Below, one piece after another: positions 1-37,456 of a DNA stretch of 37,456 nucleotides (positions are counted from its first letter, which is position 1; every line of letters starts with the position of its first letter). The translations under genes and the position numbers were made by a program. The notes beneath the pieces were generated by a model. That model was not told the DNA's origin. It did not search any database and saw nothing but the letters and a program-made list of their open reading frames with translations. Origin of the DNA: Myxococcota bacterium (GTDB lineage: Bacteria > Myxococcota > XYA12-FULL-58-9 > JALHOP01); the NCBI GenBank assembly GCA_041288095.1, contig JBGGMJ010000169.1:1-37456 (forward strand). Reading direction: 5' to 3'.

Positions 1-756
1 GAGACGGGCGCGGTCGTCCGCCTGACGCGCGATCTGCACCGTGCGCTCGGCGACGCGCCGCTCGAGGTCGGCATTCACTTGCAGCAAGTCGCGCTTGGCG
101 CCCGCGAGCTCGTGCACCAGGCCCTGATTCTCGAACCGCAACCGGAGCGACGCGACGATGGCGCGACTGATGTTGCGTGCCACACCCGACATGAGCAGCG
201 CGAAGAGAGCCGCCATCGCGGACAACCAGAGATGCGAGGCGTCGCCCAGCGCGGCGAGCTTCACCACCAGCGGCAGGATCGACGGCAAGAAGTAGGCGTA
301 GAACGCGGGCAGGTAGCACGAGATGGTGCCCGCGGCGCTCGCGCCCATGCCGGCGAGCACGAACACCACAACGAGCTGCGCGACCAACGAGCCTTCGGTG
401 GGAAAGAGCGCGCCTGCCACGCCCCAGAGAACGCCGGCTGCGCAAGAGCCCGCCACGGCGCGTCTTGCCCAGGTGGCGGTCTCGGCCGGGCCACGTGGTG
501 AGGCCGTGTAGGCATGGCGGAGCCGCCACCGGACGATTGCCATGAGGGAGATCGCCGCCGTCCAGCCGAGCAGCAGGCCATGTGCGACGGCCTGCCACAG
601 CGCGCAGGTGACGATGACCGCGTTGACCACGTTGGCCAGCAAGACGAAGACGCCTTGCCGATAGAGCTGGCGTACCTGTTCGGAGGCGACGCGGGCTTCG
701 ATGGGGACGGGAGCACCATTGTCGCCGTGCTCGGTGCGTTGGAAGGGGCGATCCAA
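1..756 (-). CDS. Membrane-bound sensor protein (likely histidine kinase or GGDEF protein), N-terminal part, truncated by the window edge
   Basis: Not in the ORF track because there is no stop in the window. Manual translation from a TTG at 756 (preceded by GGACAGG) gives several TM helices (VFVLLANVVNAVIVTCALW, GVLWGVAGALF, LVVVFVLAGMGASAAG, AFYAYFLPSILPLVV), then LRLRFEN and an S-helix-like coiled coil NADLERRVAERT, typical of multi-TM sensor kinases. Confidence 0.75.
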   Translation of the reverse strand, partial: MDRPFQRTEHGDNGAPVPIEARVASEQVRQLYRQGVFVLLANVVNAVIVTCALWQAVAHGLLLGWTAAISLMAIVRWRLRHAYTASPRGPAETATWARRAVAGSCAAGVLWGVAGALFPTEGSLVAQLVVVFVLAGMGASAAGTISCYLPAFYAYFLPSILPLVVKLAALGDASHLWLSAMAALFALLMSGVARNISRAIVASLRLRFENQGLVHELAGAKRDLLQVNADLERRVAERTVQIARQADDRARL

Positions 757-801
757 GGCCTGTCCAGTATGACCCGGTCCGGGCGCCGTGCAAGCCGGAC
801 G

Positions 802-1791
802 TCAGCCCAAGACGACGATGCTCTTTCCGCGTGCCCCGCCGCGAGCCAGGGTCTCGAGGGCGGTGACCGCCTGCTCGAGTGGATAGCGCTGTTCAATCGC
901 GGGCTTGAGCTTTCCGTTCTCCACCAGCTTCTTGAGCGTCGCGAGGTCGCTCTCGGTGACCTTCGCGTTGACGCTGACGAGCTTCTGGCGCGAGCCGAGG
1001 GAGCCGATGGCCGCCGCGAGCGCGCGCTCGATGAAGCCGCCCGTCCAGGCATTGCCACCTTCGCCACCAACGATGGCAAGCACGCCGTTGGGGGCCAACA
1101 CCGAGCGCAGCTCTTTCACGCCGCGCATGCCCGCGGTGTCGATGACGACGTCCCAGCGGCGCTCGGAAGCGCTCAATGGCCCACGTGTGTAGTCGATGAC
1201 GTCGTCGGCGCCGAGGCCGCGCACGAAGTCGAGCTTCGCGGTGCTGCAGACGCCGGTGACGGTCGCGCCATAGGTCTTGGCTATTTGGACCGCGTAGTGA
1301 CCGACGCCGCCGGCGGCGCCGATGACGAGCACCTTCGAATCGTCGCCGACGTGTCCGTGATCGCGGATGCATTGGAGAGCCGTGCACCCGGAGACCGCCA
1401 GCGCGGACGCGTCCTCGAGGGTGAGGTTCGCCGGCTTCGGCGCGCACCGAGCTTCGGGCAGACAGGCGTAGTCCGCCAGCGTGCCCGTGCCCGTGGCGTC
1501 GCAATTGCCGAAAATCTCGTCACCCGGCTTGAAGCGCGTCACCTTTGCTCCGATCGCTTCGACGACGCCGGCGGCGTCCCATCCGGCGACTGGCACGCGC
1601 GGGCCGGAGAACCCGAAGCCCATCGCTCGGATCATGAGCGGTCGTCCCGTCATCAGGTGCCAAATGCCCGGGTCGAGGCCGACGGCGCGGACGCGGATGA
1701 GCACCGCATCGTCCGCTGGAGCGGGCTTCGGCCATTCGACGATGCGCAGGTCGGAAAGGGGGCCGTACTTCTTCTGGACGAGTGCTCTCAC
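802..1791 (-). CDS. NAD(P)-dependent medium-chain dehydrogenase/reductase (quinone-oxidoreductase-like)
   Basis: GWDAAGVVEAIG GroES-like segment, Rossmann motif VLVIGAAGGVGHYAVQIAK, LGADDVIDY, C-terminal ARGKSIV. The GTG start overlaps the upstream TGA (GTGA). Confidence 0.9.
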   Translation of the reverse strand: MRALVQKKYGPLSDLRIVEWPKPAPADDAVLIRVRAVGLDPGIWHLMTGRPLMIRAMGFGFSGPRVPVAGWDAAGVVEAIGAKVTRFKPGDEIFGNCDATGTGTLADYACLPEARCAPKPANLTLEDASALAVSGCTALQCIRDHGHVGDDSKVLVIGAAGGVGHYAVQIAKTYGATVTGVCSTAKLDFVRGLGADDVIDYTRGPLSASERRWDVVIDTAGMRGVKELRSVLAPNGVLAIVGGEGGNAWTGGFIERALAAAIGSLGSRQKLVSVNAKVTESDLATLKKLVENGKLKPAIEQRYPLEQAVTALETLARGGARGKSIVVLG

Positions 1792-2216
1792 GCGGTGGCG
1801 GCGCGTCGCGCGATCCGTCTCAGCAGACGTCTGACGATCACCCGGTGCGCGCCGCTACCGATCACCATCGCTCGATACGCCTTGCCGCGCCAGCCTGGAA
1901 ATTCGCCGTAGCTCTCGGCGGTGATGGACGCGTCGTCGATGACGAAAACGAGGGCGTAGCGCGAGAAATGATGGCTGCCGCGCAGCTCGATGCGGGCGGG
2001 CCTTCGGGACTCGGTGACCGCGAAGCCCGTGATGGTCGCATCGCCCAAGTCACCCGACCAGTCACCGCCACGGGTCGCCGGAGCGCAGCCCAAGAGCCGC
2101 GCGAAGCGCTCGTTGCTCAGGTCGCGGCTCAAGGTCGCGACCAACGCGTTCCACGTCTTCGCGGCGTCCGCGACTGTCGGCTGCCGGTGTGCATCGATGA
2201 AGGGGAGGTCGATCAC
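1788..2216 (-). CDS. Conserved hypothetical protein, possible SRPBCC/START-like fold (142 aa)
   Basis: 3' part of ORF 1788..2849. A GTG at 2216 overlaps the upstream stop (GTGA). The pattern LPFIDAH...ELRGSHHFSRYALVF...FPGWRGKAYRAMVIGSGAHRVIVRRLLRRI resembles a small conserved hypothetical family; the fold is inferred. Confidence 0.65.
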   Translation of the reverse strand: MIDLPFIDAHRQPTVADAAKTWNALVATLSRDLSNERFARLLGCAPATRGGDWSGDLGDATITGFAVTESRRPARIELRGSHHFSRYALVFVIDDASITAESYGEFPGWRGKAYRAMVIGSGAHRVIVRRLLRRIARRAATA

Positions 2217-2551
2217 TTCAGAGGGAGCTTCATCTCGGCCGTGACCAAACGCCAGATCGCTTCGGCCGTTCCGTGCTCGAGCCCCGGCACCGCGGTGCTG
2301 ATGTCGAGGTAGTGGCGACCGGTCGTCACGTGGAAGTCGATGTGCGCGCCGCGCAAGAGGCCACGCACCGTGTACTTGTTGGGACCCTTGGTCTCGACGC
2401 TCGCCGACAAGTAGCCACCATCGATGTTGCCGCTGATGAAGCGTCGGTTCCCGAGCGGCCGTTGGTACTCCATGATGCCGATGGTCCCGGCGGGAATCGG
2501 CCGGTCGTGGTTGATGCGAAACTCTAGGTCTGCGCTCATGGGTCTGAACAT
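2213..2551 (-). CDS. Hypothetical protein (112 aa), possible partner/immunity protein of the upstream metallopeptidase-like gene
   Basis: ATG 12 nt after the upstream stop with AAGAGA in between, and its stop overlaps the next start. No recognisable domain. Confidence 0.6.
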   Translation of the reverse strand: MFRPMSADLEFRINHDRPIPAGTIGIMEYQRPLGNRRFISGNIDGGYLSASVETKGPNKYTVRGLLRGAHIDFHVTTGRHYLDISTAVPGLEHGTAEAIWRLVTAEMKLPLK

Positions 2552-2563
2552 GGCTTGTCTCTT

Positions 2564-3376
2564 TTAGCGGATGCGCCGCTTGGGGTAGGTCCAGTCGTGA
2601 TCTTGTTCCGCGGCGCACATCCCGAGGACGTCGGCGACGACCTCCTGGCGCTCCGGTCTGCGCAAGCCGCGCCGGATCTCCCACTTGGCGCTCTCGACGT
2701 TGCGGTAGAACTCGACGAAGCGCACGAAGTAGGGATGGAGATCGCGCGCCAAGGTCCCGAGCGCTCGGCCGTCGAGCGCGAGGTCGGCGTTGAGCGCGTC
2801 CGAGCCCGGTGGCTTGTGATAGGGCACGCCGTGCACGAGCTGGAACCACATCTGCACTGGGTGCACCGTGAAGATGGAGCGCACCGCTTGAGGGTCGTGC
2901 GCGACGTGGATGAGCTCGCGGCCCACCAGCGCCTCGCGAAAGTAGGCCTGTGACTCCTCGAAGAGAACCGAGCGGACGTATTGCTCTTTGCTCTGGGCGT
3001 CGACGTCACAGCCGTTGCGGTTCATGTGAAAGCGCGCGTGCGTTACCTCGTGGACGAAATCGAGGGCCGTGCGTGCCGTGACCTGCGTGCGATTGAGGAC
3101 GATGAGCTTGCCGCCGCGGACATAGCCGGCGCCGCCCTTGCGGGTGTCGAAGGCGAGGGTGATGCCATGGTCGATGAAGAGCTGCACGTCGTCGCGGCCG
3201 CTCGGGCTTTGCACGAGCAAACCGAAGACCTCGGCGGCGTGCTCGCGGTCGACTTGGGAGCTGCCGTCGCGTAATAGCGCCACGGCTTGCTCTCGGATAG
3301 GTACGCTAGAGCGGACGGCGGTCGCCGTCGGCTTGGCGCCACGGGCGAGTCGCCGGGTCCAGTCCAACGCCGTCAC
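2564..3376 (-). CDS. Orphan putative zinc metallopeptidase (HEXXH), 270 aa
   Basis: DFVHEVTHARFH motif plus a downstream acidic motif (LFEESQAY) that could supply the third Zn ligand. The GTG start is 2 nt after the ilvE stop. Confidence 0.65.
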   Translation of the reverse strand: MTALDWTRRLARGAKPTATAVRSSVPIREQAVALLRDGSSQVDREHAAEVFGLLVQSPSGRDDVQLFIDHGITLAFDTRKGGAGYVRGGKLIVLNRTQVTARTALDFVHEVTHARFHMNRNGCDVDAQSKEQYVRSVLFEESQAYFREALVGRELIHVAHDPQAVRSIFTVHPVQMWFQLVHGVPYHKPPGSDALNADLALDGRALGTLARDLHPYFVRFVEFYRNVESAKWEIRRGLRRPERQEVVADVLGMCAAEQDHDWTYPKRRIR

Positions 3377-3378
3377 GG

Positions 3379-4341
3379 TCAGGCCCGCTTCGACGAGCTC
3401 GGCTCATCCTGCATGACCGCGAGATGCGGTCCCACGTAGTCGAGCCACTCGGCGGATCGCGCGTGCTTGCCGCGCACCGCGTCGCCGTACGCCCGCTGAA
3501 GCGTGCGCGCCACCGGACCCATGGTGCCGTTACCGACCATGCGGTCGTCGATCTCACGTAGCGCGATCACTTCGGCGGCGGTGCCGCACACGAAGACTTC
3601 GTCGGCCGCGTAGAGCATGTCACGCGATAGCGGACGCTCGTCCACAGTGTATCCGTGATCGCCCGCCAGGATGGATAGCGCTTCGCGGGTGATGCCGTCG
3701 AGCACCGGAGCCGACGGTGTCGTGAAGATCTTGTTCTTGCGGACGATGAAGAGATTCTCGCCAGTGCATTCGGCCACGTAGCCTTGAGGGTCGAGCATGA
3801 TGGCCTCGTCGTAACCCAGGCGCACCGACTCGGACTTCGCGAGGAACGAGTTGACGTAATTCCCGGAGACCTTCGCCTTGGTCATCATGACGTTCGGGTG
3901 ATGGCGCGTGAACGAGGCGACGTTGGCGCGGACGCCGTGCTCCATGGCCTCGGCGCCGAGGTACGCCTTCCATTCCCACACGGCGATGCCGACGTGCGCG
4001 GTGGTGTTGGCGATGTTCAGGTTCCAGCCGCCTTCGGCCAGATACACGAGCGGTCGGATGTAACACTCGGTGAGGCCGTTGGCGGCGACCGTGAGCTTGG
4101 CGGCGGCGCAAAGCTCCGCCTCGGTATACGGCAGCGACTTCCAGCCGAGGATGCGCGCCGACATCTCCAGACGCTTCATGTGCTCCTTGAGTCGGAACAC
4201 CGCGGGACCGCGATCGGTTTGGTAGCAGCGGATGCCTTCGAAGACGCCGATGCCGTAGTGGAGCCCAGGGGTCATGAAATGGAGGGTCGCCTCGCCGTAG
4301 GGCACCAACTTCCCGTTCATCCAGATGGTTTTCGACCGCAT
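3379..4341 (-). CDS. ilvE: Branched-chain amino acid aminotransferase (class IV PLP enzyme)
   Basis: IWMNGKLV, LHYGIGVFEGIRCY, YIRPLVY, AKVSGNYVNS (PLP lysine), ECTGENLF, LDGITR, ADEVFVCGTAAEV. Confidence 0.95.
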   Translation of the reverse strand: MRSKTIWMNGKLVPYGEATLHFMTPGLHYGIGVFEGIRCYQTDRGPAVFRLKEHMKRLEMSARILGWKSLPYTEAELCAAAKLTVAANGLTECYIRPLVYLAEGGWNLNIANTTAHVGIAVWEWKAYLGAEAMEHGVRANVASFTRHHPNVMMTKAKVSGNYVNSFLAKSESVRLGYDEAIMLDPQGYVAECTGENLFIVRKNKIFTTPSAPVLDGITREALSILAGDHGYTVDERPLSRDMLYAADEVFVCGTAAEVIALREIDDRMVGNGTMGPVARTLQRAYGDAVRGKHARSAEWLDYVGPHLAVMQDEPSSSKRA

Positions 4342-4427
4342 CCCGCCGTCCTCATTTGGCCAATAGACCCCGATTTACGGGGGTCTCGTTGATTATCGTC
4401 TGGTTGCGTCAAGTGTTTCGGTCTTTC

Positions 4428-4456
4428 TTGACCCTTTCGCTGGCCAGCCATAAGGT
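4428..4456 (+). promoter_or_regulatory. Putative sigma-70 promoter of the PPIase gene
   Basis: TTGACC (4428-4433), 17 nt spacer, TAAGGT (4451-4456), upstream of RBS AAGGAG and the ATG at 4494. Confidence 0.5.
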
Positions 4457-4493
4457 CCGCGCCGTTCGTCCCTCGAAGGAGACCACGCAAATC

Positions 4494-5684
4494 ATGTTCC
4501 GCGTCTCGTTCCGTGCCGTTCCCCTGCGCGCCACCATCGTCGCCCTCGGCCTGCTTGGTCTGTCGGTCGCCTGCAACCGTAAGCTGCCCGACTCCGAGGT
4601 CGCGGCCCGGGTCAACGACCAGCCGATCACCAAGAAAGAGTTCGAGGAGGCTTCGGAGCGCAACCTCGCGCGCTACCGCAATCAGGGCCACCAGCTGCAG
4701 CCGAATATCGAAGCGCGCATCCGCGAAAGCGTTCTGCGTCGTATGATCGAGGACAAGATCATCGAGCTCAAGGCCAAGGAGACCCAGGTCACGGTCACCG
4801 ACGAGGAGCTCAATACGAAGTTCGCCGAGCAGAAGGCGCGCTTCCGCACCGACGAGGCGTTCAAAGACTACTTGCAGCGCTCGCAGAACACCGAAGCGCA
4901 AATGAAGGACGAGCTGAAGCGCAACATGCTGCGCGACCGGCTTGTCGAGAAGATGTCGGGTGAGATCGCCGTCACCGACGAAGACGTGAAGAAGTTCTAC
5001 GACGAGAACATCAACCGCTTCAAAGACCGCGAGCAGGTGAAGCTCTCGCGCATCGTCTTGCGCGTGGCGCCGACCGCGACCGAAGCGGAGCGCAAGAAGG
5101 CGAAGGCCAAGGCGACCGACCTCGGCAAGCAGGCCAAGAAGGCGAACGCCGACTTCGCGAAGCTCGCGCGTGACAACTCGAACGGACCCGAAGCCGCCAA
5201 AGGCGGTGACCTAGGCTTCCTTTATCGCGGGCGCATGCAGCCCGAGTTCGACGCGGTCGCTTTCGCGCTCAAGCCGGGCGAGGTCTCCGACGTCGTCGAG
5301 ACCAAGATGGGCTACGAAGTCATCAAGGTCGAGGAGCGCAAGGAAGAGCGTGTCCGTCCAGTCGAGGAAGTGACCGACACCATCCGCACCTCGCTGCTCG
5401 CTCGTAAGCGCAACGACAAGCGCCGCGAGATCCTTCGCGACCTCAAGGCCAACGCCAAGGTCGAGCAAATCTTGAAGTTCGAGCTGCCGGCGGGGCTGCA
5501 ACCCGCCGAGATCGATCCGACAGCTCCGCGCCTGCCGGGGGCTCCGGGGCAGCCGAACTTGCCGCCGCAAGGCGCCGAAATCGATCCGCATGCCGTGCCG
5601 CCGCCGGGTGGCATCGCGCCGCCGCAGCAGGTTGTGGTGCCGCCTCCGCCTGCGCCTCCGCCCGCGCCCGCGCCGAATCCGTAG
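4494..5684 (+). CDS. SurA/PrsA-like parvulin peptidyl-prolyl isomerase, lipoprotein
   Basis: Start moved from 4356 to the ATG at 4494 (AAGGAG RBS). Lipobox LSVAC, VAARVNDQPIT SurA-N segment, rotamase motifs FAKLARDNS, KGGDLGF, MQPEFDAVAFALKPGEVSDVVETKMGYEVIKV, and a Pro-rich tail. Confidence 0.9.
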   Translation: MFRVSFRAVPLRATIVALGLLGLSVACNRKLPDSEVAARVNDQPITKKEFEEASERNLARYRNQGHQLQPNIEARIRESVLRRMIEDKIIELKAKETQVTVTDEELNTKFAEQKARFRTDEAFKDYLQRSQNTEAQMKDELKRNMLRDRLVEKMSGEIAVTDEDVKKFYDENINRFKDREQVKLSRIVLRVAPTATEAERKKAKAKATDLGKQAKKANADFAKLARDNSNGPEAAKGGDLGFLYRGRMQPEFDAVAFALKPGEVSDVVETKMGYEVIKVEERKEERVRPVEEVTDTIRTSLLARKRNDKRREILRDLKANAKVEQILKFELPAGLQPAEIDPTAPRLPGAPGQPNLPPQGAEIDPHAVPPPGGIAPPQQVVVPPPPAPPPAPAPNP

Positions 5685-5702
5685 CCGCTACCCGATTTCG
5701 GA

Positions 5703-7427
5703 CTACTCGACGGCCGCGTCGACGCGCACCACGGGGTACGCGTCCCGCAGGCGGTCGTGCGCCGGGTGGCGCCGGTAGAAGAAGTCGATGCGCTCGGCCT
5801 CCGAGGCACCGCTCTTCACCAAGGCGTCGAACTCCTTCTTCACCTGCGCGTCGGCGGCGAGCAGCTTCTGCGCGAACGGCTCTAGCACCATGAGCTCCAC
5901 GTACTCACGGGCCTCGAAGACCGCGTTCATGAAGCCCCAGGTCACGAGCGAATCGGGCGCCTGTGGCTCCAGCAGATGCATGGCCATGACGCCGCCGCGC
6001 TGGGCGATCGGCACGTAGAGAGAGCCGGGCAGGATGTCGCCCTTCTCGGCGCGCCAGCTGCCCGCGATCTCCACACGCGTGCGTCCCTCGGTGGTGCGCG
6101 GCGCGACCTTGACCGTGCTCGCCTGAAACACCTCGCGTCCGACCGATCCGCCGTTGACGACGAGCTTCGTGGTGATGCCGTGCGCGGCCAGCACGGGGGA
6201 AACGACCGCCACCCAAGGCGGCGGCACGATGTATCCGCCGCGCGGCGCTTTCACGGTTAGTGATGGCGCGACATCGCGCAGCATCGGCGTTTTCCAAAGC
6301 TTCGGACGGCTCGGGTCGAACTGCACCCAGCGCTTGCCGGTGATCACCGAAGGCAGCTCCTTGTAGGCGACGCCGCGGAACTCGATCACTTTCGGGGTGC
6401 CGGTCGGCGCGAAGGCGAGAGCTACCTCGGTGCCGCCGATGTTCGCCATGGCGACTTGCGCGGCGTTCGATGCCGCGGTGAGCGCCGCGCCGTCGTCGCG
6501 GACGACCTCGAGCACGCCGAGCAACGCATCGCGGGACGCGCGGACGCGCCGCGCGTTGCTCTTGAGCGCATGACTCTCGACGAGCACACCGAAGCGGTGC
6601 CACTGCGGCCAGTAGGCCTGCGAAAAGCGCGGCGAGGCGACGCCGTTCGCCCAACCCGACAGCGGCCGCGTCTCGTCCTCCGCGGAAGGATAGAAATCGA
6701 GCGGCAGGTGCCCCGCGGTGCGGAGCTTCGTCATCAACGCGCTCGAGACCTTGTCGCCAGCTTCGCGCATCGCGGCGGCCCAGCCGAAGCGCGGCTCGAC
6801 CATGATGGCGACGTCGGGTTGGAAGTCCATGCCGTTGGTGGTGTGCAAATCGACGTAGACCAACGGATCCCACTTGCGTAGCAACGCCAGCATGGCGCGG
6901 GTCTCGGGAGTGTCCGCTTTGGCGTAGTCACGATTCAGATTCAAGCGCTGCGCCGTGACCCGAAACCCGGGGGTCTCGGGGCCGAGCTGGTTGGGGCGGT
7001 TCGCGGGAGCGACGTTTTCGTGACCGTCGACGTTGTAGACCGGCACGAACACCAGGGTGACGCGGCCGAGCAGCCCGGGCGCGGTTTTTCCCTCGAGCAG
7101 ATCGCGCGCCAGCGCCAGGCCCGCGTCCTTGCCGTCTAGCTCTCCGGCGTGGATCGCGCCTTGTGCCAAAACGACATGTCGGCCCTTGGCGCGGGCGTCA
7201 TCCGGGGTCAGTCCGCCGTCCTCGGCGAGCGTCAGGACATGCATTGGTCGGCCTTCCGGCGTCGTCCCGAACACGTCGCAGCGCGCTTTGGCCGGGTAGA
7301 GCTCGGCCAGGGTTTTGCAGAACCCAATGACCTCGTCGTAGCGCCCACTTTGGACGTAACGTGTGCGCTCAGCGACGGTTTCGAGGGGCGGGGCGGTCAG
7401 GATGCCGGCCAGCAGCATGGGAAGCAT
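5703..7427 (-). CDS. M14 family zinc carboxypeptidase, exported
   Basis: Zn-ligand motif IHAGELDGK, PVYNVDGHE, NLNRDY, YVDLHTTNG; short hydrophobic N-terminus. Confidence 0.9.
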   Translation of the reverse strand: MLPMLLAGILTAPPLETVAERTRYVQSGRYDEVIGFCKTLAELYPAKARCDVFGTTPEGRPMHVLTLAEDGGLTPDDARAKGRHVVLAQGAIHAGELDGKDAGLALARDLLEGKTAPGLLGRVTLVFVPVYNVDGHENVAPANRPNQLGPETPGFRVTAQRLNLNRDYAKADTPETRAMLALLRKWDPLVYVDLHTTNGMDFQPDVAIMVEPRFGWAAAMREAGDKVSSALMTKLRTAGHLPLDFYPSAEDETRPLSGWANGVASPRFSQAYWPQWHRFGVLVESHALKSNARRVRASRDALLGVLEVVRDDGAALTAASNAAQVAMANIGGTEVALAFAPTGTPKVIEFRGVAYKELPSVITGKRWVQFDPSRPKLWKTPMLRDVAPSLTVKAPRGGYIVPPPWVAVVSPVLAAHGITTKLVVNGGSVGREVFQASTVKVAPRTTEGRTRVEIAGSWRAEKGDILPGSLYVPIAQRGGVMAMHLLEPQAPDSLVTWGFMNAVFEAREYVELMVLEPFAQKLLAADAQVKKEFDALVKSGASEAERIDFFYRRHPAHDRLRDAYPVVRVDAAVE

Positions 7428-7489
7428 GTTTGGCCTATTACCATGGGACGTGGCTTGAACGACGCTTCATACGCTATACTAGGGGCTGA

Positions 7490-9028
7490 ATGACGGCGGA
7501 CGCCTCTTTGGGCAGCGGCGGGCTCGGGCATCCCGGGAGCGACGCGCACACCTTCGGCTACGAAGAAGCGCCGCGCGTCCTCGTCGTTGACGACGAGGCG
7601 GTCATCCTCGACGTCATCAAGGACGTGCTCGAGTACGAAGGCTTCGTCGTCGGCACGGCAAGCGACGGGGCCAGCGCGTTCCGCGAGCTCGGTCGCGAGC
7701 ACTACGACATCGTGCTCACCGATCTGAAGATGCCCGGTGTCGACGGCCTCGAGCTCATGCAACGCATGCGCTCCGAGGGCCTCCCGACCAAGACGATCAT
7801 GATGACCGGCTTCGGCACCGTCGAGACCGCCGTCGACGCCATGAAGAAGGGCGCTTTCGACTACATCCTGAAGCCCTTCAAGCCCGAGGACGTGGTGCGG
7901 TTGCTGCGTCGGGCGTTGGACAAGCAAAGGCTCGAGCGTGAGAACGTCGCGCTCCGCGAAACGCTCGGCTACTACGAGCTGTCCGAAGCGCTCGCCTCCG
8001 GCATGCCGCTCAGCGATCAGCTACAGCTCATCGTCGAGCTCATCCGCGAAAACTTCCAAGCCGACGGCGTCTCGATCATCACCAACGACCCGCGTGATGC
8101 CGGGAAGTTCATCGCTCGCGCCTCGACCGGCGTCGCCAACGTCATGCCGCGCATCGAGCATCTGCTCGAGCGCTTCAAGGGCGAAGCTCGCGTACTCGCC
8201 CACGGCGGCGACGTACAGCAGTTCTTGGTGAACGCCAAGACCGCGGAGCACGTTGCCCAGAGCTTCATCTCCGCGCCGCTCCGCGTTCGCGGACAGACGG
8301 TCGGCATCATCTTCGCCGTGTCGGTCCGCGCCGGTCACCGCTTCACCGAGGGTCAACGCAAGGGCCTCGCGGTGCTCTCGAGCCGCGCCGCGAGCGCCAT
8401 CGAGAACAACCGCATGCACGAAGGGCTGCGCAGCACCTTCACCGAGACCATCGAAGGTTTGGCGCGGGCGCTCGAGGCCAAGGACCCATACACCGCCGGC
8501 CACTCCGACCGCGTCGCGGTTTACGCGCGCCTCATCGCTCAGTCACTCGGCATGTCGCAGCCCGACATCGACCGTGTCTATCATGGCGGACTGATGCACG
8601 ACATCGGCAAGATCGGCATCAACCTCTCGGTCCTCAACAAGCCGCAAAAGCTCACCGAGGCCGAATACGAGATGTTCAAGAGCCACACGGTGAAGGGCAA
8701 GCGCATCGTCGAGCCCATCAGCTTCTTGAATCACCTCATCCCGTTCATCTACTCGCATCACGAAGCCTGGAACGGCCGCGGTTATCCCGATGGCCTCGCG
8801 GGCACGGATATTCCCTTCGACGGCCGCTTGATGGCGGTGGCCGACAGCTACGACGCCATGACCTCGAACCGCCCGTATCGCAAAGCTCTGCCCCACGACA
8901 TCGCGATCCTCGAGCTGACGCGTTGCTCGGCGAAACAATTCGACGGCGACGTCGTCAAAGCGTTCCTCGCCGTCATCGACGAGTTCCGTAGACAGCGGCG
9001 TGAGCAGGGCTTGTCGACCCCGGATTGA
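7490..9028 (+). CDS. Response regulator with REC, GAF and HD-GYP domains (c-di-GMP phosphodiesterase family)
   Basis: REC: VLVVDDE, TDLKMPGVDG, MTGFG, YILKPF. GAF-like: FISAPLRVRGQTVGII. HD-GYP: KDPYTAGHSDRV, HDIGKIG, HHEAWNGRGYPDGL, VADSYDAMTSNRPYRK. Confidence 0.92.
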   Translation: MTADASLGSGGLGHPGSDAHTFGYEEAPRVLVVDDEAVILDVIKDVLEYEGFVVGTASDGASAFRELGREHYDIVLTDLKMPGVDGLELMQRMRSEGLPTKTIMMTGFGTVETAVDAMKKGAFDYILKPFKPEDVVRLLRRALDKQRLERENVALRETLGYYELSEALASGMPLSDQLQLIVELIRENFQADGVSIITNDPRDAGKFIARASTGVANVMPRIEHLLERFKGEARVLAHGGDVQQFLVNAKTAEHVAQSFISAPLRVRGQTVGIIFAVSVRAGHRFTEGQRKGLAVLSSRAASAIENNRMHEGLRSTFTETIEGLARALEAKDPYTAGHSDRVAVYARLIAQSLGMSQPDIDRVYHGGLMHDIGKIGINLSVLNKPQKLTEAEYEMFKSHTVKGKRIVEPISFLNHLIPFIYSHHEAWNGRGYPDGLAGTDIPFDGRLMAVADSYDAMTSNRPYRKALPHDIAILELTRCSAKQFDGDVVKAFLAVIDEFRRQRREQGLSTPD

Positions 9029-9035
9029 TCCGTTG

Positions 9036-11384
9036 ATGCTGTTGCTCCTCACGCAAGCGTTGCTGGCGGCACCGCTGGTCTCACCGGAGGTCGTGCTCGC
9101 CGGTAAGCGTTACGCTTTGACGCCGGTCGCCGAGCCGGTGATCGTGCGTAGCTCGGTCGCGCCGCGCCTCGATGCCGAGGATGGCGTGGCGACGCGGGTG
9201 CTCGACGATTTCACCATCGTCGAAGGCACGCGCTCGGCGGCCCGGCTCATGGAGATGCTCGCGCTCCAGGGCGAGGTCGTGGAGGTGCTGGCGGTCTTCG
9301 AGACCCAGGACGGAACGCGTCTCTATGCCGACCGCAAGGTACGTGTCCGCTTCGGCGATCACGTCGGTGACGCTCGCCGGCGGGAAATCGTGAGACGGGC
9401 GGGCGCCGTCATGTCGAGGGTCGTCAGCAGCTCACGCAACACATTCGAGATCCTGGCCGCGACGCCCGAAGAGAGCATCGAGGTGGCTCGCCTCCTCTCC
9501 GAGAGCGCCGAGGTCCGCTGGGCCCACCCCGACTTCATCGTGCGCGCGAGCCTCGAATTCGCGCCTAACGATGCCTTGTTCCCCCAGCAGTGGCATCACG
9601 ACGTTTTGAACAGCCGCGCCGCCTGGGACATCGGGCAAGGCGCGCCGTCCATGATCATCTCCATCCTCGACTCCGGCGTCGACGTGACGCATCCCGATCT
9701 CGCCGACAAGATCGTGAGCCCGCGCGATACGCTCAGGCAAACCGACACGGCCGAGCCGGCGGCCAACGACGCGCATGGTACGGCGTGCGCGGGGATCGCG
9801 GCGGCGTCCACCAACAACGCCGAGGGCATCGCCGGTGTTTGTCCCGCCTGTTCGATCTTGCCGGTGCGCTTGCTCGATCAGAACGGCTTCACGCGTGTCT
9901 CCGCTGGAGCGGACGGTATTCGCTGGGCCGTCGACCACGGCGCCCGCGTTTTGTCGAATAGCTGGGGTATCGCGCCGGTCTCGACCGAGCTTGGCGAAGC
10001 GCTCGACGAGGCCAAGGCCGCCGGTGTCCTCGTGCTTTTCGCCTCCGGAAACAGCGGCGAGCTCATCCCCGATGCGCAGGTCGCGGCGCACCCTGCCGTC
10101 AACGCCATCGGCGCGACCAACCACTACGACCTGCTGGCGGCGTACTCGAACACCGGACCGCACATCGTCTTGACCGCGCCGGCGGCCGAGGTCGTGACCG
10201 ATATAGCGGATCGTCGCGGTTACACATCGGGCGCCTATTACGCGGCCTTCGCCGGCACCAGTGCTTCGACGCCGGTGGTCGCGGGCATCGCCGGCCTCGT
10301 CTGGAGCGAGAACCCAGGGCTGTCGGCGGCGCAGGTGCTGCAAATCCTGCGGGACGGCGCCGACCGCATCGGCAGTCAGGCGTACCCCGATGGCCGCAAT
10401 GACTTGTACGGCGCCGGCCGCGTCAACGCCTACCGCGCGATGCGCGTGGCCGCGGGTCTCACCCCGTGCGTGCCGAGCTTCGAGCTGTGTGGCAACGCCG
10501 CGGACGACGATTGCGACGGGCTGATCGACAAGCTCGATCCGCAGTGCGCGCCCGGCAGCGCTCCCATCGGTGAAGCGTGCACGCGCGACTTCCAGTGCAG
10601 CGTGCTCGGGTACTGCCTGGAGTCGAACCTCGGCTTCCCGAGCGGCTATTGCAGCCAGGGCTGCGAGGGCAGCGGCAGCGCTTGCCCCAGCGGCTCGATC
10701 TGCGTTGGCGAGGGTTTCACGACCGGTTCGTCGTGTCATGTCGCCTGCGCCGACCACGGTGATTGCCGGACCGGTTATCAATGCCTGCCTTTGACGTCGG
10801 GCAGCGCCGTCAAAGCTTGTCTGCCTTCATGCGTGTTGAGCCCGTGCCTGGCGGGCGAGACTTGCAACACCGAGACCGGCGTTTGCGAGCACGATGGAGC
10901 TTCGGCGACCGGCGAGGCCTGCACCACGCGCGTCGACTGCGCGGACAACGGTCGCTGCTTGCCCGACAACCAGGGTTACCGCGACGGCATGTGCGTCACC
11001 GAGTGCCAGGACGACGGGGTCTGCCCCGCGGGCACCGCCTGTGTCCAGCTCGGCGTTGGCCAGGCGTTCTGCATGCCGACCTGCACCCTGCCCGAGGACT
11101 GCCGCGAGTATTACGCCTGCCATCCCATCCGCGGCACCCAGGCGACCGCGACGGTCCGCGGCTACTGTTGGACGGCCTGCCTGTCCGCGAGCGACTGCGG
11201 CTACGAGACCTGTAACGAATACGGCCTTTGCGGCAACGAGACGCCGCCCGACATCACCACCAAGCCAGGCGACGACGACCCGGAAGCGTCCGAAGAGGGG
11301 GGCTGCGCGGCTATCAGCGCCGAGCCGCTGGCACTGCTGCTGCTATCTGTCTTGCGGCGCCGGCGGCCTACACAGGCCGCTTGA
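9036..11384 (+). CDS. S8 (subtilisin-like) serine protease with Cys-rich repeats and a C-terminal MYXO-CTERM-type sorting signal
   Basis: Catalytic D (ILDSGVD), H (AHGTACAG), oxyanion N (ASGN) and S (AGTSASTP). ELCGNAADDDCDGLID motif and repeated Cys-rich modules. C-terminus GGCAAISAEPLALLLLSVLRRRR. Start taken at the ATG at 9036, just after the upstream stop. Confidence 0.9.
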   Translation: MLLLLTQALLAAPLVSPEVVLAGKRYALTPVAEPVIVRSSVAPRLDAEDGVATRVLDDFTIVEGTRSAARLMEMLALQGEVVEVLAVFETQDGTRLYADRKVRVRFGDHVGDARRREIVRRAGAVMSRVVSSSRNTFEILAATPEESIEVARLLSESAEVRWAHPDFIVRASLEFAPNDALFPQQWHHDVLNSRAAWDIGQGAPSMIISILDSGVDVTHPDLADKIVSPRDTLRQTDTAEPAANDAHGTACAGIAAASTNNAEGIAGVCPACSILPVRLLDQNGFTRVSAGADGIRWAVDHGARVLSNSWGIAPVSTELGEALDEAKAAGVLVLFASGNSGELIPDAQVAAHPAVNAIGATNHYDLLAAYSNTGPHIVLTAPAAEVVTDIADRRGYTSGAYYAAFAGTSASTPVVAGIAGLVWSENPGLSAAQVLQILRDGADRIGSQAYPDGRNDLYGAGRVNAYRAMRVAAGLTPCVPSFELCGNAADDDCDGLIDKLDPQCAPGSAPIGEACTRDFQCSVLGYCLESNLGFPSGYCSQGCEGSGSACPSGSICVGEGFTTGSSCHVACADHGDCRTGYQCLPLTSGSAVKACLPSCVLSPCLAGETCNTETGVCEHDGASATGEACTTRVDCADNGRCLPDNQGYRDGMCVTECQDDGVCPAGTACVQLGVGQAFCMPTCTLPEDCREYYACHPIRGTQATATVRGYCWTACLSASDCGYETCNEYGLCGNETPPDITTKPGDDDPEASEEGGCAAISAEPLALLLLSVLRRRRPTQAA

Positions 11385-11919
11385 AAGCGCCGGTCGTACT
11401 GGGCCAGCTCTTGTTGGTGCTCATCGCCGTGTAAACGGCCTTGCGGATGTTCACCAGGTCTTCGCCGGTCTCGCCGCGAGCCAGCATTTCGTCGGTGATG
11501 GCCAGGCGATGGCAGGCGACGCGCGCCACATTGAAGGTGAAGCGCATGAGGGCGGGATGGCCACTCGCGAAGAGGCGGTCGAAGGTCTCGCGGGTGAGGG
11601 CAAAGGCGCTCACGTGAGTCATCGCAACTACGCTTGCCACCGGAGGAATTTGGCAAAACAGTTCGATCTCGCCGAACAATGTCGGGCTATCGAGCTCGGC
11701 GAAGCGGCGGTCGCTGCCGGCCGGACCGCGCTTGGTGATGGCGACCTTGCCCGTGGTGGCGATGTAGAGAGGCGCCGGCGAGTGGTCACCCTCGCTGAGG
11801 ATTGCGGCGCCGGCGTCGAATGAGCGGGGCGCCATCATGTCGACGAGCGACACCAGGGCGTCCATGGAGATGCCTTCGAAGTACGGTAGCTCGAGCAGGT
11901 CGACGTGCGGCATATTCAC
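11368..11919 (-). CDS. Stand-alone cyclic nucleotide-binding domain protein
   Basis: LPYFEGI...ILSEGD...LYIATTGKVAI...LFGEIELF...ASVVA cNMP signature with no C-terminal HTH. Its 3' end overlaps the S8 gene by 17 nt (convergent). Confidence 0.85.
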   Translation of the reverse strand: MNMPHVDLLELPYFEGISMDALVSLVDMMAPRSFDAGAAILSEGDHSPAPLYIATTGKVAITKRGPAGSDRRFAELDSPTLFGEIELFCQIPPVASVVAMTHVSAFALTRETFDRLFASGHPALMRFTFNVARVACHRLAITDEMLARGETGEDLVNIRKAVYTAMSTNKSWPSTTGAFKRPV

Positions 11920-12047
11920 CCCCTACGCGCGGCGGGCAAGAGAAGAACAACTTGCCGCGCATGGTTTGCGCCGGCAAGCGTCCCTATGTTACGGCGCGAA
12001 CGTTTTACCCGCGACTTTCAGGCGCAGAGACGGTCCCGTTCTAGTTC

Positions 12048-15000
12048 ATGACGAAGGCGTACGAGCTCCCCCGGCAGGTCGGCCAGTTGGTCTGGTGTCC
12101 GAGCGATCCCACACTGGGCATCGGTGTCGTGACCGCTGTCGAGTCGTTGCAGGTCCGCGTCCGCTTTTGGAGACTGCAAGAAGAACGTCAGTACACGACC
12201 CGCAGCGCCGAGCCGATCATCGTCCGCTACCAAATCGCGAGCGGCGAGCGTGTCCGCAACCGCGGCGGTGAAGAGCACCGCGTGCGCCAGCGCCTCGAGG
12301 CCGAGCGCAAGGGTCTCGCCATCTACGAGCTCGAGAACGGTGAGCAGATCGTCGAGAGCGAGCTGGTTCCCGAGGTGCGCGACATCGGCGCCATGGAGCG
12401 CCTGGGCACCCTGACGCTCGCTCATCCCGAAGTCGTGCGCGCCCGCGTCCAGGGGCTCGAGCTCGCGAAGCTCGGTAAGCGCCCTGGACGAGCAGCGGTG
12501 CTCGGTGCCCGGGTCGCCTGGCTGCCCCACCAGATCGACGTCGCCTGCCGCGCCATCGAGCGCGACCCCGTGCGCATGCTGCTCGCCGACGAGGTCGGTC
12601 TCGGCAAGACCGTCGAAGCCGCGCTCATCTACGCCGGCCTGCGTCACGAGGGCCGCGCCCGTCGCGTGCTCATCCTCACGCCCGAGTCGCTGACCATCCA
12701 GTGGCTGGGTGAGATCTATCGCAAGACGCACGAGCTGCTGGTGCTCTTGGACGACGAGCGCATCGACGACGCCGACGTCGACATGCCCGAGCTGGGGCCC
12801 TTCGAGGCTTACCAGCGCATCGTCGCCTCCATCGATCGCATCACGAAAGATCCTGACCTCGCCGCGCAGTGCATCGCGTCGGAATGGGACCTCGTCATCA
12901 TCGACGAAGCCCACCACTTGAAGTGGAAGTCCGAGAAGGGCGCGGCCGGCGGCAATGCCGCCTACAAGTTGGCGCTGGCGCTCTCCAAGAAGGCGCGCCA
13001 CATGCTCCTCTTGACGGCGACGCCGATGGCGCTCGACCCCGCCGAATACCACGCGCTCTTGCGCCTGCTCGATCCGACGCGCTTCGACGACCCGTCCGCT
13101 TTCGAGGCGGTGGCGCAGCGCGCCTCGATTATCCGCGATGTCGGACGTCAGGTCGGCGGCGCTCTCGAAGGCGGCACCATCAGCAAGGCCGTGTACGCCG
13201 ACGCCGTCAAGGTGCTCGAGGACGATCCCGACGACCTCGAGGTGCTCGAGCGGCTGTTCAAGACCAAGCCGTCCGCTAAAGACTACAAAGAGCTCGCCGC
13301 CCGCGTGCTCGAAGCGCTACTGCACCGTCACGGCCTCGCCGACTACGTGGTGCGCAACCGCCGCGGACCCGTGGGTGGTTTGCCGCAACGCAAGCCGCAG
13401 GTCATTCCGCTCGTCCCCTCGGAGAAGCAAGACGCGCTCATCGAGGTCGGCGAAGGGGTCATGTTCGATCTCGTCGGATCCATGACGGGCGCCGAGCGCA
13501 ACGCCACTCTCGGCCGTTTGCTGCGGGCACTCTGGGCGACGCCGCGCGCCTTGGCCGACATCTTGATGCAGATCAGCCCCGCCCTGGTGAAGGAGCTGGC
13601 GCCGCTCATCGAGCAGGTGACCAGGGCTCCGCAGGACAAGGAAGGGCTACCCACCGGCGACATGCGCCTGCGCTGGCTCGTGCAGCAGCTGCGCGGTCTT
13701 GCGAAGGGCGACAAGCTCCTGGTCTTCGTCGAAACGCAGGTCGCGGTCACCGCGCTGCACGCCGCGCTCGAGCCTTATCTCGGCCAGAGCGTGGCCGTCT
13801 TCCATCGCGGACTATCGGCGCGCGATCAAGATCGTCAGGTGGCGTGGTTCCGCGACGCGAACGGTCCGTCCGTGATGCTGTCCACCGAAGCCGGTGGTGA
13901 GGGCCGCAACTTCCAGTTTTGCAACAAGGTCGTGCTCTACGATCTGCCTTGGCGGCCGGCGACCATCGAGCAGCGCATCGGGCGCATCGACCGCGTCGGT
14001 CAAGCGCGCGACGTTCACGTGCTCGTCCCTTACTTCAAGTCGGGCTACGAGGCGGCGATCCTCAAGGTCATGCAGGAGTCGATCGGCGTGCTCGACGGCA
14101 CCGTCGGCGGCATCGACCATCAGCTCGAATACGTGAGCGATCGCTTGGCCGAGCTGGTCATGCAGTCGGCCAAGGGGAAGGGCAACACGGTCGAGGCCTG
14201 GAAGAACCTGTACCGGGACACCGACAAGCTGGTGAAAGAAGCGCGCGCCCGCATCGAGAACGACGTCGACGTCATCCTCGATCACGCGAGCTTCTCGCCG
14301 CAGCGCGCCCGCGCCGTGTTGCAAGCCGTGCCCGCGGGCCTCGAGGAGAAGCTCGAGGAGTTCGTGCAGCGCTTCGCCGAGCACAACAAGGTCGCCTTGA
14401 AGCCCAAGGGCAACGGCCTCTACGCCATCGAGGGTGCCCCCGGCGCCACCGGGCGCGTCGACGACGAGACCAGCTTCATCGGTACGTTTTCGCGGACCTA
14501 CGCTCTCGACCACGAAGACGTGGAGTTCTTGTCGTTCGGGCACCCGCTCGTGGGGCAGGCGCTCGAGTGGGCACGCGAGGCGCACGACGCCAGCGCCTCG
14601 CTCGCGCTGGCGCGAGGCTTCGACCGCGAAGGCGCTGCTTTCTTGTGGCGCTACGGCATCGACCTCCCGGACGACGTGCCGCAGGTCGCGACCTACTTCG
14701 ACGACACCGCGTTCACCTTCGCGCTCGATGAAGCCGGGAAGCGCGTGCCCGAGCTCGAGGAGCTGCTCGAGGGCACGACGCGGCCACTCGACCGCATGGA
14801 CCCGGCACCGCTGCGCGGCAGCATCGAGCGCTGGCGCCGGCTGGTCGATCAAAACTACGAGTCGGCGCAAAAGTTCGCCGACGACGCCGCCAACAAGGCA
14901 CGCCAGCTCGCGGCGGGTCGATTGCTCTCTCTGTTCGGCCAGCGCGAGCGCGACTTGCGGCGTTCGCAAGCGCGCGAGCTGCAGAACGTCAAACCGAAGA

Positions 15001-15158
15001 GCAAGCAGCGCAAGGACATCGAGGCGCAGCACGATCTCGCGCGCCGGGATCTCGCCGAGGACAAGCAGCGGATCACCAACGCCATCGAAGGCGCCATGCC
15101 GCGTCTGCAAGCCGTCGTCGCCGTGCGCCTGATGCGCGTCAAACAAGTCAGCGGCTAG
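12048..15158 (+). CDS. rapA: RNA polymerase-associated SNF2-family ATPase (RapA/HepA-like)
   Basis: N-terminal VGQLVWCPSDPTLGIGVV Tudor-like segment, LPHQIDVA, LLADEVGLGKT, IIDEAHHL, LLLTATP, STEAGGEGRNFQF, EQRIGRIDRVGQ, and RapA-like C-terminal FLSFGHPLV. Confidence 0.85.
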   Translation: MTKAYELPRQVGQLVWCPSDPTLGIGVVTAVESLQVRVRFWRLQEERQYTTRSAEPIIVRYQIASGERVRNRGGEEHRVRQRLEAERKGLAIYELENGEQIVESELVPEVRDIGAMERLGTLTLAHPEVVRARVQGLELAKLGKRPGRAAVLGARVAWLPHQIDVACRAIERDPVRMLLADEVGLGKTVEAALIYAGLRHEGRARRVLILTPESLTIQWLGEIYRKTHELLVLLDDERIDDADVDMPELGPFEAYQRIVASIDRITKDPDLAAQCIASEWDLVIIDEAHHLKWKSEKGAAGGNAAYKLALALSKKARHMLLLTATPMALDPAEYHALLRLLDPTRFDDPSAFEAVAQRASIIRDVGRQVGGALEGGTISKAVYADAVKVLEDDPDDLEVLERLFKTKPSAKDYKELAARVLEALLHRHGLADYVVRNRRGPVGGLPQRKPQVIPLVPSEKQDALIEVGEGVMFDLVGSMTGAERNATLGRLLRALWATPRALADILMQISPALVKELAPLIEQVTRAPQDKEGLPTGDMRLRWLVQQLRGLAKGDKLLVFVETQVAVTALHAALEPYLGQSVAVFHRGLSARDQDRQVAWFRDANGPSVMLSTEAGGEGRNFQFCNKVVLYDLPWRPATIEQRIGRIDRVGQARDVHVLVPYFKSGYEAAILKVMQESIGVLDGTVGGIDHQLEYVSDRLAELVMQSAKGKGNTVEAWKNLYRDTDKLVKEARARIENDVDVILDHASFSPQRARAVLQAVPAGLEEKLEEFVQRFAEHNKVALKPKGNGLYAIEGAPGATGRVDDETSFIGTFSRTYALDHEDVEFLSFGHPLVGQALEWAREAHDASASLALARGFDREGAAFLWRYGIDLPDDVPQVATYFDDTAFTFALDEAGKRVPELEELLEGTTRPLDRMDPAPLRGSIERWRRLVDQNYESAQKFADDAANKARQLAAGRLLSLFGQRERDLRRSQARELQNVKPKSKQRKDIEAQHDLARRDLAEDKQRITNAIEGAMPRLQAVVAVRLMRVKQVSG

Positions 15159-15259
15159 CCGCGAGCAGCGCCGATTCGTGCCGCTATAGCGGACAGCAGC
15201 GCCCCGCGACCGTCTCGGCCGCCGGTGCCAGACTGTCATCGAAAACATCGCAAGCATGG

Positions 15260-15287
15260 GCAACGAGGGGTCGTCCTGCCCCGATAA
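15260..15287 (+). promoter_or_regulatory. Candidate alternative-sigma (sigma-28-like -10) promoter, copy 1
   Basis: GCAAC (15260-15264), 15 nt, CCCGATAA (15280-15287), about 100 nt upstream of the 15385 start. Confidence 0.5.
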
Positions 15288-15384
15288 GGAATCCCAAGAG
15301 ATGAAAATTGGGGCGGCGTCGTGTTTGGCCGCATCACCGACGTCGGCTGTGACACACGCCCGGCGACCTTAAGGACTGAGTGAC

Positions 15385-17424
15385 ATGACCGGAACGATGA
15401 CAGCTCCCGATGTGCAAGGCCTCGCGCGCCGTACCCTCAGCGCCGTAGAGGAGGCCGAACGTGGCGGAAATGACGCGGCAATTCGTGGCGCCGCGAGCCA
15501 GCTCGACGCCGCAATCGCCACCATCACCGCCGAGGTCGATCGCGATCAAAAGGAGGAAAGTCGCCTTTCCGCCGAGCACCAGCGCCTGGCGTCCGGCGGA
15601 CGCCAACATGCGTCACGCGCCAATGACACCGCGACGACGCTGCAGCTCGTAAGCCAAGAGCGCTTCGTCGGCGAAACGACGCTGCGTCAGCTCACCAACG
15701 TACGTACCGAGCTCACGCGGCAGATGCGCCGCCGCGAAGCCGCGACCCGTGATCCGCAAGCCGCTCGTTTTGTCGAGACCGACCTGACCAAGGCGCGCGA
15801 GGCTCTCGAGGCGCTCAACATGCCGCAGCCCGCGGCCGCCGTGCTCTTGAACTTGGTCGCAACCGACCGCGTGAGCCCGACCGTGGCCCATGCGAACTAC
15901 CTCTTCTTCGCTGCGGCGCTGCGTGGTCACAGCGATGTTCCGGAAGAGAGCCGTGACGAAGTCGCCGCGCGCTTGGCGAAGATTCACTTCGATTCGTCGG
16001 TGAACAACGACGCGATTGCCGGGGCTTTCCGCCACTATATGGCATTGCCGCGCACCGAAGCGGGCGAGGCCATGCGTTTGACCGCATCGTTCGCGCAACG
16101 CTTGTCCGCGATGGCCGGCGCTCGCCATACCGAGCCGAACGCCTTGCCGAGCGACGATGTCGACACCGTCCGCCGCGAGACCGGGGACGATTTCAACTGG
16201 TTCATGGGCCGCGTCGGCAACGATATGGCCATCGCGACGACCCTGGTGAGCGGCGTCTCGAGCGGGTTGAACCGCGACCGCATGCTCGAAATCTACCGCA
16301 GCTTCGATTCGGATCCGCAGATCGACAGCATGCAAGCGGCGGTCTTCGCGGCGGCGCTTTCCGGCCGTGCGAGCGAGCCGGACGCGAACTTCACTCAGCT
16401 TCGCGCCGAGACCCTGCGCAACTATCACTCGATCATCAACTCGAGGCCGCCGGAGGGTATGGAACCGGTCGACCGCTTTACCGCCGCGAGCTACGCGGCC
16501 CAGGGGTACGGTGTCGGTGTCGCTCCGGCCGTCGTGCCTGGCCGCATCACCGAGAACTATCCGGGCGGGCACTCGCCGTCGTTCTGGGACATCTACGGTC
16601 CCGCGATCGTGCTCTCGCAGATCTTGAACAACGACAGCCGCTGGGACCGTCGCTACGGCGGCTACGTCTCCGATTACGGCGCCGGCTACGCGGACGGCGT
16701 TCGCGCCTCGCGTCACGCGAATGTGCCGTGGACACCGAGCGCCGGCAGCACCACCTGGCGCTCGCCGAGCGGTACCGGCTTGCCGGGCGGCTCGTCGCCG
16801 TCAGCCGTCATCGTCCCGCCACGCCCCATCGACGTGGGTACCATCGCGCGCGATGCCGCACGTGCCGAGCGTTCCGACGGCGGTGCGATGGCACGCGCTC
16901 GCTCGACGACGATGGGCACCGAGGGAGTGCGCGTCGCCGTACCCGGCGTAGGCGTCGTGACTGCCGCTGAAGCCCGTCAACGCGCCGCGGCTCAGGCCGC
17001 GCCACGGGCGGCTCCAAGTAACGGACCGATCATCTTCGGGAGTGGTGCGAATCCCACGCGCGAGGTGGCGCCAGCGCGCCGTGTCGCCCCGTCCGAGCCT
17101 GTGGCCCGCGAAGTGCCTCGTGCCGCGCCGGTCCAAGTTCCGGCCTTTGGTTCGGGGCGTAACGCGCCAAGCGAGCCTGCTCGTGAAGTGCCACGTGCCG
17201 CGCCGGTGCAAGCGCCCGTCCGCGAAGCGCCACGTGCCGCGCCGGTGCAAGCGCCCGTCCGCGAAGCGCCACGCGCCGCGCCGGTGCAAGCACCCGTCCG
17301 CGAAGCGCCTCGCGCTGCCCCGGTGCAAGCACCCGTCTCGACACGTACCGCGCCATCCGCGCCGGCTCGCAGCGCGCCCTCGGCGCCCGCGCGCTCCGCG
17401 CCGTCGTCGAGCTCGCGGCGTTAA
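15385..17424 (+). CDS. Hypothetical protein (679 aa): N-terminal coiled coil, helical core, short hydrophobic segment and Pro/Ala/Arg-rich repeat tail
   Basis: Long ORF with AAGGA upstream. Contains SPSFWDIYGPAIVLSQILNN followed by a Gly/Tyr-rich linker and tandem REAPRAAPVQAPV repeats. No family recognised. Confidence 0.75.
   Translation: MTGTMTAPDVQGLARRTLSAVEEAERGGNDAAIRGAASQLDAAIATITAEVDRDQKEESRLSAEHQRLASGGRQHASRANDTATTLQLVSQERFVGETTLRQLTNVRTELTRQMRRREAATRDPQAARFVETDLTKAREALEALNMPQPAAAVLLNLVATDRVSPTVAHANYLFFAAALRGHSDVPEESRDEVAARLAKIHFDSSVNNDAIAGAFRHYMALPRTEAGEAMRLTASFAQRLSAMAGARHTEPNALPSDDVDTVRRETGDDFNWFMGRVGNDMAIATTLVSGVSSGLNRDRMLEIYRSFDSDPQIDSMQAAVFAAALSGRASEPDANFTQLRAETLRNYHSIINSRPPEGMEPVDRFTAASYAAQGYGVGVAPAVVPGRITENYPGGHSPSFWDIYGPAIVLSQILNNDSRWDRRYGGYVSDYGAGYADGVRASRHANVPWTPSAGSTTWRSPSGTGLPGGSSPSAVIVPPRPIDVGTIARDAARAERSDGGAMARARSTTMGTEGVRVAVPGVGVVTAAEARQRAAAQAAPRAAPSNGPIIFGSGANPTREVAPARRVAPSEPVAREVPRAAPVQVPAFGSGRNAPSEPAREVPRAAPVQAPVREAPRAAPVQAPVREAPRAAPVQAPVREAPRAAPVQAPVSTRTAPSAPARSAPSAPARSAPSSSSRR
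17182..17337 (+). repeat. In-frame 39-bp tandem repeat, 4 copies (13-aa unit RE[AV]PRAAPVQAPV)
   Basis: Units at 17182-17220, 17221-17259, 17260-17298 and 17299-17337. A degenerate copy lies near 17107, and APSAPARS-type repeats follow. Confidence 0.9.
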
Positions 17425-17442
17425 CCTCGTAGACACGCAAGC

Positions 17443-17481
17443 AAGGGCGTCGCGCCGGCCTTCGAGCCGCGCGGCGCCCTT
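17443..17481. terminator. GC-rich hairpin between convergent genes (possible bidirectional terminator)
   Basis: AAGGGCGTCGCGCCGGC / GCCGCGCGGCGCCCTT imperfect inverted repeat between the stops at 17424 (+) and 17497 (-). Confidence 0.6.
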
Positions 17482-17496
17482 CGCGTTTCTACCCGC

Positions 17497-19341
17497 TCAG
17501 CGCGCTGCGACGCCGACGATGCTCGCGGTGTAATCGTGATTCAGCCAGGTCGCGAGCGGCACGATGTGCGCGGCTTCGCCGCCGTGCTCTACCCAACTGT
17601 CGACGACGAAGTATTCGCCGGTGCGCCGATGCACGAGGAGCGCCCCGGCGTGCATGCGCTCGCGGCCGGCGATGCTGGGCAGACCAGGCGCGATACCCGG
17701 GACGTTGACGCGGACGCGACCCGAGGGCGCGAAGTGGCGCAGAAGACCACGGTCTTCGAGCTGCTGGAGGAAGAACACGTAGGTGTCCGCCTCCTGCTGG
17801 CAATTGGTTTCACCGGCGATGCCGAAGCCCTCGGACCAAAAGTTCCCTGACCAACCGCCGTGGTCGGCGCCGTAGGGTGTAGAACGCTCGAACAAGCGCG
17901 TCGCGCCGCGCACGGCGCGTAGCTCGAGAACTTCTGGGAGCGATAGGCGACCCTCGCGAATGAGCGTTTGCTCGGCCGGCGTGATGCGTTCGCGCGCGGA
18001 AGGGCGGCGGAAGAAAGCTTCGAGGTTGGTCATCGTCGGCGCCGAGATGGTCTGAGGCCGCCAACCGCTGTCGGCTTCGCGGCCGAGCATGCTGTGGCTG
18101 TCGAACGTCGCGCCGGTCTCACCGCGCTCGCGCAAAACAGCCTGGCGGGCGTCGGCCCGCGCGACGATATGAGCGGTGGGAAGGGAGGTGCGTCGAGCCT
18201 CGCCGATCGCCGTGCCAAGCCGCTGCAGGCTCGCGGGATAGTGCGCGCGATAGCCGTCGACGGTGATCGGCATGCGCGCAATGACGAGGCCGCCCGTGCC
18301 GACGAACGCGTCGCTCACCCAGCGCCCAGGCGGTGGCTCGCGCGTATCGGCCACGGTCACCGCGCCGCGGTCGGCAAAGGACTGCGCGAAGACGCCGTGC
18401 GAGGTGAAGTCGAAGAGCTGCGCGGGGGAGAGCGTTGCGAGCCAGGCGTCGATGAGCGTTGCGTCCTGCTCGATGGCCCGGCGATCGAGCAGCCAGGCGT
18501 CGGCGCGCGGGAAAGTGCCGCTTCGCGCCTCGACGGCCGCGACCAAGGTGGCGAGCTCCGCTGTGGGACGGCCCTGGCCATCGAAGGTCGCTGAAAGGGT
18601 GCGGCCATCGCGCGAGAGCTCACGCGCGTAGGCGCGGGTCGCGGGATCGCTGAACGCCGCGATTGGCACCGCGAGCGCCGCTGCCACCGGAGGGCGCCGT
18701 GCGGCGTCGCTGGCGCGAAAGGCGTCGACGGCTGCCTTGGCGGCGGGAAAGCCGGGGCCGGCGGCGACCCCGAGGTGCGCTGCCGTGAGACCGGTGATGC
18801 CCTCCCGCTGGGTGATCGCGGCGACCACCGCGGCTTGCTCGTCGTCGCGGGCAAGACCCGAGGGGTCTGGGCCCAACACGCCGTCGTTGTTGCCACGGTT
18901 GCGATCGACATTTCGCGCAAGCTCGCGCCACAGCGGGTCGGGCATGGCGTCGATGGCCGGCCCGGCGGCACGCTCGTCCATGCGCGCGATTCGCGTGGCC
19001 AAGCGCTCATAGAGGGGCTGTGTGCGCGCGACGAGGCTTTCGCCCGCCATGCTGGTGCTACGGCTCGCCGCGTGGAGATCGCGGAGGCTTACCTCGCGAT
19101 CGTTGCGCAGACCTTCGTTCTGCAGAGTGCGTACCTGCTCGAGCGCGTCGCCCTCATCGCGGAGCAGCGCCCGGGCGACCGCCGCGGCATCGCTGGGCAA
19201 TTGGCCGAGCTGCGCTTCCAGCTCGGCGCGGGTTACGTGCTGACGCGTGGGGTCGTGGCGATCCGGTATGTGCGCGTCAGGACGTGAGAAATGGGCCGCG
19301 AGCTGCGCCAATCCACGCTGAACGCGGGCGATGTCGGCCAC
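17497..19341 (-). CDS. Hypothetical protein with a C-terminal papain/transglutaminase-like Cys-His-Asp domain (putative protease/deamidase effector)
   Basis: Start moved to the GTG at 19341 (GGGGTG upstream). C-terminal GETNCQQEAD...MHAGALLV...YFVVDSW gives C, H and D in papain-fold order. A DRNRGNNDGVL segment resembles a Ca-binding loop. Confidence 0.7.
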   Translation of the reverse strand: MADIARVQRGLAQLAAHFSRPDAHIPDRHDPTRQHVTRAELEAQLGQLPSDAAAVARALLRDEGDALEQVRTLQNEGLRNDREVSLRDLHAASRSTSMAGESLVARTQPLYERLATRIARMDERAAGPAIDAMPDPLWRELARNVDRNRGNNDGVLGPDPSGLARDDEQAAVVAAITQREGITGLTAAHLGVAAGPGFPAAKAAVDAFRASDAARRPPVAAALAVPIAAFSDPATRAYARELSRDGRTLSATFDGQGRPTAELATLVAAVEARSGTFPRADAWLLDRRAIEQDATLIDAWLATLSPAQLFDFTSHGVFAQSFADRGAVTVADTREPPPGRWVSDAFVGTGGLVIARMPITVDGYRAHYPASLQRLGTAIGEARRTSLPTAHIVARADARQAVLRERGETGATFDSHSMLGREADSGWRPQTISAPTMTNLEAFFRRPSARERITPAEQTLIREGRLSLPEVLELRAVRGATRLFERSTPYGADHGGWSGNFWSEGFGIAGETNCQQEADTYVFFLQQLEDRGLLRHFAPSGRVRVNVPGIAPGLPSIAGRERMHAGALLVHRRTGEYFVVDSWVEHGGEAAHIVPLATWLNHDYTASIVGVAAR

Positions 19342-19379
19342 GACGCACCCCAAGTGTCGCAATCTGCGTTTCCGCTGGG

Positions 19380-19407
19380 TTATCGGCCCCGCGGACGCGA
19401 TCGGTGC
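19380..19407 (-). promoter_or_regulatory. Candidate alternative-sigma (sigma-28-like -10) promoter, copy 2
   Basis: The minus strand reads GCACC, 15 nt, GCCGATAA (perfect FliA -10 consensus), ending 38 nt upstream of the GTG at 19341. Confidence 0.55.
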
Positions 19408-19456
19408 GTGGGAACGGCGCAAAAAATAAAAGTGCCACAACGACAACGAAACCACC

Positions 19457-19483
19457 GCAACCGAATGAGCGACCCCCCGATAA
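19457..19483 (+). promoter_or_regulatory. Candidate alternative-sigma (sigma-28-like -10) promoter, copy 3
   Basis: GCAAC (19457-19461), 14 nt, CCCGATAA (19476-19483). An in-frame ATG follows 5 nt later at 19489. Confidence 0.5.
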
Positions 19484-19488
19484 CGAGC

Positions 19489-19929
19489 ATGTCAGTACAC
19501 GATAACGTGGTCCGTTTTTTCGCCCGTGAGGGCGCGGGAGCCGTCGTGAGCAGCCAAACAGAAAATAGCTCGATGACCGCAATAGCGGACAGAGCGCGGC
19601 GTGCGACGGCGGCTGTGTTGCGAGACGTATGGACGCCTCGCCTCGGCCGGGCCAAGCCTATCGTGTTCGACGCGGTGGTTCAGTGCTGGCATGCCGATTT
19701 TCGCGGCGGTCAGGCAAAGGTCGTTGCGGGCGATGCTCGTGATGCGTCGGTGCGTTTGCGCGCGACGCCCGAGACGCTCCTGCGGCTGTTCACGGAGCCC
19801 GGCTTCTCCACCACGTTTGGTGGAATCGTGAGCCGCGGTGACGACGAGCTGCTGAACCACCTCATCGAAGTTCTATCAACCAAGCAAGACATGCTCGCGG
19901 TGCGGGTGTGCAATTCCAGGAGAGAGTGA
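19489..19929 (+). CDS. Small hypothetical protein, SCP2 sterol-binding-like domain
   Basis: 3' part of ORF 19291..19929; start either 19489 or 19573. WHADFRGGQAKVVAGDARDASVRLRATPETLLRLF...IVSRGDDELL matches the SCP2 pattern. Its stop is 1 nt before the telA-like start. Confidence 0.55.
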   Translation: MSVHDNVVRFFAREGAGAVVSSQTENSSMTAIADRARRATAAVLRDVWTPRLGRAKPIVFDAVVQCWHADFRGGQAKVVAGDARDASVRLRATPETLLRLFTEPGFSTTFGGIVSRGDDELLNHLIEVLSTKQDMLAVRVCNSRRE

Positions 19930-19930
19930 C

Positions 19931-21214
19931 ATGAGTGACGTGAGCATCAACAAAGCAGTTACCACCACCCCACCCCGCGAAGTCGTCGTCGTCGACGCGC
20001 CGGCGGCAGCCCCAATTGGCCCGCTGACCGTCGCGGCCATCGACGCCTCGCAAGCCAAGCCCGGCACGGCGCTCGTCCCGGTGTCCGCCGCGGGCAAGGA
20101 AGTCGTCGCCGCGAACCTCGCGCGCAGCCTCGTTGCGAACCCCTTGAGCGACGCGGAGCGCGAAGGGAAGATCTCGCAGTACTACGCGCAGCTCGACTGG
20201 ACCAACCGCGACTCGATCTTGACGTTCGGCGGCCCGGCTACCGACAAGGTTGCGAAGTTCGCCGACCAGATGACCGAAGGCGTTCGTAACAAGGACGCCG
20301 GCGATGCGGGCGCGTTGATTCGCGGCGTCCTCGGCACCGCCAAGGGCTTCACCCCGGAGATCACCGAGAAGGCCGCTGGCGTGGTCAGCCGCTTCTTTAG
20401 AGCCAAGCAGAACGCCGAGGCCGCGATCTCGGACTTCTGGCAACGCTATGTGCCGGTCCGCGATCAAGTGCAAAGCGTCTCGGACACGCTGAGCCGCAAG
20501 AGCACGGAGTACCAGGCCAAGCGCGCGCAATTCGAAGTGCTGAAGGGCATGTCGATCGAGTCGGCAGTCGATCTCGAGCTCTACATGGAGGCGGCCAAGC
20601 GCTACGCGACGCACCTCGAGGACAACGTGCGTCCCCAGATCGCCACGGAAGCCGAGCAGGCCCTGCAGACCGGCACCAACAAGGTCGTCGCCGCTGCGCG
20701 CCCGCGCGAGCTCAACAACGCGATCACGGATCTCCAGCGTCAGATCGCCGCCATCGAGACCGGTATCACCTTGGCGGAGCAGCAGATCCCGACGCTCGAT
20801 CTGATCATCCAGAATCAGCTCAACATGGTTGGCAAGATCGCGCAGATCAAGACCATCACGCTCCCGGCATGGAAGCAGATGTTGGTCGCGAACATCGAAG
20901 CCTTCGCGCAGCAGAAGGACGTCGACCTCGCGAACCTCATCACCGACACCACCGAGGATTTCATGGTGCGCACCTCGGCGGCCGTGAAGGGCGCCGCGGT
21001 CTCGAGCGCCAAGATGGCGGAGCGGGCCGTCGTTTCGCCCCAGGCCATCAGAGAGGTGAATGCCAACCTGATCGCGGCGTACCAGGAGATCGATCAGATC
21101 ACCCGTGACGCGGCGACGCTGCGCCAAACGGCGAGCACCGAGATCAACGCCTCGCGCGAGCAGCTCGCGAAGGCGATGGCGGGCCGTATCCTCCCGTCGC
21201 AGGTCCAGGCGTAA
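19931..21214 (+). CDS. telA: Toxic anion resistance protein, TelA/KlaA family, with a low-complexity N-terminal extension
   Basis: SILTFGGPATDKVAKFADQMTEGVRNKDAGDAG, LELYMEAAK, QQIPTLDLIIQNQLNMVGKI and TITLPAWKQML match the TelA family pattern. RBS GGAGAG. Confidence 0.8.
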   Translation: MSDVSINKAVTTTPPREVVVVDAPAAAPIGPLTVAAIDASQAKPGTALVPVSAAGKEVVAANLARSLVANPLSDAEREGKISQYYAQLDWTNRDSILTFGGPATDKVAKFADQMTEGVRNKDAGDAGALIRGVLGTAKGFTPEITEKAAGVVSRFFRAKQNAEAAISDFWQRYVPVRDQVQSVSDTLSRKSTEYQAKRAQFEVLKGMSIESAVDLELYMEAAKRYATHLEDNVRPQIATEAEQALQTGTNKVVAAARPRELNNAITDLQRQIAAIETGITLAEQQIPTLDLIIQNQLNMVGKIAQIKTITLPAWKQMLVANIEAFAQQKDVDLANLITDTTEDFMVRTSAAVKGAAVSSAKMAERAVVSPQAIREVNANLIAAYQEIDQITRDAATLRQTASTEINASREQLAKAMAGRILPSQVQA

Positions 21215-21223
21215 AGACACTCG

Positions 21224-21263
21224 GCGCGGGCAGGCACGAACACCTGCCCGCGCTCCTTTTTTT
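21224..21263 (+). terminator. Rho-independent terminator after telA
   Basis: 11-bp perfect stem GCGCGGGCAGG/CCTGCCCGCGC with an 8-nt loop, followed by TCC and T7. Confidence 0.8.
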
Positions 21264-21292
21264 CATACATCCGATCGATTCGAGACACCGTC

Positions 21293-23782
21293 ATGACCGA
21301 CATCAACGCCTCCCAGATCAAGCGCCCCGAGCGCCTCGACGCAGACCACCTCGTCAGCCCCGCCGTGCGCTTCGAAGACAGCGTCCGCAAAGGCGGATTC
21401 GGCGCCTGGACGAAAACCGCGCCCGACGCCACATCCTTCTGCAAAGTCAGCCGCGAGATCGGCGAATTCCTAGTCGAGCTCGATGCCCGCCGTGACGGCA
21501 CCGTGGCCATGCGCTTGCTCGCGCCGCACAGCGGCCGAGAGGTCGACCAGAAAGAAGTTTCGCTCGCTCTCATCCAGGCCGCGATCGCGGACGCGCCGTT
21601 GCCCAACCAGGCAGGCAAGCGCACCCAGGCGAACCTCGCCGCGCAGGCGCGGCTCCAGAGCGGCAACGCTACAATCCCGGAGACCGCCGCGGCGGCCGCG
21701 CAGAAGAGCGCGTCGAACGTCAGCAAGTGGCTCAAGGGCTTCCTCAACGCCCCGGCGCAGGCGGCGCCGACCACGGCCGCCGACGTGGACGCCAAGCGCG
21801 TCACCGAAGTTCGCACCGAGATCGAAGCCCTGCGCCAGCAGATTCAAGTGCTCGAGTCGACGCTGCCGTCGAGCGAGCAAGCCGCGAAGCTGGACGCCCA
21901 GGCGGCGGCGGATTTCGCCGTCTTGCGCGAAACCTGCCAGGCGCTGCGTTACACGGCGGCGCAGGCCTCGACCACGGCGCTGGACCCGGTGTTCGCGAAC
22001 GTGCTGCGCAAGGATCGCTTCGTCGACATGCAGCAGGCCCGCGAGCAGCTCGTCGAGGTCGTCAAGCACGCCGACGTCACTCGCTTGCGTGGTGTCGCCG
22101 GCAACGTCGCGGGCTCGCTTCGCGCCCTGAACGACAAGCTCGTCGACGAGATGAAGGGCGACGTCGGCCAAGGCGTCATCAAACGCATCGCGACCCTCGC
22201 GGCATCGCAGGGCGAATCGGCGGTCGACGCGGCCAAGGTCGCGATGAACGCCTCGCGCTCCGAGCGCCTCAACGTGGTGCGCAACGTGTCGCTGCTGGAG
22301 CTGCGGCTGAGCCCGCAGCCGTCGACGGCGACCGTCGCTCGGTTGAACGAGCTGCTCGCCAGCAACGAAGACGTGAAGCTCCTGCCGGCGTTCATGAAGG
22401 TCATCGACCGCTTGTCCGGCGGCAAGGCCCCCTCCGAGATCCGCGTCTTCTCCCAGGACACCGCCTACGGCAACGACGAGCTCTTGCTGCGCCGTGACGG
22501 CTGGCATTGGGACGTCGGCAGCAGCCAGCGCTCGGTCAAGGATCAAGACCTGCGCGGCACCAACTTCGAGGCGGTGCAGCTCGCGCTCGAGCACCAAGTC
22601 GAAGGCATGCTCGCGGCCATGCGCAGCTATCTCGCGCCGTCGACGCCGGACATCGCCAAGGCTTCGGCGCTCACCGTCATCAGCGAGCTCGGCAAGATTG
22701 CCGATCGCATCGACGGCTTGAAGGGTGGGTTGGATACTCTGCGCACCGAGATCGCCAAGGACGTCATCTTCGACATGCAGAAGCATGCAGACGACGTCGC
22801 GCAGGCCCTGGTGACCGCCGGCTTCGAGCCGACCGTCGCCGATGCCCAGACCTACATCCAGAACGGAGACGCCCTACGCGCGCAGTTCGCCGAGCTGATG
22901 ACGAACGCCGGTGCCGTCGCTGACGCAAACGGCGCGCACGAAGTTCTCTCGCAACCCCGCCTCTTCGAGGAGAAGATCTCGGGCTGGTTCGACCAGGCGC
23001 AGCAGTTCGCTAACGCGGACTACGCGCGGGTCAACTTCGGCAACATCGCGAGCTACATCGACACGGTGTCGAGCGCCTTGATTGCCGCGAACGTCACGCC
23101 GAACGCGCGCAAGTACGTTCGTGACCTCGAGACCGCCGAGACTGCCCGCAAGGCGGTGTTCGAGCCGCTCGCGGCGGGGATGAGCAACAACGGCTTCGCG
23201 ATTGCGGATGTCGCGTCGGACGAGCGCACCGGCCTCGAGCGTGCCATCGCGGCCGCGAAGACCGCCATCGATGGAGCGCCGCAGGCCTCGACCATGACGG
23301 CCCCGCAACCGGCTCCGGCGCCGACCAGCGTGGCTCCGGCCGCTCCGGCCGCGCCCGTCGCCGAGGTTCCCGAGGTCGCGCGTCTGCGTGGCGAGATCGC
23401 CCTGGACGTGGTGTTCGACATGGCCAAGTACCGCGCGGCGGCCGAGAGCGCGCTCGTCGTCGCACGCAAGACCGCGAACGCCGATGCGGCCGTGACCCTC
23501 ATCGACCGCGGTGAGAGCTTGCGCTGGGACTTCGCCAAGATGTTCGTCGACACCGGTGTCGCGACCGACAACAACCATGCACACGAGCTTCTCGCCACCG
23601 CGGCTCAGGCGAACGAGGCCATCCTCGGCTCGCTCACCGCGGCCGGCTATACCAAGGAAGCAGAGCGCGTGCGCCAGGAGCTGCCGGAGTTTGCTCGTTA
23701 CCTGAGCACCGTCGTCTCGGCGCTCATCGCCACCAAAGCCACCGACAACGCCAAGGCCTACGTCGCCGCCGGCGGTATGTGA
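21293..23782 (+). CDS. Hypothetical helical protein (829 aa) with a duplicated 127-aa C-terminal domain
   Basis: Long ORF in the run of co-oriented genes. Internal duplication at 22739-23119 and 23384-23764, separated by a linker ending in a Pro/Ala-rich stretch. Confidence 0.8.
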   Translation: MTDINASQIKRPERLDADHLVSPAVRFEDSVRKGGFGAWTKTAPDATSFCKVSREIGEFLVELDARRDGTVAMRLLAPHSGREVDQKEVSLALIQAAIADAPLPNQAGKRTQANLAAQARLQSGNATIPETAAAAAQKSASNVSKWLKGFLNAPAQAAPTTAADVDAKRVTEVRTEIEALRQQIQVLESTLPSSEQAAKLDAQAAADFAVLRETCQALRYTAAQASTTALDPVFANVLRKDRFVDMQQAREQLVEVVKHADVTRLRGVAGNVAGSLRALNDKLVDEMKGDVGQGVIKRIATLAASQGESAVDAAKVAMNASRSERLNVVRNVSLLELRLSPQPSTATVARLNELLASNEDVKLLPAFMKVIDRLSGGKAPSEIRVFSQDTAYGNDELLLRRDGWHWDVGSSQRSVKDQDLRGTNFEAVQLALEHQVEGMLAAMRSYLAPSTPDIAKASALTVISELGKIADRIDGLKGGLDTLRTEIAKDVIFDMQKHADDVAQALVTAGFEPTVADAQTYIQNGDALRAQFAELMTNAGAVADANGAHEVLSQPRLFEEKISGWFDQAQQFANADYARVNFGNIASYIDTVSSALIAANVTPNARKYVRDLETAETARKAVFEPLAAGMSNNGFAIADVASDERTGLERAIAAAKTAIDGAPQASTMTAPQPAPAPTSVAPAAPAAPVAEVPEVARLRGEIALDVVFDMAKYRAAAESALVVARKTANADAAVTLIDRGESLRWDFAKMFVDTGVATDNNHAHELLATAAQANEAILGSLTAAGYTKEAERVRQELPEFARYLSTVVSALIATKATDNAKAYVAAGGM

Positions 23783-23791
23783 GAGACCACC

Positions 23792-26700
23792 ATGCTCGCT
23801 AGTGCACACCTGACCCGCGAGAACCTCGGCACGTTGAGCGAGGTCCTCGGACCCTACGTCGGCACCAAGATGGATGCGACCACCCAAACCCGCGTGGCGC
23901 AGGAGCTCACCGCGCGGTTCGGCACGCCCGTCACGGCGGCCGAGCTGCCGTCGCTGGTGCGCGGCTATGCCGCCATCGCGGACCGGGTGGCCAGTCAGGA
24001 TGCGCGCCAAGCAGATGTCGGCAAGCGCTTCGGTGGAACGCTCGTCGCTTCGAGCACCCGTGACGATCGCCGTTCGCGTTGGAACGCGAAGGGCCCGCTC
24101 GCATTTCTCATGCGGGCGACGACGAGCACGTTTCCCATGGAGACCTTGACCAGCGCGGTGATGCGCACCGCGGCGCTCGGCGATATGGCTCGTGCCGTGC
24201 TCGCCGGTACCGCCAAGGCGGCCCGAGCCGGTCTCGCGGCGGGTCTCGTCCTCGGCACGTTGGGTGGCGCGGTCAGCACCGCGGCCTTCGCGCAAGAGCT
24301 CGGCACCGCGGGGCAAGCCCAGGTGCGCGCCATGCCTGCCCGCGATCTGGAAGACGCCGGTGCCCGCTTGAGCCGCGGCCAGAACGTTTACGTCATCGGT
24401 AACATCGATGCGCGGCACAACCTCGACAGCCTCGAGAGCTACCTGCGTCGGCACGCGCCGTCCGTGACCGTCATCGCGGTCGAGCGCGCCGACCGTGACA
24501 ACGCCGGCATTCGCCAGTTCGTCGACACGTGGCTCGCCCAGGCGCCGGCGGTACGCTCGCGCGTCGACGCCCAGAGCGGTCAGAACAACGCCGTCATCAT
24601 GGTCGTGAGCTTCGGCAACAGCGCCGGGCCGAACAAGCGCTCGTTCACCTATGCCGCCGGCGAGTACTATGCGCGTCGCGGCTTCGCCACCAGCGTCGAC
24701 GTCGAGAGCGTGTTCAAGCGACCCGGGGCGGATGCCTCGATCGATACGCGTGTTCGCGCGGTCGTCAATCACATCAACGGCGGCGTCGAGCGGCCGGCTA
24801 TCGCCGCGGGAGCTCCGAGCGTATCGCCGGCGCAGCCCAGCGTCTCCGCGGAGGGTCTGAGCACGCAGACGACGATCCTCTCCGGCGTCGGCATCCTTGG
24901 CGCCGGCTTGGCTCTCCTCGTCGGCCTCGCGCACCTACGTCGTCGCCGCGCCGGCAAGGAAGCGCAAGAGCGCATCGCGAGCGTCGAGCAGAAGCTCGAG
25001 CTGACGCTCACCACCTACGCACAGCAGCTCGACGCGCTTCGCCAGAAGGTGAGCGACGATCCGCAGGCCCTCGTCGACCGCTTCGCGGGACAGAGCGACC
25101 AGGTCGCCGAACAAATCGTGCGCGATATCGGAGAGCTCGCGGTCGCGCAGGGCTCGGCCCGCTTCCTCCTTTCGGAAGCCAAAGCATTGGTCGCCCGCGA
25201 CGCCGCGCGCTCCGCCGCGGCGAGCTTCCTCTCCAGCCAGGACCTGCGCGCCGCGGTCGCGACGCTGACCGACCGCGAGGTGCAGATTTCGCCGCGGCCG
25301 GAGATCCAGCTCGCGCTCGGCGAGACGGTTGGCTCACCGCAGTGGCTCGTGGCCATTCAAGACAACCTCAAGGGCTTTGCCCCGTTCACCGCGAGCTCCA
25401 ACAAGCTGCTCGCGAGCATCGACCAGCTCGGTAAGCGCGCCGCGAAGAACACGGACGAGCTGGCGGCCGCTCTGGCGACCGGCGGCAATTTCACCGAGCT
25501 CGAGACCGAGAAGACCGACCTCATTCAGCTGGTTCGCGACCTCGATCGCAAGGCGCCCGATGGTCAGTTCCGCGTGCCGCTCACGCCGATCACCACTGCC
25601 ATCAGCGCGACCCTCGAGGCCGCGCGTGCCGAATGGAGCAGCAATCCCGTAGGCGCCGTGAACGGTGTCGGTGCCACCGCATCGCGTATGCTCCAAGAGA
25701 CCGCGGCGCTCACCCACGCTGGTATCGAAGCGCGCGACGTGACGTTGCCGGCGCTCACCGCTGCCAAGGCGAAGCTCGCGGCCTCCGAGGTCGATACGGC
25801 TTGGCTCGACACGGCCATCGCGGCGCTGTCGCGTGACGTCACGAAGATTGCCGGTCAGATCCCCGACGGGTCCGTCAAAAACGACATCGATCGGCTCACC
25901 GCCGCGCTGTCGCGTCTGGTCGCTCGCGCGGAGAACGCGGTTACCCTGAATGAGCGCCGCACGGGCCGCGCCGCCACGGATATCGCGACCGCGACTCAAA
26001 ACGTCGATGGCGCGCGTGCCGAGCTCGCGGTCAAGCTTCGCATCGCGCCCGAGCGGATGCTGCGCGAAGACGGCTTCGACCCATCGGCGCGACTCGCCGA
26101 AGCGAGCACCTCCCTCGCGCAAAGCAAGCCGGCCTTGGATATCGGCGACATCGAAGCCGCGACCACGGCGCTGGCCGACGTCGACGCGCGCGTCAAGGAA
26201 GCAAACGATCTCGTCGACGAGGCGCGCTTCACGGTCGCCAAGCACGCGGAGAATCTGCGCGCCTTCACCGAGGAAGAGCGTGTCCTGGGGCCGGCGGTCG
26301 ACGACCACTTGGGCCTCGCGGGCGAGCTGCGTCGCATGTACGCGCCGCACGTGGTCCGAGAGCTCGACGGCGTGGACATCGCGATGGGCGACGCATTCCA
26401 GGCAGGGTATTCTGCCGTGCATTCCGCCGACCCGCTCTTCAGGCGTGGCGCGCTCATTGGAGCGTCGCGCGCTTTATTGACCGCGGAGCAACACTTCGCC
26501 ACGGTGCGCACCAACATGGAGCGGATCGGCCGCGTCGCGCAGGCGCTCGAGGCAGCCGACCGCGCCAATGCGGAGGCGGCTCAGGTCGCGGTGCTTGCGT
26601 ACACCACGGCAGCGCAGCTCGCCGCCAACGGCGTCACGAGCTCGACGATGGCGCTGATCACCAACTCGCAGCTTGCGGTAACAATGGCAGCGGCGGGGCT

Positions 26701-26935
26701 GAACGCTGGTGGCCGCGATCCCGAGGCTGTCGCGCGAGAGATCGCCAGCGCCCACATGTTGGTGCAGAGCGCCGCCAGCGCCGTCACCGTGGATTTGACT
26801 CCACCACCTCCGCCCGAGCCCGAGCCCGTTTCGACGACGACCTTCGGGACGAGCGGCGGATCGACGGACACCGTCGAGCAGGCACCGGCGTCAGCGCCAG
26901 CCGAAGTATCGCAAGCCACCACCAGCGAGTTCTGA
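23792..26935 (+). CDS. Membrane protein (1047 aa): N-terminal extension, internal signal peptide-like segment, TPM-like alpha/beta domain, TM helix, long coiled coil
   Basis: GAGAG RBS and ATG 9 nt after the upstream stop. AGLAAGLVLGTLGGAVSTAAFA|QE ends at residue 167. Alpha/beta domain GQNVYVIGNID...VTVIAVE...NAVIMVVSF. TM ILSGVGILGAGLALLVGLAHL followed by RRRR, then ~600 aa of Ala-rich helix. The TPM assignment is inferred. Confidence 0.75.
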   Translation: MLASAHLTRENLGTLSEVLGPYVGTKMDATTQTRVAQELTARFGTPVTAAELPSLVRGYAAIADRVASQDARQADVGKRFGGTLVASSTRDDRRSRWNAKGPLAFLMRATTSTFPMETLTSAVMRTAALGDMARAVLAGTAKAARAGLAAGLVLGTLGGAVSTAAFAQELGTAGQAQVRAMPARDLEDAGARLSRGQNVYVIGNIDARHNLDSLESYLRRHAPSVTVIAVERADRDNAGIRQFVDTWLAQAPAVRSRVDAQSGQNNAVIMVVSFGNSAGPNKRSFTYAAGEYYARRGFATSVDVESVFKRPGADASIDTRVRAVVNHINGGVERPAIAAGAPSVSPAQPSVSAEGLSTQTTILSGVGILGAGLALLVGLAHLRRRRAGKEAQERIASVEQKLELTLTTYAQQLDALRQKVSDDPQALVDRFAGQSDQVAEQIVRDIGELAVAQGSARFLLSEAKALVARDAARSAAASFLSSQDLRAAVATLTDREVQISPRPEIQLALGETVGSPQWLVAIQDNLKGFAPFTASSNKLLASIDQLGKRAAKNTDELAAALATGGNFTELETEKTDLIQLVRDLDRKAPDGQFRVPLTPITTAISATLEAARAEWSSNPVGAVNGVGATASRMLQETAALTHAGIEARDVTLPALTAAKAKLAASEVDTAWLDTAIAALSRDVTKIAGQIPDGSVKNDIDRLTAALSRLVARAENAVTLNERRTGRAATDIATATQNVDGARAELAVKLRIAPERMLREDGFDPSARLAEASTSLAQSKPALDIGDIEAATTALADVDARVKEANDLVDEARFTVAKHAENLRAFTEEERVLGPAVDDHLGLAGELRRMYAPHVVRELDGVDIAMGDAFQAGYSAVHSADPLFRRGALIGASRALLTAEQHFATVRTNMERIGRVAQALEAADRANAEAAQVAVLAYTTAAQLAANGVTSSTMALITNSQLAVTMAAAGLNAGGRDPEAVAREIASAHMLVQSAASAVTVDLTPPPPPEPEPVSTTTFGTSGGSTDTVEQAPASAPAEVSQATTSEF

Positions 26936-26938
26936 GGC

Positions 26939-27358
26939 ATGGCACGGCATCCCCTCAGTCTCGTACGGCTGACGCCTCCCGCGGGATGGCACGACGCCTC
27001 GGTGCTGTCGTTCGTCGCTCCGGAGGTCAACGGCTTTCGCGCCAACGTCCTGGTGACGCACGAGATGGTGACCGACACCGACGTGAACGTCTTCGCGGAC
27101 CGGCAAAGCGCCGAGCTCGCGGGCGCGCTCGCGCAATACCGCAAGCTGTCGCGGGAAAAAATCAAAGTAGGCGCCATCGATGCCGTCAGCGTAGCCTACA
27201 CCTTCGCATCGCCGAACGGCTCGGTCGTGCGCCAGCAGGTCGTCTACGCGCTGCTCGGCGAGATTGCGTACACGTTGGTGATGACGAGCGACGAGGCCGC
27301 CGCCGAGAGCTCGGCGCGAGCGTTCGCGCAAGTACTGGCCGAATTCCAGATCGGCTAG
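26939..27358 (+). CDS. DcrB/DUF1795-like (PsbP/Mog1p fold) protein
   Basis: LTPPAGWHDASVLSF...FRANVLVTHE...VRQQVVYA...AYTLVMTS...FAQVLAEFQI matches the DUF1795/DcrB-related pattern. Starts 3 nt after the upstream stop; no signal peptide. Confidence 0.75.
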   Translation: MARHPLSLVRLTPPAGWHDASVLSFVAPEVNGFRANVLVTHEMVTDTDVNVFADRQSAELAGALAQYRKLSREKIKVGAIDAVSVAYTFASPNGSVVRQQVVYALLGEIAYTLVMTSDEAAAESSARAFAQVLAEFQIG

Positions 27359-29559
27359 CGCTGCATCAGTTTCTGCCACTCGAGCCGAGCGATGGCGTCT
27401 TCGGCACGGGCGCGCTCACCGCTGGTTTGCGCCGACTCGAGATGGCGCTTGTAGTCCGCGATAGCGGTTTCAGTCTGACCGAGCTTCGCGTGGCTCTCGG
27501 CGACCAAGCGGAGGCGCTCGGATTCGACGGGCAAGAACGGATGCGGGCCGATAGGGTCGAGCGTCGCCGCGGCGAGGTCGTGGACGTTCTCGCGGACGAG
27601 CAGTCTGCCAAAGAGATACGCCATGGTCGGCTCACCGGCGTCGGCGCGCATCCAGCGCTCGAAGGTAAGGGCGTCACGCACGGGCGCGATGTCTCCGTCC
27701 AAGTAGGTGCGTAGGCGCTCGCTTTGTGTGGGCTCGCGGCCGAGCGCCCAGATGCGAACCCATTGCAGGCGCTGGCCGTCGCTCGACCCGTCGAGCTCGA
27801 GCACGGTCTCAAAGGCCTTGCGGGCGCTTTCGAGATCACCGCGCTGCCAGGCGAGCTGGCCCTGCATCTCGACGAGGCGCGCGCGCTGACCGGGCGTGAG
27901 ATCCTGACGCTCGAGGAGCGACATCGCCTCGCTCGTGAACGCGACATCGTCACCAGCGCGCCGCAGCGCTTGCGCGAGATCGAAGCGCGCCGAGGTCGAG
28001 TCGCCGAGGTGCGTGCAGATGTCGCGGTAGATGGCGATCGCCTTGTCTCCCGAAGCTTTGACCGCGCGCGCGCGCAGCTGCGCGATCTCGTGTGCGCAGG
28101 GTTTGGCGAAGATGCTCGGCGTCTTGAACTGGTCCTCGGCCATGCGGCGCTCGCGATCGGCGAGCGGCAGCGCATCGATGAACGCCTCCCACTCGCCGAC
28201 GAGCTCCGATAGCGGCTTGCCGTAGGCGCCTGCGAAGTCCGCCGCTGGGTAGGCGGCTTTCAGTGGCAGCGGCCCGTACTGCGCGAGCAAGTAGCGCACG
28301 AACGAGCCCGCGACGGTGTACGCGCGGCTCGGAGCCTGCGACCAGAAGCCGGTGGCGCCGAGGATGGAGCGCATGTCGGGAGCGCGTCCAATCGCGCGCA
28401 AGGCACGAGCCCACGTGTGGAGATCATATGCACCGCGCTCCGGGGTCACGGCTTCGGCGACACCCTCCACCAGGCCCATGTTGACGAATACGCCATAGCG
28501 GGCACTTGCGCCGAGCAGGCCCGAGCCGAACTCGGCTGCGACCGCGTGCGCGAGCTCGTGCGGCAAGACGTCGTGCGGCGCCGTGGGGCCGTGGATGTGG
28601 ATCTCGTGCAGCCAGGGCTTGGCGACCTGCGTTCCGCGGCCGCCCATCAGACGCGCCTTCTGGTCCGGGTCACGGTAGACGTAGGAGTGAATCTTCCACT
28701 CGGGAAAGGCGGCGAAGCGCCGTTGCAGCGCCTCGAGACGGAACTGGTGATCGTCGGCGATGGCCTCGCGCTGCGTCTCGTTGACGTTGCTTGGTAGGTG
28801 AATGACGAGCCCAGGTCGCGTCACCGTGACCGGCAGCTCGCTCTCGATGTCCGACCGCGAGACGTCGAAGCCAATCCGCGGGCCGACGACTCCGTCGTAG
28901 GTTAGGGCAACGACCATGGCCAACACGCCGCCCAAGTAGGCGCCGCCACGCGACCGTTCGAACAGACGCAGGACCCAGATGATGCCGGCGATGCGCAACA
29001 AGGTGCCGAGGCGGAAAAACAGCAGCTTCTTGTCGAGCGGAATGGTCTCGTCGTACAGCGAGCCCGCGAAATAGCCCCAGGCGTGGTCGAAGACGAAGAT
29101 GGGCGGCTGCATGTAGACGTGCCAAGCGCTCATCACCAGCGGCAGCAGGACCACGATGACGCCGAACAGGCGGCGGGCGAGCGTCGAGGTCGCAAAGACC
29201 GTCCTGCCGAGGACGCCGAAGGTCGACATGTAGACGCCGGTCGCGCACGGCAGGATCAGATAGAAGGCGAGGCCCTCGCCGTAGTCGCAATTGCGGACGC
29301 GCATGGCGTTCAACGTCAGGATGAGCCACGGTACCCCGAGCACGAGCAGCGTCGTGGCCCAGGCGCGGGGTAGGGCGCGCCGCGACCTTCGGGTCTGCGC
29401 CGCCACGCCGGAGCCGATGGCGTAGCTGGTGGGTGCCGCGAGGGCGGCGACCGCAAAGGCCGCTTCGTAGCCCAAGAGGTCGAAAAGCGGAACGAAACAG
29501 CAGGTCAGCGCGAGCAACGCATGGAGGATGAGCGGGATGGTGAGCCAACGTTGTCGCAT
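27355..29559 (-). CDS. Multi-pass membrane protein with a peptidase MA (gluzincin)-like domain and C-terminal TPR-like repeats
   Basis: About seven N-terminal hydrophobic helices, VLPHELAHAV...GLVEGVAEA (HEXXH plus E), AYTVAGSFVRYL, and TPR-like helices (GQLAWQRGDLESARKAFETVL). Confidence 0.8.
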   Translation of the reverse strand: MRQRWLTIPLILHALLALTCCFVPLFDLLGYEAAFAVAALAAPTSYAIGSGVAAQTRRSRRALPRAWATTLLVLGVPWLILTLNAMRVRNCDYGEGLAFYLILPCATGVYMSTFGVLGRTVFATSTLARRLFGVIVVLLPLVMSAWHVYMQPPIFVFDHAWGYFAGSLYDETIPLDKKLLFFRLGTLLRIAGIIWVLRLFERSRGGAYLGGVLAMVVALTYDGVVGPRIGFDVSRSDIESELPVTVTRPGLVIHLPSNVNETQREAIADDHQFRLEALQRRFAAFPEWKIHSYVYRDPDQKARLMGGRGTQVAKPWLHEIHIHGPTAPHDVLPHELAHAVAAEFGSGLLGASARYGVFVNMGLVEGVAEAVTPERGAYDLHTWARALRAIGRAPDMRSILGATGFWSQAPSRAYTVAGSFVRYLLAQYGPLPLKAAYPAADFAGAYGKPLSELVGEWEAFIDALPLADRERRMAEDQFKTPSIFAKPCAHEIAQLRARAVKASGDKAIAIYRDICTHLGDSTSARFDLAQALRRAGDDVAFTSEAMSLLERQDLTPGQRARLVEMQGQLAWQRGDLESARKAFETVLELDGSSDGQRLQWVRIWALGREPTQSERLRTYLDGDIAPVRDALTFERWMRADAGEPTMAYLFGRLLVRENVHDLAAATLDPIGPHPFLPVESERLRLVAESHAKLGQTETAIADYKRHLESAQTSGERARAEDAIARLEWQKLMQR

Positions 29560-29562
29560 ATC

Positions 29563-29591
29563 TTTACCGGCGGCCCTCTGCCGCCTATGCT
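29563..29591 (+). promoter_or_regulatory. Putative sigma-70 promoter, leaderless configuration
   Basis: TTTACC, 17 nt, TATGCT. The GTG start at 29598 follows the -10 after only 6 nt, with no SD sequence. Confidence 0.45.
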
Positions 29592-29597
29592 CCTAAC

Positions 29598-29996
29598 GTG
29601 GCGGACGGAAGTGACAAGCGCGACTCGTTGCGCGCACCGATCGAGCTCAAGGTCGAGTACAAGAAGATGAACACCTTCTTTGCCGACTACACCAAAAACA
29701 TCTCCAAGGGTGGAACCTTCATCAAGACCGATCGTCCTTTGCCGGTCGGCACGGAGTTCCTCTTCAAGCTCACGTTGCCCAAACGCGACGCCCCGTTCGA
29801 GCTGAAGGGGACGGTCATGTGGACCAACAAGCCGACCGAGGTCCAGAATCCCGAGATCGGCGCGATGGGCATGGGCATCCGCTTCATCTTCGAGGAAGAC
29901 TCGGAGCGGACGGATTTCGAGGCGCAGGTCGAGGCGCTGATGGTCGACTCACTGGGATCGCATCTCTACAACAAGCTGCTCGAGAAGACCCGATAG
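29598..29996 (+). CDS. plpA: TIGR02266-family PilZ-domain protein, probable PlpA orthologue
   Basis: RDSLR (RxxxR), NISKGGTFIKT, GMGIRF. The sequence and its position near the cglC-gltBAC cluster recall M. xanthus plpA; the symbol is from memory and not verified. Confidence 0.7.
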   Translation: MADGSDKRDSLRAPIELKVEYKKMNTFFADYTKNISKGGTFIKTDRPLPVGTEFLFKLTLPKRDAPFELKGTVMWTNKPTEVQNPEIGAMGMGIRFIFEEDSERTDFEAQVEALMVDSLGSHLYNKLLEKTR

Positions 29997-30186
29997 CGGG
30001 TCAGCGGGTGAGCGAGCGGGCGATCGGGTTGATTACGCCTTGCGCTCCTCGCCCGACATCCCGCGCTGTCCTCGGCGGGCCTTAGCAACTCTGATCGGAC
30101 GATGACCGCCTGCGGGGCGCGGGCTGCCGGGCTTGCGGTGCCGGCTCCATCAACCCTCTGCGCGCACTTCTCTGCGAGGAATCAAT

Positions 30187-30696
30187 TTAGTGAGCGGGGA
30201 GGGTCGTGCTCATTCCGCGTAGAGTCATGCGCACACCAGCGGCGATTCCGTTCGCCGCGGCGAAGCCGCCGTTCACTTCGACGACGTAAGCGGCGGGCGC
30301 ATCGACCGTGCGGGGGGTCGTGGTCATGGGCTCGGCATCAGGGACGACGCCGACCACCTCGAGGCCGCTGTTCACGAAGATCATGTCGAGCGGGATGAGC
30401 GTGTTCTTCATCCAGAAGCTCTGCACTTCGTCGCTGGGGAACATGAAGATCATCCCCTGATCGGCGCCGAGCGTGCGCCGGTTCATCAGGCCCTGCGAGC
30501 GCTCCGTCGGCGAGTCCGCGATCTCGACGGTGACGACCACGTCGCCGCTGGCCGCGTGGAAGACGACCTGAGAAGGCTCGGCGTCGCCATCCGTTGGCGC
30601 GACATGCGGCTTGCCGTTGCCGTCGTCGGAAGCGGAGGAACCGCTACAGGCCACGAGCAGGGCGAGGCCTAGACCGCTAAAGCGCACACCAAGCAT
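30187..30696 (-). CDS. DUF192 family lipoprotein
   Basis: Start moved to the ATG at 30696. Lipobox LLVAC, VEIADSPTERSQGLMNR, GMIFMF, FWMKNTLIPLDMIF, YVVEVNGG. Confidence 0.9.
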   Translation of the reverse strand: MLGVRFSGLGLALLVACSGSSASDDGNGKPHVAPTDGDAEPSQVVFHAASGDVVVTVEIADSPTERSQGLMNRRTLGADQGMIFMFPSDEVQSFWMKNTLIPLDMIFVNSGLEVVGVVPDAEPMTTTPRTVDAPAAYVVEVNGGFAAANGIAAGVRMTLRGMSTTLPAH

Positions 30697-31397
30697 CACA
30701 GCGTCTTCGAAACCGACTGGCGGCTCCCGACACACGTGCCTCGCAGCACCGCGGCGCCGACCGGGAAGGCGTCACCTAGTGGGGGCTGACAAGCCAGCGC
30801 CTCGGCTTCGCAGAAGTTCGAGTTGGAAGCCTCGGTCTCGCCGTTGCACAGGCAAAACGGCACCTCTTCGCGCGGCTGACAGGTGAGGAAATGTTGCTCG
30901 CACGAGGTATTGGCGAGCAGACACGCGTCGAGGCAGACGAGCACGACGCATTGGATGTTGCCGACGTCGCCGCAGTCGAAGTTGTTCAAACAGCCCGTTT
31001 GGCGCGTGCAGTAGCGCTTGTCGCGCAACGGACCCGCTTCTTGCACCTGATTGCAGGTGAAGCCGGAGGGACAATCATCGCCACGGCAAAGCCCGTCGAT
31101 GCAGTGCTCCTCGTCGTCGCTGCAGTCGTTGTCGGTGGTGCAGGTCGCGTTGCTCGAGCTGCTCTCGTAGCGGCACTCCTCGGTGCAATACGGGGCGAGG
31201 CCGCCTTCCGTGAGGCACTGGAACGAGCCGCAGACACCATCGCGCTCGATGCGCACGATCTCGTCGACCGCCGTTTCGCCCTCGACGATCTCACCCTCGA
31301 GGATCGGCGCATCGGTTCCGCAAGCGCCGCCGAGCGGCTCTTCAGCATTGCAGGCGGCCAACGCCACCGAGACAATGATCAGTCCTTGAAGTCGCAC
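30696..31397 (-). CDS. Cys-rich lipoprotein, CglC-like paralogue
   Basis: Start moved to the GTG at 31397: MRLQGLIIVSVALAAC lipobox, then LGGAC, CGSFQCL, YCTEEC and CPSGFTC motifs shared with the upstream gene, with extra Cys-rich modules. Confidence 0.7.
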   Translation of the reverse strand: MRLQGLIIVSVALAACNAEEPLGGACGTDAPILEGEIVEGETAVDEIVRIERDGVCGSFQCLTEGGLAPYCTEECRYESSSSNATCTTDNDCSDDEEHCIDGLCRGDDCPSGFTCNQVQEAGPLRDKRYCTRQTGCLNNFDCGDVGNIQCVVLVCLDACLLANTSCEQHFLTCQPREEVPFCLCNGETEASNSNFCEAEALACQPPLGDAFPVGAAVLRGTCVGSRQSVSKTL

Positions 31398-31831
31398 AGC
31401 TTGAAATCCTCTCCGGGGAACACGTTCGCGACCGAACGACACGCCAGTTTACCCTCGTCGCCGCAGTCACTGTCCTTGCTGCATTGTTTCCACGTGCAGA
31501 GGCTGCGCGCAAAGCTGCCAGCGGACACCGAGCGGCACGAGAAGCCGTTCGGACAGCTCGAATCAGCGCGGCATTCCTTGGTGCAATAGCCGTCGCGTCC
31601 CTGGCTCGCCACGCAAATCAGCTCGTCGCAGGGATAAGCAACGCTCGTCCCGTAGGTCTCGAGCACGGTCGCGGTGCCATCGCCGTTGACGGTGACGAGG
31701 TTGTTACGCTGATCGTCGGTGAGCAGCTCCGGGCAGCTCTGGCCGATGTCGTTGTCGTTGCAAGCCACGGCGAAGCCCGCGAGCGCGAGCGTCACGAATA
31801 AGACGAACTGCCGCTGTCGGGGTCGTAACAC
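31379..31831 (-). CDS. cglC: Adventurous gliding motility lipoprotein CglC (GltK/AgmO)-like
   Basis: Start at the GTG at 31831. Lipobox FAVAC, then NDIGQSC, CDELICV, GYCTKEC, CPNGFSCR. Divergent from gltB-gltA-gltC, as in the M. xanthus G2 gliding cluster. Confidence 0.75.
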   Translation of the reverse strand: MLRPRQRQFVLFVTLALAGFAVACNDNDIGQSCPELLTDDQRNNLVTVNGDGTATVLETYGTSVAYPCDELICVASQGRDGYCTKECRADSSCPNGFSCRSVSAGSFARSLCTWKQCSKDSDCGDEGKLACRSVANVFPGEDFKLCDFKD

Positions 31832-31925
31832 GCCACGAGGGGAGTAACATGGGGCCCTGCGCAGCGGCAACAAAACCTCCTGATCGCGGCGCGCCGGCCA
31901 AGTGGTGTGAAACGCTCTAGTTTGT

Positions 31926-31954
31926 TTGACACACACTCCCACCGCCGATAGCCT
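31926..31954 (+). promoter_or_regulatory. Putative sigma-70 promoter of gltBAC
   Basis: TTGACA (31926-31931), 17 nt, TAGCCT (31949-31954). This implies the true gltB start lies downstream (TTG 31992 after GGAG). Confidence 0.6.
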
Positions 31955-31991
31955 CCGCGTGCACCCGACTCATATTTTTGCGGAGCCGCGA

Positions 31992-32930
31992 TTGAGCTCG
32001 TCCCTCTCTAAGGTCACTCTTGCGCTTGCGTGCGTGCTGGCTAGCCGTGCCGCGTACGCGCAGAGCTCCTCCGACGAAGATCTTCTCGGCGGCTTTGACA
32101 AACCGGCCGCTACGCCGACAGCACCGGCACCCAAGAAAGCAAATCCGCCGGCCACCAAGCCCGCGGAGGCTCAGGTGAAGCCCGCTCCCGCTCCGGCTCC
32201 CACGCCCGCGGCGACACCCGCGCCCGCGGCGGCTCCGGCCACGGACACTGCCGCCACGACCAGCACCACGACCACGACGACGGCGCCCGCCGCCGCCGAG
32301 CAGACGCCGGCAGCCAAGGTGGAAGAGAACCCGGCCGCGCTCGATCGCATCAAGGCCGTGCCGAAGAAGCCGCTCCTCAAGGTGCACCGCTTCGAGCTTA
32401 CGCCGATGGCCAGCTTGTCGCTGAACGACGCGTACTATCAGCACTACGCCGTCGGCGGCACCGCCATCTACTATCCCCACGACGCGTTCGGCATCGGCAT
32501 CGGCGTCGACTACCTCTACCAGCACACCAAGCGGAACGCGGTGGATGAAGTCCGCGCCAGCCTCACGTCCGTTCCAGCGGTCTTCGAAGCGCCCAAGATG
32601 TTCGCGCACCTCGACGTCTACTGGGTTCCGCTCTACGGCAAGTTCAGCTTGTTCAACACGGCGATCATCCCGTTCGATGTCTACGCCACGGCCGGCGGCG
32701 GCGCCGCGACCGCCTTCAGCAACGGTCGCTGGATGCCAGCGGTGAACGCCGGCATCGGTACCCGTCTCGGCATCGCCGACTGGATGGCCCTGCGCTTCGA
32801 GATTCGCGATCACTTCTTCCTCGATACGCAGCAGGTCGACACGGTCGAGCGCTCGGACGTTCAGAACTACGTCATGGCGCAAATCGGCTTGTCGTTCTTC
32901 ATTCCGCCGACCTTCGAGTACAGCTTCTGA
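31992..32930 (+). CDS. gltB: Outer-membrane beta-barrel gliding protein GltB-like
   Basis: Signal peptide ending AAYA|Q, Pro/Ala/Thr linker, DRIKAVPKKPLLKVHRFELTP, SLNDAYY, WVPLYGKFSLF, C-terminal GLSFFIP. First of two paralogous barrels ahead of gltC; symbol assigned by gene order. Confidence 0.75.
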   Translation: MSSSLSKVTLALACVLASRAAYAQSSSDEDLLGGFDKPAATPTAPAPKKANPPATKPAEAQVKPAPAPAPTPAATPAPAAAPATDTAATTSTTTTTTAPAAAEQTPAAKVEENPAALDRIKAVPKKPLLKVHRFELTPMASLSLNDAYYQHYAVGGTAIYYPHDAFGIGIGVDYLYQHTKRNAVDEVRASLTSVPAVFEAPKMFAHLDVYWVPLYGKFSLFNTAIIPFDVYATAGGGAATAFSNGRWMPAVNAGIGTRLGIADWMALRFEIRDHFFLDTQQVDTVERSDVQNYVMAQIGLSFFIPPTFEYSF

Positions 32931-32944
32931 GAGGCCTACGAACC

Positions 32945-33658
32945 ATGCGCACATTCATCTGGCTCGCGGCGTTCACCGGCTTTTTGGTCGCCGATCACGC
33001 ATACGCTCAAGCGGACGATGAGAACCTCTCGGCCGACGCCGAGGCCGAGCAGAAGGCCGGCAAGAGCGAGCACCACGGCCGGACCCTCGCCGAACGTATC
33101 CCCAGCGTCACCCGCCGCGTCTTCACCAAGAAGGGCCGCGTCGAGCTGACCCCCGCCGTGGGCCTGTCGCTCGATGACCCATTCCACAACGACTACATCT
33201 TCCAGGGCGGCGTCGCCTATCACATCAACGAGTCGTTCGCGGTCGGCGTCCAAGGCGAATACTGGGTCTCGAGCAGCTCGGCCCCCGATGTGAGTGGTGG
33301 TGGGGGCGGCGGCACGCTGGATTTCAATCACCCGATCTTCGCCGGGCGCCTCGAGGTCATCTGGTCGCCTATCTACGGCAAGGTGAACCTTTTCGCTGAA
33401 GAGGTCTTCCACTTCGACACCTTCATCAGCGTCGGCGCCGGCTATATCGGCCTCGACACCGACGGCTCGGTTGCGGGGACCATCGCCATCGGGCAACACT
33501 ATTTCCTGAACGATTGGTTGGCGCTGCGGGTGGACCTACGCGACCAGATCTTCTCGATGGACGTCAATCCAGCGGGCGGACCTGGCAAGCACGTGCAGAA
33601 TCTACTGACGTTCAATCTTGGTCTCGCGTTCTATGCGGGCGACGCGAGTCCCGAATAA
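32945..33658 (+). CDS. gltA: Outer-membrane beta-barrel gliding protein GltA-like
   Basis: Signal peptide ending AYA|Q, ERIPSVTRRVFTKKGRVELTP, SLDDPF, WSPIYGKVNLF, WLALRVDLRD. Paralogue of the upstream barrel. Confidence 0.75.
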   Translation: MRTFIWLAAFTGFLVADHAYAQADDENLSADAEAEQKAGKSEHHGRTLAERIPSVTRRVFTKKGRVELTPAVGLSLDDPFHNDYIFQGGVAYHINESFAVGVQGEYWVSSSSAPDVSGGGGGGTLDFNHPIFAGRLEVIWSPIYGKVNLFAEEVFHFDTFISVGAGYIGLDTDGSVAGTIAIGQHYFLNDWLALRVDLRDQIFSMDVNPAGGPGKHVQNLLTFNLGLAFYAGDASPE

Positions 33659-33708
33659 ATCGTTTGGTCGTAATGGATCGCTGACCGAAGCCGTTTGGAG
33701 CTGCTCAC

Positions 33709-36021
33709 GTGTCGCAACGAAACTACTTTTTGACGGGAGCCGTGGTCGCGATGGCCGCCGGCTTCATGGCGCACGATGCGCGCGCCGAGCGCACAGGGAC
33801 CGCGACGACGCTGTCCGCTGAAACCGACAGCCCGACGCTCGTGGCGCAAGCCAAGACGAAGAAGGCTAAGGGCACCAAGGCCGGCAAGAGCAAGAAGGGC
33901 AAGGCCGCCACCGGCCAGACGACTCCGCCACCGGCACCCGCCTCGAAACCCGCGGCGGCGCCCGCGGCCGCGACTGCCAAGACACCTCCGGCTCAACCCG
34001 CCGCGCCCGCGGCCCCCTCGCAGGTCCTCGACCTCTCGGACACGAAGAACGACGAAGCGGCTCGCCAAGAGGTGCTCTCCGGCGGCGCCGCCAAGCCGGC
34101 GGCCGGTGGCTTCGACTTCGGTGGCGGCGCGACCGACAACAAGGGCGGCAGCAAGGCCGGCAGCGACTTCGACTTCGGCGAGGTCGAGCTCGATATGGGC
34201 AAGCTCCAGACCGCTTCGGTCGAAAATCAGCGCTTCGAGAAAGCGCTCAGCATGATGAGCGACGAGAAGTTCGAAGCCGCGGCGCTCGAGTTCCGCTACT
34301 TCCTCGACGATCCGAAGTTCGCCGAGGTGCATCCCGAGGCGCAGTACCAGCTCGCCAAATCGCTCTACAAGCTCGGCTTCCTCGAGAGCTCGCTCGATCG
34401 CTTCAAGCAGATCCTCGACGCCGGCCCCTCGCACCGCCGCTACAAGAAGTCGGTCGAGTGGCTCTTCTTCATCAGCCGCAAGATGGCGGACGAGACGCCA
34501 GTTTTGGCGGAGCTCGCCAAGTTCCGTAACGTCAACTTCCCCAAGGCGTACCGCAACGAGTATCGCTACTTGCTCTCGAAGTATCTGTTCATCCAAGCGA
34601 ACCGCTTCGAAGTCGCGCGCGTCCAAGAGGAAGAGCTGCAGCGCAACAAGAAGCGCGTCCAGGGCTTCGACTTCGGCGCGGCCCAGAACGCCGTCGAGTC
34701 CGGCGCGGCGAGCTTCGACTTCTCGGCGCTCGGCGGCGGCGAGCTCGATTTCGGAGGCGGCGACGCCAAGGGCAAGGGTGCCAAGGCGCCCGCCAAGGAC
34801 AGCGGCGGTTCCTTCGACTTCGGCGCGCCCTCGGGTGGCGCTATGGACTTCGGCGCGCCCGCGCCGGATCCCACGGTGGCCGACGGCCCCGTCCGCGAAG
34901 GCGGACCGGCAAACGCCAAGGAAGCGATCCGCCAGGGTCTCGAGTTCGTCTCGGAGGTCGAGCCGGACAGCAAGTTCTACGCGAACGCCAAATATCTCGA
35001 GGGTCTGCTCCAGTACCTGGCCGGCGCCGATCAAGCCGCGGTCAACGCCTGGCAAGAAGTCGTACGCGTCCTGAATCCGCGTGGCGGCGCCCGTCTCGAT
35101 CCGAAGCTGCGCGAGATGGCGTTCTTGTCCCTCGCCCGCGTCCACTACGGCTACAAGCAGTTCGACCGCGCCGCGTACTATTACGATCAGATCGACCGCG
35201 ACAGCGAAAACTGGCTGACCGCGCTCTTCGAGGCGAGCTGGTCGTATTATCGCCGCGGCGACTTCGAGAAGGCGCTCGGTAACCTCCTGACGCTGCACTC
35301 GCCGTTCTTCGAGCGCGAGTACTTCCCCGAGTCACAGCTCGTCAAAGCCATCATCTACTTCGAGGCTTGCCGCTACGGCGAGGCGCGCCAGATCACCGAC
35401 GGGTTCATCGACCGCTACACGACGGTCATGAACGAGATCGACAAGCTCGCCGCGAGCGGCGAGTCGGGCGAGAAGATCTACGACCGTATCGCGCAGCTCC
35501 AGTCCGGTGGCAGCGACGACGACGTCACCGCGCGTCTCGTCAGCCTCGCCCTGAGCGATCCGGAGATCCGCACCTCGCGCGCCGTGCTCACCCAAGTGAA
35601 CGAGCAGCAGACGCAGCTCTCAAAGATGTCGGAGCAGTTCCGCACCAGCAAGCTCGGTGAAGAGACCAAGGACAGCATCGCCAAGGCCCAGATCGCGCAT
35701 GCGAAGGAAGCCGGCGAAGTCACGCGCAAGAAGTTCGAGCGTGAGCTCTACGCCCTGAAGGGCCTCTTGGGTCAGGCGCTCCGCGTCAAGCTCGAGGTTG
35801 CCCGCGCCGAGCGCGAGAACATCGAGGGTAAGATTCGCGGCGATGCCGGCGGCGACAAGATCGTCCCGGCGGTACCGCGCACGGTCGTCGACGACGAGCA
35901 CCACTACTGGCCCTACGAAGGCGAGTACTGGCGTGACGAGCTCGGCACCTACGAGCTCGACTTCAGCATGTGCCGGCCGGAAGGCGTGCCCGTGGCTGCC
36001 GCGGGCGGCACCGGGCAGTAG
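33709..36021 (+). CDS. gltC: Gliding motility TPR protein GltC-like
   Basis: Signal peptide, low-complexity N-terminus, TPR helices (EAQYQLAKSLYKLG, ALFEASWSYY, ALGNLLTLHSPFF) and the characteristic C-terminal YWPYEGEYWRDELGTY. Confidence 0.85.
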   Translation: MSQRNYFLTGAVVAMAAGFMAHDARAERTGTATTLSAETDSPTLVAQAKTKKAKGTKAGKSKKGKAATGQTTPPPAPASKPAAAPAAATAKTPPAQPAAPAAPSQVLDLSDTKNDEAARQEVLSGGAAKPAAGGFDFGGGATDNKGGSKAGSDFDFGEVELDMGKLQTASVENQRFEKALSMMSDEKFEAAALEFRYFLDDPKFAEVHPEAQYQLAKSLYKLGFLESSLDRFKQILDAGPSHRRYKKSVEWLFFISRKMADETPVLAELAKFRNVNFPKAYRNEYRYLLSKYLFIQANRFEVARVQEEELQRNKKRVQGFDFGAAQNAVESGAASFDFSALGGGELDFGGGDAKGKGAKAPAKDSGGSFDFGAPSGGAMDFGAPAPDPTVADGPVREGGPANAKEAIRQGLEFVSEVEPDSKFYANAKYLEGLLQYLAGADQAAVNAWQEVVRVLNPRGGARLDPKLREMAFLSLARVHYGYKQFDRAAYYYDQIDRDSENWLTALFEASWSYYRRGDFEKALGNLLTLHSPFFEREYFPESQLVKAIIYFEACRYGEARQITDGFIDRYTTVMNEIDKLAASGESGEKIYDRIAQLQSGGSDDDVTARLVSLALSDPEIRTSRAVLTQVNEQQTQLSKMSEQFRTSKLGEETKDSIAKAQIAHAKEAGEVTRKKFERELYALKGLLGQALRVKLEVARAERENIEGKIRGDAGGDKIVPAVPRTVVDDEHHYWPYEGEYWRDELGTYELDFSMCRPEGVPVAAAGGTGQ

Positions 36022-36032
36022 AGGCGTCGCGC

Positions 36033-37019
36033 TTGGCGCGTGTCGGCAACGACCTTCGCCAGGCCGCACCCTTGCCCGCTGCGGCGGACACGAAGCGCGC
36101 ACTACCGCTTACCGTCCAGCCGTCCTGGGCGTCGCTTGACGCGATCGATGGCGCGTCCAAGGGCGAGCACCCGGTCGTCCTCGAGCGCGACCTCGTCGCG
36201 CTGATCGCGCGCGGTGAATGGGAGACCCTGCGCGGAGCGATTGCGCGTGCCGTCAGTGGCCCGCTCCACGAGCTGGCGAAACGGCCGATGACGGGCATCG
36301 GGTCCGAGCGTTCAGTCCGATTTTTCGCCGATTCGGTGATTGCGTTGAAGCGTGACTGGGGGCGGCAGTCTCCGCAGCAGCGCGCCGACAGGCTGCTCCT
36401 CGCCGTCAACGCCGAGCTCCTGCGCGCGTCCATCCCCGCGGTCACGCGGATCGAGGTCGTCGACTTGGCCGCGCGCGCCGCGATGGAACGACGTTGGTCT
36501 TGCAGCGTCAACCGCGCCCTCGTCGACAGCCCGACCATCGACAACGTGCGGCTCTTGCTCGTGGCGGCGACGGTGTTTCATGAGGCGCGACACGCCGAGC
36601 AATTCTTTCGCATAGCTCGCCTGATGGCGACGCTCGGATGGCCGGCGGCGGAGATCAGCAGAGTCTTAGGGCTCCCCTCGGCGATCGTCGAGGAAGCGGC
36701 ACGGCAACCCTTGCCGCCCGGCGACGAGCACGAGGAAGCGAGGGTCTGGATGCAAGCCTTCGTGACCGACGCGCCTGAGACCGAGAAGATCGTAGCGCAG
36801 GTTCTCCAGGTGGTGCCCGCGCTCGCGGGTGTGCGTGCGCAGGCGCAGTCCGCGCTCACCACGGGGCGCGCCATGGAGCACGCCCGTGCCGTGCTCGACG
36901 CCTCCATTCGTGCCACCGAGGTGGCCTATATCGCGTACCGCGCCATTCCCTACGAGCAGGACGCCAAGGTGGCCGAGATCCGCGCGGCGAATGCCATCGC
37001 GGACGCCATGCGCGCCTGA
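36033..37019 (+). CDS. Orphan putative zinc metallopeptidase (HEXXH)
   Basis: Start moved to the TTG at 36033 (AGAGG RBS, 11 nt after the gltC stop). TVFHEARHAEQFFRIAR and distal YRAIPYEQDA (candidate third ligand E). No signal peptide. Confidence 0.65.
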   Translation: MARVGNDLRQAAPLPAAADTKRALPLTVQPSWASLDAIDGASKGEHPVVLERDLVALIARGEWETLRGAIARAVSGPLHELAKRPMTGIGSERSVRFFADSVIALKRDWGRQSPQQRADRLLLAVNAELLRASIPAVTRIEVVDLAARAAMERRWSCSVNRALVDSPTIDNVRLLLVAATVFHEARHAEQFFRIARLMATLGWPAAEISRVLGLPSAIVEEAARQPLPPGDEHEEARVWMQAFVTDAPETEKIVAQVLQVVPALAGVRAQAQSALTTGRAMEHARAVLDASIRATEVAYIAYRAIPYEQDAKVAEIRAANAIADAMRA

Positions 37020-37114
37020 TCGATCACGGCTCCGGCCTGTAGGTTGTGACCGACGACTGTTGGACGCGTACCGCAACCGAGCCTGCCCTGTTGGCATGTA
37101 GGGCCATTCTGCAC

Positions 37115-37130
37115 AGGCACGCCGTTTGCT
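37115..37130 (+). promoter_or_regulatory. Sigma-54 (-24/-12) promoter
   Basis: AGGCACGCCGTTTGCT versus consensus TGGCACG-N4-TTGCW, with correct GG-N10-GC spacing. Intergenic, 26 nt upstream of an open frame. Confidence 0.7.
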
Positions 37131-37156
37131 TCTCACCTTCCTCGTGGGGGTGTGGC

Positions 37157-37456
37157 GTGGGCGTGAGAACCGATCTGAACAGCGGCATTCGTGGATTCGA
37201 AACACTGCACTTAGCGGACCTTGGGCAGGCGGGTGAGGAGCGGCTCCTTGGTGAGCGGGCGAGGGCGCGAGGAGAGCTGACTCCGGCGCCGCAATCGCGG
37301 CCGCGCATTTTGCGGGTGGATGCTCCGGCCGCCTCGGGCCTGCCAAGCTCGGAAGAACCGGCGCCGACCTCGACGAACGTGGCGACCACCGCGGCGAGCA
37401 ACGTCGCGGCGCCCGCGACGGCGAGCAGCCCCAGCGCTCCAACGCCGGCGAGCGGA
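37157..37456 (+). CDS. Hypothetical protein, N-terminal low-complexity part, truncated by the window edge
   Basis: The frame is open from GTG 37157 (or 37163) to the window end (RTDLNSGIRG...DAPAASGLPSSEEPAPTSTNVATT...), behind GGGGG and the sigma-54 motif. Absent from the ORF track because there is no stop. Confidence 0.45.
   Translation, partial: MGVRTDLNSGIRGFETLHLADLGQAGEERLLGERARARGELTPAPQSRPRILRVDAPAASGLPSSEEPAPTSTNVATTAASNVAAPATASSPSAPTPASG

Follow-up and report, generated by a model that had tools for sequence, protein, structure and literature searches.

A six-gene insert with sigma-28-type promoters and a divergent telA in a Myxococcota genome, possibly encoding cargo of a needleless type III secretion system

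Results

Gene content and borders of the block

The window (the whole stretch of 37,456 nucleotides analysed, from the genome referred to here as G000, which is 90% complete) carries seven ORFs between rapA (12048-15158) and a 734-aa membrane/TPR gene (27355-29559, minus strand), as the preliminary description had reported. The gaps of 1, 78, 9 and 3 nt within the five-gene unit were also reproduced from the coordinates. The features of the block are:

15159..26938 (edges approximate), no strand: insert of six genes, flanked by rapA and the resident dcrB-like gene and defined by G000 and G002 against the empty site in G001 and G003
15260..15287, plus: GCAAC-N16-CCGATAA, promoter motif of the FliA/sigma-28 type for the 679-aa gene, kept in G002
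15385..17424, plus: 679-aa orphan with a predicted helical N-terminal part, a Gly/Tyr-rich segment and C-terminal repeats
17497..19341, minus: 614-aa orphan with a C-terminal Cys514-His564-Asp581 triad, likely start 19341
19380..19407, minus: GCACC-N16-CCGATAA, promoter motif for the 614-aa gene, placed back to back with the promoter that follows, kept in G002
19457..19483, plus: promoter motif GCAAC-N15-CCGATAA of the SCP2-like/telA unit, kept in G002
19546..19929, plus: 127-aa protein, weakly SCP2-like, likely start 19546
19931..21214, plus: divergent TelA (PF05816), 427 aa, with an added N-terminal leader and a long helical-bundle core
21223..21264, plus: terminator-like hairpin (12 bp, 10 of them G-C) with a T-run, between telA and the 829-aa gene, stem kept in G002
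21293..23782, plus: 829-aa orphan that lacks hydrophobic segments and contains an internal duplication (residues 483-609 and 697-829, approximately)
23792..26935, plus: 1047-aa member of an unnamed large-membrane-protein family (209 relatives), C-terminally shortened
26939..27358, plus: DcrB/DUF1795 gene (PF08786), resident neighbour of rapA, outside the insert

The block had been proposed as a seven-gene unit, but the DUF1795 gene is resident. In two of three congeners, G001 and G003, the site is empty and rapA is followed directly by the DUF1795 gene, with a gap of 266 nt in G001 and abutting in G003, so the insert comprises the genes for the 679-aa, 614-aa, 127-aa, TelA, 829-aa and 1047-aa proteins. 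It is carried by two of the four species of the genus, G000 and its sister species G002, which holds two extra genes at the rapA site.

The order and promoters of all six insert genes are the same in G000 and G002, at a synonymous distance of 0.4-1.0. Between these genomes dN/dS is 0.10-0.39 for all seven ORFs, highest for TelA (0.39) and the 1047-aa protein (0.32), and by this sequence measure the six insert genes are under purifying selection. No counterpart of the block was found in the phylum genomes searched outside the genus, where the homologues are scattered and have no conserved neighbourhood, in contrast to the order kept within it. Two relatives, one of TelA and one of the 614-aa protein, were found on ENA contigs of identical length (11137 nt), which may point to a third linked copy.

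Promoter motif and regulon

The shared upstream motif described earlier does precede all three transcription units, but it is not specific to the block. The window contains exactly three CCGATAA sequences, one per unit (+15281, -19386 and +19477), each preceded at a distance of 15-16 nt by GCAAC or GCACC, and all three sites recur in G002. Exact matches to GCAAC/GCACC-N15/16-CCGATA number 142 across the whole of G000, where the reversed control has 5, and 105-176 per congener, including the two without the block. The spacing is peaked, with 94 sites at 15 nt and 48 at 16 nt but 2-7 for every other spacing between 10 and 22 nt, and 134 G000 genes have a sense site upstream. Co-regulation of the block is thereby supported as membership of a genome-wide FliA-type regulon and not as a private circuit.

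The motif is likely a promoter of the FliA/sigma-28-type class, and the sigma factor that reads it can be named as a candidate only. Two sigma factors of G000, located at C92:35188-36072 and C127:21759-22571, have FliA/WhiG as their best family (164-166 bits, cut-off 189.6); one adjoins type III secretion system (T3SS) genes and the second is followed by a FlgM-like gene (E 1.4e-6, under the cut-off). A variant site, ACAAC-N15-CCGATA (contig C92, -24319), lies upstream of a gene run with sctJ, sctL and sctN. The non-flagellar T3SS genes of G000 encode SctV (over the HrcV cut-off), SctN, SctL, SctJ, a FliJ-like and a SycD-like protein; a Tad-type secretin domain is present and flagellin was not found in this genome.

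Hydrophobic N-termini were predicted for 12 of 117 regulon first genes compared with 1389 of 4583 other genes. The share of S/T/P/Q/N in the first 25 residues was 0.33 for regulon first genes (n=105) and 0.24 for the comparison set (n=3194; p 6e-16), an excess that is gone toward residues 100-200. Among 40 randomly sampled regulon proteins, 12 had a Pfam match, 9 of them hydrolases, compared with 11 of 20 controls (4 hydrolases), and both subtilases and the GH3 have, by eye, Ser/Thr/Pro/Ala-rich starts in place of signal peptides. As a class, the regulon proteins are thus predicted to be depleted of signal peptides and to have T3S-like N-termini. The N-termini of the block proteins themselves are unremarkable (percentiles 0.28-0.84).

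In the G002 copy of the hairpin after telA the stem is retained and the T-run is weaker. As the 350 nt ahead of each of the 829-aa, 1047-aa and DcrB genes contain no promoter-like site, transcription of the five-gene unit would require read-through of this hairpin.

TelA and the search for XpaC

The TelA match to PF05816 is strong (E 1.9e-49; 169 bits, cut-off 30; positions 3-330 of the 332-position model), but the nearest relative outside the genus is only 28% identical, and a PDB search returned no solved relative. The extra N-terminal leader noted previously is confirmed, making the protein about 42-51 residues longer than P0004/P0005; it is predicted to be disordered over about residues 1-55 (model pLDDT 68, with residues 1-61 under 50).

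A new TelA-centred envelope-stress module, as suggested earlier, was not borne out. No XpaC (PF10112) match was found in G000 at E<=10, TelA occurred at none of the 75 loci in the neighbourhood search of the 1047-aa family, and of 201 phylum genomes only 2 had a TelA above the PF05816 cut-off. The 829-aa protein was not recognisable as an XpaC (hhalign 0.2% against a four-sequence XpaC/KlaA profile, with shallow profiles), and the orphans did not resolve as XpaC or TPM partners of a known operon. None of four annotated telA loci resembles the block: the gene directly upstream is xpaC in two of them, a second telA-family gene in another, and in the last it encodes a 220-aa hypothetical protein.

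The other block proteins

The 679-aa protein had no Pfam, NCBIfam, PHROG or PADLOC match and was found in 2 of 201 phylum genomes (dN/dS 0.15); its C-terminus consists of 13-aa Pro/Ala repeats, encoded by 39-nt units at 17061-17330. The 829-aa protein (dN/dS 0.13) is represented by 2 proteins in a set of 5.8 billion and gave no usable Atlas match.

For the 614-aa protein, with a strong match in 2 of 251 genomes, the proposed Cys-His-Asp enzyme is upheld as far as the triad is concerned, since C514, H564 and D581 are kept in G002 and P0008 (three close sequences), but the fold is unconfirmed. The triad region has a dN/dS of 0.06, and a low-confidence model (pLDDT 38), from which no fold match was found, places the Cys at a helix start and the His and Asp on adjacent strands. 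We infer a papain/transglutaminase-like enzyme.

The SCP2-like label of the 127-aa protein weakened on inspection, as PF02036 scored 17.8 bits over 39 matched residues, under the cut-off of 21.3, and no PDB sequence match was found under E 0.5. It is the most conserved insert gene (94% identity, dN/dS 0.10).

The 1047-aa protein has 209 relatives at E<=0.001, mostly of 1200-1600 aa, the named members being from Verrucomicrobiota and Elusimicrobiota, and across 75 loci the family has no conserved neighbour elsewhere. Its predicted architecture is a leader (1-120), a signal-peptide-like segment (about 140-167), an alpha/beta domain (about 178-337, no PDB match), a TM helix (362-380) and a long helical domain. 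The leader of about 120 residues was confirmed as lineage-specific and common to P0010, P0011 and P0012; it recurs on a G002 paralogue lacking the middle part of the protein, and so behaves as a module. A Sec signal is indeed missing from the N-terminus, but hydropathy places a signal-peptide-like one behind the leader, with a dN/dS of 0.13. The TPM-like label is a lead only: Atlas scores were 0.87-0.89, but PF04536 matched 1 of 42 family members, at E 0.066.

The DcrB/DUF1795 gene passes the Pfam cut-off (PF08786, E 8.7e-13), and among 22 genomes of the order 6 have a dcrB-like gene. It does not travel with the 1047-aa gene, as G001 and G003 have it without the insert. The proposal that it encodes a chaperone of block effectors is therefore not supported; in addition, neither VipB (PF05943) nor PAAR (PF05488) was found in the 90% complete G000.

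Discussion

The reading we tentatively prefer, with a probability of about 0.45, is that the six-gene insert encodes cargo of the host's needleless T3SS predation programme, used on prey. Our best guess for the products is exported effectors or membrane-remodelling proteins delivered through this system, and the block is likely export-and-attack cargo, not a stress system in its own right.

Both TelA and the 1047-aa protein seem foreign to the genome, and telA and the large membrane-protein gene could have been acquired from other bacteria and had N-terminal export leaders added. The FlgM-like protein would hold a FliA-like sigma factor until exported by the T3SS, after which the sigma factor would read the block promoters; read-through would give lower expression of the 829-aa, 1047-aa and resident dcrB genes. 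The TelA helical bundle may attach to prey membranes or deform them, the 614-aa protein could be a cysteine hydrolase or transferase, and the 127-aa protein a lipid handler or TelA chaperone. The full scheme, a flagellum-less predator in which a retained FliA-FlgM export checkpoint is coupled to a needleless T3SS and whose arsenal grows by the capture of ordinary envelope genes that are given export leaders, with TelA, known only as a protective stress protein, repurposed as an exported membrane-attacking effector and the 127-aa protein as its chaperone or a lipid handler, is speculative and we regard it as unlikely in its entirety.

The same sigma-28-type programme could instead serve the producer, with TelA, the 127-aa protein and the membrane-anchored 1047-aa protein remodelling or protecting its own envelope without T3SS export. 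We consider this somewhat unlikely. It would agree with the link of known TelA proteins to envelope stress (available excerpt of PMC6811118), with the buried signal-like segment and TM helix retained in the 1047-aa protein, with the unremarkable N-termini of the block proteins and with the breadth of the Bdellovibrio FliA regulon (available excerpt of PMC3627812). However, leaders have been added to proteins whose relatives are without them, TelA evolves fast, its usual partner XpaC was not found in G000, and signal-peptide loss with T3S-like N-termini extends across the regulon.

Another, partly compatible possibility is an insertion hot spot behind rapA, holding unrelated regulon genes that share a promoter class but no function and form no system. 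The variable content of the site in G001, G002 and G003, the promoter's presence at over 100 places in the genome and the lack of a conserved neighbour of the 1047-aa family elsewhere point in this direction. The conserved order and promoters of six genes across two species at this synonymous distance, and the possible third linked copy, argue against it. We consider it rather improbable.

A horizontally acquired envelope-stress or tellurite-resistance operon of the TelA/XpaC type, with divergent partners, would explain the TelA family match and the TPM-like lead, but is quite improbable given the missing PF10112, the 0.2% comparison of the 829-aa protein, the dissimilar annotated telA loci and the absence of TelA from the loci of the 1047-aa family. 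Largely refuted, and hardly credible, is the reading of the DUF1795 protein as an Eag chaperone for the TM segments of the 1047-aa protein as a T6SS effector: the two genes lie 3 nt apart and the larger protein has a TM helix, but the DUF1795 gene is older than the insert, PAAR and VipB were not found in G000, and Eag partners are PAAR-fused effectors while DcrB homologues are widespread in T6SS-negative organisms (available excerpt of PMC7773334).

For the preferred reading of T3SS cargo, the leader-tagged, signal-less regulon proteins provide a concrete candidate list, and for two block members comparison with untagged relatives can define the extent of the leader, which would make an export test easy to design. 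If the reading is correct, TelA, a widespread family, would gain a new role, one that is informative about how it acts on membranes. Should export fail, the block would be a local orphan cluster in a large regulon, of modest interest.

Comparison with known systems

With the Eag chaperones of prePAAR effectors (PMC7773334, in excerpt) the block shares a PF08786 domain adjoining a TM-bearing protein; however, its gene is resident beside rapA in a genome without detected PAAR or VipB. The full TelA domain is common to the block, the xpaC-telA operons (xpaC-yaaN of B. subtilis; E. faecium, PMC6811118, in excerpt) and the plasmid klaA-klaB/telA pairs. In contrast to these, the block is without XpaC or KlaA, and its TelA, which shares no more than 28% identity with outside relatives, carries an additional leader, belongs to a unit with a sigma-28-type promoter and evolves fast.

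The Kil/Tad and needleless T3SS* machineries of Myxococcus xanthus (excerpts of PMC12075869 and PMC10433427, which state that the T3SS* effectors are unknown) have SctV, SctN, SctL and SctJ in common with G000, which also resembles them in an LcrH/SycD-like chaperone and a Tad-type secretin domain. The T3SS genes of G000 are split over contigs, and their needleless state is presumed.

The attack-phase FliA promoter of Bdellovibrio bacteriovorus is TTAAG-N16-CCGATA, as given in the excerpt of PMC3627812 used here. The G000 regulon, known from sequence alone, differs from it in a -35 box of GCAAC/GCACC, and in a genome where flagellin was not found and a non-flagellar T3SS and a FlgM-like gene are present. 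The -10 box CCGATA is identical and the spacing similar, and both regulons are large, placing proteases and unknown proteins under a flagellar-type sigma factor.

Block genes and insert boundaries

The window corresponds to contig C169 of the host genome G000. The seven ORFs of the block downstream of rapA, the gaps of 1, 78, 9 and 3 nt and the TelA and DUF1795/DcrB identities given in the preliminary description were all borne out by gene coordinates and profile searches. Purifying selection was found on all seven when dN/dS was calculated against the sister genome G002, for which rapA gave a reference value of 0.04.

15385..17424 (+), 679-aa protein, dN/dS 0.15
17497..19341 (-), 614-aa protein, dN/dS 0.13
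19546..19929 (+), 127-aa SCP2-like protein, dN/dS 0.10
19931..21214 (+), TelA, dN/dS 0.39
21293..23782 (+), 829-aa protein, dN/dS 0.13
23792..26935 (+), 1047-aa protein, dN/dS 0.32
26939..27358 (+), DcrB (DUF1795), dN/dS 0.21

In the congeners G001 and G003 the site is empty and the DcrB gene directly follows rapA (266-nt gap or none), therefore the insert comprises six genes (~15159-26938), DcrB being resident at the site. The suggestion that DUF1795 serves as a chaperone in the block is not supported on this basis, together with the lack of VipB or PAAR matches in the host genome G000 (90% complete), and the tests made speak strongly against a T6SS effector paired with a DUF1795 chaperone. 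In PMC7773334, PAAR-fused effectors are clients of Eag chaperones, and DcrB homologues are common without a T6SS.

After rapA, G002 carries two additional genes (L004:5876-7848). One encodes a protein of 148 aa with a signal sequence; the other, a paralogue of the 1047-aa protein, encodes 472 aa consisting of the leader and C-terminal domain and has its own variant promoter. Where the 679-aa and 614-aa genes converge, G002 has a run of ~7-nt repeats (L004:10156-10355) that is absent in G000, although short repeats resembling it occur at C43:7115-7178 of G000. Elsewhere in the window are two proteins with weak DUF6782 metallopeptidase-like matches (2564-3376, -; 35970-37019, +) and two tandem paralogous predicted outer-membrane proteins, ~28% identical (31926-33658, +), followed by a 770-aa TPR protein. 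A PilZ gene of the TIGR02266 family and the T3SS genes are in keeping with an origin in Myxococcota.

Promoter motif and regulon

CCGATAA occurs three times in the window, once ahead of each transcription unit and each time with GCAAC or GCACC 15-16 nt upstream, and all three copies are kept in G002. No promoter-like site was found ahead of the 829-aa, 1047-aa and DcrB genes; a conserved GC-rich hairpin sits between telA and the 829-aa gene.

CCGATAA occurs 249 times across G000; 138 of these copies lie between genes and have a sense-oriented gene no more than 300 nt away. The bipartite pattern occurs at 94 sites with spacing 15 and 48 with spacing 16, against 2-7 at each other spacing from 10 to 22. 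The four genus genomes hold 142 (G000), 140 (G001), 176 (G002) and 105 (G003) sites, with reversed-motif controls of 3-6, and the remaining 18 genomes of the order 2-81 each. The proposed co-regulation through a shared motif therefore stands only in the sense that the block belongs to a large regulon older than itself; the motif is not private to it. The insert itself is real: a block of six genes under selection, confined to the genus and tied into a large regulon of the sigma-28 type.

By the gene calls made in this analysis, a hydrophobic N-terminus is present in 12 of 117 first genes of the regulon vs 1389 of 4583 others, and the S/T/P/Q/N share of the first 25 residues is 0.33 vs 0.24 (p 6e-16); this enrichment weakens deeper in the sequence. 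Pfam matches were obtained for 12 of 40 regulon proteins drawn at random from 78 eligible (9 hydrolases) and for 11 of 20 controls from 3879 (4 hydrolases). Regulon subtilases and a GH3 glycosidase (G000:C27:28093-29490, C111:14598-15998, C76:20597-23017) have Ser/Thr/Pro/Ala-rich N-termini where signal peptides would be expected, and are good export candidates.

Proteins of the insert

Among the 201 phylum genomes, only G000 and G002 had a TelA match above the cut-off. Its closest relative outside the genus is 28% identical, and plasmid and phage proteins among the matches listed share 21-27% identity. The predicted structure (pLDDT 68) has a disordered leader (residues 1-61) followed by a long helical bundle, for which fold searches returned non-significant matches alone, to ClyA-family pore formers, BAR domains and designed bundles; these are compatible with membrane binding and prove nothing. 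XpaC gave no match in the G000 profile search, the 829-aa protein likewise found no support against the XpaC profile, and neither TelA nor any other block gene occurs at the 75 metagenome loci that carry the 1047-aa family. Thus the TelA-centred envelope-stress module envisaged earlier is not a conserved entity. The tests made speak against the TelA/XpaC operon reading.

Matches to the 679-aa protein came from 2 of 201 genomes of the phylum. The 829-aa protein had strong matches in 2 of 201, plus one weak match, under a stricter first look, and 2 proteins in a large protein set. Strong matches to the 614-aa C-terminal domain occurred in 2 of 251 genomes, two borderline ones falling outside the triad; Cys514, His564 and Asp581 are kept within its most conserved part (dN/dS 0.06 vs G002), and the structural model was too poor for fold assignment. 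The SCP2 (127-aa) and TPM (1047-aa) labels may serve as leads.

The 1047-aa protein belongs to a family with no name assigned (209 representatives; 27 of 28 members scanned without a Pfam match), in which those with a named source are Verrucomicrobiota and Elusimicrobiota proteins. More distantly related proteins of the family, for instance P0015 and P0080, begin, by eye, with an ordinary signal-like segment, and the closest, P0010 and P0011, have a 120-residue leader ahead of it. Members at L047-L121 are 1200-1600 aa long and span the membrane once; a long helical body is followed by a tail rich in Ser and Gly that ends in GW, and they have neither a Pfam model nor conserved neighbours. Two further derivatives lie at G000:C99:33603-36026 and C200:1667-2413; the former has neither the N-terminal domain nor the TM, starts with an N-terminus of its own and occurs in all four genus genomes.

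Secretion genes and possible role of the insert

G000 carries type III genes for SctV (above the HrcV cut-off), SctN, SctL, SctJ, and FliJ-like and SycD-like proteins, with a variant promoter ahead of the sctJ-sctL-sctN run, and a Tad-type secretin domain. The T3SS cluster (C92:8668-38544) is broken up by an RND efflux operon and by several genes that are orphans or encode HD domains, and sctV lies apart (C31:3248-5395). One FliA-like sigma gene adjoins the T3SS genes; a second is followed by a FlgM-like 80-aa gene (C127:21759-22853 for the two together). In flagella, type III export removes FlgM, freeing FliA. With no flagellin match in G000, this pair suggests that a non-flagellar T3SS has put an export checkpoint to new use.

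The insert products are most likely, at a tentative probability of about 0.45, T3SS-linked predation cargo, as predicted from sequence. However, the composition of the block N-termini is unexceptional (percentiles 0.28-0.84), the 1047-aa protein still has its TM helix and a buried signal-like segment that is conserved, and FliA regulons can be global. Less probably, the insert encodes producer-side envelope proteins of the same sigma-28-type programme, and less probably still it is a pile-up of unrelated genes.

For the predation cargo reading, PMC12075869 and PMC10433427 describe prey lysis by Myxococcus xanthus as requiring a needleless T3SS, the effectors of which are unknown. The attack-phase FliA promoter of Bdellovibrio, TTAAG-N16-CCGATA (PMC3627812), has the same -10 box as the block motif.
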